A stretch of DNA of 64,000 bases from Patescibacteria group bacterium (GTDB lineage Bacteria > Patescibacteriota > Microgenomatia > UBA10105 > UBA927), in assembly GCA_035510735.1 (NCBI GenBank), contig DATKGN010000008.1, positions 12,466 to 76,465 on the forward strand, in the 5' to 3' direction. This document shows, piece by piece, positions 1-64,000 of the stretch. Numbering within the stretch: the first letter of the stretch is position 1; the number at the start of each line of letters is the position of its first letter. The translations under genes were made by a program, and so were the position numbers. Below the pieces are notes generated by a model. That model worked only from the letters and a program-made list of their open reading frames with translations, searched no databases and was not told where the DNA came from.

Positions 1-2
1 TT

Positions 3-560
3 GCCGTTGCCGGCATTGAACAACTTCAGATTCAATATACAAATTTTATGTCGGAAGAGACGCGCCGCAATGCCACCGAGACGCTCGAGCTCATGCAATC
101 ATCATTTCCCCGGGCATCAGACGCGCTTGCCCAAAAGTTCGTTGCATATTTTGATATAGGCGTCACATATAGTTTAGCTGACGCCCACGCAGCAAACCGA
201 TCATGGGAAGTATTAATGGATAATATTATCAGTATTAATCCTGAAGCTCTTATGAATTCAAAATTGACAAATAAACTCATCAGACATGTCGGCGGACTAT
301 TAACCCCAAGATTTGACGCCGACGGCTCCGTAATTGACGATTTATTTCCCGAATATCCGAAAGCCATAGTCTCTGCGTACCAAAGAGAATTATTCTCCAC
401 ATATAAACAAAATATGATTTCTATATTAGGGGCGCGGAAATGGGGAAATAATATGCCGGTTGCATCTATTTATAACCTCAACCGGGAGGATCTTAAAATA
501 TTTCAGACTCTGGGGAAATACGGCTACTATAAAGCCCGGGCTTTCCTCACAGACCCATAA
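3..560 (+). CDS. hypothetical protein (5' end probably outside window)
   Basis: ORF in frame 3 is open from the window start; no recognisable motifs. Confidence 0.4.
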   Translation, partial: AVAGIEQLQIQYTNFMSEETRRNATETLELMQSSFPRASDALAQKFVAYFDIGVTYSLADAHAANRSWEVLMDNIISINPEALMNSKLTNKLIRHVGGLLTPRFDADGSVIDDLFPEYPKAIVSAYQRELFSTYKQNMISILGARKWGNNMPVASIYNLNREDLKIFQTLGKYGYYKARAFLTDP

Positions 561-567
561 AGATCCG

Positions 568-1422
568 TTATAAACTAATCACCACGAGGCTTAAGACCAC
601 TCCCGCGATGCAGGAGATCGCAAGAAGCACGACATTGAGGGTAATCATGGCCTGAATTGAGCTCTTGGCAAGAGGATTCCGGCCTATCGCTTCCATCCCC
701 TTTGTTACATTGGCGCCGAACGTCCGGTAACTCACATAGATGACGATCACTGCAATTAATACGGCTAAAATATACCGGATAATCCGTTCTGCTTGTTTGC
801 TCGATGAAATATTAAACATGATCGCCGTTGCAATCTGTTTGAGGGTGCCGAATATGCCTCCGGCGGCTTTAGTGATAACCGGCGACGCAGGACCGATGCC
901 GATACTTGCGCTAACTCTCCCGAGCGCATAGGTTTTTCCCTGATAGGTTGCGCTCTGTGTCGCACCTTTACCGTCAAATGATGACAACGCGACCCCAAGC
1001 ATATATCCCGCGATCCCTTCTGCTTTTTGCCCTTTACCGGGAATCTCCGAACTCGTAATATAATCTCCGACACCGATAGCCCCGCCCATCATACTCACAT
1101 TCACTATAGCATCACCCTGACGCGAAACCGGAATATTTGCACTCGTCCGATAGACCATCACGGGATCGGCGACTAGTACACCGTACATCCGTTCATCATA
1201 GGATTTGGTTGATAACGATAGCGTCTCCGCGGTATTGGATAACGAAACAATGTCGCCGTCCCCTGCATTTTTATCGCTTATCGCAAGCGTTCGAGCCAAA
1301 TTAAATTGAAGACCTTGGGCAAATACCGGTGAGGCAACCAACAACCAACAACCAACAACCAACAGCTGACAACCGACGATTACCCACTGAAAAAAAATCC
1401 ATTTACGCATGGCTATACCCAT
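568..1422 (-). CDS. hypothetical secreted/membrane-anchored protein
   Basis: N-terminal signal-peptide-like hydrophobic segment ending AQG; two C-terminal TM helices; no catalytic motifs recognised. Confidence 0.5.
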   Translation of the reverse strand: MGIAMRKWIFFQWVIVGCQLLVVGCWLLVASPVFAQGLQFNLARTLAISDKNAGDGDIVSLSNTAETLSLSTKSYDERMYGVLVADPVMVYRTSANIPVSRQGDAIVNVSMMGGAIGVGDYITSSEIPGKGQKAEGIAGYMLGVALSSFDGKGATQSATYQGKTYALGRVSASIGIGPASPVITKAAGGIFGTLKQIATAIMFNISSSKQAERIIRYILAVLIAVIVIYVSYRTFGANVTKGMEAIGRNPLAKSSIQAMITLNVVLLAISCIAGVVLSLVVISL

Positions 1423-1541
1423 CTTACTCAGATTTGATACTTTCTTAAGTGAAAAATCTGATTAGATGGGTTTATACTCAAAAACGATCGTTCAAATCTG
1501 AGTTTTTGTAGTATATAGATAGTATAGCATGGGGCACACCT

Positions 1542-2312
1542 CTACTTCTGAAACGCGGGTTTAAACACGGCCTTGGTCTCGCTAACGTCGCAAACCCAGT
1601 TGGACTGATTACGCGTTAAATATGACCGTAATGAATTCAGATTTTGTCGTAATAACGGCATTGAGAGCGTTGCCTCATCCGCAAGGGTCGTAAGAGGAAT
1701 TCCATTTTCTTTCGATTCCCAATTTTTTGCAAGTAGTTCCAATAATGAATACGAGTCTCTCCCGAGAGCCGGATTAAGTGTGATGTCAGGATTTAATCCG
1801 CTTACGGTAACATGACGGGCTTGATTAAATAGCGGGATGAGAGATGTTGATCTCGCCGTATAATAAACCCAACTCGGTGTGTTACGAAATCCTATTGGAA
1901 TATACGGAGAATCAAGATCCAACTGGTGTTCCATGATATACGCTTTATCCCCGTAAATATCATATACGCGCCAATCACCGGGCACACACTTGCGCATCCG
2001 CGAAACGTTTGCCCAAACCAACTCATTACCATGTGTTTTATGATGATCTGATCTACTAAACTCCCAAACCTCAGCAAGCTCATTATTCGGAACCACACGG
2101 TGTGCATTCCAAGCAAAAAACAGCAAGCCTCTAAGTGCCGCCATTCCATTTGCACCGTCGGATGATTTACCAAGCTTCTCATTTATGCGTTGAACATTTT
2201 CCGGTTTCAATAAATCCGCATACAGCTCCGGCTCATTGGGCTGTTCTGGCAATACAAACTCCGACGACATCATATGAAGCCGCATTATAGGTCTGATCCC
2301 ATCAGAACGCAA
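1542..2312 (-). CDS. hypothetical protein
   Basis: 256-aa ORF, no recognisable motifs. Confidence 0.45.
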   Translation of the reverse strand: MRSDGIRPIMRLHMMSSEFVLPEQPNEPELYADLLKPENVQRINEKLGKSSDGANGMAALRGLLFFAWNAHRVVPNNELAEVWEFSRSDHHKTHGNELVWANVSRMRKCVPGDWRVYDIYGDKAYIMEHQLDLDSPYIPIGFRNTPSWVYYTARSTSLIPLFNQARHVTVSGLNPDITLNPALGRDSYSLLELLAKNWESKENGIPLTTLADEATLSMPLLRQNLNSLRSYLTRNQSNWVCDVSETKAVFKPAFQK

Positions 2313-2388
2313 TGTTTACTTCCTTTGTATCCCACCGTACATACATTTCTTTTTTTTCGCACTATTATTTAGCCGGCCAGGAAGGGGG

Positions 2389-2685
2389 GTGATGCATATG
2401 CTATTTGCCCTCGAGCAAGGCAAAAATATTGTCTCTACGGTCCATACTAAAAATGGAGATATCCCCATTTTTGCTGTTCCCCCGGGTGTCCATTTGTATT
2501 TCGGCGCACGTCCGAAGGAACCTTCTCTTGAAAATCGGGTGAGTGCCGCAGTCACAGAGATGGATGAAAAACTTCATCCAAGCCCCGAACCGTTAGATAA
2601 GCCTGCGACACGCGATGATGTACGCAAATCTGTCGTTCTCTATGAGGCCGCGCGGAGAATAGTCGACTTGGATGATATGAAATAG
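2389..2685 (+). CDS. small hypothetical protein
   Basis: 98-aa ORF preceded by GGAAGGGGGG RBS-like stretch; overlaps a weaker antisense ORF. Confidence 0.35.
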   Translation: MMHMLFALEQGKNIVSTVHTKNGDIPIFAVPPGVHLYFGARPKEPSLENRVSAAVTEMDEKLHPSPEPLDKPATRDDVRKSVVLYEAARRIVDLDDMK

Positions 2686-2777
2686 CCCAAATACGTCCCA
2701 CTCACATGCTCCGGACCCGGAGATCCTTTAACTCTTGCAACTTTGCAATCCCAAGTGTACGATATAGTGCACAATCT

Positions 2778-3443
2778 ATGGAAAAACCACCTACGGTTTG
2801 CGTATTCGCCCACCCTGATGATGAAGCTTTCGGTCCGGCGGGCACGATCGCCCACCTCGCCAAAACGCGGGACGTGTACATTATCTGTGCGACCAACGGC
2901 GACTCCGATCCGCAGTTTACCAAACACAAGACTGATGTTCTTGGTCAAATCCGGCCGCAAGAACTTATCGCGTCATCGAAAATTCTGGGCGTAAAGGACG
3001 TCATATTCTTGAATTTCAAAGACGGGAGCCTAAATAATAATTCGTATCACAAGCTTGCCGATGCACTCAAAAAAACGCTCATAAAACTTGCGCCCGACAC
3101 GCTCTTAACCTACGCCTCAAATGGTATTTCAGGGCATCTGGACCATGTCGCTGTATCACTCGTCACATCCTATGTGTTCTACCGGATGCCGGGAGTCCAC
3201 AAAATCATGTACCTCTTAGAACTTGAGGAAAAGATGAAACGGACCCGCGATGAATACTTTGTCTATATGCCGCCAGGGATTAAAAAATCAGAAGCCGACC
3301 TTGTTATCGACACCACCCCCTACTGGGAAAAGCGCGTGAAGTCAATGTACGCGCATAAGTCGCAAAAATCGGATGCTGATATGATCTACAACGTGATCAA
3401 AGATTTCCCCAAAGAAGAATACTTCAAAATACTGGAAAAATAA
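2778..3443 (+). CDS. PIG-L/LmbE family N-acetylglucosaminyl deacetylase
   Basis: VFAHPDDE motif near N-terminus and downstream HxxH-type (SGHLDHVAV) segment typical of the LmbE/PIG-L fold; start set at MEKPP (ORF opens at 2706). Confidence 0.7.
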   Translation: MEKPPTVCVFAHPDDEAFGPAGTIAHLAKTRDVYIICATNGDSDPQFTKHKTDVLGQIRPQELIASSKILGVKDVIFLNFKDGSLNNNSYHKLADALKKTLIKLAPDTLLTYASNGISGHLDHVAVSLVTSYVFYRMPGVHKIMYLLELEEKMKRTRDEYFVYMPPGIKKSEADLVIDTTPYWEKRVKSMYAHKSQKSDADMIYNVIKDFPKEEYFKILEK

Positions 3444-3505
3444 GCGGCTCAAACCGGAGCACCCAGACTTGACAAACTCGTATTACCCTCTATAATCCGG
3501 AGCAT

Positions 3506-4258
3506 ATGATTAACATCTCCGAAGCTGTACGTACAATTCCTCATGAATTGTTTCAGGATGAAGTAAAAACGCATAATGTAGAAATCGGATTAGCGTCACT
3601 CAAACATGCCTTAAAAATAGGTATGGAGCCAACATCCGGATTACGCTTGCGATTTGGTGATACCGTCGAAATTCAGAGCGGCCCTGGTGTAACGCTTCAT
3701 TTGGGAAATGACACAATAAGGTGTCTGGCGCCGGATTACAGTACGGATGTCCATGGGTGGAGTCGAATGTATGCTGCGTTCGGTGTTACGTTCCAGCCGG
3801 AAAGTCCACTCAAACATATGGCCATGCAATATGATCCCGAACGGACCGGCAACCGGGTAACGTTTTACGCCCGAGATACGCTTGTGGGCGACACAGGCAA
3901 TCATACTTCGGTCGGTGTGATGTACGAACAGGCGCTTCAGGAAATACTGTCCGGGATGATGGTTGCTCCTGATAATGTCATAACATGGGCGCAAACGCAC
4001 GGGGTATGGTTTCGGGAAGAATCTCATAAGTATACGATGAATGAAGCAGTCGCCTTACCCGCAAAAATTTTGTACCCAGAATTGTCCCGCCAAACCCATT
4101 CACATTTCAGTGCAATAAAGGAAATGCCGAAAGTAAGTGATGACACGCTTATTATTCTGGAACCACGGTTTCTTTATGCCGAAACACAGGGACCGGGTAT
4201 GCGCACCGCGCTTCAGAAAGCCCAACCGGCATTAATTCGTACAATCGGTGAATGGTAA
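3506..4258 (+). CDS. hypothetical protein (apparently inserted gene, flanked by duplicated 3' fragment of upstream gene)
   Basis: 250-aa ORF with no motifs; flanked by near-identical ~45 bp copies at 3402-3443 and 4298-4346. Confidence 0.45.
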   Translation: MINISEAVRTIPHELFQDEVKTHNVEIGLASLKHALKIGMEPTSGLRLRFGDTVEIQSGPGVTLHLGNDTIRCLAPDYSTDVHGWSRMYAAFGVTFQPESPLKHMAMQYDPERTGNRVTFYARDTLVGDTGNHTSVGVMYEQALQEILSGMMVAPDNVITWAQTHGVWFREESHKYTMNEAVALPAKILYPELSRQTHSHFSAIKEMPKVSDDTLIILEPRFLYAETQGPGMRTALQKAQPALIRTIGEW

Positions 4259-4297
4259 ATCTTCGCCAACATACCGTGCGAAAATATTGTACGGGGT

Positions 4298-4346
4298 GAT
4301 TTCCCAACTTCCCAAAGAAGAATACTTCAAAATACTGACGAAATAA
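4298..4346 (+). repeat. duplicated copy of the 3' end of the PIG-L deacetylase gene (encodes ...PKEEYFKILTK*)
   Basis: Near-identical to 3402-3443 (GATTTCCC...CAAAGAAGAATACTTCAAAATACTG...AAATAA) with a 6 bp insertion. Confidence 0.7.
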
Positions 4347-4525
4347 TAGCTTGCAACGTTACTTTTTTAAATGCGCCGGGGTAAATGCAAGAGGTAGTAA
4401 CATCTTGAGTGTTACGATCGAAAATATTTTTCCATTGGGTCGCGCAATCACGATGACGGTATTATTCGCATGCTCGGCAATAATACCGGGCCAAGTCAAC
4501 GTGGAACAAGAAGTCGGATCATCCA

Positions 4526-6031
4526 TCATTCATCACCCTTTACCATCCAGGGTCTTTTATCATCAGGATCGTGTTTCATGAACGGGTCATCCCGAACCAA
4601 ACGAGAAAAACTAGGTCGTTGGGGTTTTTCGTGTCTCTCCGTTTCCTCAAGATACATCCTGGTATAATCTTCCGGACTCATACTCCCTGACCGGAGTGCC
4701 GCAATATCCGGCGTATTTAACAGTTGAACTGCCTTCTCTCTCGCGGCAGTAACAATACTTTTCCATAAATCCGGCTGATCTTCGATTCCCCATATGTTTT
4801 TCTTAGGTTGTTTTCGTCGTACCAATTCCGTAGCGATATCAAACGTAATTGAGAGTATCGCTATATCCCATCCCCGCGCTCCATATAGTTTTTCAATTGC
4901 TCCAAACTTTGCGAGCTCTTCCCACTTTCTTCGCGCATCGTCTTTCCATGCAAAAACATTCTTATCAACAATTTCTTCAGAAATATCTTTTATCGTTAAG
5001 GCATCAACCGTAAGGATAGATGGATCCATGCCAAGCGCTTTAATATATGGTCCATAGCTTTTCATCTCCTCTTTATGGTCTATCCCATCCTGACCTGCAG
5101 CTTCTCTCGTATTAGCCATCTCATCAAGCGTCCCGTTCATACAATCGGCAAACCAGTCTACGGTGAAAAGAATCGGTGGAAGACCTTTATACACAATGGT
5201 GTTATCGTTTTCATCTTCATGAAACAGATAATTTGCAAGTGAAAACCCGTATTCGTTCAGTTTCGCATTCACGGCTGGCGCAACAGAAAGAACGATATTG
5301 TCATAATACGGTTTATCGGGAACGTGCGCCTGCTCGGTGATAAATTCTACTGCAGCCTGATAATAATCGACATCCCGACGGTTAAGTTTCACCCACACTT
5401 CGTTCTGTGCCGGATTCTGTACCCAATAATTCGCCATCAATTGGGGGATATATTCACGGAGATACTGATCGCGGTTTTCATCAATCACAAAATTGAAAAT
5501 CATATTGTAGCCTCCGACGTCGCTCTCTTGGAGCCGGTTGCCTACACCCGCGGCAATAGCGTCATCAAGCAGCTGCTGCTTTTTCGGAGGAAGGATATCT
5601 AGCGCGCTAACATAATACGCTGACGCCGAAAGCGGCTCGTTAAAATGCTCTACAACCTCAAAAGATGTTCGTTCAAGGATGTACCATTCCCAGACTGAAA
5701 ACTGTTCAAGTTGCTCCTTTTTCCCTAAGTCCGTAAGTACGCTATATAACTCAATATCAATATCATTGCTCTTGCCATCCGGATCAAATGGTGTTGCTTT
5801 TTCAGCAACCACTTGGTTTATCAACTCATTAATTTTTTTTCTATGGAGGTCGCTATCAACCGTCAAAAGCTCCGCCGTTTCTACTGAAGTTGCAATAATC
5901 AATTCATGTTGGGCAAACAACAGCTCTTCAAAGCGGACGCCCGATTCCTTAAGCGCGTTTGAAAGATACGGGCTAAATTCTTTTACCGGTTGAAATGTTG
6001 GCCGCTCGCCGCCTGATTCAATTTGTGGCAT
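4526..6031 (-). CDS. hypothetical protein
   Basis: 501-aa ORF, acidic, no recognisable catalytic motifs. Confidence 0.45.
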   Translation of the reverse strand: MPQIESGGERPTFQPVKEFSPYLSNALKESGVRFEELLFAQHELIIATSVETAELLTVDSDLHRKKINELINQVVAEKATPFDPDGKSNDIDIELYSVLTDLGKKEQLEQFSVWEWYILERTSFEVVEHFNEPLSASAYYVSALDILPPKKQQLLDDAIAAGVGNRLQESDVGGYNMIFNFVIDENRDQYLREYIPQLMANYWVQNPAQNEVWVKLNRRDVDYYQAAVEFITEQAHVPDKPYYDNIVLSVAPAVNAKLNEYGFSLANYLFHEDENDNTIVYKGLPPILFTVDWFADCMNGTLDEMANTREAAGQDGIDHKEEMKSYGPYIKALGMDPSILTVDALTIKDISEEIVDKNVFAWKDDARRKWEELAKFGAIEKLYGARGWDIAILSITFDIATELVRRKQPKKNIWGIEDQPDLWKSIVTAAREKAVQLLNTPDIAALRSGSMSPEDYTRMYLEETERHEKPQRPSFSRLVRDDPFMKHDPDDKRPWMVKGDE

Positions 6032-6099
6032 AAATTGTGAGAATAGACCGTATTATAGGGTAAATTGAGGAAAAAGCAAGAAAATGAAGAACAAAATGT

Positions 6100-8526
6100 T
6101 TACATCCGTTCTAATGTATTAATTCCCAATAAATACAATCCGTTTTTGAGGATTTGGGCGGTGGCAGTAGTGAGGGCGAGACGATGCAACATGCGACCTG
6201 TGACAAGCGACATGTTTTTTTCTTGCGTGTCACTTGTTGCTTGTTGCTTGTCTCCCAATATACTGTGTTTTGCATAAAACAGATTAAATGCCTGGGCAAG
6301 TTGAAAAAGATACGTACAAAGTGCGTTCGGCGCATACCGGTTGGCGCTATCCGCAACGACGTCCGGAAATTGCATAATATACCGGGCAATGGCGCGTTCC
6401 TCTTCATTAAAATTCAAAGCTCCAAATTCCAAATCCAAAATAAATTCAAATTCTCCAAATTCAATTGTTTTAAACGTTTGAGATTTTATGCTTTGAATTT
6501 TAGATTTATTTTGAATTTTGAGTTTTGGATTTTGTGCTTCCGCTGCCTTACGAAGTACACTTCGACAGCGGGCATACGTGTATTGCAAATACGGTCCTGA
6601 ATCGCCGTTAATGTTGATGGATTCTTTTAAGTCAAATGCGATCTCTGACGGAGTCGAGACCTTCAAAAACGCATATTTTATTGCCCCAATTGCTATGGTT
6701 TCGGCTTGCGCATCTGATGTATTTTTATCTATTTCTTTACTTTTTGAATTATTTTGTAATAGTACTTCTTTGATTTCTTTCTTCACTTCATCAATGAGCC
6801 ACTCGCCCAACACCACGTTACCCAACCGGCTGCTCATTTTTCCGTGTTTCAATTTCACCCAACCGTACGCAAGATGATATGGCACACCGGGTTTTACAAA
6901 ACCCAATAATTCCTCGACCTTAAACGTCACTTTGAAAAAGCTTGCCTGTTCAGGACCGACACAATGAATGAGTCTTTGGAGTTCTCCGAACTCAGTCGCT
7001 TCCATCGGCGCAAGCGCGAGCTCTTTAGCTTCGTAGGTCGGTAATCCGAGACTGTTTACAAAGACCCGCGTATCAATTCCGTACTCTTTACCCCGAAACA
7101 CGATCGCGCCTTCACTTTCTTCCAGTATTTTCTTTTTTACGGCATCCTTCGCAATATCCACGCCGGTTAGACATTCGCTTTCAAAATAGAACCGGTCATA
7201 ATGCGAATACACCCGTTTGTAAATCGTATCGAAATAATCCAGGCTCCACTGGCGCGTTTCTTTCCACAATGTATAGACCGTATCAACAATGCTTTTGTCT
7301 CCCTGGACAAACGAAAGATAATCCGTGGAAGGCTTTTTAAGTCCTCGTTCAACAGCAAACCGTTCAGCTGATGCATAGACGAAATAGTTAAAATCTTTAA
7401 TCCGCTTTTTAACTTTTTCTCCGTCAGCTGACGGATCTTCAAACGCTTTACTACCGGCGGCGTAGGCTTTCCCTAAAAACTCTACGCGGTTTTTTATTCC
7501 TCTCACCGATGTTACCTCTGTTTTAAATGGTGAAACGTTTAAGAGGGCATACAGTGCCTTTGCGATATGCATGCCGACATCGCCTTGATAGTTCGCTCTG
7601 ATAACGCGGTTCCCCTGTGATTCCAATAACCGGACAATCGATTCGCCCGTTGTAATGTTACGCAAATGGCCGATATGAAAGGCTTTATGCGTATTGGGGT
7701 GGGCAAATTCAACCATGATGGTTTGTTGCCCTTGGGACGCTGAGGTCGGCGTGCTTTTTGCTGCGTATCCGTCAACGCTTAGTCTGCTGCGGGTGACGCG
7801 GGTAGGAGGGCCTCCACCGGCCGGGGTCCCCTTTGTGGGTGGCGGTGGAGGAAAACCCGCGGCAGGATCCGCAGAGAGATCGTGCGCTACGACGGTACTC
7901 GAAAAAGTACGCCTCCCCGCGTCATCCAAAACGTTTGCCGACCTCAGTAGTGGTGACGATACACCGACCTCAGCATCGTCAGTGTTTTTATTTTTCCCGA
8001 ATGAGGCTGATTTTCCTACTTTCTCCGCTTTTCCCGAAGAATCGGCATTTGTGCGGAGATTCTCACCTGACTTTATAACTGTTTTTGCACCAATATTTGA
8101 CCCGATTGTCCCATCAATATGGGAAATATTCTCACTTAGCACTTTTCGTTCATCATCTCCTGTTACAGGCTGTGCATATTCAGCATTCTCTCTGAAACCA
8201 TAGTGCTCTTTTTTTTCTAGCACCGCTGACAGCTCACTGCCAAGGACTGCTTCGGACATATAGAAGTTGATGAAGCCAGGACCTGCTATCTCGACCCTAT
8301 CAAGCCACGACAGTGCTGATTTCTTTTGATCCTGATTGATTTGGTTAACAATATTTTCTGCAATTTTCCTGGGCGGAGCCTTGAGATGCTTTGAAAGCAA
8401 CATTGCAACGTTTGTCGTGTAATCTCCGAACTTTGAATTCTCAGGAACATCAACGGCAATTACCGCATCGGTAATTCCCATGTTTTTTACGATTCCCGCA
8501 AGATAATTTTTGATCTCATTTTTCAT
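6100..8526 (-). CDS. argS: arginyl-tRNA synthetase with two large in-frame insertions
   Basis: N-terminal Arg-tRNA-synthetase N domain, class I HIGH motif (AHPNTHKAFHIGHLRN), C-terminal ...LGINTLERM ending in Met as in ArgRS; 808 aa versus typical ~550-600. Confidence 0.85.
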   Translation of the reverse strand: MKNEIKNYLAGIVKNMGITDAVIAVDVPENSKFGDYTTNVAMLLSKHLKAPPRKIAENIVNQINQDQKKSALSWLDRVEIAGPGFINFYMSEAVLGSELSAVLEKKEHYGFRENAEYAQPVTGDDERKVLSENISHIDGTIGSNIGAKTVIKSGENLRTNADSSGKAEKVGKSASFGKNKNTDDAEVGVSSPLLRSANVLDDAGRRTFSSTVVAHDLSADPAAGFPPPPPTKGTPAGGGPPTRVTRSRLSVDGYAAKSTPTSASQGQQTIMVEFAHPNTHKAFHIGHLRNITTGESIVRLLESQGNRVIRANYQGDVGMHIAKALYALLNVSPFKTEVTSVRGIKNRVEFLGKAYAAGSKAFEDPSADGEKVKKRIKDFNYFVYASAERFAVERGLKKPSTDYLSFVQGDKSIVDTVYTLWKETRQWSLDYFDTIYKRVYSHYDRFYFESECLTGVDIAKDAVKKKILEESEGAIVFRGKEYGIDTRVFVNSLGLPTYEAKELALAPMEATEFGELQRLIHCVGPEQASFFKVTFKVEELLGFVKPGVPYHLAYGWVKLKHGKMSSRLGNVVLGEWLIDEVKKEIKEVLLQNNSKSKEIDKNTSDAQAETIAIGAIKYAFLKVSTPSEIAFDLKESININGDSGPYLQYTYARCRSVLRKAAEAQNPKLKIQNKSKIQSIKSQTFKTIEFGEFEFILDLEFGALNFNEEERAIARYIMQFPDVVADSANRYAPNALCTYLFQLAQAFNLFYAKHSILGDKQQATSDTQEKNMSLVTGRMLHRLALTTATAQILKNGLYLLGINTLERM
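6408..6535. repeat. in-frame low-complexity imperfect palindrome inside argS
   Basis: CCAAATTCCAAATCCAAAATAAATTCAAATTC ... GAATTTTAGATTTATTTTGAATTTTGAGTTTTGGATTTTG arms; encodes KLKIQNKSKIQSIKSQTFKTIEFGEFEFILDLEF. Confidence 0.55.
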
Positions 8527-8542
8527 AATTTACTCTAGCGTA

Positions 8543-9250
8543 TCACGAAAGGTCAACGCTCACCAAATTGTTGTTCATAACAACAGTCTGACAGTCGCCA
8601 TGCAACAATTGCTTAACGAGCATCCCCGCTTCTTCCAGTGCCCGGCTCAAAACCTGGTCAGCTACCTCAGGAACCTTTTCCATAACCATGATTGCGCGGG
8701 TTGTTGACTCTGTGATCTTCGTCCGCTCGGCTTCCCGCCAATTCCATCTACGACACACGAAACCAGCCTCGTCAGCATAGACAACTTCACCGATATAACA
8801 CGTTTCGTCGACGTCGCTGCCAAGCGCTCGCCCGCCTTCGGTGCCAGAAGCAAATCGGAGCCACAGATCGCCTTTCATCGCATCTAAATTTTCCGCTCCG
8901 ACAGGCACATGATACTTCAGGGAAATGTAATTATATAAATCGACAAGATTATTTATTTGGGGAAGCGGTTTAGCGCCTCCTCTTGCTCTTCTTAATAGTG
9001 ACTCAACCGAACTCCGGTAGTCATGCGGATCACTGCCGAAGGTTTTATAGATCCGGCGCCATGCAGCGATCTCCGGAAGTGTTCCTAATTCGACATTGGT
9101 AAGCAATTCTTTTTGATGAGTTTCTTCGTTTCTCAAAAGTTTGAGAATTTTCTCCGATGACCCGTTATTATCCATGTGATCAATAATCAAGATGCCGAGA
9201 GAAACTCCAGGAAACGTTTTTAAAATTTGGGGCTCAATAACAAATTTCAT
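8543..9250 (-). CDS. B3/4 (PheT-like) tRNA-binding domain protein
   Basis: MKFVIEPQI...FPG...GIL start and overall pattern typical of stand-alone B3/4 domain proteins. Confidence 0.55.
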   Translation of the reverse strand: MKFVIEPQILKTFPGVSLGILIIDHMDNNGSSEKILKLLRNEETHQKELLTNVELGTLPEIAAWRRIYKTFGSDPHDYRSSVESLLRRARGGAKPLPQINNLVDLYNYISLKYHVPVGAENLDAMKGDLWLRFASGTEGGRALGSDVDETCYIGEVVYADEAGFVCRRWNWREAERTKITESTTRAIMVMEKVPEVADQVLSRALEEAGMLVKQLLHGDCQTVVMNNNLVSVDLS

Positions 9251-10191
9251 ACGCTTTTTCCATGATAGCATCCCAAAAGCCACAACATGAGCGCCTTTTG
9301 GACATGCAGTCTGTTCTCCGCCTGGTGAAAAACGATGGACTGAGCGCCGTCAATAACATCGGCGGTAACCTCCTGCCCACGATACGCCGGTAAATCATGC
9401 ATAAATACCGCATCACGTTTCGCAAGCGACATCAACCAGCTATTTACCTGATACGGAAGGAATTTGCAAAGTCTCGTTGACTTGTCCGCTTCGTCCCCCA
9501 TGCTTACCCAGGTGTCGGTGTAGACAACATCCGCCCCACGCACCGCTTCCTGCGGATCATCGGTAAGAAATACGTTTCCGCCTGACTGGATAGAGATATT
9601 TTGCGCCATAAGAAGTATTTCGGATTTCACTTCATATCCTTTTGGGCTGGCAATACAGATATTCATCCCCCATTGCGCCGATGCGAGAACCAATGAATGA
9701 GCTATATTATTTTCACCATCGCCGATGAATGCGATCTTGAGTCCACCAAGCTTCTTTTTCACTTCAAGGATCGTAAATAGATCGGCAAGCGCCTGGCACG
9801 GATGCTCCCAATCGGATAAACCGTTAATAACCGGAACACGCGAGTGTTTAGCTAATTCATAAATCGTGGAATGGGAAAAAACGCGCGCCATCATAACGTC
9901 TCCCATAGAGGAGGCAACTTTCGCGACGTCGGAGACGGATTCGCGCGTGCCGAGGCCGATATCGTCAGGACCCAAATATACAGCGTGTCCGCCTAATTGC
10001 GTCATCCCCACTTCAAACGAAACCCTGGTACGGAGACTTGGCTTTTCAAAGAGCATGACCATGGTGTTGCCGGCAAGGGCTGTCTTGTAACTTTCCGAGT
10101 GTTTGAGCGTCGCAGCCATGGTAAAAATCCGCTTCATGGCGGCTGTATCCAAATCCGTAATTGATAAAAAATGTTTTAACTCCATAATCAT
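9247..10191 (-). CDS. argF: ornithine carbamoyltransferase
   Basis: SLRTRVSFE (STRTR) carbamoyl-phosphate motif, HPCQALAD (HPxQ), DLPAYRGQEV (HCLP-like, with Asp in place of Cys); arg-cluster context; start chosen at internal Met (ORF opens 10257). Confidence 0.75.
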   Translation of the reverse strand: MIMELKHFLSITDLDTAAMKRIFTMAATLKHSESYKTALAGNTMVMLFEKPSLRTRVSFEVGMTQLGGHAVYLGPDDIGLGTRESVSDVAKVASSMGDVMMARVFSHSTIYELAKHSRVPVINGLSDWEHPCQALADLFTILEVKKKLGGLKIAFIGDGENNIAHSLVLASAQWGMNICIASPKGYEVKSEILLMAQNISIQSGGNVFLTDDPQEAVRGADVVYTDTWVSMGDEADKSTRLCKFLPYQVNSWLMSLAKRDAVFMHDLPAYRGQEVTADVIDGAQSIVFHQAENRLHVQKALMLWLLGCYHGKSV

Positions 10192-10206
10192 TTGTGCCGG
10201 TTGGGA

Positions 10207-10229
10207 GGCCTGCCTGCGCAGGCAGGCTC
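10207..10229. promoter_or_regulatory. perfect GC-rich hairpin between argG and argF
   Basis: GCCTGCCTGCG/CGCAGGCAGGC palindrome. Confidence 0.4.
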
Positions 10230-10253
10230 TAGAAGGCCCCAAATCGGCAACCC

Positions 10254-11537
10254 TCAAACCCCAATCTGACCCGCCCGCTTCGCCGTATCTTCAGCGAGGC
10301 GAGCTAATTTCATCTGCAGGCTATAAATTTCTATAAATCCTGCCGATGCATTCACGTTAAAGTCATACCCCTCACTCTTGGTAAATGATGTATAGGCCAA
10401 AGCATTAGGCGACTCCATCGCGACAACATCAACTTTTCCTTTAAAAATTTTTATGGTCACGACACCCGCCACGTTTGCATTTACCTGATCATTAAACTGG
10501 TTTATCGCCATCATGACCGGGTCATACCAAAGCGCGTTGTAGCAGAGGTATCCCCATTTGACGTCAAGCTCAGCTTTGAGTTCGTTGAGCTTCTGCGTCG
10601 AAACGTATTTCTCCAGCGCCTTATGCGCTTCGATAATGACGGCGGCTCCCGGCAACTCGTAGACGCCGCTATTTTTAAGCCCGACCAGACGGTCCTCTAC
10701 CATGTGGACGACGCCGACACCGTGAGCACCCGCGATCACGTTAAGCTTAATAATGAGATCACTGAGCTTCATTGGTTTTCCGTTTAACCCTACAGGTAAA
10801 CCATTTTTGAATATCAGGGTAAGATATTCCGGTTTGTCTGGTGCATTCGTGGCAAGCGAATAGGTCGTCAAAAATTTCTCAATCGGAGAAATCACCGCAG
10901 GGTCCTCTATCTCCCCGCCTTCCCACGTCATGCCCCACATGTTATCGTCAACACTATAGGGAAAATCTAATGTCGCTGGAACCGGTATACCGTGCTTTAT
11001 GGCAAATTTAATTTCATCATTCCTGTCCATATCCCATTCACGGACGGGTGCGATGATTTTAATTTTGGGATTCAATGCAAGCATATAACCCTCCAACCGC
11101 ACCTGATCGTTCCCCTTCCCTGTGCAGCCGTGCGCAATGGCATCAATGTTGTGCTTCTTTGCCATTTCAACAGCCTTTTTGGCTATGATTGCCCTCCCCA
11201 TCGGAGTCGAGAGATAATAATTACCCTGATAACTTGCGTTCGCCTTGATACCTTTTGCGAGAAATTCGTCGGCAAATTCATCCTTCACATCAAGCGTTAT
11301 CGCCTTGACTGCCCCGAGCTTCAGGGCTTTTTTCTTGATGGCAACAAGGTCATCCTGCTGCTGTCCGATATCAAGGGTAAGAGCAATAATATGAGCTTTA
11401 TACTGATCCTTAATCCATTTGAGCATCACGCTGGTATCAAGCCCGCCGGAGTACAGGAGTAAAACCTTCTTCACGTCTCCGGCTTTGGCTTCATATGACG
11501 ATGTCTTAACATACTTTGTTTTCGTTTTCATATTCAT
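10254..11537 (-). CDS. argG: argininosuccinate synthase
   Basis: LLLYSGGLDTSV PP-loop, full-length similarity pattern to ArgG. Confidence 0.85.
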   Translation of the reverse strand: MNMKTKTKYVKTSSYEAKAGDVKKVLLLYSGGLDTSVMLKWIKDQYKAHIIALTLDIGQQQDDLVAIKKKALKLGAVKAITLDVKDEFADEFLAKGIKANASYQGNYYLSTPMGRAIIAKKAVEMAKKHNIDAIAHGCTGKGNDQVRLEGYMLALNPKIKIIAPVREWDMDRNDEIKFAIKHGIPVPATLDFPYSVDDNMWGMTWEGGEIEDPAVISPIEKFLTTYSLATNAPDKPEYLTLIFKNGLPVGLNGKPMKLSDLIIKLNVIAGAHGVGVVHMVEDRLVGLKNSGVYELPGAAVIIEAHKALEKYVSTQKLNELKAELDVKWGYLCYNALWYDPVMMAINQFNDQVNANVAGVVTIKIFKGKVDVVAMESPNALAYTSFTKSEGYDFNVNASAGFIEIYSLQMKLARLAEDTAKRAGQIGV

Positions 11538-11555
11538 TCACTTCCTCTCATAAAC

Positions 11556-13073
11556 TTACTTCCCTCCCGAAATCAGTTTTGAAATTGCATGAATTGTCGC
11601 TTCATGCGCCAAATGTAATGCGTGCTGCATTTTTGTTGACCACGCAGTAAGATCTTTCAAATCTTTCGAAAGTATCCGGACGGCCTTCTCTCCAGCTTGA
11701 ATACCTGGACCTCCGAAAACTTTGGTAAGTCCGATAATCCGCTCCGGATCCTGCCACGCTGCAACATCTGAGGCAGTAATGGCAATCGTAATATTTTCTT
11801 CCGTAAGCGCTTGTTGGAGCGCCTCAAAGGTCACAATTTCATGACCTTTGGAATATTTCACGCCTTTTTCAATAATAACTTTTGCCTTTCTCATCGGGAG
11901 CCCGAAAACCCCGGTGATTTGCTCCATAAGGCTCGTCGCACCGATAAATCCTTTTTTACTCCAGGCGAGCATAACCTCTTTATTCACCGTAAGGCTTTCA
12001 ATGACGCCCTTCATAACAACCGGCGCCAGGATACATTCCGAAATAACATCCATAACCATATACTTCGTCCACTGCGAATCACGGTTGTAGCCGATAAAAT
12101 TGCTCTTCCCAATGCCGAGTAAACCCGTGAGGGTACCCTGCGCATACGCCGCTTTCCCTTTTATAACTTCCAGAGGATCCGGATTTTTTTTCTGCGGCAT
12201 TACCGAGCTCCCTGTCGAAAATTGGTCAGCAACCGTCGTCATCCCGAACTCGGGCGTCGACAGAAGGATCAATGTCTGGGCCATAAGCGACAAATGATTC
12301 ATGAGGATAACAATGGCGTAGGCCAGGTCAGCCTCCGGTTCCCAACGGTTAGTGACGGGGTCAAGTGAATTGACTTGTGCTCCATCAAAACCCAGAAGTT
12401 TGGCACTGTACGCACGGTCGAGCGGAAATAGCGTGCCGTAGGACGTACTACTTCCAAGCGGACTTGAATTATGAAGGTCAAACCAAAGGGAAAACCGTTT
12501 GGCGTCGCGTACCATCATGGCGGCAAAAGCGGTAAGCATATGCCCATATGTCGTAACCATCGCATGCTGATGATGCGTAAATCCCGGCATAACGGTCCCT
12601 TCATGCTTTTTCGCTTGGCTAAGAAGCGCAATGGCTAATTGAGTTGTTCCATCAATAAAGGCTAATACCTGATCCCTGAGATACATCCGCACGTCGGTGA
12701 CGACCTGATCATTGCGCGAGCGCGCCGTATGGAGCTTACCCGCGGCCTCAATCCCATATTTTTTCGTGAGCCATGATTCAATGTTCGTGTGCACATCCTC
12801 TTTCTTCGGATCAAGGATAAATTTACCGGCCGATGCAAGTTTTTCTATTTCAGACAAACCTTTGAGAATCTTTTTGGCATCAGTAACGGGTATAATCCCC
12901 TGTTTGGCAAGCATCAGGCAATGTGCCTCGTTAAGCCATATGTCGTAGGGAATGAGTTTGGTGTCAGAGGCAGGAATCGGCGCCACATCACGACCTGCGG
13001 CAAATGATATGACCGCTTCGCTTGGCGTCTGGCTAAAAGCCGCGCCCCATAATTGTTTTGTTTGTTGTTTCAT
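11556..13073 (-). CDS. argH: argininosuccinate lyase
   Basis: SRNDQV and GSSVMPQKKNPD fumarate-lyase signatures; start set at MKQQTKQLWG preceded by AAGGAGG RBS (ORF opens at 13268). Confidence 0.85.
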   Translation of the reverse strand: MKQQTKQLWGAAFSQTPSEAVISFAAGRDVAPIPASDTKLIPYDIWLNEAHCLMLAKQGIIPVTDAKKILKGLSEIEKLASAGKFILDPKKEDVHTNIESWLTKKYGIEAAGKLHTARSRNDQVVTDVRMYLRDQVLAFIDGTTQLAIALLSQAKKHEGTVMPGFTHHQHAMVTTYGHMLTAFAAMMVRDAKRFSLWFDLHNSSPLGSSTSYGTLFPLDRAYSAKLLGFDGAQVNSLDPVTNRWEPEADLAYAIVILMNHLSLMAQTLILLSTPEFGMTTVADQFSTGSSVMPQKKNPDPLEVIKGKAAYAQGTLTGLLGIGKSNFIGYNRDSQWTKYMVMDVISECILAPVVMKGVIESLTVNKEVMLAWSKKGFIGATSLMEQITGVFGLPMRKAKVIIEKGVKYSKGHEIVTFEALQQALTEENITIAITASDVAAWQDPERIIGLTKVFGGPGIQAGEKAVRILSKDLKDLTAWSTKMQHALHLAHEATIHAISKLISGGK

Positions 13074-13777
13074 ATATCCTCCTTTTAAAATATCTTTCAA
13101 CGTTATACCACTGTTACGCTCTCTAATACTATCGACAAAACATGGTGCCCTACCTCCTCCACATCCTCCTGCGCTCAAATTCGCCTCGAGGATTACATCC
13201 ACGCCACAATCCCAGTAGAACGCTCGCCGTTCCCGTGCTCGGAGTTTATCCCGCTTGGCGGGATGCACGCGTCACGGTGTCGCGTCTACGGGATTTGTGG
13301 TTTCTAGATTCGCGAATATGAATTCGCTCATCAAGTAACCACAAAAAAATCCCCTTGAGCCTCGATCCCTAAAGAGGGATGGAGGCGCAAAGGGACGTTT
13401 AGGTGTAATTTTCGTTTTCGTTCTTCTATGAACTATTCACTACTCACTATGTACTAATTCGTGGTGCCACCCTGATTTTCAATCAATGTCCTTGGGGGAC
13501 AATAAAAACCTCTGTTTATGCCCCTCGACATTGCTCGGGACTTGCCTTGACAGAAGGTTATGATTGACTCGTTTATGTTTCTACTTTCCCTCGATTTCTC
13601 TCGGGATTTCTTCGAAACTGGCTCCGGAGCTCGACCCCAGCTGCTCGCGAGCGGCTGGGTTCTCCTTCAACGCCAAAACTGCTATTAAATTGTTAGGTAA
13701 TTAATTTACAACTAAATGGACGCCGTGTCAAGAGGCAATTTTTCGTGTATCAATACAGTTGATGGTGATGGGCTGGG

Positions 13778-15115
13778 TCAATACCCCAAAATATTCAGAT
13801 GTTCACCGACCCTTTTCCAAAATTGTTCCACTCCTTTTGATGAGAGTTCCGGACTGTCCACGTAACCGGTAAAACGCACCATTGAAGCAAAAATTTTATG
13901 TTCCAGGCACCAGCCGATAAATTGCGCCGAAACAACTGAATGAACCGGAAGCCGTAAAGCCCGCCACGTTTTCGCCCGCAATAACAGTGTATCGCTTGGT
14001 TTTTTCCCACGGGCCGCTTCATGCCATAATTCCTGCTGTTCCTGTTTGTCTGGGAGAAGTTGGTGGCGCATGAGGAACCGGATGTTATCCCATTCCTGAC
14101 GGCCAACCGGATCGGAGAAGAGAAGTATGGATCCGCCGCGCTCGCGGGGTTTTAAAAGCGCCTTAAACGACTGTTCTGATGGTTTTGTCACCTCAAGCGA
14201 GATGACTTCATGCTCATATAATGCTTCAAATAATTCAACAACCTCCCGATGAGATGAAGATACATGGAGCTTTACATTAGGTTTTCCGATCATATGCCCT
14301 AAAAATGTCGTCGTTGACGGAGATTGCTGCGAAATAATATGGAACATGAAGCGGTCGGTATGCCGGTCTAATTCACTAATAAGTTTCTCAAAATAGGTTA
14401 ACTGCACGGCGGCTCCGGATACAGGAATTGCCATATGAATTGTGGCTAATTTCATTGGATCAAGTTGATGGATGCGCCTCCTGTAGGCCTGTTCAGATAA
14501 TGAAACTCCCAGATTCGGACTTACCATATACGGTAAAACTATATACCGAGAGCTCGGCAGGTCTTTCTGGCTATGGTGATATATTTCTAGCGCCCGTTTC
14601 GTATACTCACTGGGAACAAAAATGAGATCAGCTCCACCGACCGCCCAAAAATGCTGAGGCGAATCATCCGTGACAACGACAATCAAAACCATGCGTATAT
14701 TATTGGTTTTGGCAAATTCATCTTTCATTGCAGCAAGCTGGTGACCTAAAATCATATGCGTCGCAACCACGAGAAGCGTTTTCGGTTTTATCACGTGCTC
14801 CTCAAGGATCGTCTGCAGCTGCTCGGTGATGAGCTTCGTCTGACTTCGGAAATATCGCCGGGCCAAAACGGTAAATACGTCTTCAGCCCACCCGTGCTGG
14901 GTAAACTCCATCACATTACGGAAAAACGGATGGATGCTGGTGAGCGCGTGAATCGAATTGACGCTTTCATCCTGGGACGAGAGGAGAAGTGCGTGCGCGC
15001 CGGGTGGGAGCCCGTGATAGAGAGCATGACTAACGCGTAGATGACCTAAACCAGTGAGTGCCTGGGCAAGCACAATGACTGTATCTGATGATGCGAGCGG
15101 AGATTCATTGGGCAT
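13778..15115 (-). CDS. hypothetical protein (possible GT-B-like / MGDG-synthase-like glycosyltransferase)
   Basis: 445 aa; N-terminal TGLGHLRVSHAL segment weakly reminiscent of GT28-type N-domain; not confirmed. Confidence 0.3.
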   Translation of the reverse strand: MPNESPLASSDTVIVLAQALTGLGHLRVSHALYHGLPPGAHALLLSSQDESVNSIHALTSIHPFFRNVMEFTQHGWAEDVFTVLARRYFRSQTKLITEQLQTILEEHVIKPKTLLVVATHMILGHQLAAMKDEFAKTNNIRMVLIVVVTDDSPQHFWAVGGADLIFVPSEYTKRALEIYHHSQKDLPSSRYIVLPYMVSPNLGVSLSEQAYRRRIHQLDPMKLATIHMAIPVSGAAVQLTYFEKLISELDRHTDRFMFHIISQQSPSTTTFLGHMIGKPNVKLHVSSSHREVVELFEALYEHEVISLEVTKPSEQSFKALLKPRERGGSILLFSDPVGRQEWDNIRFLMRHQLLPDKQEQQELWHEAARGKKPSDTLLLRAKTWRALRLPVHSVVSAQFIGWCLEHKIFASMVRFTGYVDSPELSSKGVEQFWKRVGEHLNILGY

Positions 15116-15161
15116 ATGATTAGTGTAGAACCCTTAAAGATGCTTCGCAAGTAAATAGTTC

Positions 15162-16073
15162 TTATGAATGCAGGATATTCCAATGGTCTCCGTCACTCAC
15201 GACCTCAATATCTCCTGCCTTATCTGTTCTCAGAACCTGGGAACCGATGTTTTGGAGGATAGTAATAATCTCTTTTGCCGGCTGACCATACGAATTATTC
15301 CCGACAGAAATGACTGCGAGCTTCGGGTGTATCCACTCAATAAAATCCTTCGTGAGGCCGGTTTTGCTTCCGTGGTGCGGCACTTTTAATACTTCTACTT
15401 CATTATCTGCTAATGGTAGGCCTGTATAACGCGGCTCCACACGGCTATCCGCATCTCCCGGATATATCACATCAAACGTCCTGTAATGTAATTCAAAAAC
15501 AACACAATAGTCGTTTAATGTCGCAATCACGCTGGCAGGCTCGTCCGTCGAAGCTGCTCCCAGTACGTTGGTAAGACCGACGCCATGGGCTTTAGCAATT
15601 TGAGCACTTGTTGGCCACAGTACCAAGAGGGAAGTGGGACCAATGGTGATTCGGTCACCCTGTGTGAGAAGCTTAACCGGAATATGTCTCTTCTGTATAG
15701 CGCCCATAAACTGTTTATATTCTTCCGAGGTGTTGGCCACATCGCTTTTAAAAACGTAGGAAACATCAAACCGGTTAAGGACCGAAACTAATCCCGCCAT
15801 GTGGTCCTTTTGCGGATGGGAAAGGACAACCATGTCGATGTGGCGGTCCCAAAACGGCATATGACGCCCGAGGCAGGTGAGCACGCGATCATCCGGGCCG
15901 CCGTCAATGAGCATATCGCGGCCGTCCGGAAGTCGCACATAGGAAGCATCGCCCTGGCCAACGTTACAAAAGACCACATGGAGCTTACCGTCAGGCTGCG
16001 TCCAGATAAACGCTAATAGGATAAGTAAGCCTGTAACAATACCGCTCATGAGATACCCGATACGTAATTTCAT
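15162..16073 (-). CDS. comEC: ComEC/Rec2 C-terminal metallo-beta-lactamase domain protein (separate ORF)
   Basis: NVGQGDA and SHPQKDH MBL motifs, VPHHGS; N-terminal TM helix. Confidence 0.75.
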   Translation of the reverse strand: MKLRIGYLMSGIVTGLLILLAFIWTQPDGKLHVVFCNVGQGDASYVRLPDGRDMLIDGGPDDRVLTCLGRHMPFWDRHIDMVVLSHPQKDHMAGLVSVLNRFDVSYVFKSDVANTSEEYKQFMGAIQKRHIPVKLLTQGDRITIGPTSLLVLWPTSAQIAKAHGVGLTNVLGAASTDEPASVIATLNDYCVVFELHYRTFDVIYPGDADSRVEPRYTGLPLADNEVEVLKVPHHGSKTGLTKDFIEWIHPKLAVISVGNNSYGQPAKEIITILQNIGSQVLRTDKAGDIEVVSDGDHWNILHS

Positions 16074-16078
16074 AATAT

Positions 16079-16162
16079 TGTCATCGCGAGACCGTTCCGA
16101 CGGCGCGGCGATCCCATCATGTTTGAGATTGCTTCTCCGTCAGCCGACGGATCGCAATGACA
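16079..16162. repeat. palindromic MITE/REP-like element (copy 1 of 3) filling the gap between the two comEC ORFs
   Basis: TGTCATCGCGAGACCGTTC...GATCGCAATGACA terminal inverted repeats; related copies at 53612-53703 and 54775-54866. Confidence 0.65.
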
Positions 16163-17119
16163 TTAGAAACTAATACTCGCAAACGGAATTTTAGCCGTCA
16201 GATCAATGATCCAAAGCACATACGTAAGTGGCAGCCACACAAACCAAGCGACGAGCTGTGCGAGCGGCATAAAGAACATGCCCATTATTATGACAGTAAA
16301 GCCAAGTGCCATAATCGGTGCCATGAGCCAGCCGATGAGAATATTTGTGAGAGGAGAGATAAGGGAAATCCTGTGAAGCTGAAACAAAATAATCGGGATG
16401 GTAAACGCCTGAGCGGCGAGTGTAACCCGGAGATCATCGGCGATAAGTAACCAAAGCCATCGTATAAGGCGTTGAGGATACGTATTTTGAGGAGCACTGA
16501 AGGTGCGCCCGATATCAACTTTAACATTTCCATCTAAGGATATTGGCGCAGCTTCACTGAGTGAAGCGGTGGTGTGGCGATTGGTAGCTAGATTAATCCG
16601 CTTCGCGCCTCCGAAAAATACTGCATCCGAAACGCCGCTAGTAGAGCCAAAAATAATAATCCCCAGCGTAGCCATAACGGAAAGCTGGAACGAAAGATCG
16701 CCGATCCATGGGGGATTTAGCAATAGCATAATAATGACTGCTAATATCCAACTCAATAACGGCCATTTTTGCCTCCCAAAAGCTACTGATAGAAGTGATA
16801 TTCCGCCCATAATACCGGCCCGTATAACGCTTGGAGAGGGTCCGACAAAGAAAATAAACCCTATAATTATAACTATGGTCAATAAGTTTGCTATAGGACG
16901 TCGAAATACCTTATAGAGTACAAGACCTACCAGTGTTACGAGAATCGAGATATTCATTCCCGACAATGCGATGATGTGAAGCGTACCGGTTTCAATAAGA
17001 GAATTCTTAAGAGACGGATCCAATGTCGCCTTGGTACCGAATATAATTCCGTTAAGAAGTCCGGCCTGCGGTTCATGCAATAGACTGTTAATAAGGCCCG
17101 TTAATGTTTCAAGTGACAT
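16163..17119 (-). CDS. comEC: ComEC competence-domain (membrane channel) protein
   Basis: Polytopic; ALSGMNISIL and GFQLSVMATLGII motifs typical of the ComEC competence domain. Confidence 0.7.
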   Translation of the reverse strand: MSLETLTGLINSLLHEPQAGLLNGIIFGTKATLDPSLKNSLIETGTLHIIALSGMNISILVTLVGLVLYKVFRRPIANLLTIVIIIGFIFFVGPSPSVIRAGIMGGISLLSVAFGRQKWPLLSWILAVIIMLLLNPPWIGDLSFQLSVMATLGIIIFGSTSGVSDAVFFGGAKRINLATNRHTTASLSEAAPISLDGNVKVDIGRTFSAPQNTYPQRLIRWLWLLIADDLRVTLAAQAFTIPIILFQLHRISLISPLTNILIGWLMAPIMALGFTVIIMGMFFMPLAQLVAWFVWLPLTYVLWIIDLTAKIPFASISF

Positions 17120-17160
17120 AGAATTGATAAGCCCGCCGGAAATTAAGCCGTCCTGGACGA

Positions 17161-17892
17161 TTACAGTGACAGGCTGTTTTTCAATTTTTCAAGTAACGAC
17201 GGGCCAATTGCCTTTTTCGCAACCAAGTCATCCAAACTGCCATACGGCCGGTTATCAATAATTTTCTGTGCAGTGATCGGACCGACGCCCGGAAGCGAAT
17301 CTAATTCATCTTTAGAGGCCATATTAACCGAAATAAGAGCGGTATTTTGCGACTGGCCATTCGAACTATTACTGAGATTGTACGACGTCTCGTTGAGACG
17401 TTCGTACGAATCTCCATTGTGCGATGTCTCATCCACCGTCGGAATATATATTTTCATCCCGTCACTAACTTTCATGGCGCGGTTTATATTTTTTGCAACA
17501 TAATCCGTGTCTGCATTTGACAACATCCCGCCGGCAGCAATAATCGCATCCTCTACCCTCGCGTCCACAGGCACCATAGTTACACCGGGATGCACGACCG
17601 CACCCTCAATATCAAGGGTAATTAGCTTCAAATTAGCAGAACCACTAGCTTGATTGCTAGTATTTTGCGAGCCTCCGTCATGCGTAAACTCAATCGGTTG
17701 ATCATTTTGAGTTGATTTCACTAAAAGCACAAGCGAGATACCGATACAGACAAGGCTAACTACGCCCAATAGTATCGGCAGTTTATAAAGTCGCCAAATT
17801 CCCGCAAAAATGTTTTCACTCTCATCTTGGGCAGGATCCATTAGCAGCATTAGAACATAATGGCGAAATAAAGTCTGTGAGCTGGAAGACAA
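17161..17892 (-). CDS. comEA: competence protein ComEA (helix-hairpin-helix DNA binding)
   Basis: C-terminal INMASKDELDSLPGVGPITAQKIIDNRPYGSLDDL HhH motif; N-terminal TM anchor. Confidence 0.75.
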   Translation of the reverse strand: MSSSSQTLFRHYVLMLLMDPAQDESENIFAGIWRLYKLPILLGVVSLVCIGISLVLLVKSTQNDQPIEFTHDGGSQNTSNQASGSANLKLITLDIEGAVVHPGVTMVPVDARVEDAIIAAGGMLSNADTDYVAKNINRAMKVSDGMKIYIPTVDETSHNGDSYERLNETSYNLSNSSNGQSQNTALISVNMASKDELDSLPGVGPITAQKIIDNRPYGSLDDLVAKKAIGPSLLEKLKNSLSL

Positions 17893-17919
17893 ACGCGGTG
17901 ATGAAAAGCAAGAAAGAAG

Positions 17920-20652
17920 CTACACGACGACCAAATTCATGAGTTTTCCCGATATAAATATTGTTTTGACAACCCGTTTTCCTTCAATATGGCGTTTCAC
18001 CCGCTCAGAAGCATGTACAAGAGCTTCTACGTGGGCCTTATCCTGCCCGTCCTTTTGAGATAATGAGATTGTATCTCTAACTTTCCCATTCACCTGAACA
18101 ACAAGTGTAATACGTTCTTCTTTTACCTTGGTCAGATCGAATGCCGGCCATAACTGAACGTGTACCGAGTCTTTTGCGCTGTATTCTGATTCTTTTTTAC
18201 CACTTAGAAGAAACCATAATTCCTCCGCCACGTGCGGTGCAAACGGCGCAAGGAGTAATACGAGTTGCTTGAATTCATTTTTGCCTATTTGACCTTCCTC
18301 GTCAGCGACTAAATTCGTAAATTCCATCATAGAGGCTATTGCGGTATTATACCGTCGTTTTTCAAGATCATCCCCAACCTTTTGGATCAGTTTTTGTAAA
18401 GCAGACTTTACCTTGTCAGAGCAATCTGAATTATTTGTAGCAATCGCCTCCCATAACCGCCAAATCCGCCCAACCCACCGGCTCATACCCTCCATAGCTG
18501 TATCCCGAAAATCGCCGCCCTGGTCAAACGGTCCCATGAACATAAGATACAACCGTAGGCTATCGGCGCCGTAGGACGCGATATATTCATCAGGATTCAC
18601 TACATTTCCTTTACTTTTGCTCATTTTTGCTCCGTCTTTGATAACCAGTCCGTGCGCATAGAAACGGGTAAAAGGTTCTTCAAAATCAACGAGTCCCCAA
18701 TCTTTCAGTGCCATCGTAACGAAGCGGCTGTACATGAGATGGAGGACGCTGTGTTCTGCTCCGCCGGTGTACATATCAACAGGAAGCCATCGCCGTGTGA
18801 CCTTCAGATCCCACGGAAGCTGCGAAGATAGAGGATTGAAGATAGAAGATACATTTTCTCTATCTACCTTCGATCTTCTATTTTCTATCTTCTTGTTGAC
18901 ACTCGGGTATCTCAAAAAATACCATGAGCTATCTAAAAATGTATCTGACACATCTGTTTCCCGTACGGCTTTCGCTTTACATCCCGGACAGGTTGTCTCA
19001 TAAAATTCCTTATGTTTTGCAAGCGGAGCCACACCATCATTACCCGGTTTATAATCATCAATACGCGGTAGAACAACCGGAAGCTTATCATCGGGTACTG
19101 GGTACCAACCAGCCATTTCTGAAGCTGCGGCGAGGCGTGTCTTTTCAAGCACCGTCACGCTCTTTTCAGATCGAGCTGACTGATTGTTTGACTTTGAGCT
19201 TGACGAATGCGCAGTAAAAGATACGCCGAGCGAAGCAGCTTCGTCGGTTGTAAACCACGATTTTCCATTCTTTGCGCATTCTTTACAAAAAATCATGGGA
19301 ATCGGCGGGCCCCAATACCGTTGTCGGGAAATTAACCAATCCCGCAGATGATACGTCACAATACGCTTCCCCCACCCATTTTTCTCCAAATAATCCATCA
19401 TTGCATCTATTGCCTTATGAATATTGAGACCATCCAAAAAGCCTGAATTCATCATCACGCCTTCTTCTTCTTGAACTTGTGCGGACTTTGTTATTGATGA
19501 CATATCTCCGTCAACGCCTTTAACCACTCGAATAATGGGCAGGTGGAACGCGGTCGCAAATTCAAAATCACGAAGATCGTGCCCGGGGACTCCCACGACA
19601 GCACCTGTCCCAAACCCCATAACCACGAAATCTGAGATATATAACGGCATTTTCTGACCGGTTAACTGATTTATGCAGTAAAGACCGGTTTCGGCACCTG
19701 TTTTTTTTCTCCCCTCGGCAATTCGATTAGATTCTGATTTATTATAGGCGGCATTAATGTATTTCGTTATTGCAGCGCGCTTATTTTTTTCTATCACTGA
19801 AAGGAGCTGATTGACAAACGGATGCTCGGGAGCCATTACGACAAATGTTGCACCGAAATTGGTATCAGGTCGTGTGGTAAAACAGATAACTTCCCCAACA
19901 CTCTTCCCTTGTTCATCAACAACGGGGTATGTAATATTTATCCCCTCTTTTTTCCCGATCCAATTCTTTTGGGCTATCCGAACTTTCTCTGACCAGTCGA
20001 GGTTTACTCCGCCTTGGGCGGAGCCTGCGACGTTTTCTAATAATTTTCCCGCATATGCGGTAATTCTAAAAAACCATTGTTCTAACGATCTCTTTTCAAC
20101 GATATTACCGCATCTTTCACACTTACCATCGATGACCTGCTCATCTGCTAATACAGTCTTACAACTGGGGCACCAATTGACCTCCGCCTTGCTCCGATAA
20201 GCTAAACCATGCTTAAACATTTGCACGAATAACCACTGTGTCCATCTATAATAATCTATATCATACGTTTCCACTGTTCTGCTCCAATCAAACATTGCAC
20301 CGATCCTATGAAGCTGACCATAATAATTCTTCTCAGTTATCTTCGCGTGATCCATGGGGTGACGACCTATCTTCAATGCATAATTTTCACTATGAATACC
20401 AAATCCATCCAATCCAATCGGCTCAAACACGTCATATCCTTGCATACGCTTAAACCGCCCGTAAACATCTGAACCGGTAAAGGCATACATATTTCCGACA
20501 TGTAAACCCTCTGCCGACGGATATGGAAACATCATGAGGTTGTAGTATGGCTTCTTTGCCGCTTCTATATTAGTACTATTCAATAGCTTCCGGTCCCACC
20601 AAGTTTGCCACTTCGATTCCAGCTGATTAAAATTGTATGTAACTTTCTTCAT
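17920..20652 (-). CDS. leuS: leucyl-tRNA synthetase
   Basis: Class I HIGH-region (PYPSAEGLHVGN), KMSKSKGN motif, length ~910 aa. Confidence 0.85.
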   Translation of the reverse strand: MKKVTYNFNQLESKWQTWWDRKLLNSTNIEAAKKPYYNLMMFPYPSAEGLHVGNMYAFTGSDVYGRFKRMQGYDVFEPIGLDGFGIHSENYALKIGRHPMDHAKITEKNYYGQLHRIGAMFDWSRTVETYDIDYYRWTQWLFVQMFKHGLAYRSKAEVNWCPSCKTVLADEQVIDGKCERCGNIVEKRSLEQWFFRITAYAGKLLENVAGSAQGGVNLDWSEKVRIAQKNWIGKKEGINITYPVVDEQGKSVGEVICFTTRPDTNFGATFVVMAPEHPFVNQLLSVIEKNKRAAITKYINAAYNKSESNRIAEGRKKTGAETGLYCINQLTGQKMPLYISDFVVMGFGTGAVVGVPGHDLRDFEFATAFHLPIIRVVKGVDGDMSSITKSAQVQEEEGVMMNSGFLDGLNIHKAIDAMMDYLEKNGWGKRIVTYHLRDWLISRQRYWGPPIPMIFCKECAKNGKSWFTTDEAASLGVSFTAHSSSSKSNNQSARSEKSVTVLEKTRLAAASEMAGWYPVPDDKLPVVLPRIDDYKPGNDGVAPLAKHKEFYETTCPGCKAKAVRETDVSDTFLDSSWYFLRYPSVNKKIENRRSKVDRENVSSIFNPLSSQLPWDLKVTRRWLPVDMYTGGAEHSVLHLMYSRFVTMALKDWGLVDFEEPFTRFYAHGLVIKDGAKMSKSKGNVVNPDEYIASYGADSLRLYLMFMGPFDQGGDFRDTAMEGMSRWVGRIWRLWEAIATNNSDCSDKVKSALQKLIQKVGDDLEKRRYNTAIASMMEFTNLVADEEGQIGKNEFKQLVLLLAPFAPHVAEELWFLLSGKKESEYSAKDSVHVQLWPAFDLTKVKEERITLVVQVNGKVRDTISLSQKDGQDKAHVEALVHASERVKRHIEGKRVVKTIFISGKLMNLVVV

Positions 20653-20661
20653 GAGCCTCAT

Positions 20662-21503
20662 TATATACGAATAACGTCGTATTTAACATATATATGAAAG
20701 CAAAGTCGCCTAACGTCATTTCACAGCCTCCGGAGGCAAAGCTAATTGTAATCAGTTTTCACAGTCGGTTATAGATAATATAATTTACTAATTATAAGAT
20801 TGATTAACTTCACTTCGGTTAAAGTAAACCCTATAATTCCACAAGCTGAGTCCATAAAGCTAAATACGCTCACGTTTTCTATGCCCCACTTCCCTATTTT
20901 GTAATACTATAAAAATAAGGCCGTTAGTACGGTCCAAAAAATATATAGCAATAAAAATACTAAACTGCTAATTAATTTGAATTAATTATGCTAGATTCAA
21001 TATGCCTAATTACCTTAATTAAATAATAGAAGAATATAAACTTATAGTGATGTTTTTGCAATATTATCACTGGAAAATAGATTTAGATCATCAAATCGAG
21101 ACATATTACTAATAGCGCTTTGCGCACTTAACTGCCAACTAAAATTATATCAATGGTTATTGATATATATTGCCCAATACTGTATGTTTACGAGTAAAAG
21201 AGCATATCTAACTATAAGCTATAAGAAAACATAATTACAGGATATAGCATACAAAAGGCTCGTACTGACGACATTTCACAACTATTAAAACCTCTTCTCT
21301 ATCTTTACTGTCCAAAGTCTAAAATAAGCAGTTTTTCCGTAATATTAATCAATATTTATTGCTGAATTATTTAATAAGGCCTTCATTACTTTCTATATTA
21401 CAATGCGGTAATTCGTGAAATATGTATGTTTCCGCTACTTATGCACAATTAACGCATGTTTTTTATGTAATCTAAGTACTACTTAACCACATCACGTTTC
21501 CTA
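20662..21503 (+). promoter_or_regulatory. ~840 bp strongly AT-rich non-coding leader upstream of giant gene
   Basis: No ORFs; AT content far above flanks; TTGACG ... TATATA-like elements just upstream of the ORF. Confidence 0.4.
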
Positions 21504-21521
21504 TTGACGGCCTTATTATAT

Positions 21522-30422
<8,901 letters not shown>

Positions 30423-30550
30423 AAGTTTCCGCGACCGCCAAACAATCCTGTTTAAGCCAAACCTGAATGCGATGACAAAGCCTTACCTAAATATTTTGTA
30501 AACTCATTACGGATCTTACGATATGCAATCCGAATAACAACCCGAAGTAA

Positions 30551-31069
30551 TTAATCAGCGCACAATGTATAGTCGGAAGTGGTCAAAGCCGGGTTTGCTG
30601 ATTTACAGGAATCTGCACATTTTGCCTGAGATGCCGTGATATCGGTGTCTGATGCATTATCCAACGTTGCCCAGAGGCAAAAATCATCGCGTGCAACACC
30701 CACCGGCTGATAATGCCATACATAAGAGGCTGCCTGAGGCAAAAGTTTCATATACACATTTGTTCCTGCCGCAAACTCACCGGAATTACAGCTTGCAATT
30801 GGTGGTGTTGCATTACCGCATCCATCCAAATCGTTAGTCGTTGCATCCGGCGGGTAGATATTAAAATCGTTATAATACAGTCTGAGTGCTGTTTTGAGCT
30901 CCTGTAGTTCGGATTTCTTTTTAACGTCTTTCGCCCGCTGCCTGGCTCCCAAATAATTTGTGACCGCAAATGCTATGAGTACGGCGATAATGGCAATCAC
31001 AACAAGAAGTTCAATAAGCGTAAAGCCGCGTTCAAATCTACTGGTTATCCTATTTCGAATATTTTTCAT
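30551..31069 (-). CDS. prepilin-type (type IV pilin / pseudopilin-like) protein
   Basis: N-terminal GFTLIELLVVIAIIAVL class III signal/methylation motif followed by ELQELK...YYND helix. Confidence 0.75.
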   Translation of the reverse strand: MKNIRNRITSRFERGFTLIELLVVIAIIAVLIAFAVTNYLGARQRAKDVKKKSELQELKTALRLYYNDFNIYPPDATTNDLDGCGNATPPIASCNSGEFAAGTNVYMKLLPQAASYVWHYQPVGVARDDFCLWATLDNASDTDITASQAKCADSCKSANPALTTSDYTLCAD

Positions 31070-31092
31070 TTATTGTGGTCCCACTTGTTACT

Positions 31093-31608
31093 TTACAGGG
31101 GTGTGTTACTGCTTGCAATACCATACATACACTCTGCCCCGCCGCCGCAATTGGTGTTCGCGTAGCCCGTGATTTTGACCCCTTTATCCGTATCCATTGT
31201 ATTTTCGATGGTCGAATAGATTTTATAATAGCTCCCATCCAGAGAATCATAATAATAGGCTTCGCCTGGCTGTGGATCCGTTGGCAGCGCGAGCATATAG
31301 ATAGTCTCAGGAGATGCCAAGAGATCACTCCATTTTTTCCCCCATGTACAGTCACTGATGCTTCCGGATCCTAAAATACACCCTTTAATCTGGCCTGCAT
31401 CACCGAGCGGATATTTTCCCTTATCGTTATAATATGTTTCCAACGCCTGGGCAACCTGTCCTAAATCGCTTTTACGCCGGCTGTCTCTGGATTTTTTCAC
31501 CGACGAAATGAAGCTTCCCACACCCGCAACGATCAGCATTCCAAGAAGAGCAATGACAATTAATAACTCTATTAACGTAAATCCGTTTCGTCGTGTATGT
31601 CTTTTCAT
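31093..31608 (-). CDS. prepilin-type (type IV pilin-like) protein
   Basis: GFTLIELLIVIALLGML motif; start set at MKRHTRRNGFTLIELL preceded by GGGAGG RBS. Confidence 0.75.
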   Translation of the reverse strand: MKRHTRRNGFTLIELLIVIALLGMLIVAGVGSFISSVKKSRDSRRKSDLGQVAQALETYYNDKGKYPLGDAGQIKGCILGSGSISDCTWGKKWSDLLASPETIYMLALPTDPQPGEAYYYDSLDGSYYKIYSTIENTMDTDKGVKITGYANTNCGGGAECMYGIASSNTPL

Positions 31609-31628
31609 TGTAACAAGTCCTCCCCGTG

Positions 31629-32309
31629 CTAATGCAGGCACCGGTTCGCCGGATTTCCACATTGATTCACACCATTATATATACATCCGAAGCCGTAACG
31701 GAATGGGCAACCTGCAGCATCGGGGTCTGCATAATTATTGCAATCTCCGGCTTTCGTACACTCCCATTGACCACCGGACGGAGGTGTAGGCGTCGGAACA
31801 TTGGTGGGCGTCGGCGTCGGCGTGCCTGTGGGGGCCCCCGGAATAAAATTCGGGGCAACGACATCTGACCCCATGGCAACGCAATAATTATATCCTACTC
31901 CCCACCCGCACCCCTGTACGGGATCACACCCGATCCGGGTAATATCCGGATCGCTCAAATCCTCCAATTTTGCACAAACATGATAGCCGTCGCAAGCCGT
32001 TGGCGTTCCCGCAACATATAGATAGGGTCCGTTATTGCCGGGATCGCAGGGTACCCTCGGAATATATGGGGCAAGACCGGGTCCTCCGCAGCTCGTGAGA
32101 GGAGATGAAGCGTAATAACAGGCTTTATCATTGTAATATTCTTCAAACGCCTTCTGAATCTTCTCAAGATCGGTTTTTCTCTGCGTATCACGGCCTTTGG
32201 CGAATTGATTCCGGAGATTCATAAGAAGGATAAGGAGCAAGAGGACAAGAAGAGCTATCACGATAAGAAGTTCCATGAGGGTAAATCCGCGATCATTTCG
32301 CTTGCTCAT
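31629..32309 (-). CDS. prepilin-type (type IV pilin-like) protein with Cys-rich, TPTPTP-linker C-terminal domain
   Basis: GFTLMELLIVIALLVLL motif; C-terminal region with 12+ Cys and TGTPTPTPTNVPTPTPP linker. Confidence 0.7.
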   Translation of the reverse strand: MSKRNDRGFTLMELLIVIALLVLLLLILLMNLRNQFAKGRDTQRKTDLEKIQKAFEEYYNDKACYYASSPLTSCGGPGLAPYIPRVPCDPGNNGPYLYVAGTPTACDGYHVCAKLEDLSDPDITRIGCDPVQGCGWGVGYNYCVAMGSDVVAPNFIPGAPTGTPTPTPTNVPTPTPPSGGQWECTKAGDCNNYADPDAAGCPFRYGFGCIYNGVNQCGNPANRCLH

Positions 32310-32376
32310 CGGGGTCAGGAATCTCATATATCAGGTATAATCAGTATGGCAAGACACCAAACAAAAAGCAACCAAT

Positions 32377-33093
32377 ATGGAATCAAAAACATACGGGGAA
32401 ATGTATCAATTAGAGCAAACGTACTTCTGGTTTGTGGGCAAACAGGCATTTATAAGGAACGTGCTCTCAACGTTGCCGCAAAAACATCGGGAGATCCTTG
32501 ATGTGGGCTGCGGAACAGGAGGAACAACAAAGTGTTTAATGGAATTCGGTCGGGTTACTGCGCTTGAAAAAAATCCGGATGCCGCACGATTTGCCCGGTC
32601 GCGGGGAATAAAGGTTGTAGAGGGCAACGCCAATCACCTGCCGTTTCCATCGGAATCGTTTGACCTCACGACATTTATTGACGTTCTGTACCACATAGGG
32701 ATATCAGAACCCAAAGCCCTGTCTGAAGCATTCAGGATCTTATCGCCCCACGGGTATCTTCTTATCACAGATTGTGCCGGCCCGGCATTATTTGGTCCGC
32801 ATGATATCACAATGGATGCAAAATACAGATATACAAAAAATCAACTCGAATCGATGGTCACTCAGGCTGGGTTTCAGATTGATGTGTCAAGATATATATA
32901 CACTTCAGTGTTCCCGCTATTTGCCTTCTCACGAATTCTGGCTAAAATATATCCCAGGCCGTCTACCATACCGCGTTTCCCAAAATTTCTTAATTCTATC
33001 TTTACGGGCATGCTCCGACTGGAAGGACTATTTTCCCCTAAAATTCCGGCACCATTCGGTTCTTCAATTCTCATACTCGCACACAAATCATAG
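32377..33093 (+). CDS. class I SAM-dependent methyltransferase
   Basis: ILDVGCGTGG motif I, Methyltransf_11-like layout. Confidence 0.7.
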   Translation: MESKTYGEMYQLEQTYFWFVGKQAFIRNVLSTLPQKHREILDVGCGTGGTTKCLMEFGRVTALEKNPDAARFARSRGIKVVEGNANHLPFPSESFDLTTFIDVLYHIGISEPKALSEAFRILSPHGYLLITDCAGPALFGPHDITMDAKYRYTKNQLESMVTQAGFQIDVSRYIYTSVFPLFAFSRILAKIYPRPSTIPRFPKFLNSIFTGMLRLEGLFSPKIPAPFGSSILILAHKS

Positions 33094-33246
33094 TGCAGTA
33101 CTATGATATGGTTAAAAGACGTAAACGGAATGATATATATCAATCTATTAATTAAATATAATTACAATATATTTATATAAATTACTATTCTAATCAATAA
33201 CACGCACGAAATTTTTCTTCCCTTTACCCATCAGTCATAATCTACT

Positions 33247-35235
33247 ATGATAAACACTGTGAAACACATCAACCCTTTATCGTCCGCTATTGCAAGATGG
33301 ATCATCGGTATATCATTAGCAGGACTTCCGCTTTTCTTTTTACCGGTAACTCAGGAGTTCTATGACACAAACAAATGGATGCTTCTGTCATGTCTCACGC
33401 TATTCATTATTATCTCCTGGCTATACCAAAGCCTCAGACGAAATACCGCGACATTCTCTCTTACGCCAATAACGACCGGACTTGGCGCCATCACAATCAC
33501 ATCGCTCTTCAGCCTTATTTTTGCCTCAACCAACAGAGTTGAGGCGCTGTTAAGCCCCTTCGGGCCTATCACATTTTTTAATCTGACCGTAATTTCGCTT
33601 TTGCTTCCCTCATTATTTGATCATAAACAGGTCACAAAGATCATATGGCCGCTGTTCGTAAGTACTACCATCCTTGCGCTTCTTTCCATCTACCAACTCT
33701 TCGGATTAGGCAAAGTCATGTTCCCGCAGGTTAGCTACCTTGCCGATCCCCTCTGGACGCCATCAGGCGCTTCAGTTGCGACAATCTCTCTTTTTGTACT
33801 GTTGTTACCCCTTCTTTTCCGGTTTATTAATGATGCCCATAAAGATAAACAGGAGACACCAATGTCACTTCTGGCGCTCATGTCTTTTATCTGCGTCGTG
33901 GGCGTTGGCGCCATAGTGTGGCAGCTCATACCGCGAATAAATGGTACGCTTCTTTCACTTCGTGACGGATGGGGCATTATGCTTGAAATCCTCAAAAACC
34001 CCAAACAAGCACTTGTGGGAGTCGGCGCAGAAAACTTTCTCGCAGCTTTCACCGCGGGGCGGTCTTCACTTATGAATTCTTCTCCGCTGTGGAGCCTCAG
34101 ATTTACCACAAATGCCAACATGCTCCTTCATATCGCAACAATTTACGGCCTTCTCGGGCTGGCAGCTATGATATTGTATATGAAAAACAGCATGACACAG
34201 GCCAAGAAAAGCGTATTCGGGGTTAGCATATTCGTGGGAATCGCTCTCTTTCTGTTGACTCCGCCGAATATAAGTGTTCTCGTTGTTATTGTGCTCCTCA
34301 CGATCCTTGCAGCGTTAGGAAAAAATCAAAAAACACTACACATCGCACACAAAAATATCTTTATCCGGGGCGCTATCTGTTTTGCAACCGTTATCCTGAT
34401 CGGCGCCGCTCTCATGGGAATTGTGCGATCATATAATGCCGAGCTTCTTTTCTATTCATCACTCCAATATGCCCAGGCGAATAATGGCAGCGCAACGTAT
34501 AATACTCAGATTCTCACGATCCGGACAAATCCGTATATAAGCCGGTATCACATTATATTTAGTCAAACAAATCTGGCGCTTGCGGCGTCACTGGCCAACT
34601 CTATTCGCGCCAATACAACGCCTCAAACAAAAGGATTAGCAGACACGACGACAAAGGACCGCCAGCTTGTTGCACAACTATTACAGCAGGCAATCAACGA
34701 AGCAAAGAAGGCAGTAGCGCTTGATCCCGTAAACATCTTATCATGGGAAAATCTCGCAAGAACCTATCAACAGCTCATCGGAGTCGCGCAGGGCGCAGAC
34801 AACTGGACGGTAGCGTCCTATAATCAGGCAATACAACTCGATCCCACCAATCCTGTTCTCTATGTCGACCTAGGAACTGTATTTATGTCAATCAATAATT
34901 ACACGACTGCGATAACGGAATTCCAACGTGCAATTGCACTTAAATCCGATTATGCAAATGCTTACTATAATCTGGCTAATGCCTACAAATCGAACAATGA
35001 TATTACCCAGGCAATAGCAACGATAAAACAAGTTCTTCCACTCATCGACAAGTCATCAGATGATTACAAAGTCATAAACCAAACGTTAAGTGATTATGGA
35101 AAAGAGGCTTCGGGGTCGTCGACAGTAAGCTCCGCGACATACAATACCCTGCCCTCAGCGACTATTCAGCCAAAGCCTATCACCCTGCCTACTGTAACGC
35201 TCCCCGCCAAGTCCACCAACCAAGTAACCAAGTAA
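33247..35235 (+). CDS. polytopic membrane protein with C-terminal TPR repeats (O-antigen ligase / O-oligosaccharyltransferase-like architecture)
   Basis: ~12 predicted TM segments in first ~420 aa; C-terminal TPR-like repeats (AWENLARTYQQL..., YNLANAYKSNND...). Confidence 0.45.
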   Translation: MINTVKHINPLSSAIARWIIGISLAGLPLFFLPVTQEFYDTNKWMLLSCLTLFIIISWLYQSLRRNTATFSLTPITTGLGAITITSLFSLIFASTNRVEALLSPFGPITFFNLTVISLLLPSLFDHKQVTKIIWPLFVSTTILALLSIYQLFGLGKVMFPQVSYLADPLWTPSGASVATISLFVLLLPLLFRFINDAHKDKQETPMSLLALMSFICVVGVGAIVWQLIPRINGTLLSLRDGWGIMLEILKNPKQALVGVGAENFLAAFTAGRSSLMNSSPLWSLRFTTNANMLLHIATIYGLLGLAAMILYMKNSMTQAKKSVFGVSIFVGIALFLLTPPNISVLVVIVLLTILAALGKNQKTLHIAHKNIFIRGAICFATVILIGAALMGIVRSYNAELLFYSSLQYAQANNGSATYNTQILTIRTNPYISRYHIIFSQTNLALAASLANSIRANTTPQTKGLADTTTKDRQLVAQLLQQAINEAKKAVALDPVNILSWENLARTYQQLIGVAQGADNWTVASYNQAIQLDPTNPVLYVDLGTVFMSINNYTTAITEFQRAIALKSDYANAYYNLANAYKSNNDITQAIATIKQVLPLIDKSSDDYKVINQTLSDYGKEASGSSTVSSATYNTLPSATIQPKPITLPTVTLPAKSTNQVTK

Positions 35236-35243
35236 CCGATAAT

Positions 35244-36935
35244 CTATTCTTTTTTCCGAAACACCCAGGCGAAAATCGCCCCCTGCCGCGTCACAGAATA
35301 GACCGGCACATAAGCCCCACCGAGTGTTGCTACAAACTCTTTTTCCGAAAAGTGAGAGGATTTATTCACGAGCACTATGCTATCGGCTTCACCGGAATTA
35401 TAGACATATTGATCGCCGGCTTTGAGATAATACCATGATAAATGTCCTGCAATCGGGACCCAAACGCGTGACGGCGGATAATTTGCATCCAGATACTGCA
35501 TTGCTTCGTGTACTGATAACGCCTCTATATCCCGATCATATTGTATATTGGGATTGACCGCAAAAGCGTTAAAATATCCCGATGAATACGGAACATAGTT
35601 GATATCAATAAATATGAGGTAACCAATAATCGTTAACAAAGTAACAAAGTAACAACATAACAACGTAACCCTGTAATCGGGTAACAAAGGGACAAAGAAT
35701 TTCTTGTGAAGAACATGTACAAAAACCTCAACGCCAAGTGCTGCAAGCAGCATGAGCGGCGGCAGAACTTCCATAAAATGCCGTATTCCGTCATAAAATG
35801 CGGCGCTTGGCATAATGGCGCGGGCCAAAGGAATAAGTATCCACAAAAACAGAAGAAGGGGCATCCGATTCCCAGGATTTTTCTGAAAAATTGCCGCTGC
35901 ACCCTGGAGGAGCCCTAACCCAATCGCAAAAAGGACGACAATCGGCGTTGCCAGAAAAAGATTTGCCCACGGATACCACCATAATGACCTCCCTACTCCC
36001 ACTTGATACAGTGTTCCGTTCCAAAAAATCTGATACCCTTGGCCCACGGTCGTAAAATACCGCACGACTTCGACAATGCGGTGTGTAGGATCAAACCAGA
36101 GATACGGCCACACGATAAACGCAACGGCAAATCCGATAACCATATAGATAATAATGGTTCCTGCGGCGGCAACGAACGGTTTAACGTGAACACTGTTCTT
36201 GGGATTATGCTTAACAAACTCAAGTAAACCGGTACACACGACCCAAATACCTGCAATAACCGGCACATATACCGCATTAAACTTGGTCGCAAGTGCCAAA
36301 CCCCATACAATGGCTCCAATAATCGTGCATGGGTTTGCCGTTTCGGGAGGACGTCTCTCCGACATTCCGGTCAACAAGCTTCGCAGTAATAAATACAGAC
36401 TTAGCGTAAAGAGTGCCACCTGGGCGGTATCTTTGAGGTCTGATAGCCCGTGCCCGAACATAGTGGGGTAAAGGAAAATAGCAAGTGCCGCAAACAGCCG
36501 GACCGCAATTGATAACCCCAAAAGTTCCCCGAATGCATAGACGGTAACGACAAGGATCGCAAAGAAAAAAACCGTGGCAATATGAAATGCGATAATGACA
36601 TTCGGCCCGGTCATCGGCATGCCGAATCTAGCGGCAATGACAGCAAACGCGGTGCCTATATAATTCGGAACCGGCGGATAACGTGCAAGGTCGTGCTCTT
36701 GTGTATAAATAATGTTACCGAATATTGATGCTCCCGCGTCCTTTTGTGTGAGAATCGAAGGCTTGAACCCTGATTGGAAAAAATTCCAATATTGGCCACC
36801 TGAAAATATATTATCCGGCTCATCCCACGCAGGACCGATTGAAGGCGCAAGCGTTATCCCGACAAAAATGACTAATAAGAATAAACATATGGGAATAAAT
36901 ATTTTCGTGAACGGGTGATGCACTTTACTATTCAT
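35244..36935 (-). CDS. GT-C family membrane glycosyltransferase (ArnT/PMT-like)
   Basis: Polytopic; first extracytoplasmic loop PAWDEPDNIF (DE motif) typical of GT-C enzymes using polyprenyl-phosphate sugars. Confidence 0.55.
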   Translation of the reverse strand: MNSKVHHPFTKIFIPICLFLLVIFVGITLAPSIGPAWDEPDNIFSGGQYWNFFQSGFKPSILTQKDAGASIFGNIIYTQEHDLARYPPVPNYIGTAFAVIAARFGMPMTGPNVIIAFHIATVFFFAILVVTVYAFGELLGLSIAVRLFAALAIFLYPTMFGHGLSDLKDTAQVALFTLSLYLLLRSLLTGMSERRPPETANPCTIIGAIVWGLALATKFNAVYVPVIAGIWVVCTGLLEFVKHNPKNSVHVKPFVAAAGTIIIYMVIGFAVAFIVWPYLWFDPTHRIVEVVRYFTTVGQGYQIFWNGTLYQVGVGRSLWWYPWANLFLATPIVVLFAIGLGLLQGAAAIFQKNPGNRMPLLLFLWILIPLARAIMPSAAFYDGIRHFMEVLPPLMLLAALGVEVFVHVLHKKFFVPLLPDYRVTLLCCYFVTLLTIIGYLIFIDINYVPYSSGYFNAFAVNPNIQYDRDIEALSVHEAMQYLDANYPPSRVWVPIAGHLSWYYLKAGDQYVYNSGEADSIVLVNKSSHFSEKEFVATLGGAYVPVYSVTRQGAIFAWVFRKKE

Positions 36936-36944
36936 GTCTTTCCA

Positions 36945-37940
36945 TCATACCACGGAGGTGCGCTGTTTGAGGCTGTAATACAATGATCCCGAGAGGATAA
37001 TGCAATAAAGAATAAGTCCCATGGCGAGCGCTTTTCCCATGAATACCATCCCCTTCTCCCGGTAGACAAACCGGAAAAATTTTTGGAGTAGGAACGTGTG
37101 AATTGCCAATAATATCAAAGCGAAAAGCAAAAATGATGACTTCACAAACGGAAGCGGGACGAAAAAAAATAGTACGATTCCCAAAACAAATGACCCGATT
37201 GCCCCAACACCGGTTGCTGCGGCCATACTTTCCCAAACGGTTGTTGCAACCGGATCAAATTTCCGCCGTTCACGGTAGAGCTTTGTCCAATAAAAACTCC
37301 GCCAGAAATATTTCTTGGCAACGGGCCAAAATCCTTCAAATTCGTGGTGAACACGCACGTCTGGGGCAAAGATGATCGCATAGCGCTTAGCAATGCGATA
37401 CGTAAGCTCGACATCCTCCATCTGCCTAAACGCTTCGTTAAATCCGCCCAGTCGCAGAAACACTTCGCGGCGGATGGCGGCAATACGGGTACTAAATAAG
37501 TAATAATACCCGTCACGATCGCGCTCATTGGTCCAGTAACTCCAGTCCCGGAGGGCCTTAAATTGGGGAAAAAAATCATCGGTTTTCTGATGTTTATCCC
37601 ACACGCCGGTGATGGCGGTTAAATCGTGATCTTCTTTAAATTTTCCTGCAATTTTTGCGAGAGTGTCAGGATAGACGGTCACATCACTATCAAGAAATAC
37701 AAGCACTTCGCCGTGTGCCCGTTTCGCCGCGGCATTTCGTGCCGCCGCCGGCCCTTTATTGCGCGTCAACCGGACAATCTTGACGCCACGCCCGACGAAA
37801 TATTGTTCGTTAGACGCATCATCACCGACGATCACTTCAAACTGTTTATATGTTGATTTTGTAAGCGAAGCCAAAAGCCTCGTAAGCGAAACGCTCGCAT
37901 TGTAAGCAGGGATAATGATGGATAAATACGGCCTTCTCAT
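36945..37940 (-). CDS. family 2 glycosyltransferase
   Basis: LSIIIPAYNAS ... VGDDASNE ... DSDV (DxD) GT-A motifs. Confidence 0.7.
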   Translation of the reverse strand: MRRPYLSIIIPAYNASVSLTRLLASLTKSTYKQFEVIVGDDASNEQYFVGRGVKIVRLTRNKGPAAARNAAAKRAHGEVLVFLDSDVTVYPDTLAKIAGKFKEDHDLTAITGVWDKHQKTDDFFPQFKALRDWSYWTNERDRDGYYYLFSTRIAAIRREVFLRLGGFNEAFRQMEDVELTYRIAKRYAIIFAPDVRVHHEFEGFWPVAKKYFWRSFYWTKLYRERRKFDPVATTVWESMAAATGVGAIGSFVLGIVLFFFVPLPFVKSSFLLFALILLAIHTFLLQKFFRFVYREKGMVFMGKALAMGLILYCIILSGSLYYSLKQRTSVV

Positions 37941-37974
37941 GGCGTATGTGTTTGTATACCGTTCAACTCATTTC

Positions 37975-38262
37975 GTCAAGAAGTAAGCGTGTATTCGCGC
38001 TTTGCTCACCCGCGCGATTTCCGGCGCTCTCGTCAACGCTTAGCTATTTCGTAATGCAAGTTGGACTAATTACGAAGGAGCCAACAACATTGAGTCCGGA
38101 TTCACTTTGCGAGTGAGGGTATCTTGATAGTATAAAAGCCATATTTCATGAGAGAAACTGAAGCCCGGATCTCAATGTTCGTTGGCGACAAAAGCGTAAT
38201 CAGATGTTGTAGTCCCGCGCGGGTGACGGTGCTGCAAATTGTGCGTATTCGCCGCGCGAATA
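37975..38262. repeat. ~290 bp nested imperfect inverted-repeat element (MITE-like or structured RNA) in intergenic gap
   Basis: Outer arms GTATTCGCGC...TCACCCGCGCG vs CGCGCGGGTGAC...GCGCGAATAC; inner arms ATTACG...CCAACAACATTGAGTCCGG vs CCGGATCTCAATGTTCGTTGG...CGTAAT. Confidence 0.5.
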
Positions 38263-38265
38263 CTA

Positions 38266-39168
38266 CTACTTTCTTGCAAATGCAATCATGTCGTCCCAAG
38301 GGTTTATTGGATTTTTGATGTCAAAGTGATCGAATAATTTGCCGAGCGGTTTTAATATCCAAGCAGCCCAGGGGAAATAATCTGCGCCTCTCGTGAAGGC
38401 AAAAGACAAAGGAAACGGGCGCGGACTATCTCTATGGATTTCAATGTCATGAAACCCGGCTTTTTCCAAAAGCATCCGTATAGAATTGAAATCCAGTAGG
38501 ACCACATGCTCCGGGTGGGCAAACCCAAACCAACGCTTCCCCATCACCTTTCTCCAAAATCCGCCGTAATTCGGTGTCGCTAAAATAGCCATTCCGTTAT
38601 CTTTGAGTAACGAATGTATTCTTATCATCATTTTTAGCGGGTCCCGCTCGTGTTCAACGATCTGAAATGCCGTAATTACATCATACGATTGCTTCCTTAG
38701 TTGTTTGACCGTATAGACGGTCCCGTAAAACGCGGTAAGGTTATGTTTCCGACAGTAATTGACTGCATCGCGGGATAAATCGATCCCCTCACTCCTCCAC
38801 CCCACTTTTTTCGCCTCCTCCAAAAGCACTCCGGTGAGACATCCGATATCAAGAAGAGAAAATGGATGATGGACGATAGAAGATAGACTCCCGGTTTTAT
38901 CCACCTTCCATTTTCTATCTTCCATCTTCTCCTTTATATCCTCTATTTTCTGTTTGAAATACGCGTGGTGAACGCTTAGTTGCTCGATATACGGCGCAAA
39001 ATGATCAAAATCCTCATGGTACAAACCCGCAATTTGCGAGGCTGTCAGCATCGGAACAACCTGAACTAACCCACAGGTCTGACACTTTCCCATCTTCAAA
39101 TTCCCGTGATGGGTAAATAATATGGTAAATTCCCTCCCCTGACACACGACACATTTTTTCGTTTTCAT
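38266..39168 (-). CDS. SAM-dependent methyltransferase with N-terminal Cys4 zinc-ribbon
   Basis: CVVCQG...CQTCG ribbon; LLDIGCLTGVLL motif I. Confidence 0.65.
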   Translation of the reverse strand: MKTKKCVVCQGREFTILFTHHGNLKMGKCQTCGLVQVVPMLTASQIAGLYHEDFDHFAPYIEQLSVHHAYFKQKIEDIKEKMEDRKWKVDKTGSLSSIVHHPFSLLDIGCLTGVLLEEAKKVGWRSEGIDLSRDAVNYCRKHNLTAFYGTVYTVKQLRKQSYDVITAFQIVEHERDPLKMMIRIHSLLKDNGMAILATPNYGGFWRKVMGKRWFGFAHPEHVVLLDFNSIRMLLEKAGFHDIEIHRDSPRPFPLSFAFTRGADYFPWAAWILKPLGKLFDHFDIKNPINPWDDMIAFARK

Positions 39169-39178
39169 TGTTAATTGG

Positions 39179-39934
39179 TTAATTGGTTACTTTGTTTATT
39201 GGTCTATTATACACTCCGCACAAATCATTGAGGCGGATCCGGAATAGATCTATGAACGATCCGATACCATCGAGCGGCCGGACTTTACTTCCAGACTTAT
39301 TTGACCACCCGACCGGCATCTCATAAACAGGAATCTTAAACTTTCGGGCCAGATAAATAAGCTCCGTATCAAAAACCCATCGGTTAATCCTGAGCCGTGG
39401 GAACAATATATTTGCCGTTTGACGCGTAAAACCTTTGAAACCGCAGGTAACGTCGGCAACCTGAGTAGTACACATCATATTTGAAAGTTCAGTAAATAAG
39501 CGTCCAGCCGACTCCCGTAACCACGGCTGATGGACAATAATGGCGGAATGGGAAAGTCTCCGGGATGCAATCACCAGTTTTTTCGTCTTCAACAACCGAA
39601 GCATCGTTTGGACCTCTGAAATGGGCACAGAAAGGTCGATATCGGAAAATACTATGTACTTCCCATGGGCGGCTACGACTCCTTCTCTTATCGCCCTCCC
39701 CTTCCCCATGTTGTGGGGCAATCGAAGCGAGATAACGCGCTTCAAATCTTTGGCCTTAAGGTGTGTCAGCAGGGGGTTATCGGATCCGTCATCGATAAGA
39801 ATAACTTCCCAGGTGTACGGCTGCCGCTTAAGGAACGACAATACCGACCGTAAACCGCTTTTTAACCGGACGGTTTCGTTATAGACAGGGATAACAACGG
39901 AGAGGTATACCTGATTAGGGCGCTTTATAGCCAT
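39179..39934 (-). CDS. family 2 glycosyltransferase (polyprenol-phosphate glycosyltransferase / DPM1-like)
   Basis: LSVVIPVYNE ... ILIDDGSDN ... SDIDLS GT-A motifs. Confidence 0.7.
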   Translation of the reverse strand: MAIKRPNQVYLSVVIPVYNETVRLKSGLRSVLSFLKRQPYTWEVILIDDGSDNPLLTHLKAKDLKRVISLRLPHNMGKGRAIREGVVAAHGKYIVFSDIDLSVPISEVQTMLRLLKTKKLVIASRRLSHSAIIVHQPWLRESAGRLFTELSNMMCTTQVADVTCGFKGFTRQTANILFPRLRINRWVFDTELIYLARKFKIPVYEMPVGWSNKSGSKVRPLDGIGSFIDLFRIRLNDLCGVYNRPINKVTN

Positions 39935-41678
39935 AGGTTGTCAATGTTTCATTGCCGCAGCGATAACCGAAATGGGATGTATTTTTATAGACATAAAACA
40001 GGTCGGCACCCGCTCTCTGGACAAGGTAAACGGGCGTTTGCAAATCCCTGGAAAATTTGAGCGGCTCTCCAAACCACGACGGACTGTTCGGCACGAGCGT
40101 ATAGGTTGCATATTCAGGATGATCTCGCATCATCGTCACGTTCGGTGTATTGTAATACATTGTGAGATGCCGCATAAGACAACTATAGACAGAGACCGGA
40201 CCTTCGGCCTGACTGTCGATGTATTCCATTGCTTCGCGGGTCCCGCTGCCCCAATATTCAATGTCAAATAATTGTTTTTGGGCGACCGTTCTACTTCCCC
40301 CGACAAGAAAATTAAAGTAGCTTGGCTCATAGGGGTAAAACATAATGGAAATGATAATTTCATGAATAATTATGCCCGTGATAACGATCATTGTTATTAA
40401 AATTCCCGCGCGGTGAGGCGCGCGTTTTTGATCCCCGTCACGCAGATTATGGACAATCGGAGATGATAGTTTATATTGCTTGACGGATGAGAACAAAACG
40501 CGTGCCGACATAAGCGCGGTTATAAACAATGAAACTATGTATTCCACGCCAACGCCGGTAAGTAAGAAAAATGCCGGCATCACATCAATAAAATGCCGTA
40601 CCTTGGCATAAATAAGGAACCCCGGAAGTAAAAATCGCCCGATACCAAGCCAAAACCATAACAATAAAAAAAGATACCAAATATTCCGTTTTTTTATCAC
40701 TCCCCAGAGTCCGACAAGCATGCCCGTTACCGCAAAAATTGTAATCTCAATCGGCGTCTGAAAAAGGAGTATTGCGTACGGATAACTCTTCGGAAGACTT
40801 ATTCCCGCCCGATACAGATGCCCTAAATATAAAACCGGCATATTGTATCCAACGATCTTAAAAAACGCGAACACCATCTCAATTTTTTTAACGGGATTAT
40901 CCCACAACCACGGCCACGCAAGGAAAAAAATCGCGACAGCCAACAGTCCGAAGCAGGCGACGCTCAACAGGAATAAAGGGAATTGTTTCATCCGTTTACG
41001 GAACGTCTGATTTATGAAAAGACTGATAAATAACCATGGGGCCAGTATCAGCACGATTATCGCCGCAGACGGCTTTGAATCCTCAGCAAGACCCAATGTA
41101 ACCGCCCAAAGAAATCCCCATCCCCATGATTGGCTCACCCCGCGCTCTCGCCAGGAACGTAAAAACCGGAAAAAAACATAGACACTCACGATGAGCATAC
41201 TCATGAGAGGAATATCTTTTGCATCATTTCTCATCTGCCCGAATATGGTTGGATATAAGGCGAATATGAGTGTTGTTCCCGTTGCGATCGGCACAGTTAA
41301 ACCCATCTCGATCGCGAGGCCGTAAAATGCACCAACGCCAATTGATCCCAAGAGGATTTCACCGACATGATACGCATCAATAAAGTTCATAAGATGCGTC
41401 CGTTCAGCAAGAATATACGAGGCAGCGGAAGACACAAGGAATGGAAACGGCGGATACAATTCTTCACCGGAAACAAAATACATGGGGCTTGCGGCAAACC
41501 GTTTTGTATTTACATAATCAATAACGTTTGTCCAATCCAGCGTCTGCCAGAATTGAAGGTTCATGCGCCCGATAAAAAAGCTCGCAGGCTCATCCCAGGT
41601 CATACCCACCCCGCGGATAAGCGAGAGCTGAGTTACAAAAATAATGATTGCTAAAATAATACCGATATACTTTTTCAT
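39915..41678 (-). CDS. GT-C family membrane glycosyltransferase (ArnT/PMT-like)
   Basis: Polytopic 587 aa; MTWDEPASFFIG DE-loop. Confidence 0.55.
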   Translation of the reverse strand: MKKYIGIILAIIIFVTQLSLIRGVGMTWDEPASFFIGRMNLQFWQTLDWTNVIDYVNTKRFAASPMYFVSGEELYPPFPFLVSSAASYILAERTHLMNFIDAYHVGEILLGSIGVGAFYGLAIEMGLTVPIATGTTLIFALYPTIFGQMRNDAKDIPLMSMLIVSVYVFFRFLRSWRERGVSQSWGWGFLWAVTLGLAEDSKPSAAIIVLILAPWLFISLFINQTFRKRMKQFPLFLLSVACFGLLAVAIFFLAWPWLWDNPVKKIEMVFAFFKIVGYNMPVLYLGHLYRAGISLPKSYPYAILLFQTPIEITIFAVTGMLVGLWGVIKKRNIWYLFLLLWFWLGIGRFLLPGFLIYAKVRHFIDVMPAFFLLTGVGVEYIVSLFITALMSARVLFSSVKQYKLSSPIVHNLRDGDQKRAPHRAGILITMIVITGIIIHEIIISIMFYPYEPSYFNFLVGGSRTVAQKQLFDIEYWGSGTREAMEYIDSQAEGPVSVYSCLMRHLTMYYNTPNVTMMRDHPEYATYTLVPNSPSWFGEPLKFSRDLQTPVYLVQRAGADLFYVYKNTSHFGYRCGNETLTTYGYKAP

Positions 41679-41984
41679 ATTCCCTCACTTAGATTCGATC
41701 GCCGACGAAAATTTAGATCCGCCTTCAGACTCTCTCCCTTCGACTTTGCTCAGGGCAAGCGCGAAAAAGCTCGTTTACCCCGAGTCAATCGAGGGGCAAG
41801 GAGAAGCCGGACTAAATTTGTTGGCTCTCTCATCGTTACTTACCAAATGTGCTACAAAGTATCCGCGGAGAGACGCACAATTTGTCAGCACTCTCACGCA
41901 GGATGTGGCTGCAACGAGATGATATATTGTTTTGCTTGAGAGGTGCGCACAAATTGCGCGACGATCCAAGCGGATACCCAAAAT

Positions 41985-43610
41985 TCATTCGCTTCCGATT
42001 CTCTTCCATAATGCATCTCCCCACCCCGGCACCCGTGTGTAATGATCTTTAATATACGGGAAATCTGCAAGCTCCCATAACCTCCCGCTGTCTCCCTGAT
42101 AAATATACGGTACTTTCTTATCCTCTAACACCCCTCCAAGCGGCGCCGGAGGCCGTGAAAGAAACCGGACAAATTCACCGAACGGCAGACAGCAAATGTA
42201 ATATGCATCCTTCCAAAACATCATGCGGCCGTCCAGATCCAACACCTGGGATTGCGGAGGAACCATAGAGAGAAGCGTTTTGGTTTGAGAAAGCTGTACC
42301 GTATTGGACATCGAAAACTTGAGTGAGTTGACCTGTATAGCATCCTGTCCTAACAATAACGCGAAAAAGAGCAACACGATAACGACGCCGATATCTCCCG
42401 CATGACGACGAATCCACACCAATACTGACACAATGAAATCTGCCGCATACCACGCAATAAATATAGCAATAGGGATAAGATACTGGCTGTGTTTAAGCGG
42501 GAAAAAAACAACATACCCAAATACCGACAGAAAAAATATACCGCCGACGAGAAGTTCTGCGTATGTCCGTTTCCGATCCCCGCCTGCGGCGATAAACGGC
42601 GTTAAAAGTCTTAAACACCCGACCATAATACCGATAAACCAGAGCGTATGATTTGTAAGAAGCGGCCTCGTCACGCCCCATCCGCCGTAGAACGACGCAT
42701 TCGGGAAGAAAAATAAATGCGGTTCCATAATGTAAATACGGCCTATCGTGTTTGCCTCAAACGGCAGCTTGGTCAGTGAGTACCAAACGGTCGAAAAATG
42801 ACCGAGTGTGAGGAGATAAAGAAACAGTAAGACAAGCGGTGCCGCGAGTCCTGCGGCAAACATCCAATATTCCCGGGCAATCTTCCACGGAACGATCCGC
42901 TTCCGCTTAATAATGATCCCAACCCACTCAAAAAAACCGGCATCAAGAGCGGCAACCGCCACACCCATACCGACAAACGGCAGCGTTTTCACAAGAACGA
43001 CGAGTGACGCAGCGTACGAAAACCCGGCAGCCAACCATATGAGTATTCGTCGTTTATGCTCGGGGTGAAGCATACCATAAACCTGGAGCACAACCCCAAG
43101 AAGCCCCAAGAGCGCCGCGACGTTATCCGGCCGTATTTCCATATATTTATCAAACGGCATCGGCAAAAACGCGAGAATAACCATAGGGATAAGTGCGTAC
43201 CTTCTATTCCGAAGAAGCGCGAACAACACGCCGGTAAGAACAACCATAAGTGTGAATACGATAAACATGAAAACGCGTGCAGCCGTAAAGATCGCAACGC
43301 TTCTCCCAAGAATCCAAAAGAGCGGGATAAGCATCCAATAAAATCCTGGGGTGAAGAATGTGAAAAAATCAACGTACGGCTTCTGTCCCTGCGCCATATT
43401 AGCTGCCCAGTGGAGATGCGTAAATTCATCAACGTCAAAAAACCGTGTCAGACCGACCTGTAGGTGCCAATACAACAAAAACACCAATAGTCCTACTAAA
43501 ATAAGGCTCTCAAAAATGTATGCGAGAGACCGGGAATTCCACTTCATAGATTGATTGGTATAAATATATACTAGGGTCAGGGAAATAGGCAATCCACAAT
43601 TTTTCGCCAA
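41985..43610 (-). CDS. GT-C family membrane glycosyltransferase (putative)
   Basis: Polytopic 541 aa; FFDVDEFTHLHWA loop after first TM; start may be internal Met at ~43547. Confidence 0.45.
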   Translation of the reverse strand: MAKNCGLPISLTLVYIYTNQSMKWNSRSLAYIFESLILVGLLVFLLYWHLQVGLTRFFDVDEFTHLHWAANMAQGQKPYVDFFTFFTPGFYWMLIPLFWILGRSVAIFTAARVFMFIVFTLMVVLTGVLFALLRNRRYALIPMVILAFLPMPFDKYMEIRPDNVAALLGLLGVVLQVYGMLHPEHKRRILIWLAAGFSYAASLVVLVKTLPFVGMGVAVAALDAGFFEWVGIIIKRKRIVPWKIAREYWMFAAGLAAPLVLLFLYLLTLGHFSTVWYSLTKLPFEANTIGRIYIMEPHLFFFPNASFYGGWGVTRPLLTNHTLWFIGIMVGCLRLLTPFIAAGGDRKRTYAELLVGGIFFLSVFGYVVFFPLKHSQYLIPIAIFIAWYAADFIVSVLVWIRRHAGDIGVVIVLLFFALLLGQDAIQVNSLKFSMSNTVQLSQTKTLLSMVPPQSQVLDLDGRMMFWKDAYYICCLPFGEFVRFLSRPPAPLGGVLEDKKVPYIYQGDSGRLWELADFPYIKDHYTRVPGWGDALWKRIGSE

Positions 43611-44557
43611 CTCCTATCCGATAAGCCAAGCTTCTTCCGTGATTCACTCCCATCAATTGCGCAATATTTCGCGTACCGTTTTGGCAGGGAAACATGCTTT
43701 ACAAATGCATCAAACGTTGTCTTAGGCAACTTAGGATCCTTGACTCCCTTCGCCTTCGAAATCGCATACCGCGCAAGTTCAAACGGTGAAACTCCATCGA
43801 CGCTTACAACATGATATACCTCGCGGTAAGGCGCACAATTTCGAGCACCGTCACTGCGCAAAATCTGTAAACCACTCGTATATGAAGAATGCCTAAGCGC
43901 TGACGGATGCACAGTAAATTCGTGCGCCGAGCTCAGCGAGGTTATAATATTTATTATCGCGGCAGCAAGATCAGGAAGATATGTTATCGGAAATATCTGA
44001 TCGGTAAAAAGCGGATATAATTTCCCCTTGTCATACAGCCCAAGGATAGTATGAATATAATCAAAATGTTTCGTCTGATTATCTTTTGAAACCGGATGGC
44101 TCAACCTAATAATCGCACCATTGGTAACCAGCGTCTCGGCAACCGCTTTCGTCCATGCATACCAGGATAAAGATGATTGGGGCGATGTCGGATCCTCTTC
44201 TTTAAACGGACCCTGATGTGTATCATCGCCCGCAAACACCGACCCGGTTGAAATATAAATAACGTAGGCGCCAACTTTTTTGGCTGCATCGACAATATTT
44301 TTCGTCCCGTCGACATTTACCTGCCAACACCTGCCCTTTTTATCTCCCCGCTCCTCTTCTGCTGTGTCATTATCGGTAAACGCTGCAGCGTGAATAATTA
44401 CCCGTGGGGCATGGGCAGAAATCAATGCATTGACCTCTTGCTTATTCGTAATATCAAACGCATCATGTGTCGGTGCAATAATCTCTGTGTGCCGGGAAAG
44501 ACCTGCAAAAAGCTGGCTTCCGATTAAACCTGTTTTACCCGTCAATACAATAGCCAT
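43577..44557 (-). CDS. NAD(P)-dependent sugar-nucleotide reductase/epimerase (RmlD-like extended SDR)
   Basis: IVLTGKTGLIGSQL Rossmann start, DITN..., IIHAAAFTDND, YISTGSVF as in dTDP-4-dehydrorhamnose reductase family. Confidence 0.6.
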   Translation of the reverse strand: MAIVLTGKTGLIGSQLFAGLSRHTEIIAPTHDAFDITNKQEVNALISAHAPRVIIHAAAFTDNDTAEEERGDKKGRCWQVNVDGTKNIVDAAKKVGAYVIYISTGSVFAGDDTHQGPFKEEDPTSPQSSLSWYAWTKAVAETLVTNGAIIRLSHPVSKDNQTKHFDYIHTILGLYDKGKLYPLFTDQIFPITYLPDLAAAIINIITSLSSAHEFTVHPSALRHSSYTSGLQILRSDGARNCAPYREVYHVVSVDGVSPFELARYAISKAKGVKDPKLPKTTFDAFVKHVSLPKRYAKYCAIDGSESRKKLGLSDRSWRKIVDCLFP

Positions 44558-44645
44558 AACTCCTTACCTACACATTAAAAGAAGCGTGTGTTACATTTAA
44601 CTATTGATATATCAACGATCAAAAAAATAATCCTCACGTATTGCT

Positions 44646-46271
44646 ATGTCAAAAGATAGACCTTTATCACTCTTGCGTCAACACGCATTCACGATACTCT
44701 TTATCATTTTTTCGCTGTTCATTATCCGCAATGATATCGTTTACTACCGAAGCGTTTCACTGCGCGCCACACCGGATTTCTTTCCCGCCCACACTGTTGG
44801 AAATGCGGATGATTATCATCAATATATCTTTCTCATAAAAACAGGCCGCGAAGGCAAGTTGCTTTACCACAATGCGTATTCCGAAGAGCCCATACCCGAT
44901 GTTCTTCTCCAACCTATCTATAATGTCGTCGGATTGTTATCCCGACCATTTCCGGTCTCTCTGTATACTGTTTATTTCATATTTCATGTCGTATCTCTTA
45001 TTATTCTTTTTGTCAGTATATATTTACTTATCTCCCGGGTATTCAACCCGATTATACCGAAGATATTTGCCACAATTCTGTATTTTACGGCAATCGGTTT
45101 TTGGAGCATCGTGTCTTTTGCTCCGTTCCAAATCAAGAGGTATGATCTCGCGGATTATAACTTTGATCTTTTTTCAAAATTTCATGTCATCGCCCCGCAT
45201 CATAACATTGCGATTGCTCTCGTCATCCTTGTATTCATAGTGCTCACTTCCACCAAACACCACGCAGGTATTGTTGCGGGTTTGTTGAGTCTCCTATTAG
45301 GTCTCATCCACCCCTATATCCAACTCATGATGTTCTTAATGCTTTTCGCAAATGCACTCATTCAAACAATTTTGGAACGAAAACTGTTAACGCGCGCATT
45401 TAGAGATTTTTTTATTATTATCGTTATCTCATCACCGCTCATCGTCTATTATCTTTATCTCACCAATGTCATACTTCATTTTACTGTCGCTACTGACGGT
45501 ATTCTCACGTTTCTACCGAGAACAATATCGTTTCTTTCGTACCTTCAGGCGCTTGGTCCGCTTTTTATCTTTGCATTACCATCGCTCGTTTTCTTTATAT
45601 ATTCAAAACCGTATTCAATCATACGATTTCTTTTACTTTGGGCTTTTCTGCCGATTCTTCTGTTCTTTTTCCCTGATTTCCATCTGCCGTTTGCTGTATG
45701 GCGGCTCTCACAGATCTATCAGCACATTCCGCTTGCTATACTCGGTGCATATTGGGTATATATATTAATTCGGAACAAACGATTTGCTCTCTCTTTAATG
45801 ATACTCGTTGGCGGCATAACGCTCTTATATGGATTTACTGCATATAACTATGTATTCCAAGCCAGCGCAGACACCCATGATGCCGGTGGCTATATATTCA
45901 CTTACTATGTGCCGACACCAGTCATACATGCATTTACATATCTCGACCGGGAAACGCCCAGAGACTCAGTCGTTCTCGCAAGCCAGATGGTGTCAAGTAT
46001 GATTCCGTCGTTCACTCACAATCGCGTCATTATCGGACACAACGGCAATAACAGGGATTATTATCAGAAATTAGCTGAGGCTAACATGTTTTTTACCGGC
46101 ACGATGAGCTATGATGATGCCCACGCCTATCTTCTGAAACGTCATGTCTCATATATAATCTTCGGACTTGATATGCCGGGATTTACGGCAATGTCTTACG
46201 CCAATATGGGTTTTTTGAAACTCGTCTACGGGAACCCTTATGATATTTCAGTGGTGAAGGTGCTTCGATAA
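44646..46271 (+). CDS. polytopic membrane protein (possible glycosyltransferase/polymerase; unassigned)
   Basis: ~12 TM segments, C-terminal soluble domain; no diagnostic motif. Confidence 0.4.
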   Translation: MSKDRPLSLLRQHAFTILFIIFSLFIIRNDIVYYRSVSLRATPDFFPAHTVGNADDYHQYIFLIKTGREGKLLYHNAYSEEPIPDVLLQPIYNVVGLLSRPFPVSLYTVYFIFHVVSLIILFVSIYLLISRVFNPIIPKIFATILYFTAIGFWSIVSFAPFQIKRYDLADYNFDLFSKFHVIAPHHNIAIALVILVFIVLTSTKHHAGIVAGLLSLLLGLIHPYIQLMMFLMLFANALIQTILERKLLTRAFRDFFIIIVISSPLIVYYLYLTNVILHFTVATDGILTFLPRTISFLSYLQALGPLFIFALPSLVFFIYSKPYSIIRFLLLWAFLPILLFFFPDFHLPFAVWRLSQIYQHIPLAILGAYWVYILIRNKRFALSLMILVGGITLLYGFTAYNYVFQASADTHDAGGYIFTYYVPTPVIHAFTYLDRETPRDSVVLASQMVSSMIPSFTHNRVIIGHNGNNRDYYQKLAEANMFFTGTMSYDDAHAYLLKRHVSYIIFGLDMPGFTAMSYANMGFLKLVYGNPYDISVVKVLR

Positions 46272-47558
46272 AAATGACTCTACGATTGTTTTTATATACG
46301 TAATCATTGGTGGGGTAATTCCGGGATAAACTCCAATCCAAAATGCGTCGTTCATGAGTTTATCGGAATTGGTAAGGTCTTCTACTTTCCGGATATCCGG
46401 GCGGTTGAGATAGGCCGGATGACGGGTTAAGTTTCCTGCAAAGATGCTTCGTGTGGCAATTTTGTGATTTTCAAGATATTTTACTAATTCTAATTTGGCG
46501 AAGGGCGCTCCGTCTTTTACCACCAACGGGAATCCGAACCAACTCGGCTTTGCACCAACGAGCGGTTCAGGAAGAATAAAATAGTCTTGATATTTTGTAA
46601 AAAACAAATGTAATGCGGCAAAGTTTTCTCGCCTCTTTTTAATAAACCCTTTGAGCTTTTTAAGCTGTGCAAGACCAAGTGACGCCTGCATATCGGTAAG
46701 CTTCAGATTATAGCCAATTTGGGAATAGGTATATTTATGATCATAACCGTAGGGCAATTCCCCAAGCTTCCACCCGAAACGCATGCCACAGGTATTATCT
46801 TTTCCCGTGTCACACCAACAGTCGCGGCCCCAGTCCCTAAACTGCCGGATGGCGCGGTGAATCATATGATTGTTGGTCACAACTGCTCCCCCCTCGCCCA
46901 TCGTAATCTGATGCGCGGGGTAAAAGGAGAATGTTGCAATATGCCCGAATGTTCCTGCCAATTTTCCTTTATACTCCCCGCCTAATGCATCGCAACAATC
47001 TTCGATAAACCAAAGTTTATGTTTCTCAACGAGCGCCATGATGTCATCAAGCGGCATCAGGTTGCCGAGTGTATGGGCCATCATGATAACCTTCGTCTTC
47101 GGAGTGATGGCCTTTTCCAAATCCTTTGGGTTAACGTTTTTCGTGACTAAATCGTTATCAAGAAGAACGGCGGTACACCGGTTTTGAAGCGTCGGGTTAA
47201 CCGTCGTTGGGAATCCCGTGCCCACGGATATTACTTCATCCCCCGGCATAAGCGCCCGGTCGCGGAATATTTTCGACGTAAGTGACGTAAGCGCGACCAA
47301 ATTAGCGGATGATCCGGAATTGACCAGGGAAACATATTTCACCCCGAGGAATTTCCCGAATTCGCGTTCAAATTCCAGTGCAAACCGCCCCTCGGTCCAC
47401 CACCCATCCAATACCGCCTCAACACCACTCAGTAATTCCTTTTCATCAAACACTTTACCGGAAACGGGAACGGGTGAAACCCCGGGGACAAATTTCTTCT
47501 TTTGGAAGTTTTTCTTAGAATACCGTACAATCTGGTCAACGAGAGCTTTTGAAAGCAT
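46248..47558 (-). CDS. rfbH: CDP-6-deoxy-D-xylo-4-hexulose-3-dehydrase (RfbH/DdhC, PLP/PMP DegT-family)
   Basis: N-terminal KKKFVPGVSPVPVSGKVFDEKELLSGVEAVLDGWWTEGRFALEFEREF closely parallels RfbH; 436 aa as in RfbH. Confidence 0.75.
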   Translation of the reverse strand: MLSKALVDQIVRYSKKNFQKKKFVPGVSPVPVSGKVFDEKELLSGVEAVLDGWWTEGRFALEFEREFGKFLGVKYVSLVNSGSSANLVALTSLTSKIFRDRALMPGDEVISVGTGFPTTVNPTLQNRCTAVLLDNDLVTKNVNPKDLEKAITPKTKVIMMAHTLGNLMPLDDIMALVEKHKLWFIEDCCDALGGEYKGKLAGTFGHIATFSFYPAHQITMGEGGAVVTNNHMIHRAIRQFRDWGRDCWCDTGKDNTCGMRFGWKLGELPYGYDHKYTYSQIGYNLKLTDMQASLGLAQLKKLKGFIKKRRENFAALHLFFTKYQDYFILPEPLVGAKPSWFGFPLVVKDGAPFAKLELVKYLENHKIATRSIFAGNLTRHPAYLNRPDIRKVEDLTNSDKLMNDAFWIGVYPGITPPMITYIKTIVESFLSKHLHH

Positions 47559-47610
47559 ACGTACTATATATACATGTAGTCTTGAAAATTATCAATTCCG
47601 AACATAATCT

Positions 47611-48444
47611 ATGCAAGATCATGATGGTGGCGAAGAATCTGTTAATGTTGCCGAATATATAACGCGGATACAAGAACCCTTACCCGATAAATTAGATATC
47701 GACAATGGCATACTGATCTTTTCACCACAGTCACCAATCATTATTCAAGATGGATCGATACAAAAATCAATTAACGCATATTCCGGATTATTTATCTCGG
47801 ATGAATCTGAACGATCCGAACTTTCGCAACCTCTCATAGGTAATACTGACTTCCATGTTTTGTTTAGCGGAACACATGGTGACACATTCACAATTTCACC
47901 TGCTACTGCAGTTCATCCGTTAACGCAAGTCGTCTGTCTTGACGTTGACCATGTTCAAAGAAGAAAATTTAGCCTTCCCCATGAACTGGGGCATGCGTAT
48001 TTAAATTGGAAACATATCGGCTTACTCCTTGCGCAATCGGCATTAACAGGTCAAAACAACAAAGGCATTGCTCATCTTCCGGAAATACAAAATTATGTGT
48101 CATTCATACGTTCTGTTTGCGAAAAAAATCACGTCACTCAAATACCTACAGACGAAAACGAATTGCTTCAGCTAAGGCGACGGTCCTCCCCATTTTTTGA
48201 AGCATTAGCTGTATTTGATGAACGATACGCCTGGGGGGTCGGTCTTGCATTATCATCTCTTTATCCGGGATTTTCAACAGATTGGCTGCAGCGTGACGGG
48301 CTTGAGCAGGCAACGAAAGGTTTAATTAACTATGGATTAAAATTTAATGAACAACTATTTGTTAATGGCTTTTCTAAAGAAGATTCCATCGGAAACATAG
48401 CCTTTTTCTTTAGAAATCAATTTAGTGAAAACGCCTCGGGTTAA
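47611..48444 (+). CDS. hypothetical protein with HELGH (HExxH) motif, possible ImmA/IrrE-like metallopeptidase
   Basis: FSLPHELGHAYLNWKH. Confidence 0.35.
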   Translation: MQDHDGGEESVNVAEYITRIQEPLPDKLDIDNGILIFSPQSPIIIQDGSIQKSINAYSGLFISDESERSELSQPLIGNTDFHVLFSGTHGDTFTISPATAVHPLTQVVCLDVDHVQRRKFSLPHELGHAYLNWKHIGLLLAQSALTGQNNKGIAHLPEIQNYVSFIRSVCEKNHVTQIPTDENELLQLRRRSSPFFEALAVFDERYAWGVGLALSSLYPGFSTDWLQRDGLEQATKGLINYGLKFNEQLFVNGFSKEDSIGNIAFFFRNQFSENASG

Positions 48445-49127
48445 TTACCCTGCGGATAATATTTCTGTAAAAATTTCTCCGTATCCTGATAACAAAGAAG
48501 AATCCGGCCCATTGCTTCATTATTAATCCCAACATCATCAAATCGTCTATAAACCCTCTCGATACCCCGGCGAATATCATTTGGAACCTGAGGTTCAACA
48601 ATGGTAAACCCCTGCCGTTTGGATACCCGGGCTAGCTTTTCAAAGGTAACGCCCATTATATATTTTGGGTGCAAATCTTGTTTCACTATATATTGTGCTA
48701 TTAAGTGCATGGAATCATTGATATATTTAAACGGGTTTTTACGCTGTTCATCATCAGTTATAGGCGGTAAGTGTAAATCAAGAATACGGTCTCCTTCGTT
48801 AATTTCTAAACCGCTTTTAGGATCTGAAAAATGTATTTTTGATGTGCTGTCTATGACAATAAATAATCCTAATTGCTTCCAGTGTTGATAAGAAGATATA
48901 TCATTTTTCCCTTTATCAATCTCATCAACTAGATCCTTAATATCTAATTTTTCACGGATCTTTACGGCTATTTCAAGGGCAAATGGATCTCGACTTAACT
49001 CTAAAATACGATCCACCTCTCCCCTCAACTCGTTTCTAAACCGTTTCTCAGGAGTTTCCGGTGGTCTGGAATATTTTTCGAAACTAAATCCGCCTTCACC
49101 GCTATTCATATGAGGGCATTCTAGCAC
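48441..49127 (-). CDS. hypothetical protein
   Basis: 228-aa ORF, no motifs. Confidence 0.4.
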   Translation of the reverse strand: MLECPHMNSGEGGFSFEKYSRPPETPEKRFRNELRGEVDRILELSRDPFALEIAVKIREKLDIKDLVDEIDKGKNDISSYQHWKQLGLFIVIDSTSKIHFSDPKSGLEINEGDRILDLHLPPITDDEQRKNPFKYINDSMHLIAQYIVKQDLHPKYIMGVTFEKLARVSKRQGFTIVEPQVPNDIRRGIERVYRRFDDVGINNEAMGRILLCYQDTEKFLQKYYPQGN

Positions 49128-49214
49128 AAAATGTGGATGAAATCAATATTATAGGCTATAATCTATACAATATAGGCTCCGTATTTATGAATCCAAATCA
49201 TCTTAACCCCACAA

Positions 49215-49895
49215 TCACACCTGTAACAACTTCTCATAATTTTGTACTTTATCTAATAAAAATATCCTTAATTTATTATCCGCCTCTAAATGTCCAATTT
49301 CCGATAATGTCATGTTTTTCATAAACGAGAGGAGATCGTGTGCAAATTTTTGTGCTAATAATTCACCCTCATCCTGCTCGTATAATTCCCTATTGCCAAT
49401 AAATCTTAACACCAGACCCATGGCCATCGATTTCATATATGAATCTTTATCAAAGACATACTGCCACGAATGAGGCAATTCGTTTGCAATAGTTTTCTCT
49501 ATGTATACTATATCTCGAGCAAATTGAAATTGATGCGTATCCTTATGTCCATCCGGTTGCCTGAATACACTCATGTTTCGAATGAGATCCGCGTTCAATA
49601 ATATAACGGGCTTCTCATTCCGTACAATTACCGAACCCTGCGCTGATTGCTTACCGTCAGCAAATTTTATATCTCTCATTTCAATCAATGGAACTTCCGG
49701 TAATTTCAGCACAAAGCTGCCGATCGTTGTTATCCTTTCAACACTATCCAATAAGGTATTTACGGAAGCCAAATCATGGATTTGTTCAAGAAGACCGGCA
49801 TTTTTTATTTGATGAAGCAAATGATCTTTCACAGGAGTATTTTTGGGGATTTCTCCGGTTGACGGGTCTTGAAAATCATATGAAAATTCCGTCAT
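49215..49895 (-). CDS. hypothetical protein
   Basis: 226-aa ORF, no motifs. Confidence 0.4.
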   Translation of the reverse strand: MTEFSYDFQDPSTGEIPKNTPVKDHLLHQIKNAGLLEQIHDLASVNTLLDSVERITTIGSFVLKLPEVPLIEMRDIKFADGKQSAQGSVIVRNEKPVILLNADLIRNMSVFRQPDGHKDTHQFQFARDIVYIEKTIANELPHSWQYVFDKDSYMKSMAMGLVLRFIGNRELYEQDEGELLAQKFAHDLLSFMKNMTLSEIGHLEADNKLRIFLLDKVQNYEKLLQV

Positions 49896-49919
49896 ATATT
49901 ATTTAGAGTGATTTTTATC

Positions 49920-51149
49920 TCAGATTATTTGAACCAGCACCCTGCACACAAAATCAACATCTTTTTCCGTCATGTTGAGGGCGGAAGGCAGGTTGAAGCC
50001 GTCTTTTTCGACCCGTGATGCCACAGGATTGGGAAACCTCGCGGTATACATAGGAAACCTGCTCATCCGCGGAAACCCTTCCCGTGCGTGAATATTGTAC
50101 GTGCGAAGCCGGGTAATAAGATCATTTCTCGATATTTTTTTCGTTTGCAGGAGTACCGCCGGATACGCATAATTTGACCGCATGCCTTCTTTTTCTTTCA
50201 ATAACGTAAGTTCCGGCACGTCTTTCAGCCGGTCCCAATACCAGTTGAAAATTTTCCGCTTCATTGCGACCAACTCTTCGATGCGCTCAACCTGGGCAAG
50301 CGCGAGCGCCGCTGTGACATTGGACATCTGGTATTCGAACCCCAACGTGTCGCACCAAAAGTTCGCGAGCCGGTTGGTTCTTCCCATATTACTCATGAGT
50401 ACCGCCTCATCAAGCATTTTCTTATTATTCGTTAAAAACATACCACCTTCTCCCGATGCCGCAATTTTTGCGCCATGAAATGATATACATGAGACATCAC
50501 CGAAACTCCCTACTTTCTTCCCCTTATAGAGCGATCCTATTGAGGGAGCCGCATCTTCAATGAGTTTCAACTTATATTTTTTTACAATCTTCATAATCGC
50601 ATCCATATCGCAGGGCATGCCAAACGTATGGACAATCATAATGCCTTTCGTCTTTTTGGTAATGGCGTTTTCGATCGCTTTGGGATCAATACACCACGTA
50701 TCAGGGTCTATATCGACAAATACCGGAGTCGCGCCTGTGTAGGCGATCACATGAGCCGTCGCTGCCCAGCTAAAGTCAGTCACGATCACTTCATCACCTT
50801 TAGTAAATCCGCAGACCAGGCACGCCAGATGCATGCAGTGCGTCGCACAAAATCCTGCAAGCGCGTAGGTTGTTCCGATGTAAGAAGCTGTTGCCGCTTC
50901 GAGTTTTTTAATGTGTTTATCAAACGTTTCATAAAACCCCTGTTTAACACCCTCTATGACATAGCGTACTTCTTTGTCTGTAATCGACGGGCCGGCAAAA
51001 CTAATCTTTTTTTTACTCGGACTTAATAATCGTTTTCCAAAACGAGTATTATAGTCCGAGTTACCCCTCGTAGCTTTTAGCGAAGTGGGGTTACGATTCG
51101 GTCGAGATGCCTCCATAGCCTTGCGCGAAGGAGGGTTACGCTTTTTCAT
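49920..51149 (-). CDS. DegT/DnrJ/EryC1/StrS family sugar aminotransferase (PLP-dependent), with basic N-terminal extension
   Basis: ISFAGPSITDKEVRYVIEGVKQG start block, ...SFHGAKIAASGEGGM... Lys-PLP region. Confidence 0.75.
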   Translation of the reverse strand: MKKRNPPSRKAMEASRPNRNPTSLKATRGNSDYNTRFGKRLLSPSKKKISFAGPSITDKEVRYVIEGVKQGFYETFDKHIKKLEAATASYIGTTYALAGFCATHCMHLACLVCGFTKGDEVIVTDFSWAATAHVIAYTGATPVFVDIDPDTWCIDPKAIENAITKKTKGIMIVHTFGMPCDMDAIMKIVKKYKLKLIEDAAPSIGSLYKGKKVGSFGDVSCISFHGAKIAASGEGGMFLTNNKKMLDEAVLMSNMGRTNRLANFWCDTLGFEYQMSNVTAALALAQVERIEELVAMKRKIFNWYWDRLKDVPELTLLKEKEGMRSNYAYPAVLLQTKKISRNDLITRLRTYNIHAREGFPRMSRFPMYTARFPNPVASRVEKDGFNLPSALNMTEKDVDFVCRVLVQII

Positions 51150-51810
51150 ATATTCCTTTCCATTTCATAAATACATCATACCGTTGTATTGACCTTTTAT
51201 ACCCCATCGGCGCCGTAATCCATTCTCCCCCATCTCGTGTTGTTCGATGGATAAGTCGTATGCGCTTTGTCTCAACAAATCCTAATTTATTATATAAACG
51301 CAATGCCCGCTCATTATCCGATGTCGTCTGGAGCGTGTATCCGTTGAGCCCAAACGTACTCATTCCCCACTGCATCATCTGCCGGATTGCCGCCGTCACA
51401 AGCCCCGGATACCCCTTGCGCCCACGGACAATATTGTCAATCTCACATGTTTTCTTTTCAAAATCAAACCGGTATAACCCAACATGACCTATATATGTAT
51501 CATGAACACGTATCATAAACAAGAGCCGGTCCTGTGTATTTATAACGTTATTTTTTAACCACCCCTTTGTCCGTTTGCGGGTCACCGGAAATTGCGTTGG
51601 AAACCACGTTTCATGTTTTTTCCTCCAGCGCGAAAGAAGGGCAACGATGTGATCATCAGTGATTGAATCGCGGGTAAGGAGTATAAGATCATAGTTCGTC
51701 CGGCGGATTATTCCCCGAATCGATACGGAGCCAAACGATTTGTTTTTCAATCGTGCGATGATTGCGCGTATCTTTTGTCCTGGTGGCGAAGAATATAAAG
51801 CGTCCTTCAT
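51136..51810 (-). CDS. GNAT family N-acetyltransferase
   Basis: IGHVGLY ... RGRKGYPGLVTAAIRQMMQW ... YNKLGFVE acetyl-CoA binding pattern. Confidence 0.6.
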   Translation of the reverse strand: MKDALYSSPPGQKIRAIIARLKNKSFGSVSIRGIIRRTNYDLILLTRDSITDDHIVALLSRWRKKHETWFPTQFPVTRKRTKGWLKNNVINTQDRLLFMIRVHDTYIGHVGLYRFDFEKKTCEIDNIVRGRKGYPGLVTAAIRQMMQWGMSTFGLNGYTLQTTSDNERALRLYNKLGFVETKRIRLIHRTTRDGGEWITAPMGYKRSIQRYDVFMKWKGIYEKA

Positions 51811-53594
51811 TCTTTCATCGCGGTCATTTTTTCAAATTCTTTGCGATCCAAAAACGGAAAAAGGTCTTCGTACGGTTTTGAAACAAGTCTGCCGTCGGGC
51901 ATTTTATCCGATGCAACACGCGGAATGATGAGTTGCCATTCAGGGGAAAGGACATCACAGACGACCGGCCCCTTGTACGAAAGGACTTCTTTGATTTTAC
52001 GATCCAATTCGCCCACATTCTTAATGCGCACTGCTTTTATCCCATATGCTTTGGCAATCTTCATGCTGTCAGGACACCAAAGCCCGCTTTTGGGACTCTC
52101 CCCCAATAATCGTCCTTCCATATGCACGCGCTGTGTATGGCGGATCAACAAATACCCGTTATTGTTGATAACGAATAATTTTATCGGTAATTTGTTATGT
52201 TTCATCGTTGCAAGCTCCTGCAAATTCATCTGCAGACAGCCGTCACCCGTCACGATAATCGTGTTCCCTTTCGGACGGGCCATGCATGCGCCGATGCCTG
52301 CCGGCCAATATCCCATCGTCGATATCCCACCGGTTGTCAAAAACCGCTGTCCTTTTTTAATTTTCCACGCCTGACATACAACATGAAACGGCGAACTCGT
52401 ATCCACGACGACCGTATCTTTTGATGACGCAAAGCGGGATAACCGATCACTTAAGTAATACGAATTCACCGTTTTTTCTTTTTTATATTCGGGGAGGGAC
52501 ATCGGATAACGTTTATTCCACAGATTACACCGGGCAATCCACGAGGCGTAGGAATGCAATTTTGTATGTGGTAACGACGCAAGGAGAAGTTCGAAAAATT
52601 GTTTTGCATCACCGTAAATTTTAACTGTAGGCTCAAGACCGGGTTTTTCAAGTTCTTTCGTATCGATATCAACGACGACTTTCATCGCCCGTCTGCCCCA
52701 ATCTTTCGCATCATAACCGACAATTCCCGGATCAAGCCGTGCGCCAACCGCGATAATGAGATCAGCAAGCTGTACGGCAAAATTCGCGGGCCGGTCACCA
52801 TACAGTCCGGGACGTCCCACAAATTGTCTGTTGTCTGATTCGATAAGATCAATACCTAACCGCGTCGTGATGACGGGCATATGCGTTTTACGTAAAAATG
52901 TTTGAGCAAGCTCTCTTGCGCCCGCAATATGCACGCCGTGTCCCAAAAGAAGAAGCGGACGTTTAGCATTGGTGAGAAGCGTCATTACACGCGCAACATC
53001 TTCTTTTTGTATAACCGGTAATACACGTTCGAATTCCGACGGATCAAAATGAAACGACATTTTTTCGGGCACCGTCATCCGTTGCGTATCAAGCGGCACT
53101 TCTATCCATACCGGCCCCGGCCGTCCATGGGTCGCCAGATAATAGGCTTTTTCCATGTGATACTGAATTTTTGCCGGGTCATCTATTGAAATAAAATATT
53201 TCGTCACCGTTTGTACAATGGGTTTGAGGTAAATACCCTGAAGTCCATATTGACGGATACCGGTTTTTTCCATGTAGGAGACGTTACCGGTTCCTGATTG
53301 CCCGGAAATCACCATCATGGGGGCAGAATCAACATATGCGCCGACAACCCCTGTTAACGCATTGATACCTGCCGGTCCGGCTGTCACCATGGCAACGCCG
53401 ATTGATTTCCCGATACGACCATACGCTTCAGCCGCCATGGCAGCTGCCTGTTCGTGATGATGAAAGATTGGGTGAATGCGTTTGTTTTTATATACCGCGT
53501 CGTTGAGGAACATCGCCTGACCGCCGGTTATCATAAATACCGTATCAACACCTTTTTGAGCGATAAAATCAACGATGTATTCTGCAATATTCAT
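51807..53594 (-). CDS. thiamine-pyrophosphate-dependent enzyme, acetolactate-synthase/YerE/Xsc family
   Basis: N-terminal TPP-enzyme pyrimidine-binding domain (ITGGQAMFLNDAV...HEQAAAMAAEAYGR), central domain, C-terminal TPP-binding GDGxx...NN motif region (VTGDGCLQMNLQELATM...VINNNGY). Confidence 0.75.
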   Translation of the reverse strand: MNIAEYIVDFIAQKGVDTVFMITGGQAMFLNDAVYKNKRIHPIFHHHEQAAAMAAEAYGRIGKSIGVAMVTAGPAGINALTGVVGAYVDSAPMMVISGQSGTGNVSYMEKTGIRQYGLQGIYLKPIVQTVTKYFISIDDPAKIQYHMEKAYYLATHGRPGPVWIEVPLDTQRMTVPEKMSFHFDPSEFERVLPVIQKEDVARVMTLLTNAKRPLLLLGHGVHIAGARELAQTFLRKTHMPVITTRLGIDLIESDNRQFVGRPGLYGDRPANFAVQLADLIIAVGARLDPGIVGYDAKDWGRRAMKVVVDIDTKELEKPGLEPTVKIYGDAKQFFELLLASLPHTKLHSYASWIARCNLWNKRYPMSLPEYKKEKTVNSYYLSDRLSRFASSKDTVVVDTSSPFHVVCQAWKIKKGQRFLTTGGISTMGYWPAGIGACMARPKGNTIIVTGDGCLQMNLQELATMKHNKLPIKLFVINNNGYLLIRHTQRVHMEGRLLGESPKSGLWCPDSMKIAKAYGIKAVRIKNVGELDRKIKEVLSYKGPVVCDVLSPEWQLIIPRVASDKMPDGRLVSKPYEDLFPFLDRKEFEKMTAMKE

Positions 53595-53611
53595 GTATGA
53601 ATTACACACCT

Positions 53612-53703
53612 TGTCATTGCGAGTCGAGTCTCACGAGACGCGGCAATCTCAATATAAATTATAGTGAGATCGCTTCGCCATAAGAACGGTCTCGCGATGA
53701 CAG
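53612..53703. repeat. palindromic MITE/REP-like element (copy 2 of 3)
   Basis: TGTCATTGCGAG...GGCAATC...GCTTCG...CTCGCGATGACAG. Confidence 0.65.
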
Positions 53704-53715
53704 TGCATATACCAT

Positions 53716-54762
53716 TTATGTTAACGATTCTAATTGAAAGTCTTCCGGTTTGCCTTCTTTTTTCTGTTTTAAATACAACGCAACTTCAACAATGATATCT
53801 TCCTGACCCGCTACCACTTTTCTTCCCCCCAGCTCTACGAGTATATCACGAACGTCAACTCCGAAGCGCTCTGCTGCGCGTTTCGCGAGCGGTGCAAAAC
53901 CGGAAAATACACCCGAAAGACCGCTTGTGAGTGTCACGGAATTAATTTCCGGAGTCGTATTATTGGTTTTTTCGCGGATTAGCTCAGCATTATCCATAAG
54001 CTGATAAAGATCCAATCCCGTCTGCCTACCGGTTTTTTGAAGAACTGCCACGATAACTTCAAGCGGACAGTTGCCTGCACCCGCGCCCAAACCACGGCTC
54101 GTACCATCGATGATAGTCGCCCCCGCTTCAACAGCACGAAGAGCGTTGCCGATCGCAAGCCCGAGATTATTGTGTGAATGGAAACCGACGGCAACAGACA
54201 GACCGCCCACGAGTGCACTGACTTTTTCCGTCACCTCCGACGGCACGTAAGCGCCGGCCGAATCCATAAGGATGATGCCTTGTGCTCCGTATCCTTCCAT
54301 CAGCTTCGCCTGTTCTAATAGCTCGTTCGCACCTATCATGTGAGACATCATGAGAACCCCATACGTCGCGAGGTCATGCGAGATCCCGTAGCCAATATGC
54401 TGCCTTGTAACATTTGCCTCAGTACAGTGACACGCGACAATGAGGGCTTCTATTCCCGCGTCAATTGCCGGAGCAATATCATTTTTGATCGTTCCGAACC
54501 CCGGAATCAAAAAACCTGCAAGCTTCGTATGCTTTAATTCTTTTTTGGCAATTGTAAGCATCTGGACATCAGAAAGCCGCGATTCACCTAAATGCAGCGA
54601 TGAAGCGCCCAACCCGTTACCATGCCCGACGACCAGAAGTTTCATTCCGGCGGCTTCTGCCCCTCTTGCGTATGCGTGAACCGTCTCTTCATTAAATTGA
54701 TGATGCATCGCATGGGATCCGTCACGAAGAGTTGAATCAATAATGGTTATTTGCGTATTCAT
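53716..54762 (-). CDS. 4-hydroxy-2-oxovalerate aldolase-like (DmpG/MhpE/BphI family)
   Basis: IIDSTLRDGSHAMHH, HGNGLG, CTEANVTRQHI, LMMSHMI, GFHSHNNLGLAIGNALRAVEAGA, GLGAGAGNCPLEV — near-colinear with DmpG. Confidence 0.8.
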   Translation of the reverse strand: MNTQITIIDSTLRDGSHAMHHQFNEETVHAYARGAEAAGMKLLVVGHGNGLGASSLHLGESRLSDVQMLTIAKKELKHTKLAGFLIPGFGTIKNDIAPAIDAGIEALIVACHCTEANVTRQHIGYGISHDLATYGVLMMSHMIGANELLEQAKLMEGYGAQGIILMDSAGAYVPSEVTEKVSALVGGLSVAVGFHSHNNLGLAIGNALRAVEAGATIIDGTSRGLGAGAGNCPLEVIVAVLQKTGRQTGLDLYQLMDNAELIREKTNNTTPEINSVTLTSGLSGVFSGFAPLAKRAAERFGVDVRDILVELGGRKVVAGQEDIIVEVALYLKQKKEGKPEDFQLESLT

Positions 54763-54774
54763 AGCTGGTATTCA

Positions 54775-54866
54775 TGTCATTGCGAGACCGTTCTTACGGC
54801 GTGGCAATCCATCTTATTATAGAGATTGCTTCGTCTTCGCCAATTGGCGTATCCTCGCAATGACAA
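54775..54866. repeat. palindromic MITE/REP-like element (copy 3 of 3)
   Basis: TGTCATTGCGAGACCGTTCTTACGGCG ... CTCGCAATGACAA; 5' arm is the reverse complement of the 3' arm of copy 2. Confidence 0.65.
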
Positions 54867-54875
54867 CTGATACGC

Positions 54876-55763
54876 TCACTCTTTCCTCTTTACTCTCTGC
54901 TTTGCATATTCTTCCGCAACCGCGATAGCCGCACAGTTTATAATATCCAAATTCCCGGCATATACCGGCAAAAAATCGCCGAGTCCCACGACTTCCGTCA
55001 TTATCATAACGCAGTCAGAGGTGTTCACCGGTTCGACGATAACGCGAAAGCCCGGAACGTATTTTTGAAGCCTTTTAGCTGTATCACGGATTTCTTTCAC
55101 AATAGCATCCATTTTAGGCTTGCCAATCTTTGCGTATATTGTATTATGCATAAGAATTGGAGGGTCAGCAGGATTGAGAATGATGATCGTTTTGGCTCTC
55201 GGAACTCCGGCAATAGCCATAATTGCTTCGCTTGTTGTTTGTGTATACTCATCAATATTATCACGGGTCCCGATGCCTGCCGATTTGGACGAAATACTCG
55301 AGACGACCTCAATATAGGGAGTTTCGGGGTGTACGGACATGATGGCCGCAATAAGCGGAATATTCGCCTGGCCCCCGCACGAGATCATATTGACGTTGTG
55401 AGACCTGATGCTCTTTTTTAAATTAATAAGCGGCACGCACAATACTCCGATTTTTGAAGGCGTCATGTCGATGGTAAATTTATTTAGTCTCCGAAGGATC
55501 GGCGCATGAATCCGATGACTTACTGCATTTGTCGCGTCAAAGACTATATCACAAATATGAGGATTACTGACAATTGCATTGATGGAATCTGATGAGGTGG
55601 CCACCCCCATCCGCTTGGCATTCGCTATCCCGGGCGATGCAGCATTTTGTCCAGTAAAAAGTGTGCACATAAGATAAGGAGAGCGTTCTACTTTCATTAG
55701 TAAATCGCTTCCGATATTTCCCGTCCCGATAATCGCAACATGAAGTTTTTTTTGCTTTTTCAT
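54876..55763 (-). CDS. acetaldehyde dehydrogenase (acetylating), DmpF/MhpF family
   Basis: VAIIGTGNIGSDLLMKV, VNMISCGGQANIPLIAAI, SSISSKSAGIGTRDNIDEYTQTTSEAI, IILNPADPPILM — colinear with DmpF. Confidence 0.8.
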   Translation of the reverse strand: MKKQKKLHVAIIGTGNIGSDLLMKVERSPYLMCTLFTGQNAASPGIANAKRMGVATSSDSINAIVSNPHICDIVFDATNAVSHRIHAPILRRLNKFTIDMTPSKIGVLCVPLINLKKSIRSHNVNMISCGGQANIPLIAAIMSVHPETPYIEVVSSISSKSAGIGTRDNIDEYTQTTSEAIMAIAGVPRAKTIIILNPADPPILMHNTIYAKIGKPKMDAIVKEIRDTAKRLQKYVPGFRVIVEPVNTSDCVMIMTEVVGLGDFLPVYAGNLDIINCAAIAVAEEYAKQRVKRKE

Positions 55764-55794
55764 ACGGCGTATGGAGTTGTATTATATGGTCCTT

Positions 55795-56760
55795 TTACCT
55801 TATTTTCTTTATGTTCACGGTTGTTCTCACAATATAGCGCGGCCGCCGTTTAACTTCCAAAAATATTTTCGCCAAATATTCAGCAATAACACTCAACGAT
55901 AATAGCTGCACACCCCCTAAAAATAAAATGAGTATAACAACGGTGGGTATCCCCCTGGGGGAATTATGAAACAGGATAATAGTAACAAGATCAAAAACCA
56001 TAAGAAGAAAAGTAAAAATCATAACAAAAAATGCGATAGTTGATATCCACTCCAGTGGTTTGAACGAAAAATTAACAAGTATTGTTTTTGCCCACCAGAA
56101 TCCCGAAAGGACGCTTTCATTTGTTTGACCGTGAGAACGCGCGTCGCGCACATACGGAACACCGATTTGTTTGAACCCTACGTATGCACGAAGACATCTG
56201 AGATAATAATCATATTCATCAATCGCCAATAATTCATCTACGACCCGCCGATCAAGAAGCGAAAAATCACCGGCATCAAGTGGAATACTAATATATGCCA
56301 ATTTGTTGAGGACATAATAAAACCCTTTATACAGCATGTTCCATATGATTCCGTAGCCTTTACGGGAAGTCCGTACGCCATACACCACCGAATACCCCTG
56401 TTTCCACCGCTCAACAAATTTTGATAAGAGTTCCGGGGGATCCTGAATATCTCCATGAAGAAGAAACGCCATATCACCCGTTGAATATTCCAGTCCCGCA
56501 AGGAAGCTTGGCTGCGGCGAGCCAAAATTGCGGCTCATAACAATGAGCTTGACGCGTCGATCCTTCTTTGTGAGACGAAGGTAAATTTTTTCTGATCTGT
56601 CCGTTGACGCATTGTCTACATAGATCAATTCAAAGTCGTAGCGTGGAATTTTTTTAAAAACGGCAACAATCCTGCGATACATCTCTTCAATATTTTCTTC
56701 CTCGTTATAACACGTAACGATGATGGATATACGTTTCTTTTTCATGATCCTTAATGTCAT
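55795..56760 (-). CDS. family 2 glycosyltransferase (polyprenol-phosphate glycosyltransferase, ArnC/GtrB-like) with C-terminal TM helices
   Basis: ISIIVTCYNEEENI ... YVDNASTD ... two C-terminal TM helices. Confidence 0.7.
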   Translation of the reverse strand: MTLRIMKKKRISIIVTCYNEEENIEEMYRRIVAVFKKIPRYDFELIYVDNASTDRSEKIYLRLTKKDRRVKLIVMSRNFGSPQPSFLAGLEYSTGDMAFLLHGDIQDPPELLSKFVERWKQGYSVVYGVRTSRKGYGIIWNMLYKGFYYVLNKLAYISIPLDAGDFSLLDRRVVDELLAIDEYDYYLRCLRAYVGFKQIGVPYVRDARSHGQTNESVLSGFWWAKTILVNFSFKPLEWISTIAFFVMIFTFLLMVFDLVTIILFHNSPRGIPTVVILILFLGGVQLLSLSVIAEYLAKIFLEVKRRPRYIVRTTVNIKKIR

Positions 56761-56781
56761 CCTCGGGCTTGACCCGAGGAT
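56759..56781. promoter_or_regulatory. perfect 10-bp-stem hairpin between rfbG-like gene and GT2
   Basis: ATCCTCGGGC ttga GCCCGAGGAT. Confidence 0.4.
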
Positions 56782-57771
56782 CTATTCTTTATGTTTTATG
56801 GATTCCCGATTAGGTCGGAATGACAAAAACATACTGCTTTTTTTATACCATTTATATGTCTCCTTTAATCCTTTTTCGAGTGAATACGCTGGTTTCCATC
56901 CAAGCCCAGCGATTTTACTCCAGTTCAAATGCTGATATGGTATCTCATTTTTCTGATTATTATCAATCTGGTGCGGAACGGATATACGAAGTATCTTCTG
57001 CGCCCTCTTTATAAGATCAAGGACAGAAATATTTGTATCACTCGCAACATTAAACACCTCTCCCTTAATCTCATCTACATGATCTTCTAAAAATACATAT
57101 GCCGAAACGACATCGCCGACATATACATAATCCCTCATAAATGTGCCGTCGCTTCTCAGATGAAGTGTTTCGTGAGTTAGCGCGGCATTCATAATCCCGG
57201 GTATAATTCGCGACATATTAAGATCCCCGCCACCATAAATATTACCAAACCGAACGGTAACGACGGGCGCTCCATACGTTTTCACATAGGCTTTCGTCAC
57301 CATGTCTCCGGCGGCTTTACTTGCTTCATAGGGATGATCCCCCAGTAAGGGACTATCTTCCGTATACGTTTCGCTGCTTTTCCCGTATGCTTTATCGGAT
57401 GAAGTAATGATAATCCTGCGTACGGTGCCGCTATTCAACGCTGCATCGAGTATATGCGTTGTCCCTAAGACATTAGTCGTAATTGTCTCCACAGGATTGT
57501 AGTAAGCCGTATCAACAATCGGTTGAGCAGCGAGGTGAAAGATATCTTCTATTTCGTATTTGGTAACAATATCGGCTATTCTTCTTCGATCTGTAACGTC
57601 TCCATTCGCGAGAATTACTTTTTTTTCTAGTCCCCGGGTAACAAAATACGACTGCGGGTCAAGACTCCTGTACGGCACAACGACACGCGCTCCCCTTTTG
57701 ACGAGTTCTTCAACTAAATGACTTCCGACAAACCCCGTCCCGCCGGTGACTAAAATTCTACGTCCGTTCAT
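56782..57771 (-). CDS. rfbG: CDP-glucose 4,6-dehydratase (RfbG/DdhB-like extended SDR)
   Basis: ILVTGGTGFVGSHL, FHLAAQPIV (AAQP), TSSDKAYG, HPYEASKAAGDM, FGNIYGGGD — matches CDP-glucose 4,6-dehydratase rather than dTDP-type. Confidence 0.7.
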   Translation of the reverse strand: MNGRRILVTGGTGFVGSHLVEELVKRGARVVVPYRSLDPQSYFVTRGLEKKVILANGDVTDRRRIADIVTKYEIEDIFHLAAQPIVDTAYYNPVETITTNVLGTTHILDAALNSGTVRRIIITSSDKAYGKSSETYTEDSPLLGDHPYEASKAAGDMVTKAYVKTYGAPVVTVRFGNIYGGGDLNMSRIIPGIMNAALTHETLHLRSDGTFMRDYVYVGDVVSAYVFLEDHVDEIKGEVFNVASDTNISVLDLIKRAQKILRISVPHQIDNNQKNEIPYQHLNWSKIAGLGWKPAYSLEKGLKETYKWYKKSSMFLSFRPNRESIKHKE

Positions 57772-57975
57772 AATAGAGTCTCCCGATTGGTATATAAACA
57801 TGCACAACCCTTCTGTTTTCGTGTGGGATAAAAGAGTTTCCGATTATTAAATGAGCACGTGCAAACCCGAGCCAATTGCCTCGAATTATCAACCAAAGGG
57901 ATACATTTGAGGAGAAAATATACCACAAAGAAAACTCCGGCAAGTGCGAATTAAATAATCGGGAAACTCCCCGTG

Positions 57976-58758
57976 TTAGTCCTTCCATACTTTCCACTGT
58001 GGGCCGGTTTTCCAAAAGGTGTTGAGATTCGTAACGTCTGCATATGTATCCATCGCATGCCAAAATCCATTATGGACGTAAAGCGATAACTCATGATTTT
58101 TCACTAAGCGGTGTAATGCGGCATGATCAAATTCTCCGGGTCGAATGTAGTCAAAAAATTTCTTTTTGAAAATCATATACCCGCCGTTCACCCATTCCCG
58201 GAGGGACGGCTTCTCCACAAACTGTGTAACTCCGTTCTTTTCGTCAATGCGGACCTGTCCGAACCGGGACCGCGGGTGAACTCCGGTGATAGTTCCAACT
58301 AAGTTATGTTTACGGTGAAAAGCCACAAGTTTTTTAATATCAACATCTCCCAAACCATCACCATACGTCACCATAAAATCCTCATCTTCTTTCGGAATAT
58401 AATCGCGGACGCGGAGTATCCGTTCTCCCGTTAATGTTTCCTGACCCGTATCAACGAATGTAATGGTAAAATCATCTATCCCCTCTCCAGCTGACGCGCG
58501 GTGTATATGTGTCCTGCCGCTTTTCGTGTGAAGCGTAAAGTCGTGGAGGAAATATTTTTGATTCAGAAAATAATCCTTGATGTAATCTCCTTTATACCCA
58601 AGCGCGATAATAAATTCGTTAAAACCGAAGTGACTGTATATTTTCATGATATGCCAGAGAATCGGTTTATTGCCGATGAGGACCATGGGCTTTGGTTTAA
58701 ATTCCGTTTCTTCTTTTAACCGGTATCCGATTCCACCGCAGAGTATCACTGTTTTCAT
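57976..58758 (-). CDS. rfbF: glucose-1-phosphate cytidylyltransferase (RfbF/DdhA)
   Basis: MKTVILCGGIGYRLKEETEFKPKPMVLIGNKPILWHIMKIYSHFGFNEFIIALGYKG nearly colinear with RfbF N-terminus. Confidence 0.85.
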   Translation of the reverse strand: MKTVILCGGIGYRLKEETEFKPKPMVLIGNKPILWHIMKIYSHFGFNEFIIALGYKGDYIKDYFLNQKYFLHDFTLHTKSGRTHIHRASAGEGIDDFTITFVDTGQETLTGERILRVRDYIPKEDEDFMVTYGDGLGDVDIKKLVAFHRKHNLVGTITGVHPRSRFGQVRIDEKNGVTQFVEKPSLREWVNGGYMIFKKKFFDYIRPGEFDHAALHRLVKNHELSLYVHNGFWHAMDTYADVTNLNTFWKTGPQWKVWKD

Positions 58759-58799
58759 GGTGAGGTCATTATAAAGAACTAAACACCAAAAGCAAGAGC

Positions 58800-60485
58800 C
58801 TAACTATTATTTCTTTGTATCAAATTATGCTTTCGTAAATAGGTAACAATTTTTTGTACACTCATCATCCGCGATTGATGTGCCGTATTGATTGTCATCT
58901 CGGGATGTTTTGGTTTTTCATACGGATCATCAACACCGGTAACTCCCTTAATCTCACCCATCTCCTGGCGTTTATACAATCCTTTCACATCCCGTTTCCG
59001 ACAAACTGATAAGGGTGTGGCCACATACACTTCAACATATGTCCCATACGTTTTGATAAGCTGGCGATTAACTAATCTTGGTTCTTCATACGGAGCAACA
59101 ACAGCGCAAATGGCAATACCTCCGTGTTTTGTTATTTCAGAAGCAACAAATCCGATCCGTTTAATATTTGTGTCTCTGTCTTCTTTGGAAAATCCTAATC
59201 CTTTTGAAAGATTCCGTCTTACAACATCACCATCAAGGATGGTTACTTTTTTATCCTGGATTTCGATGAGTTGACTATAAAGCATTTGTGCTATCGTTGA
59301 TTTTCCTGCACTGGGCAATCCGGTAAAAAATACCGTCAGACCTCTTTTTGCATCTCGCACAGCCCCCGCCCTAAGTTCCCGAACTACCTCGGGAAATGAT
59401 ATCCACTCAGGTACTTGTGACTTCGAGCGGATAAGTTTCCTGAGTTTAGTTCCCGATATTTTTTTCACCTGCACGTTTTTGGAAACGTCCTGAATCTGCA
59501 TATATATTTTTTTATCCGTCCGGTACACCATTTCTTTAAACGGAATTATTATCATATCAAGTTCCGGTGCAAAATGACCGACTAACTCTTCCGCGTCGTA
59601 ATGACCGTAAAAAGGTCGCCCTGATTTGTCTTCTCCAGGTCCTGCATGATCCCGTCCGACGATAAAATGGGTGCATCCGTAGTTCTTCCGAATTATCGCG
59701 TGCCAGAGCGCTTCCTTCGGTCCCGCCATCCGCATCGCAAGAGGCAATAAACTCAACGTTGCGAACTGTTGCATATGACGCGTATAAACCGCAATATATG
59801 AACGGACGCGGGTCACGTAATCAATATCGCCGTCTTTTGTGACACCCACCGACGGATGAAAGAGTATATGGGCGTGATACTCATGGGCTGCCTGTTGCAT
59901 CATCGCAAAATGGACTTTATGGATCGGGTTTCTGGTTTGAAAACCGATAACTGATTCCCATGTATGTTTACGAAAATATGACCGCAGCTCCTGCGGGGTA
60001 TGCCGGTACTGTGCAAAATCGAACCGGTCTACGCGTGATATTCCTTTCAAAGTTCCGCCTAAATAATAGTCACCGGTTTCTTTGAGAAGATACTGTACAC
60101 CATAATGATCAGTATTCGTTGTACCGTAAACCAACTTTGCTTCCTGCTTTTTATCGGGGTGATATATGGAATTGATAGTAAATTTTGCAACCGGTTTACC
60201 GTACTGGTCACATAGAACAACGCTCATCCCACCCCGGTACGGACTAATATCGGGAACATCCAGCACCACAGGGATCGGCCAAAGTGTCCCATTCTTTAAC
60301 CGCATATTCTTGATAACGCTCTCGTATTCTTCTTCTTCGAGAAAACCGGTAAGTGGTAAAAAGGAGCTATCGAGAATTAATTCAAGGTCGCATAATTGCC
60401 GTGCATTAAGGTACACACGCGGAAGAGAAAATATTTCGCGTACGAGTTCCTTCTGTTCATTCCCATTCGTAAATAAATTTTTCAC
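58800..60485 (-). CDS. bifunctional sulfate adenylyltransferase / adenylylsulfate kinase (PAPS synthesis)
   Basis: ATP-sulfurylase GFQTRNPIHKVH and GRDHAGPG motifs; C-terminal APS-kinase P-loop FFTGLPSAGKST and DGD. Confidence 0.8.
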   Translation of the reverse strand: MKNLFTNGNEQKELVREIFSLPRVYLNARQLCDLELILDSSFLPLTGFLEEEEYESVIKNMRLKNGTLWPIPVVLDVPDISPYRGGMSVVLCDQYGKPVAKFTINSIYHPDKKQEAKLVYGTTNTDHYGVQYLLKETGDYYLGGTLKGISRVDRFDFAQYRHTPQELRSYFRKHTWESVIGFQTRNPIHKVHFAMMQQAAHEYHAHILFHPSVGVTKDGDIDYVTRVRSYIAVYTRHMQQFATLSLLPLAMRMAGPKEALWHAIIRKNYGCTHFIVGRDHAGPGEDKSGRPFYGHYDAEELVGHFAPELDMIIIPFKEMVYRTDKKIYMQIQDVSKNVQVKKISGTKLRKLIRSKSQVPEWISFPEVVRELRAGAVRDAKRGLTVFFTGLPSAGKSTIAQMLYSQLIEIQDKKVTILDGDVVRRNLSKGLGFSKEDRDTNIKRIGFVASEITKHGGIAICAVVAPYEEPRLVNRQLIKTYGTYVEVYVATPLSVCRKRDVKGLYKRQEMGEIKGVTGVDDPYEKPKHPEMTINTAHQSRMMSVQKIVTYLRKHNLIQRNNS

Positions 60486-60503
60486 CGTGGCGATTATAAC
60501 AAG

Positions 60504-61010
60504 TTAGAGCAAGGAATTGATGTGCTTTTCTGGAAATATCTGACGAAAAAGAATCAGAAGATATTCCCGTACCGAATAAAATGAAATGTGATTTTTTTCA
60601 TATGCCCCCCTTTTGTACATGATTTCGCCAGTTGATAACAAACGGTTGATGCGGCATTTCACGATACTCGCCCGATTGTATCGTCGGGTCAATTGTTGAC
60701 GGGTTAATCCGCTCCTCCCTGCCGTTACAATTTCGGCTAATATACGAAGTGTCAATGACGCCTCAACGGCGCTATAGACGCCAAAGACAAACAGCGCCAC
60801 CATAAGAAGATATAGCGTCATCCAATAAATAAGTTCATTCAGTCCAAAATAACGCGATAGATACCACCCCTCTCCGATTCCTATGATCACACACGCTCTA
60901 ACTACCCAATGGAGCGCTTCATCCTGTGCGGTCATGTGGAAAAGGACAATAAGTGTGAGAATAAATAAAATAAACGATGTTAATGCCATTATTACAATTT
61001 GATAATCCAT
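60504..61010 (-). CDS. small membrane protein (paralog pair, unknown function)
   Basis: 3-4 TM helices plus basic ~60-aa C-terminal domain; same architecture as adjacent ORF. Confidence 0.4.
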   Translation of the reverse strand: MDYQIVIMALTSFILFILTLIVLFHMTAQDEALHWVVRACVIIGIGEGWYLSRYFGLNELIYWMTLYLLMVALFVFGVYSAVEASLTLRILAEIVTAGRSGLTRQQLTRRYNRASIVKCRINRLLSTGEIMYKRGAYEKNHISFYSVREYLLILFRQIFPEKHINSLL

Positions 61011-61012
61011 AA

Positions 61013-61498
61013 TTACTCGGTCATCGACCGATGAAAAACCCGCTGATACAGACTAATACAATAAATACTCGCTCTCCCCTTCGTGGTCGTTATGTACTTC
61101 GCCCGACGTACTTCAATTAACCCGCTCCTTTTTAAGTCGTCTACCCGTTTCCAGAATAAACCGGAGTCTGTAAATAAGTGCATCAGATCCGCCTCTGTTT
61201 GACGTTTTTTCTTTTTAAAAGATGCAAGTATCATCGACGCGGGCGTTTCTCCACCTAAGTAAGGACCAAGATAAAAAAGAGAGGCCGTCAGAGCCAAAAG
61301 CATATACAAAACCAGTGAAGTAAAAACATAGTGTGATGGCCTAAGCAGCACATACGCACACATGACGCATCCTCCGGGAATATATACCGTCAAGCTAATG
61401 AGTGGATCGTATCTGATACGCTGCATCCACCTATGAACGATACTGTGGGCGGAAAAGGTCAGAATAAAAATTCCGACTGTTATGACGAATGTGTTCAT
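61013..61498 (-). CDS. small membrane protein (paralog pair, unknown function)
   Basis: 3-4 TM helices plus basic C-terminal domain. Confidence 0.4.
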   Translation of the reverse strand: MNTFVITVGIFILTFSAHSIVHRWMQRIRYDPLISLTVYIPGGCVMCAYVLLRPSHYVFTSLVLYMLLALTASLFYLGPYLGGETPASMILASFKKKKRQTEADLMHLFTDSGLFWKRVDDLKRSGLIEVRRAKYITTTKGRASIYCISLYQRVFHRSMTE

Positions 61499-61598
61499 AC
61501 AGGCTAGCGTGAGTAAATCACGGAGGGCCGCAATTTGTCAAATCATATGGATAAAAATTCCGATCACATAAGCTGTTTTTGTAGGATATAATGGATGC

Positions 61599-63233
61599 AT
61601 GTTCTTAACGAAAAAAACCGGATTAATCATCGTAATAGTGCTTCTTATTCTGATGTTCGCTTTTATCATCAAAGAAATTTTTCCGTATGCAAATGTCCTT
61701 TGGGACGAAGCAGAATTCTTACTTCAAACGTATTGGACCGTGAAACCGATCCAACTTCATGATTGGGTCGGAGTATTGACGCAACTCCATAATCAAATTA
61801 GTTATCCTCCGCTTCAATATGCGATATTAGCACCCATTCTGGATGTAATCGGATTCAGTATTGAAAAAGCGCGGATAGTGTCTATGATATTCCCTTTTAT
61901 CACCGGGGTACTCATATATGTTCTCGGAATTCAGGTCGGCCAATCTGTGTTTTCTACAAAAAAGCAATTGCCACAGCTCGTTGGACTTCTTGCTGTCGTT
62001 TTTTTTGTCACATCACCGGTCTTACTATATCTCCATACAATAATTCTCAAGGAACCAATGTCGACAACGTGGACCATCTTAGCAATTCTTGTTTATTTTA
62101 AGGCCCGCACGTCGAAGAAACTCCAATGGTTCTTATTAACTGGAGTTTTGGTCGCAATTTCGTTTCTGACGAAATATCCTTACGGCATCATGAATTTGGC
62201 TTTTTTTGGTATAGAAGCGTGTATTAGTCTAGTAACCGCAAAAAATGGGAAAGAACGTGTACATCTCATTACTTCACATTTACTCATTCTTCTTCCGGTC
62301 GTAATCGGAGCGCTCTTATGGGTGGCAACGTCTCCTGAACGGTTCAATCAATTTTTGTACATTATAGAAAATAATGAAATTCCGAACGAAATGGCAGGAT
62401 GGGATTTGCCGACGTATCTGTTTTATTATCCCAAAGGAATCGTTTACATGTATGGCATAACCATTCCGGTCGGCATCGTTCTTTTGGCATCTTTTATATT
62501 TTCAACGCAATATATAAAAAAACTGAAACCCCGATTATTGTGGTTATCATTTGTTACCTACGTTATTTTTTTAACACCTCATATGATCAACTTACAGGAG
62601 CGCTATATTGCTCCCGTGTCACCCGGTTTATTCATCCTTGTGTCAATCGTCCTTATTGATGTTGTAAGACGATCATTCAAATCTCCTCTTTGGACACGTA
62701 TCGTCGTTTGTACTCTGGCTATCGGATTGGGAATCCATATACTCATAAGTCTTAAGAATCTGCCAATTCGCGTCTATGACGTCGGCACAAAAACAATTTT
62801 CGCCATCGCATTCAACCAACCGGATGTTAATCCCACATGGTTTGATTACAACACGGCGGCTTGGGGGAAGCTCTCTCCCGCGCTCGCAACGGAAAATCCA
62901 AAAGATATTCTTACGTGGGTCTTCAATCGCATCGATACAACGAAACCCGTCTACGTAAAAGGCAGATTTACGGAACTCTCTCCCCCGTATTTCCTTTTAT
63001 CCGTATTAACAGAGAAAGATCATTCAAAACCAAAAAATCTTCCCTATAAAGAATATTATGTTACCCTGACAGTTCTTCCGACCTCGCGATACTATACCCA
63101 TGAATATCGCCTGATCAATGAGTGGGTCCAGTGGGAGGTTCAGACAACAGCGGCAGATCCGAGTTTGACTCTGGTGGACGCGAAGACATTTAAACAACTT
63201 GGTATCAGCGTTTCTATTTACGGCAGACTGTAA
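61599..63233 (+). CDS. GT-C family membrane glycosyltransferase (ArnT/PMT-like)
   Basis: Polytopic 544 aa; NVLWDEAEF DE-loop after first TM. Confidence 0.55.
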   Translation: MFLTKKTGLIIVIVLLILMFAFIIKEIFPYANVLWDEAEFLLQTYWTVKPIQLHDWVGVLTQLHNQISYPPLQYAILAPILDVIGFSIEKARIVSMIFPFITGVLIYVLGIQVGQSVFSTKKQLPQLVGLLAVVFFVTSPVLLYLHTIILKEPMSTTWTILAILVYFKARTSKKLQWFLLTGVLVAISFLTKYPYGIMNLAFFGIEACISLVTAKNGKERVHLITSHLLILLPVVIGALLWVATSPERFNQFLYIIENNEIPNEMAGWDLPTYLFYYPKGIVYMYGITIPVGIVLLASFIFSTQYIKKLKPRLLWLSFVTYVIFLTPHMINLQERYIAPVSPGLFILVSIVLIDVVRRSFKSPLWTRIVVCTLAIGLGIHILISLKNLPIRVYDVGTKTIFAIAFNQPDVNPTWFDYNTAAWGKLSPALATENPKDILTWVFNRIDTTKPVYVKGRFTELSPPYFLLSVLTEKDHSKPKNLPYKEYYVTLTVLPTSRYYTHEYRLINEWVQWEVQTTAADPSLTLVDAKTFKQLGISVSIYGRL

Positions 63234-63240
63234 GGATGGA

Positions 63241-64000
63241 TTAAATTTTTTCTTCCACAATATACGAGGGACGGCCTTTCGTTTCTTCAACGATTACCTG
63301 AACGTATTTACCGACAAAACTGAGCGCCAACAACTGTACGCCTCCGAAAAAAAGTGTAATTCCTACAATGATAATGGGAATGCTGGCATTATGAGTATGG
63401 TCATAAAAGAAATAGTATATGAGATACAGGGAAAAAATGATCACTGCGAGAAATACGAGGAGAATTCCGAGATAAACAATAAAATCAAGCGGCATATAGG
63501 AAAATCCGAAAAAACTGCGTTCGGCATGGTGAAAGTATTCCAATAAATTGTATGAACTCTTACCCCGGGCCCGGCGCTTACGCGCGTAGGTGATATATGC
63601 CCGTTTAAATCCAACCCAAGCCCGTAACCCCCTATAGAAACGGTACCGTTCGGGGAGCGCACGCATCGCATCAAGCGGCCGCTTCCCCACCAAACTGAAA
63701 CTTCCGGCGTTAACTGGCACGTCGATATTTGAGATTGCTTTAAATACCCGATAAAACGATTTTCGAAACATCGTCATGACGATGTTGTCTTCTATTTTCG
63801 TACGGATCCCGACGACAACATCATATCCTTCTTCCCATTTTTTAATAAATTTTGGGATGATATCGACCGGGTCCTGCATATCACTCTCGTAGTAGATAAA
63901 TGCATCTCCCCGGGCGAAATCCATCGTTGCTTCCCCTGAAGATTCCGGACCGAAATTTCTTGACAAAAATATTCCCCGGACTCGTTTATCTTTCTTAACC
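63241..64000 (-). CDS. family 2 glycosyltransferase (polyprenol-phosphate glycosyltransferase-like), 5' end beyond window
   Basis: Frame stays open to window edge (…RGIFLSRNFGPESSGEAT… = LSRNFG motif), DxD-like YYESDMQDP, two C-terminal TM helices. Confidence 0.65.
   Translation of the reverse strand, partial: VKKDKRVRGIFLSRNFGPESSGEATMDFARGDAFIYYESDMQDPVDIIPKFIKKWEEGYDVVVGIRTKIEDNIVMTMFRKSFYRVFKAISNIDVPVNAGSFSLVGKRPLDAMRALPERYRFYRGLRAWVGFKRAYITYARKRRARGKSSYNLLEYFHHAERSFFGFSYMPLDFIVYLGILLVFLAVIIFSLYLIYYFFYDHTHNASIPIIIVGITLFFGGVQLLALSFVGKYVQVIVEETKGRPSYIVEEKI

Follow-up and report, generated by a model that had tools for sequence, protein, structure and literature searches.

Within the 64,000-nt window, i.e., the whole stretch of DNA analyzed here, three open reading frames on the minus strand encode a DmpF/BphJ/ErwJ-like acylating acetaldehyde dehydrogenase (54876–55763), a DmpG/BphI/ErwI-like class II pyruvate aldolase (53716–54762), and a YerE-like (ErwE-type) ThDP carboligase (51807–53609), in this order along the direction of transcription. 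Their coordinates, F-then-G order, and location inside a sugar locus agreed exactly with the first-pass annotation and were borne out by the window ORF check and domain matches. The trio was part of a glycan array of 13 co-directional genes with inter-gene gaps of −14 to 168 nt, and we infer co-transcription of the array from this gene spacing. Promoter and terminator scans were at chance level. The same array contained, as context only, a bifunctional ATP sulfurylase/APS kinase (PAPS synthase; 58800–60485, minus strand; Pfam ATP-sulfurylase 8e-76 and APS_kinase 1.7e-56), an ortholog of which was present in related locus L007.

The ThDP protein (600 aa from a GTG codon) contained all three TPP_enzyme domains (N, M, and C) of Pfam. 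Translation probably begins at the ATG at 53594 rather than at the GTG, because Met6 was invariant in the family alignment and a 100%-identical database protein had 595 aa. The protein fell under every acetolactate synthase (ALS) cut-off in NCBIfam (e.g., 357 against 538 bits for TIGR00118, and 331 against 738 bits in another example). Its best PDB match was JanthE (8rph), with 394 bits and 35.6% identity in an alignment that spans the whole protein and its C-terminal tail, compared with about 237 bits for AHAS structures and 211 bits for PpYerE (5ahk). These matches support a YerE-like, sugar-branching enzyme rather than an acetolactate synthase, in line with the first-pass annotation. JanthE is itself YerE-like, with ketone acceptors and with 4-hydroxy-2-oxovalerate and pyruvate among its donors; as pyruvate is also taken, likeness to JanthE cannot fix the donor.

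The 295-aa dehydrogenase scored 360 bits against TIGR03215 (acetaldehyde dehydrogenase, acetylating; cut-off 282), contained the Pfam AcetDehyd-dimer domain (3.5e-47), matched 7z3s best in the PDB (293 bits), and retained the catalytic Cys in an SCGGQA motif. The 348-aa aldolase scored 381 bits against TIGR03217 (4-hydroxy-2-oxovalerate aldolase; cut-off 286) and 264 bits against PDB 1nvm, contained the HMGL-like (1.3e-38) and DmpG_comm (2.7e-25) domains of Pfam, and retained the catalytic residues R17, D18, H21, H200, and H202; the catalytic residues were invariant among the cassette aldolases. Positions 88 and 291 (DmpG numbering) were both Phe in the window aldolase, instead of Leu and Tyr. 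Across the cassette aldolases, Tyr291 was replaced by Phe in 63/63 and Leu88 by Phe, Tyr, or His in 62/63. The two equivalent positions of BphI have been tied to C4 stereospecificity by mutagenesis, where Y290F relaxed stereo-control and L87W/N combined with Y290F inverted it to (4R) (PMC3962088). Since engineered BphI with equivalent changes becomes (4R)-specific, the residues at 88 and 291 predict a (4R) instead of a (4S) product for the window aldolase.

Genes for the supply of a CDP-sugar were found on both sides of the trio. RfbH/E1, the CDP-4-keto-6-deoxyglucose 3-dehydrase (46248–47558, minus strand, 436 aa), scored 633 bits against NF011936 of NCBIfam (cut-off 423) and 507 bits against Yersinia E1 (PDB 3bcx), and retained His220 and the four Fe-S cysteines (Cys193, Cys251, Cys253, and Cys261); it would make the 3,6-dideoxy-4-keto acceptor. 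Neither the window nor any of 86 related loci yielded an E3 (RfbI/AscD) reductase for RfbH. The RfbG-like NDP-hexose 4,6-dehydratase (56782–57807, minus strand, 341 aa; Pfam Epimerase and GDP_Man_Dehyd) had CDP-glucose 4,6-dehydratase as its best NCBIfam match, at 197 bits under a cut-off of 278, and its gene was syntenic with RfbF across related loci. The RfbF-like glucose-1-phosphate cytidylyltransferase (57976–58758, minus strand, 260 aa) scored 281 bits against TIGR02623, just below the NCBIfam cut-off of 300, with the next family at 84 bits. The trio had been placed between DegT/GNAT genes and rfbF/G/H; this holds for DegT/GNAT and for rfbF/G, whereas rfbH lies on the opposite side of the trio from the rfbF/G-like genes, and a GT2 gene intervenes between the trio and the latter.

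This GT2 (55795–56760, minus strand; Pfam Glycos_transf_2 1.5e-28) was of the polyprenyl-phosphate type (ArnC/GtrB/PgfS-like), a type found in most related loci; it matched PgfS (233 bits) and ArnC (120 bits) of NCBIfam, each under its cut-off, and two C-terminal TM helices were predicted, starting at residues 235 and 268. A GT-C membrane glycosyltransferase (PMT_2/ArnT-like; 61599–63233, plus strand; Pfam PMT_2 2.7e-9) had eight predicted TM-like segments, and PMT_2 genes also occurred in related loci L003 and L005. Downstream of the ThDP gene, whose stop overlaps the next start by 4 nt, lay a GNAT N-acetyltransferase (51136–51810, minus strand, 224 aa; Pfam Acetyltransf_3 2.2e-15) with a weak PseH-like NCBIfam match and with orthologs directly 3′ of the TPP gene in L007, L008, L009, L019, L028, L030, L035, and L098. 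It was overlapped by 14 nt by a DegT-family sugar aminotransferase (49920–51149, minus strand, 409 aa; Pfam DegT_DnrJ_EryC1 3.6e-100), which retained the PLP lysine (GAK) and matched 7b0m and perosamine synthase best in the PDB. The sole candidate ketoreductase in the locus was an RmlD-like SDR (43577–44557, minus strand, 326 aa; Pfam RmlD_sub_bind 1.8e-39).

The trio was syntenic in all related loci with intact flanks (64/64) and recurred there beside CDP-sugar genes, so that its association with these genes is far beyond chance. Loci whose ThDP enzyme belongs to the clade with ≥54% identity to that of the window had the order DmpF-DmpG-TPP wherever the upstream flank was available (42/42), and those of a 44–48% clade had TPP-DmpF-DmpG (22/22), whereas DmpFG was present in 0/18 loci of a sister 44–48% clade. 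The DmpFG linkage is thus clade-specific with respect to the ThDP enzyme, as expected if DmpFG sets the donor. The related loci span Patescibacteria, Acidobacteriota, Elusimicrobia, Omnitrophota, Firmicutes, Fibrobacteres, and Altiarchaeia.

A precedent for such a trio is the erwiniose pathway of Pectobacterium atrosepticum SCRI1043, consisting of the ThDP enzyme ErwE, the reductase ErwF, the aldolase ErwI, and the acetaldehyde dehydrogenase ErwJ (Steitz 2022, PMC9306805). In this pathway, ErwJ makes acetaldehyde, ErwI joins this to pyruvate to give (R)-4-hydroxy-2-oxopentanoate, and ErwE, which prefers the (R) enantiomer and rejects pyruvate, adds a C4 unit from 4-hydroxy-2-oxopentanoate to CDP-4-keto-3,6-dideoxyglucose (PMC9306805). 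We consider it likely (roughly 75%) that the window trio is an erwiniose-type branch-building module within a CDP-deoxysugar pathway. By likeness to ErwE, ErwI, and ErwJ, the DmpF-like enzyme would reduce acetyl-CoA with NADH to acetaldehyde, and the DmpG-like aldolase, which retains the communication domain through which such enzymes channel the aldehyde, would condense acetaldehyde with pyruvate to (4R)-4-hydroxy-2-oxopentanoate. The ThDP enzyme would then decarboxylate this donor and transfer the C4 ‘active aldehyde’ onto the C-4 carbonyl of a CDP-4-keto-3,6-dideoxyhexose, derived from glucose-1-phosphate via the RfbF-like, RfbG-like, and RfbH enzymes, to yield CDP-3,6-dideoxy-4-C-(3-hydroxybutanoyl)hexose. 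The relationship of the ThDP enzyme, the synteny of the trio, the presence of RfbH with RfbF/RfbG-like genes, and the (4R) signature of the aldolase indicate that the branch is probably C4, not C2 as in yersiniose. The first-pass annotation had linked the pair to the TPP step and suggested a branched-chain or otherwise unusual deoxysugar; a role of the pair in that step and a branched 3,6-dideoxyhexose are supported here, and the pair is better assigned to sugar branching than to aromatic catabolism. Its proposals of pyruvate and acetyl supply and of a yersiniose-like C2 branch give way, on the ErwE/ErwI/ErwJ precedent, to a 4-hydroxy-2-oxopentanoate donor and an expected erwiniose-like C4 product.

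It is unlikely that the ThDP enzyme instead moves a C2 unit from pyruvate like YerE, with DmpF and DmpG only keeping pyruvate, acetaldehyde, and acetyl-CoA in balance (e.g., through cleavage of 4-hydroxy-2-oxovalerate). Although YerE does perform C2 transfer to the same acceptor (PMC9306805) and pyruvate is among the donors of the closest solved relative, JanthE, the window enzyme matched PpYerE far less well than JanthE, and pyruvate is not accepted by ErwE, the sole characterized enzyme that is encoded beside an aldolase and a dehydrogenase of this kind. Pyruvate is also a central metabolite whose dedicated supply would be unnecessary, DmpFG follows the ThDP clades without exception (64/64 versus 0/18 loci), and the conserved stereo-switch signature of the aldolase would be pointless for cleavage or supply.

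Amino sugars with an N-(3-hydroxybutanoyl) group occur commonly in the glycans of bacteria, and the ThDP gene runs at its 3′ end into the overlapping GNAT and DegT genes, with DegT resembling C-4 aminotransferases such as perosamine synthase. The trio might accordingly make a 3-hydroxybutanoyl group that GNAT places on a DegT-made amino sugar, giving an N-(3-hydroxybutanoyl)amino-deoxyhexose without a C-branch. This is quite improbable, however, as YerE-like enzymes are non-oxidative carboligases whose decarboxylation yields an aldehyde, whereas GNAT needs an acyl-CoA. In addition, about 20 loci had ThDP enzymes of the same clade (54–67% identical) with an ErwF-like reductase but with neither GNAT nor DegT, and the GNAT/DegT module elsewhere accompanied ThDP enzymes lacking DmpFG as well as transketolase-like enzymes.

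A housekeeping or catabolic origin would make the ThDP enzyme either the acetolactate synthase of branched-chain amino acid synthesis or, as also suggested initially, an Xsc-like enzyme (sulfoacetaldehyde acetyltransferase), and DmpFG a meta-cleavage remnant. This reading is contradicted, despite the ALS names of the top NCBIfam models and the nearby PAPS synthase: the ALS models were missed widely, no Xsc model was among the top NCBIfam matches listed, the structural and contextual links all lead to sugar-branching enzymes, glycan loci of several phyla keep the trio, Tyr291 and Leu88 of catabolic DmpG/BphI are replaced in the aldolase, and ilvN, ilvC, hydratase, dioxygenase, and hydrolase genes were absent from the about 50 scanned window ORFs.

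Within the erwiniose-type reading, the finishing steps appear, with less confidence, to depart from those of Pectobacterium. The RmlD-like SDR is not an ErwF ortholog, sharing ~30% identity over only ~60 N-terminal residues with the ErwF-like reductases of L001, L003, and L005; as the window locus thus has no ErwF ortholog, the end product would not be erwiniose itself. Of 18 metagenome loci with good flanks, 17 had the DegT clade beside a ThDP C-branching enzyme, and this near-constant linkage hints at a putative amino-branched sugar. As its substrate, DegT may take the branched sugar, at the C-1′ ketone of the side chain, or else a 4-keto sugar, at the ring carbonyl. It is conceivable, at somewhat less than even odds, that GNAT and DegT convert the C-1′ ketone to an acetamido group; otherwise, they may make a second, 4-acetamido CDP-sugar. 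Transfer probably proceeds via the two glycosyltransferases, where the ArnC/GtrB-like GT2 would load the sugar onto polyprenyl phosphate and the GT-C would transfer the lipid-linked sugar to an acceptor outside the membrane.

Compared with DmpFG, BphIJ, MhpEF, and HsaFG of aromatic and steroid meta-cleavage, the window pair has the same fold and F-then-G order, retains the catalytic residues and the communication domain, and meets the family cut-offs, but it is proposed to run in the synthetic direction, its aldolase with Phe at 291 and an aromatic residue at 88 is predicted to be (4R)- rather than (4S)-specific, and catabolic partner genes are missing from the window. JanthE of Janthinobacterium sp. 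HH01, the best solved relative, differs in its CDG instead of GDG ThDP motif and in its donor promiscuity. In the yersiniose A pathway of Yersinia pseudotuberculosis (YerE/YerF), a ThDP/flavin-fold carboligase likewise acylates C-4 of CDP-4-keto-3,6-dideoxy-D-glucose supplied by RfbF, RfbG, and RfbH, but YerE builds a C2 branch from pyruvate and lacks a partner aldolase and dehydrogenase. In the caryophyllose and gastriose systems (MMAR_2332 with the MMAR_2331 aldolase in M. marinum; MyGE with MygI in M. gastri), an aldolase also builds a hydroxylated 2-oxo acid that a YerE-like enzyme grafts onto a 4-keto sugar, although these aldolases are of the HpcH/citrate-lyase type, the donors are longer (C6 to C7), and no DmpF-like partner is involved. 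The erwiniose system has in common neighbouring genes for the three core activities, namely a YerE-like ThDP enzyme, an aldolase resembling BphI, and a dehydrogenase resembling BphJ, as well as adjoining genes for CDP-4-keto-3,6-dideoxyglucose, and the (R)-donor preference shown by ErwE agrees with the residues at positions 88 and 291 of the window aldolase. The gene order differs (F-G-TPP versus E-F-J-I in Pectobacterium), the ThDP gene is succeeded by GNAT and DegT in place of an ErwF ortholog, the window locus has no E3 gene, and delivery is likely to proceed via a polyprenyl-phosphate GT2 with a GT-C instead of a Leloir transferase into an O-antigen. After the 2022 description, in silico work reported more than 200 clusters of the YerE-like kind (PMC12247030). 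Overall, the type of pathway has been known since 2022, and it is found here in a metagenome-assembled genome of uncultured Patescibacteria with other finishing enzymes.

The three genes of the cassette adjoin one another co-directionally on the minus strand, exactly where the first-pass annotation had placed them. They encode an acylating acetaldehyde dehydrogenase of the DmpF type (54876-55763, -; 295 aa; 360 bits against TIGR03215, cut-off 282), a 4-hydroxy-2-oxovalerate aldolase with the DmpG communication domain (53716-54762, -; 348 aa; 381 bits against TIGR03217, cut-off 286), and a ThDP enzyme with all three ThDP-enzyme domains (51807-53609, -; 600 aa), whose translation probably begins with the ATG at 53594. 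The window comes from a Patescibacteria (CPR) genome, and a database entry under the name 'Patescibacteria group bacterium' matched the ThDP protein at 100% identity. The trio occupies the seventh to ninth positions of a run of 13 genes that share one direction (61498 to 48441, -) and are separated by gaps of -14 to 168 nt. In transcription order, genes for two small membrane proteins and a PAPS synthase are followed by those for an RfbF-like cytidylyltransferase, a 4,6-dehydratase, and an ArnC/GtrB-like GT2; after the trio come a GNAT, a DegT aminotransferase, and two proteins of no assigned family. Beyond the run lie RfbH (46248-47558), an RmlD-like reductase (43577-44557), three multi-TM proteins, and further GT2 genes, and a GT-C (PMT_2) gene (61599-63233) is divergent from it. 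No Rfam family or tRNA was detected in the window, and promoter and terminator consensus scans of the window gave hits at chance level only.

The ThDP enzyme scored 357 bits against the biosynthetic acetolactate synthase (ALS) model TIGR00118, whose cut-off is 538, and fell under the cut-off of every other ALS, AlsS, and glyoxylate carboligase model. Its closest PDB match was JanthE (8rph; 394 bits, full length; 35.6% identity over 595 residues by BLASTP), while plant and yeast AHAS scored approximately 237 bits and PpYerE 211 bits. JanthE is a YerE-like enzyme that joins 2-oxo acids, including 4-hydroxy-2-oxovalerate, to ketones, and homologs of the window's enzyme were found in CDP-deoxysugar loci. 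These comparisons place the enzyme, as judged from its sequence, in the YerE-like sugar-branching subclass and not among AHAS. An acetolactate synthase (IlvB/IlvG/IlvI) was rejected, since all ALS cut-offs were missed and no ilvN or ilvC gene was seen among the approximately 50 window ORFs scanned; these revealed no Xsc-related gene either. The first-pass annotation was right about the enzyme class (YerE-like, not ALS) and, most likely, about branched-sugar synthesis as the purpose of the trio. Its Xsc-like alternative found no support, with no Xsc model among the best 25 NCBIfam matches and no Xsc chain among the best 60 PDB matches.

Regarding the supply of the acceptor, the 436-aa DegT-family protein scored 633 bits against the RfbH model (cut-off 423) and 507 bits against Yersinia E1 (3bcx), and it retains His220 and the four [2Fe-2S] cysteines; by these marks it is a bona fide RfbH/E1. 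The RfbF-like cytidylyltransferase was slightly under its cut-off (281 bits; cut-off 300) and the 4,6-dehydratase clearly so (197 bits; cut-off 278), and both genes were syntenic with the cassette everywhere. For E3/RfbI, the partner of RfbH, a crude motif regex that may miss E3 (plant-type 2Fe-2S site, RxY[ST], and GxGxxP-type site) found no match in any ORF of the window or of 86 loci.

The closest precedent for the trio comes from Pectobacterium atrosepticum, in which Steitz et al. identified genes for ErwE (ThDP enzyme; WP_011093010), ErwF (reductase), ErwI (BphI-like aldolase), and ErwJ (BphJ-like dehydrogenase) adjoining those for CDP-4-keto-3,6-dideoxyglucose (PMC9306805). ErwE joins 4-hydroxy-2-oxopentanoate, with (R) preferred, to a ketone mimic of CDP-4-keto-3,6-dideoxyglucose and rejects pyruvate; the proposed order ErwJ, ErwI, ErwE, and ErwF leads to erwiniose with its C4 branch, and the caryophyllose and gastriose pathways are built on the same principle (PMC9306805). 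In light of this C4 branch and the rejection of pyruvate, the C2, yersiniose-like branch first proposed for the window was probably the wrong length. The aldolase pair had probably likewise been misread as a source of pyruvate or acetyl units, since in the precedent it synthesizes the 4-hydroxy-2-oxopentanoate donor.

The linkage between the aldolase pair (DmpFG) and the ThDP enzyme was then assessed across related loci. The neighborhoods of three homologs, from one Acidoferrales MAG and two groundwater/sediment contigs, share genes for an NTP-transferase, 4,6-dehydratase, DmpF, DmpG, ThDP enzyme, SDR reductase, GT2, and RfbH-like DegT, with PMT_2 present in some and absent in others. A genome scan restricted to one genome per species yielded best 80 loci covering many phyla and Altiarchaeia, among which Pectobacterium was not found, and synteny patterns were derived from BLASTP tables and clustering. 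Where the ThDP enzyme was at least 54% identical to that of the window, DmpF-DmpG lay directly upstream in all 42 loci keeping the flank; in one clade of 44-48% identity the order was ThDP-DmpF-DmpG (22/22 loci), so that the trio arrangement was kept in 64/64 loci of these two clades. By contrast, none of the 18 loci of a sister clade at equal distance, mostly from Lachnospiraceae, had DmpFG. The presence of DmpFG thus follows the ThDP clade, the pattern predicted for an aldolase pair that sets the donor substrate. Some Patescibacteria loci (L012, L014, L016, and L041) carry tandem YerE-like ThDP genes, the second approximately 40% identical to the window enzyme, which suggests two distinct branch donors or acceptors per locus.

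An alignment was made of 63 aldolases from the cassettes, catabolic DmpG (1nvm), and 4lrs. The catalytic residues Arg17, Asp18, His21, His200, and His202 (DmpG numbering) were invariant across the aligned aldolases, and the window's dehydrogenase retains its catalytic cysteine. Position 291, however, was Phe in place of Tyr in 63/63 cassette aldolases, and position 88 was Phe, Tyr, or His in place of Leu in all but one (62/63); the window's aldolase has Phe at both. In BphI, the equivalent change Y290F removes (4S) control, and adding L87W or L87N to it restricts the enzyme to the (4R) substrate (PMC3962088). With Phe291 and a substituted position 88, the natural cassette aldolases resemble the engineered (4R) BphI, and this signature fits the donor preference of ErwE; it supports a synthetic, (4R)-producing role, as far as residues can indicate. 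A catabolic meta-cleavage function of the DmpFG/BphIJ kind was rejected, given that the (4S)-determining Leu88/Tyr291 are replaced by Phe/Phe and that no neighboring hydratase, hydrolase, or dioxygenase gene was present among the approximately 50 window ORFs scanned.

An ErwF-like SDR gene follows the ThDP gene in L001, L003, L005, and other loci. No ortholog of it was found in the window, where a distant RmlD-like SDR (43577-44557) was the only one seen. A GNAT and a DegT gene follow the ThDP gene here, as they do in L007, L008, L009, L013, L019, L028, L030, L035, and L098. The DegT enzyme retains the PLP lysine, and its nearest solved relatives are 7b0m and perosamine synthase. In a metagenome scan seeded with its clade, the DegT enzyme nearly always occurred with a GNAT, RfbH, and a ThDP enzyme, the last drawn from many YerE-like clades that were 31-92% identical to the window's enzyme, with or without DmpFG. 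Among the 18 DegT-clade loci flanked on each side by 6 kb or more, a GNAT was present in 18, RfbH in 16, and a YerE-like or transketolase-like ThDP enzyme in 17. DegT-clade loci without a YerE-like gene had other candidate C-branching enzymes instead, including split transketolase-like ThDP genes in L142 (5072-6929), L137 (5226-7429), and L099 (14612-16368). L008 (10260-11150) is grouped with these loci, and L105 (7344-8924) has a radical-SAM/SPASM protein with a C-methyltransferase-like tail. L142 additionally has a transaldolase/FSA gene. The tailoring module thus seems to be tied to several kinds of C-branching enzyme.

This dependence on a C-branching enzyme suggests that GNAT and DegT act on the acyl branch, whose ketone would be the sole carbonyl left once C-4 has been attacked. 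In one possible pathway, DegT would transaminate the side-chain C-1' ketone remaining after carboligation and GNAT would acetylate the amine newly formed on the branch, giving a 3,6-dideoxy-4-C-(1-acetamido-3-hydroxybutyl)hexose; this sugar would be carried by polyprenyl phosphate and attached to the Patescibacteria cell surface by the GT-C enzyme. We regard this as a tentative reading, with a probability of roughly one in three. A literature search found no described natural amino-branched 3,6-dideoxyhexose of this class. A parallel 4-acetamido sugar made by DegT and GNAT is also possible, because an ErwF-like reductase co-occurs with the module in several loci and because DegT resembles ring C-4 aminotransferases. 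The idea that GNAT/DegT strictly replaces ErwF was rejected, as L035/L106, L098, L111, L125, and L153 have both.

Most module loci have a class I/II aminotransferase of the methionine/aspartate/kynurenine type between GNAT and DegT (L019, 12328-13620; L028, 12462-13643; L035, 10415-11602; and many of L104-L165), which is absent from the window. An alpha-oxoamine synthase was considered and rejected; the protein matches ordinary amino-acid aminotransferases and hence may more likely make 2-oxo acid donors for the ThDP enzyme from amino acids.

As for delivery of the sugar, two TM helices lie at the C terminus of the in-operon GT2, whose best matches are PgfS and ArnC, and GT-C genes (PMT_2, PTPS_related, YfhO, and DUF2142) were found with the cassette in the window and other loci; this would fit a polyprenyl-phosphate-sugar route to an extracytoplasmic acceptor.

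The surroundings contain several further features. Three proteins with 9-11 predicted TM segments (39915-41678; 41985-43610, -; 44646-46271, +) had no Pfam or NCBIfam family match; their genes alternate with those for the RmlD-like reductase and RfbH, two have orthologs in L009 and L088, and the proteins may be GT-C-like transferases, polymerases, or flippases. The PAPS synthase, a bifunctional ATP sulfurylase/APS kinase, is encoded inside the glycan array (58800-60485, -), and L007 has conserved it. The glycan may be sulfated; the window ORFs that were scanned yielded no sulfotransferase domain. Two ORFs of 228 and 226 aa (48441-49895, -; GC 0.38) close the sugar operon with no family match and no orthologs detected in L008 or L009, and a divergent 277-aa ORF (47611-48444, +) has a HELGH metalloprotease-like motif and a weak Peptidase_M78 match. 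A 2972-aa ORF (21504-30422, +) has a strong Pfam match (224 bits) to collagen triple-helix repeats and, at its N terminus, one to a phage-integrase SAM-like family, and its region has a GC of 0.55 at 22-24 kb, compared with approximately 0.45 elsewhere in the window. Bacterial collagen-like surface proteins are frequently glycosylated, so one may speculate that this product is a target of the adjoining glycan locus. Three pilin-like genes with an N-terminal methylation motif adjoin the glycan region, and there is a compact arginine gene set (ornithine carbamoyltransferase, argininosuccinate synthase, and a lyase), the two groups being recorded jointly at 30551-32327 (-) and 9247-13268 (-).

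Overall, these loci extend the grafting of an aldolase-built 2-oxo acid onto a 4-keto sugar by a YerE-like ThDP enzyme beyond a single plant pathogen to many uncultured groups, among them the genome-reduced Patescibacteria and Altiarchaeia, and a spread this wide implies that branched higher sugars may be a common surface decoration. Tyr291Phe with an aromatic residue at 88 would mark a naturally occurring family of class II pyruvate aldolases that are presumably (4R)-selective, of biocatalysis interest since this stereochemistry had to be engineered into BphI. The linkage of the DegT/GNAT clade to C-branching enzymes predicts undescribed amino-functionalized branched sugars, together with candidate enzymes to make them; should the branch reading be true, the DegT clade would be a dedicated 'branch aminotransferase' travelling with YerE-like, transketolase-like, or radical-SAM C-branching enzymes.

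The core of the pathway has been known since 2022, and a 2025 review reports more than 200 YerE-like clusters detected in silico (PMC12247030). The moderate interest of the locus lies in the wide phylogenetic spread, the putative natural (4R)-aldolase signature, and the predicted GNAT/DegT tailoring module. Like the erwiniose pathway, the window combines a YerE-like ThDP enzyme with an adjacent BphI-like aldolase and BphJ-like dehydrogenase; unlike it, the window has no ErwF ortholog, and GNAT and DegT instead overlap the ThDP gene at its 3' end.

Follow-up and report, generated by a model that had tools for sequence, protein, structure and literature searches.

A complete PAPS synthase beside a pair of small membrane proteins in a glycan locus of a Patescibacterium

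Described systems that resemble the locus

A dedicated supply of PAPS for sulfated glycoconjugates is provided by NodPQ together with NodH in Sinorhizobium, and by CysDNC together with Stf0 in Mycobacterium. The same activated sulfate can be made by a single chain with a PUA-like domain, an ATP sulfurylase and an APS kinase, an architecture that serves sulfate assimilation in Aquifex and fungi. In Penicillium chrysogenum, the APS-kinase-like domain is allosteric and has a regulatory role only. In three-component glycosylation systems, small membrane proteins such as ArnE/ArnF and GtrA flip polyprenyl-phosphate sugars.

The locus described here lies in a window of 64 kb, which is the whole stretch of DNA analysed from an uncultured Patescibacterium and forms part of a 184-kb contig; a further 7.7 kb beyond the window was also covered. 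As in the NodPQ/NodH and CysDNC/Stf0 systems, a gene for PAPS synthesis is found among glycan or glycolipid genes and not with genes for cysteine synthesis, and in Patescibacteria relatives it adjoins genes for a PAPS-dependent sulfotransferase and CysQ. Unlike the GTPase-coupled NodPQ and CysDN, the Patescibacteria enzyme is a homo-oligomeric Sat-CysC fusion, and unlike both described systems the window holds no sulfotransferase partner.

Next to the PAPS synthase gene are two adjacent genes for paralogous small membrane proteins, A and B, an arrangement that recalls ArnE/ArnF. The likeness to the Arn system extends to the operon, which has an ArnC/GtrB-like GT2, ArnT-like GT-C transferases and DegT-family enzymes. 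However, structural models give A and B three TM helices rather than the four of ArnE/ArnF and GtrA, with an extra cytoplasmic winged helix of ~80 aa. The C-terminal 75-85 residues have the helix-helix-helix-hairpin order of MarR, GntR/YtrA, ArsR, HxlR and HTH_45 domains, but unlike the small winged-helix regulators, A and B carry this domain fused to an N-terminal 3-TM bundle and occur as an obligate paralogue pair.

The PAPS synthase and its surroundings

Three co-directional and tightly packed ORFs on the minus strand span 58800-61498. Protein A (61013..61498, 161 aa) is encoded by the first gene of the operon, protein B (60504..61010, 168 aa) by the second, and the PAPS synthase (58800..60485, 561 aa, GTG start) by the third. 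An earlier note, made from the sequence alone, had called this last protein a bifunctional ATP sulfurylase/APS kinase, and profile searches agree. Pfam detects PUA_2 (8e-41, residues 2-150), ATP-sulfurylase (8e-76, 159-372) and APS_kinase (1.7e-56, 381-532), and the NCBIfam equivalog NF004040, 'bifunctional sulfate adenylyltransferase/adenylylsulfate kinase', is matched at 746.9 bits, above its cut-off of 669. The protein is identical to NCBI HUD19809.1 from a Patescibacteria MAG, to which the NCBI annotation already assigns the same function.

The 561-aa protein is a complete Aquifex-type PAPS synthase, with the motifs of both catalytic domains intact. The ATP sulfurylase motifs QTRNPIHKVH and VGRDHAGPG align to those of the P. 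chrysogenum enzyme 1I2D (patterns QxRNPxHxxH and GRDHAG), and the APS-kinase P-loop GLPSAGKST and the LDGD motif follow the same pattern as the Aquifex aeolicus SAT/APS kinase 2GKS. The Aquifex protein has the same order of PUA-like, ATP sulfurylase and C-terminal APS kinase domains; it matches the window enzyme over its full length with E = 6e-151, and is the best match for the kinase domain (E = 2e-56). The best overall PDB match is the P. chrysogenum ATP sulfurylase (1I2D/1M8P, E = 8e-152), which shares the three-domain layout; in its C-terminal domain, though, the P-loop is degenerate (GYMNSGKDAIA) and LLGD stands in place of LDGD. Because the window enzyme keeps GLPSAGKST and LDGD, its APS-kinase domain is predicted to be catalytic and the enzyme bifunctional, such that sulfate and 2 ATP would be converted to PAPS. 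Compared with the 81%-identical enzyme of a sister MAG, the gene has a dN/dS of 0.11, indicative of purifying selection, although this value is rough because dS between the two genomes (1.1-1.7) is near saturation.

The earlier note placed the PAPS synthase amid glycan genes, and the neighbouring ORFs bear this out. Downstream on the minus strand are genes for an RfbF-like glucose-1-phosphate cytidylyltransferase (57976..58758; Pfam NTP_transferase, with TIGR02623 at 280.7 bits, just below the cut-off of 300), an RfbG-like CDP-hexose 4,6-dehydratase of the SDR type (56782..57807; Pfam Epimerase and GDP_Man_Dehyd) and a GT2 with two C-terminal TM helices, which resembles the polyprenyl-phosphate sugar synthases PgfS, ArnC and GtrB (55795..56760; Pfam Glycos_transf_2, with NCBIfam PgfS at E = 6e-69 and ArnC at E = 1e-34, both under cut-off). 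Upstream and on the plus strand, divergent from A, is a PMT_2 or ArnT-like GT-C glycosyltransferase gene (61599..63233; Pfam PMT_2, E = 2.7e-9). Its position is identical in the sister MAG (L003), as is that of the PAPS synthase between A/B and rfbF.

Two further minus-strand genes extend the sugar chemistry. RfbH, the CDP-4-keto-6-deoxyglucose 3-dehydrase (E1) of the same sugar pathway (46248..47558), matches the NCBIfam equivalog NF011936 at 632.8 bits against a cut-off of 423. A ThDP-dependent, acetolactate-synthase-like enzyme (51807..53609; N, M and C domains of Pfam TPP_enzyme) scores under every acetolactate synthase equivalog cut-off and is a candidate sugar C-branching enzyme; ThDP enzymes 36-38% identical to it are present in the sulfation cassettes of two related loci (L018 and L020). 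In all, the window holds at least five GT2 genes and two GT-C genes, the latter assigned either by a PMT_2 match or through homology to a protein that has one; another four large polytopic membrane proteins lack a Pfam match. The downstream chemistry of the locus consists of DmpF/DmpG, a GNAT and two DegT genes, and is unlike that of the loci in relatives that carry a sulfation cassette.

A and B are 2 nt apart, B and the PAPS synthase 18 nt, and the PAPS synthase and rfbF 41 nt. None of these gaps holds a terminator-like site, and the PAPS synthase is probably co-transcribed with the CDP-hexose glycan operon. A 100-bp divergent intergenic region (61499..61598), read directly from the sequence between A on the minus strand and the GT-C gene on the plus strand, is the probable promoter region for these four genes; a promoter is inferred here rather than detected, because a scan for promoters and terminators gave no signal above chance. 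The PAPS synthase, wedged between A/B and rfbF, would thus be transcribed with them from the region upstream of A.

Partners for PAPS in relatives and in the window

Of six related loci from Patescibacteria, five (L018, L020, L022, L023 and L024) have a Sulfotransfer_3 gene directly after the PAPS synthase gene; in L024 the Sulfotransfer_3 gene is known from a downstream fragment that reads PVFILGSGRSGTR. The cassette in these relatives is made up of a NeuB-cupin fusion, sometimes CysQ, the PAPS synthase, the Sulfotransfer_3 protein and a methyltransferase. The CysQ-like Inositol_P gene is found directly upstream of the PAPS synthase in L020 and L023. All five sulfotransferase-linked loci carry rfbF, rfbG, GT2 and GT-C genes. 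Given that five of the six loci pair the enzyme with Sulfotransfer_3 inside a glycan locus, glycan sulfation is the natural role of this clade of Patescibacteria PAPS synthases, which would be dedicated to modification of glycans and not to sulfur assimilation. In an NJ tree, rough and with no support values, the enzymes of the window and of the sister MAG nest within the sulfotransferase-linked clade, next to that of L024.

The domain architecture by itself would also suit a housekeeping equivalent of CysDN/CysC that feeds cysteine synthesis and lies in a glycan locus by chance, given that Aquifex and fungi use it for assimilation. The earlier note held that an adjacent assimilatory operon would point to such a role. 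Neither the window nor the adjoining 7.7 kb contains cysH or cysJI. Moreover, the Pfam families PAPS_reduct and NIR_SIR, which cover PAPS/APS reductase and sulfite reductase, have no match in the real window ORFs, the 7.7 kb beyond or the six related contexts, and cysteine synthase is likewise absent from all three. In contrast to the Aquifex enzyme, the one in the window is encoded within a glycan operon, in a Patescibacterium with a reduced genome, and its relatives are paired with sulfotransferase and CysQ and not with assimilation genes. To our knowledge, Patescibacteria generally lack sulfate assimilation, which also counts against this explanation, and a housekeeping role is highly improbable.

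The window does not contain a recognisable sulfotransferase, as the earlier note had stated. Pfam sulfotransferase families have no match in any real window ORF of at least 150 aa, a Sulfotransfer_3 profile from the relatives finds nothing in a six-frame scan of the window with filters off (best E = 0.35), and tblastn with the relatives' sulfotransferase is negative against the window, L001 and L003. The CysQ-like protein of L020, used as a tblastn query, reaches no better than E = 0.35 in the window, and no PAP phosphatase was found. Sulfotransferase, CysQ and sulfate transporter are all absent from the 64 kb and the adjoining 7.7 kb, so that glycan sulfation in this organism is a proposal rather than a finding.

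A sulfotransferase of unrecognised type might still be encoded in the window, either by one of the ORFs 47611-48444, 48441-49127 and 49215-49895 or by a large membrane protein. Novel sulfotransferase families continue to be described, and the locus and its vicinity include several ORFs for which Pfam, NCBIfam and PDB give no match. However, no candidate has a 5'-PSB-like motif or, even in the unfiltered scan, matches the Sulfotransfer_3 profile, and the region 47611-49895, proposed earlier as a place to look, gives no sulfotransferase signal in Pfam or profile searches. The first of its ORFs has a HELGH motif of the metallopeptidase type and matches Peptidase_M78 weakly, the second has a weak YkoP match, and all three are in a low-GC stretch (0.377 versus about 0.45) that looks like an insertion. 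A hidden transferase in the window is thus improbable.

If the glycan is sulfated, the transferase must be encoded outside the window; otherwise, the cassette has decayed. Under the latter explanation, the sulfotransferase, NeuB-cupin fusion and methyltransferase were lost, the local glycan is not sulfated, and the PAPS synthase serves another need, such as the supply of PAPS or APS to a transferase that acts on non-glycan substrates, or nucleotide or sulfate handling. The PAPS synthase is indeed the only cassette member left in the locus of both the window genome and the sister MAG, and the partners found in five relatives are missing from the window and the sister contig. In a Levybacteria locus, too, the PAPS synthase stands alone, without a transferase gene less than 10 kb away, so the enzyme may serve purposes unrelated to a local glycan. 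The divergent downstream chemistry of the window locus fits decay as well. Yet the gene is intact, with all motifs and a rough dN/dS of about 0.11, and its position in the glycan operon is kept in two genomes at 66-95% protein identity. Furthermore, PAPS has no known use where both sulfotransferase and PAPS reductase are absent. Decay of the cassette is therefore rather unlikely, albeit easier to accept than a hidden transferase.

The preferred explanation, to which we assign a probability of about 0.5, is that a working PAPS synthase supplies O-sulfation of a glycan by way of a sulfotransferase encoded outside the 64-kb window, and that A and B are a separate accessory of the glycosylation module. 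PAPS would most likely be used to sulfate a cell-surface glycan, or a nucleotide- or lipid-linked precursor of it. The sulfated glycan proposed in the earlier note is plausible for this organism because the enzyme nests in the sulfotransferase-linked clade and is under purifying selection. The complete PAPS synthase in a glycan operon and the Sulfotransfer_3 genes of five of six relatives speak for the proposal, and the lack of a transferase in the window speaks against it.

Proteins A and B

The paralogy of the two adjacent membrane proteins was also noted earlier. By pairwise alignment, A and B are 24% identical over 108 aa (E = 1e-3), and comparison of A-only and B-only profiles by hhalign gives 96.6% probability over 140 columns (E = 5e-10); by these alignments, A and B are judged to be true paralogues, but ancient and remote ones. 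Neither protein reaches the threshold of any Pfam or NCBIfam family, and the family of A, with 1008 cluster representatives at E <= 1e-3, has no model in either database. The dN/dS values, rough given the near-saturated dS, are 0.15 for A and 0.08 for B.

Three or four TM helices and a basic C-terminal domain had been suggested for these proteins. The AF2 models support three helices and not four, and predict for each protein a cytoplasmic winged helix as the C-terminal domain. The model of A (pLDDT 74) has three TM helices, followed by a winged helix that DSSP assigns as H84-96, H102-108, H111-124, E128-131 and E134-137. The model of B (pLDDT 87) consists of H2-26, H29-52, H57-96, H104-110, H114-127, a hairpin at 130-139 (wing strands E130-133 and E136-139) and H145-158, and the end of H57-96 supplies helix 1 of the winged helix. 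The top Foldseek matches of B are all winged-helix domains, with probabilities up to 0.98 but E values of at least 0.13, which are not significant. The best structural neighbours of the C-terminal domain are GntR, IclR, ArsR and MarR regulators, and O-methyltransferases are also among the matches. Sequence hints for A are weak, to HxlR (3DF8, E = 0.088) and to Sso10a, and Pfam HTH_45 is matched by 17 of 113 family members (best E 6.8e-5). Protein A has the junction motif LGGETPAS, and one Arg of the third helix does not vary among 113 sequences of both paralogue types. The combination of 3 TM helices and a winged helix is found in no PDB entry and no Pfam family.

A sulfotransferase fold had been suggested as a search target for 60504-61498, and A and B were proposed as candidate sulfation partners. 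As sulfotransferases they were rejected, because the models are all-helical 3-TM bundles with a winged helix and not an alpha/beta P-loop-like fold. The structural neighbours are winged helices and include no sulfotransferases, and neither protein has a PSB-like motif or matches the relatives' Sulfotransfer_3.

Gene neighbourhoods also separate the pair from sulfation. B-type orthologues adjoin A in 11 loci, always in the order A then B. In four of these modules (L007, L013, L014 and L015), the order is GT-C, A, B, rfbF, rfbG and GT2, and in L008 the pair directly precedes rfbF; A and B thus occur with no visible PAPS synthase in at least five loci, as judged on the visible sequence only. Conversely, L020 and L023 have cassettes of PAPS synthase and sulfotransferase but no A/B. 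Because the fold differs, and because the pair and the PAPS synthase cassettes each occur separately, A and B are partners of the glycosylation module or sugar-export machinery, and not of sulfation.

Conservation around the pair is considerable. Its most constant downstream neighbour in other loci is rfbF, at 74-82% identity, followed by rfbG in L007, L014, L015 and L018, with GT2 copies 71-73% identical after rfbG in L014 and L015. The order GT2, A, B is found in L018 and L022. The window also encodes a 541-aa, GT-C-like polytopic membrane protein (41985..43610, minus strand) that has no Pfam match of its own and is linked by homology to the relatives' proteins 5' of A/B. Orthologues 50-55% identical directly precede A in L007, L013 and L014, all loci with no visible PAPS synthase, and in L015 one further membrane-protein gene intervenes. 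A distant homologue is present in L018, and its counterpart in L022 matches PMT_2 weakly. The start and stop codons of A/B and the preceding GT-C or GT2 gene overlap in L013, L014, L018 and L022.

In the preferred reading, A and B, an obligate pair, belong to a three-component glycosylation module as a conserved accessory. In such a module, RfbF and RfbG would produce a CDP-deoxyhexose, the GtrB/ArnC-like GT2 would load the sugar onto polyprenyl phosphate, and the GT-C enzymes would transfer it outside the cell. Our best guess is that A and B act as a heterodimeric membrane adaptor or a flippase-like component, in the slot of GtrA or ArnE/ArnF. This suggestion comes from the gene neighbourhood and from an empty flippase slot, given that the window shows no recognisable flippase of the GtrA, Wzx or MurJ type. 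In L020, which lacks the pair, a MurJ-family gene adjoins the GT-C gene. The Pfam families GtrA (PF04138), EamA and SMR are not matched by B at E <= 10, or by A, B and 113 family members at E <= 0.01.

An equally good fit for the winged helix would be a membrane-tethered regulator that binds DNA. A and B would then sense a membrane or envelope signal and regulate transcription of the glycan operon from outside the glycosylation machinery, as might be expected from the regulators among the structural neighbours, the HTH_45 and HxlR matches within the family, and the position of A in the window as the first gene after the divergent intergenic region. However, TM3 passes without a break into the opening helix of the winged helix, which places this domain at the membrane surface, and the invariant Arg in both paralogue types speaks for a shared ligand more than for varied operators. 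The pair is operon-internal and translationally coupled to GT-C or GT2 in most loci, and winged helices can also mediate dimerisation, as they do in the O-methyltransferases that were among the structural matches. A regulatory role is less likely, and a place for A and B within the glycosylation module is preferred.

The PAPS synthase and its glycan locus

Three open reading frames, all in the same direction on the minus strand, fill positions 58800-61498: protein A (61013-61498, 161 aa), protein B (60504-61010, 168 aa) and the PAPS synthase (58800-60485, 561 aa). An rfbF-like gene (57976-58758) lies downstream of the PAPS synthase. The successive gaps between the four genes are 2, 18 and 41 nt, and no terminator-like site was found between them. 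A divergent gene for a PMT_2 GT-C glycosyltransferase begins 100 bp upstream of A, and a promoter and terminator scan of 55500-62000 gave matches at chance level only.

The 561-aa protein contains the Pfam domains PUA_2, ATP-sulfurylase and APS_kinase, scores 746.9 bits against the NCBIfam equivalog NF004040 (cut-off 669), and has both ATP sulfurylase motifs, QTRNPIHKVH and GRDHAG. Its kinase domain is best matched by the truly bifunctional enzyme from Aquifex (2GKS). Unlike the Penicillium enzyme, in which the P-loop and LDGD of the regulatory domain are degenerate, it retains GLPSAGKST and LDGD. The dN/dS is about 0.11, with dS near saturation, against the 81%-identical orthologue in the sister MAG (GCA_964385705.1, L003/L009), a value comparable to that of the adjoining genes. 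We infer from these sequence features that the enzyme is functional, and its activity is predicted. The PAPS synthase is in short a known, ordinary enzyme, identical to HUD19809.1 on a 184-kb contig of the MAG 'Patescibacteria group bacterium', and its existing NCBI annotation as a bifunctional sulfate adenylyltransferase/adenylylsulfate kinase is correct.

The surrounding glycan locus spans about 32-64 kb of the window and encodes RfbF-like, RfbG-like and RfbH proteins, the last above its equivalog cut-off, together with a ThDP enzyme, DmpF/DmpG-like proteins, a GNAT protein and two enzymes of the DegT family. It also has several GT2 genes, one of them PgfS/ArnC-like with C-terminal TM helices, and genes for several large polytopic GT-C-like membrane proteins. 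An E3 (RfbI) reductase partner of RfbH was not seen in the window. The DmpG-like 4-hydroxy-2-oxovalerate aldolase and DmpF-like acetylating acetaldehyde dehydrogenase genes (53716-55763) adjoin the ThDP enzyme inside the sugar operon, in an arrangement kept in the sister MAG (L003). This pairing is unusual for a glycan locus, and it may supply or process a two-carbon or pyruvate unit in the making of a branched dideoxyhexose of the yersiniose type.

Pfam analysis of every real ORF in the window found no sulfotransferase, PAPS reductase, sulfite reductase or CysQ family, and rescanning of the unassigned ORFs at E <= 10 still gave no sulfotransferase. A profile HMM of the relatives' Sulfotransfer_3 proteins, run on all six frames of the window with filters off, had a best E of 0.35. 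Motif regular expressions across the window were negative, as was tblastn with the relatives' sulfotransferase against the window, the sister contig (L003) and the sequence that reaches 7.7 kb past the window end (L001). This added 7.7 kb holds only further glycan genes. The description in the earlier note of a PAPS synthase in a glycan locus with no local sulfotransferase therefore stands, and the assimilation genes for which it proposed a check are absent from the window ORFs as judged by Pfam.

The same note had put forward the ORFs at 47611-49895 for a search for sulfotransferase folds. The stretch contains three family-less hypothetical ORFs between a DegT gene and rfbH; none has a sulfotransferase motif or match, and PDB sequence searches with the three returned chance matches only. 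The ORFs at 49215-49895 and 47611-48444 are unrelated to one another. The latter carries a HELGH metallopeptidase-type motif and a weak match to Peptidase_M78 (IrrE-like), and the ORF at 48441-49127 matches YkoP weakly. The GC content is 0.377 here, against about 0.45, and the stretch resembles an island that was inserted.

A putative sulfation cassette in related loci

Patescibacteria, namely Levy-, Woese-, Pace-, Kaiser-, Uhr- and Zambryskibacteria, account for most of the nearest named homologues of the PAPS synthase. The operon also occurs on the sister contig CAYLQG010000031.1 (GCA_964385705.1; L009, the same as L003), with 66-95% protein identity over the seven genes compared. That record is titled 'uncultured Gammaproteobacteria bacterium', a label that is probably wrong, given that the source of the window and most named homologues of the PAPS synthase are Patescibacteria.

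Six non-sister contexts of the PAPS synthase were compared. In five of them a gene for a Sulfotransfer_3 protein of 277-278 aa, with the 5'-PSB-type motif GSGRSGTR, lies directly 3' of the PAPS synthase, and a NeuB and Cupin_2 fusion of about 516 aa is encoded upstream. These cassettes are found at L024:2786-6466, L022:8414-13696, L023:7676-13678, L018:8451-13762 and, in Woesebacteria, L020:7642-13728, and their PAPS synthases are 65, 62, 61, 60 and 54% identical to that of the window, respectively. A methyltransferase of about 390 aa comes after the sulfotransferase in L018, L020, L022 and L023, and a CysQ-like Inositol_P gene is present in L020 and L023. Further downstream, L018, L020 and L022 encode a ThDP enzyme, an epimerase, a HAD hydrolase and a GT2. 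The gene rfbF occurs in L018, L020, L022 and L023, with rfbG as well where the sequence extends far enough; the L024 sequence stops inside the sulfotransferase gene, short of any position for rfbF or rfbG. In the sixth context, from Levybacteria (L016/L017), the PAPS synthase stands alone.

A rough neighbor-joining tree places the window and sister enzymes beside that of L024, within the sulfotransferase-linked clade. The comparison supports the idea that this clade of PAPS synthases serves glycan sulfation, and it shows the window to hold a pared-down version of the cassette. The window enzyme is probably a member of a glycan-sulfation system by ancestry, and the most parsimonious account is that its lineage lost or moved all of an ancestral cassette but the PAPS synthase. 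Relocation or loss of the gene most simply explains the absent sulfotransferase. The sulfated glycan that had been proposed for this locus is thus backed by the relatives' cassettes and by the tree, although no transferase is encoded locally. More broadly, the recurrence of a PAPS synthase, sulfotransferase and CysQ cassette within CDP-hexose loci suggests that a CDP-derived deoxyhexose glycan is sulfated in some lineages of Patescibacteria. Sulfate might serve either as the last decoration or as a leaving group.

The A/B family and its possible role

Pairwise, A and B are 24% identical (E = 1e-3), and separate A-only and B-only profiles align with 96.6% probability (E = 5e-10, 140 columns); on this profile evidence, the two are ancient paralogues. 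The window contains no second A/B pair. An exhaustive HMM search for the family returned 1008 cluster representatives with E <= 1e-3, of which 181 reached E <= 1e-10. Among the 150 matches listed, nearly all are 150-185 aa and matched over their full length, and the remainder are mostly shorter fragments. The family is covered by no Pfam or NCBIfam model.

AlphaFold models of A (pLDDT 74) and B (pLDDT 87, from a 113-sequence alignment) have three TM helices. The third continues directly into a winged helix of helix-helix-helix-hairpin topology, after which comes a terminal helix. The positive-inside rule would place the winged helix in the cytoplasm. Foldseek gave no significant neighbour and none that spans the entire architecture; the neighbours listed are all winged-helix domains, from GntR, IclR, ArsR, MarR, MotA, Z-alpha and O-methyltransferase dimerisation domains, and Pfam HTH_45 is matched by 17 of 113 family members. 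A regulator tethered to the membrane would have such a fold and is a serious alternative to the flippase or adaptor role considered below, if itself on the doubtful side. A role as sulfotransferases or sulfate permeases is rejected, both on the fold and on the occurrence of the pair where no PAPS synthase is visible.

Wherever one of the two was found, in 11 loci in all, B comes directly after A. A scan of metagenomes yielded five A-type loci, and a scan of genome contigs yielded the 15.8-kb sister contig only. Three of the loci (L007, L013 and L014), in which A is about 40% identical to that of the window, encode in order a GT-C-like protein, A, B, rfbF, rfbG and a PgfS-like GT2, with no PAPS synthase within the visible sequence. 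The GT-C-like protein is the orthologue of that at 41985-43610 in the window. L015 has one more membrane-protein gene, placed between the GT-C-like gene and A, and in L008 rfbF comes directly after B. Encoded on the opposite strand, a toxin-antitoxin-like pair of 83 and 93 aa sits between B and rfbF at L013:5770-6299 and in the same region of L014, the sole interruption of the A-B-rfbF junction seen in loci without a PAPS synthase.

In two of the loci with a sulfation cassette (L018 and L022), the A/B pair is found 6 kb downstream of that cassette, ahead of rfbF and overlapping a GT2 gene at the latter's stop codon. In L020 and L023 the cassette is present with no A/B in the sequence seen, and a MurJ-family gene adjoins the GT-C gene in L020. 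These contexts make A and B partners of the CDP-hexose, polyprenyl-phosphate and GT-C module rather than of PAPS synthesis. The suggestion that they are partners in sulfation is contradicted by the winged-helix fold and by the finding of pair and cassette each without the other in the sequence seen.

No GtrA, Wzx or MurJ flippase is recognisable in the window, nor is an intergenic GtrA-like small ORF; A and B are the sole small multi-TM ORFs. The locus follows an Arn/Gtr-like logic, with ArnC/GtrB-like GT2 and ArnT-like GT-C enzymes, and with A and B as adjacent paralogues in the manner of ArnE/ArnF. A and B are, however, unlike GtrA and ArnE/F in sequence and in TM number. Given the lack of a recognisable flippase and the logic of the locus, the preferred hypothesis, drawn from the gene neighbourhood, is that A and B form a heteromeric flippase-like or adaptor component. 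In its fullest form, to which we give a probability of about 0.2, they would represent a novel type of heteromeric membrane component, its winged helices apposed to the membrane, in the three-component glycosylation systems of Patescibacteria. The pair would be a flippase or escort for polyprenyl-phosphate-sugar that docks the CDP-sugar/GT2 machinery, as a counterpart of ArnE/ArnF or GtrA, and the CDP-deoxyhexose glycans would be O-sulfated in the same lineages by the PAPS synthase, Sulfotransfer_3 and CysQ cassette.

Glycans and other features of the cell surface

Patescibacteria (CPR) are ultra-small bacteria, mostly attached to host cells, and their surface glycans are therefore the likely point of contact with the host. 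Full-text literature searches returned no account of PAPS, of sulfotransferases or of sulfated glycans in CPR. Of more interest than the PAPS synthase itself are the cassette that recurs in CDP-hexose loci and the A/B family, which is large and unannotated and offers a specific candidate, open to test, for the membrane component of these glycosylation modules.

Just outside the glycan locus lie three type IV pilin-like genes with the N_methyl motif (30551-32327) and genes for ComEC, ComEA and a competence protein of metallo-beta-lactamase fold (15162-17892), typical surface and DNA-uptake equipment of Patescibacteria. A giant ORF of 2972 aa (21504-30422) carries extended collagen triple-helix repeats (Pfam Collagen, E = 6.5e-74) and an N-terminal match to a phage-integrase SAM-like domain; the GC content is higher in this part of the window (0.55), and an 843-bp low-GC gap precedes the ORF. 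The arginyl-tRNA synthetase encoded at 6100-8526 is, at 808 aa, far above the usual length, and the match to its catalytic domain falls into two separate parts, suggesting that the enzyme carries a large insertion.
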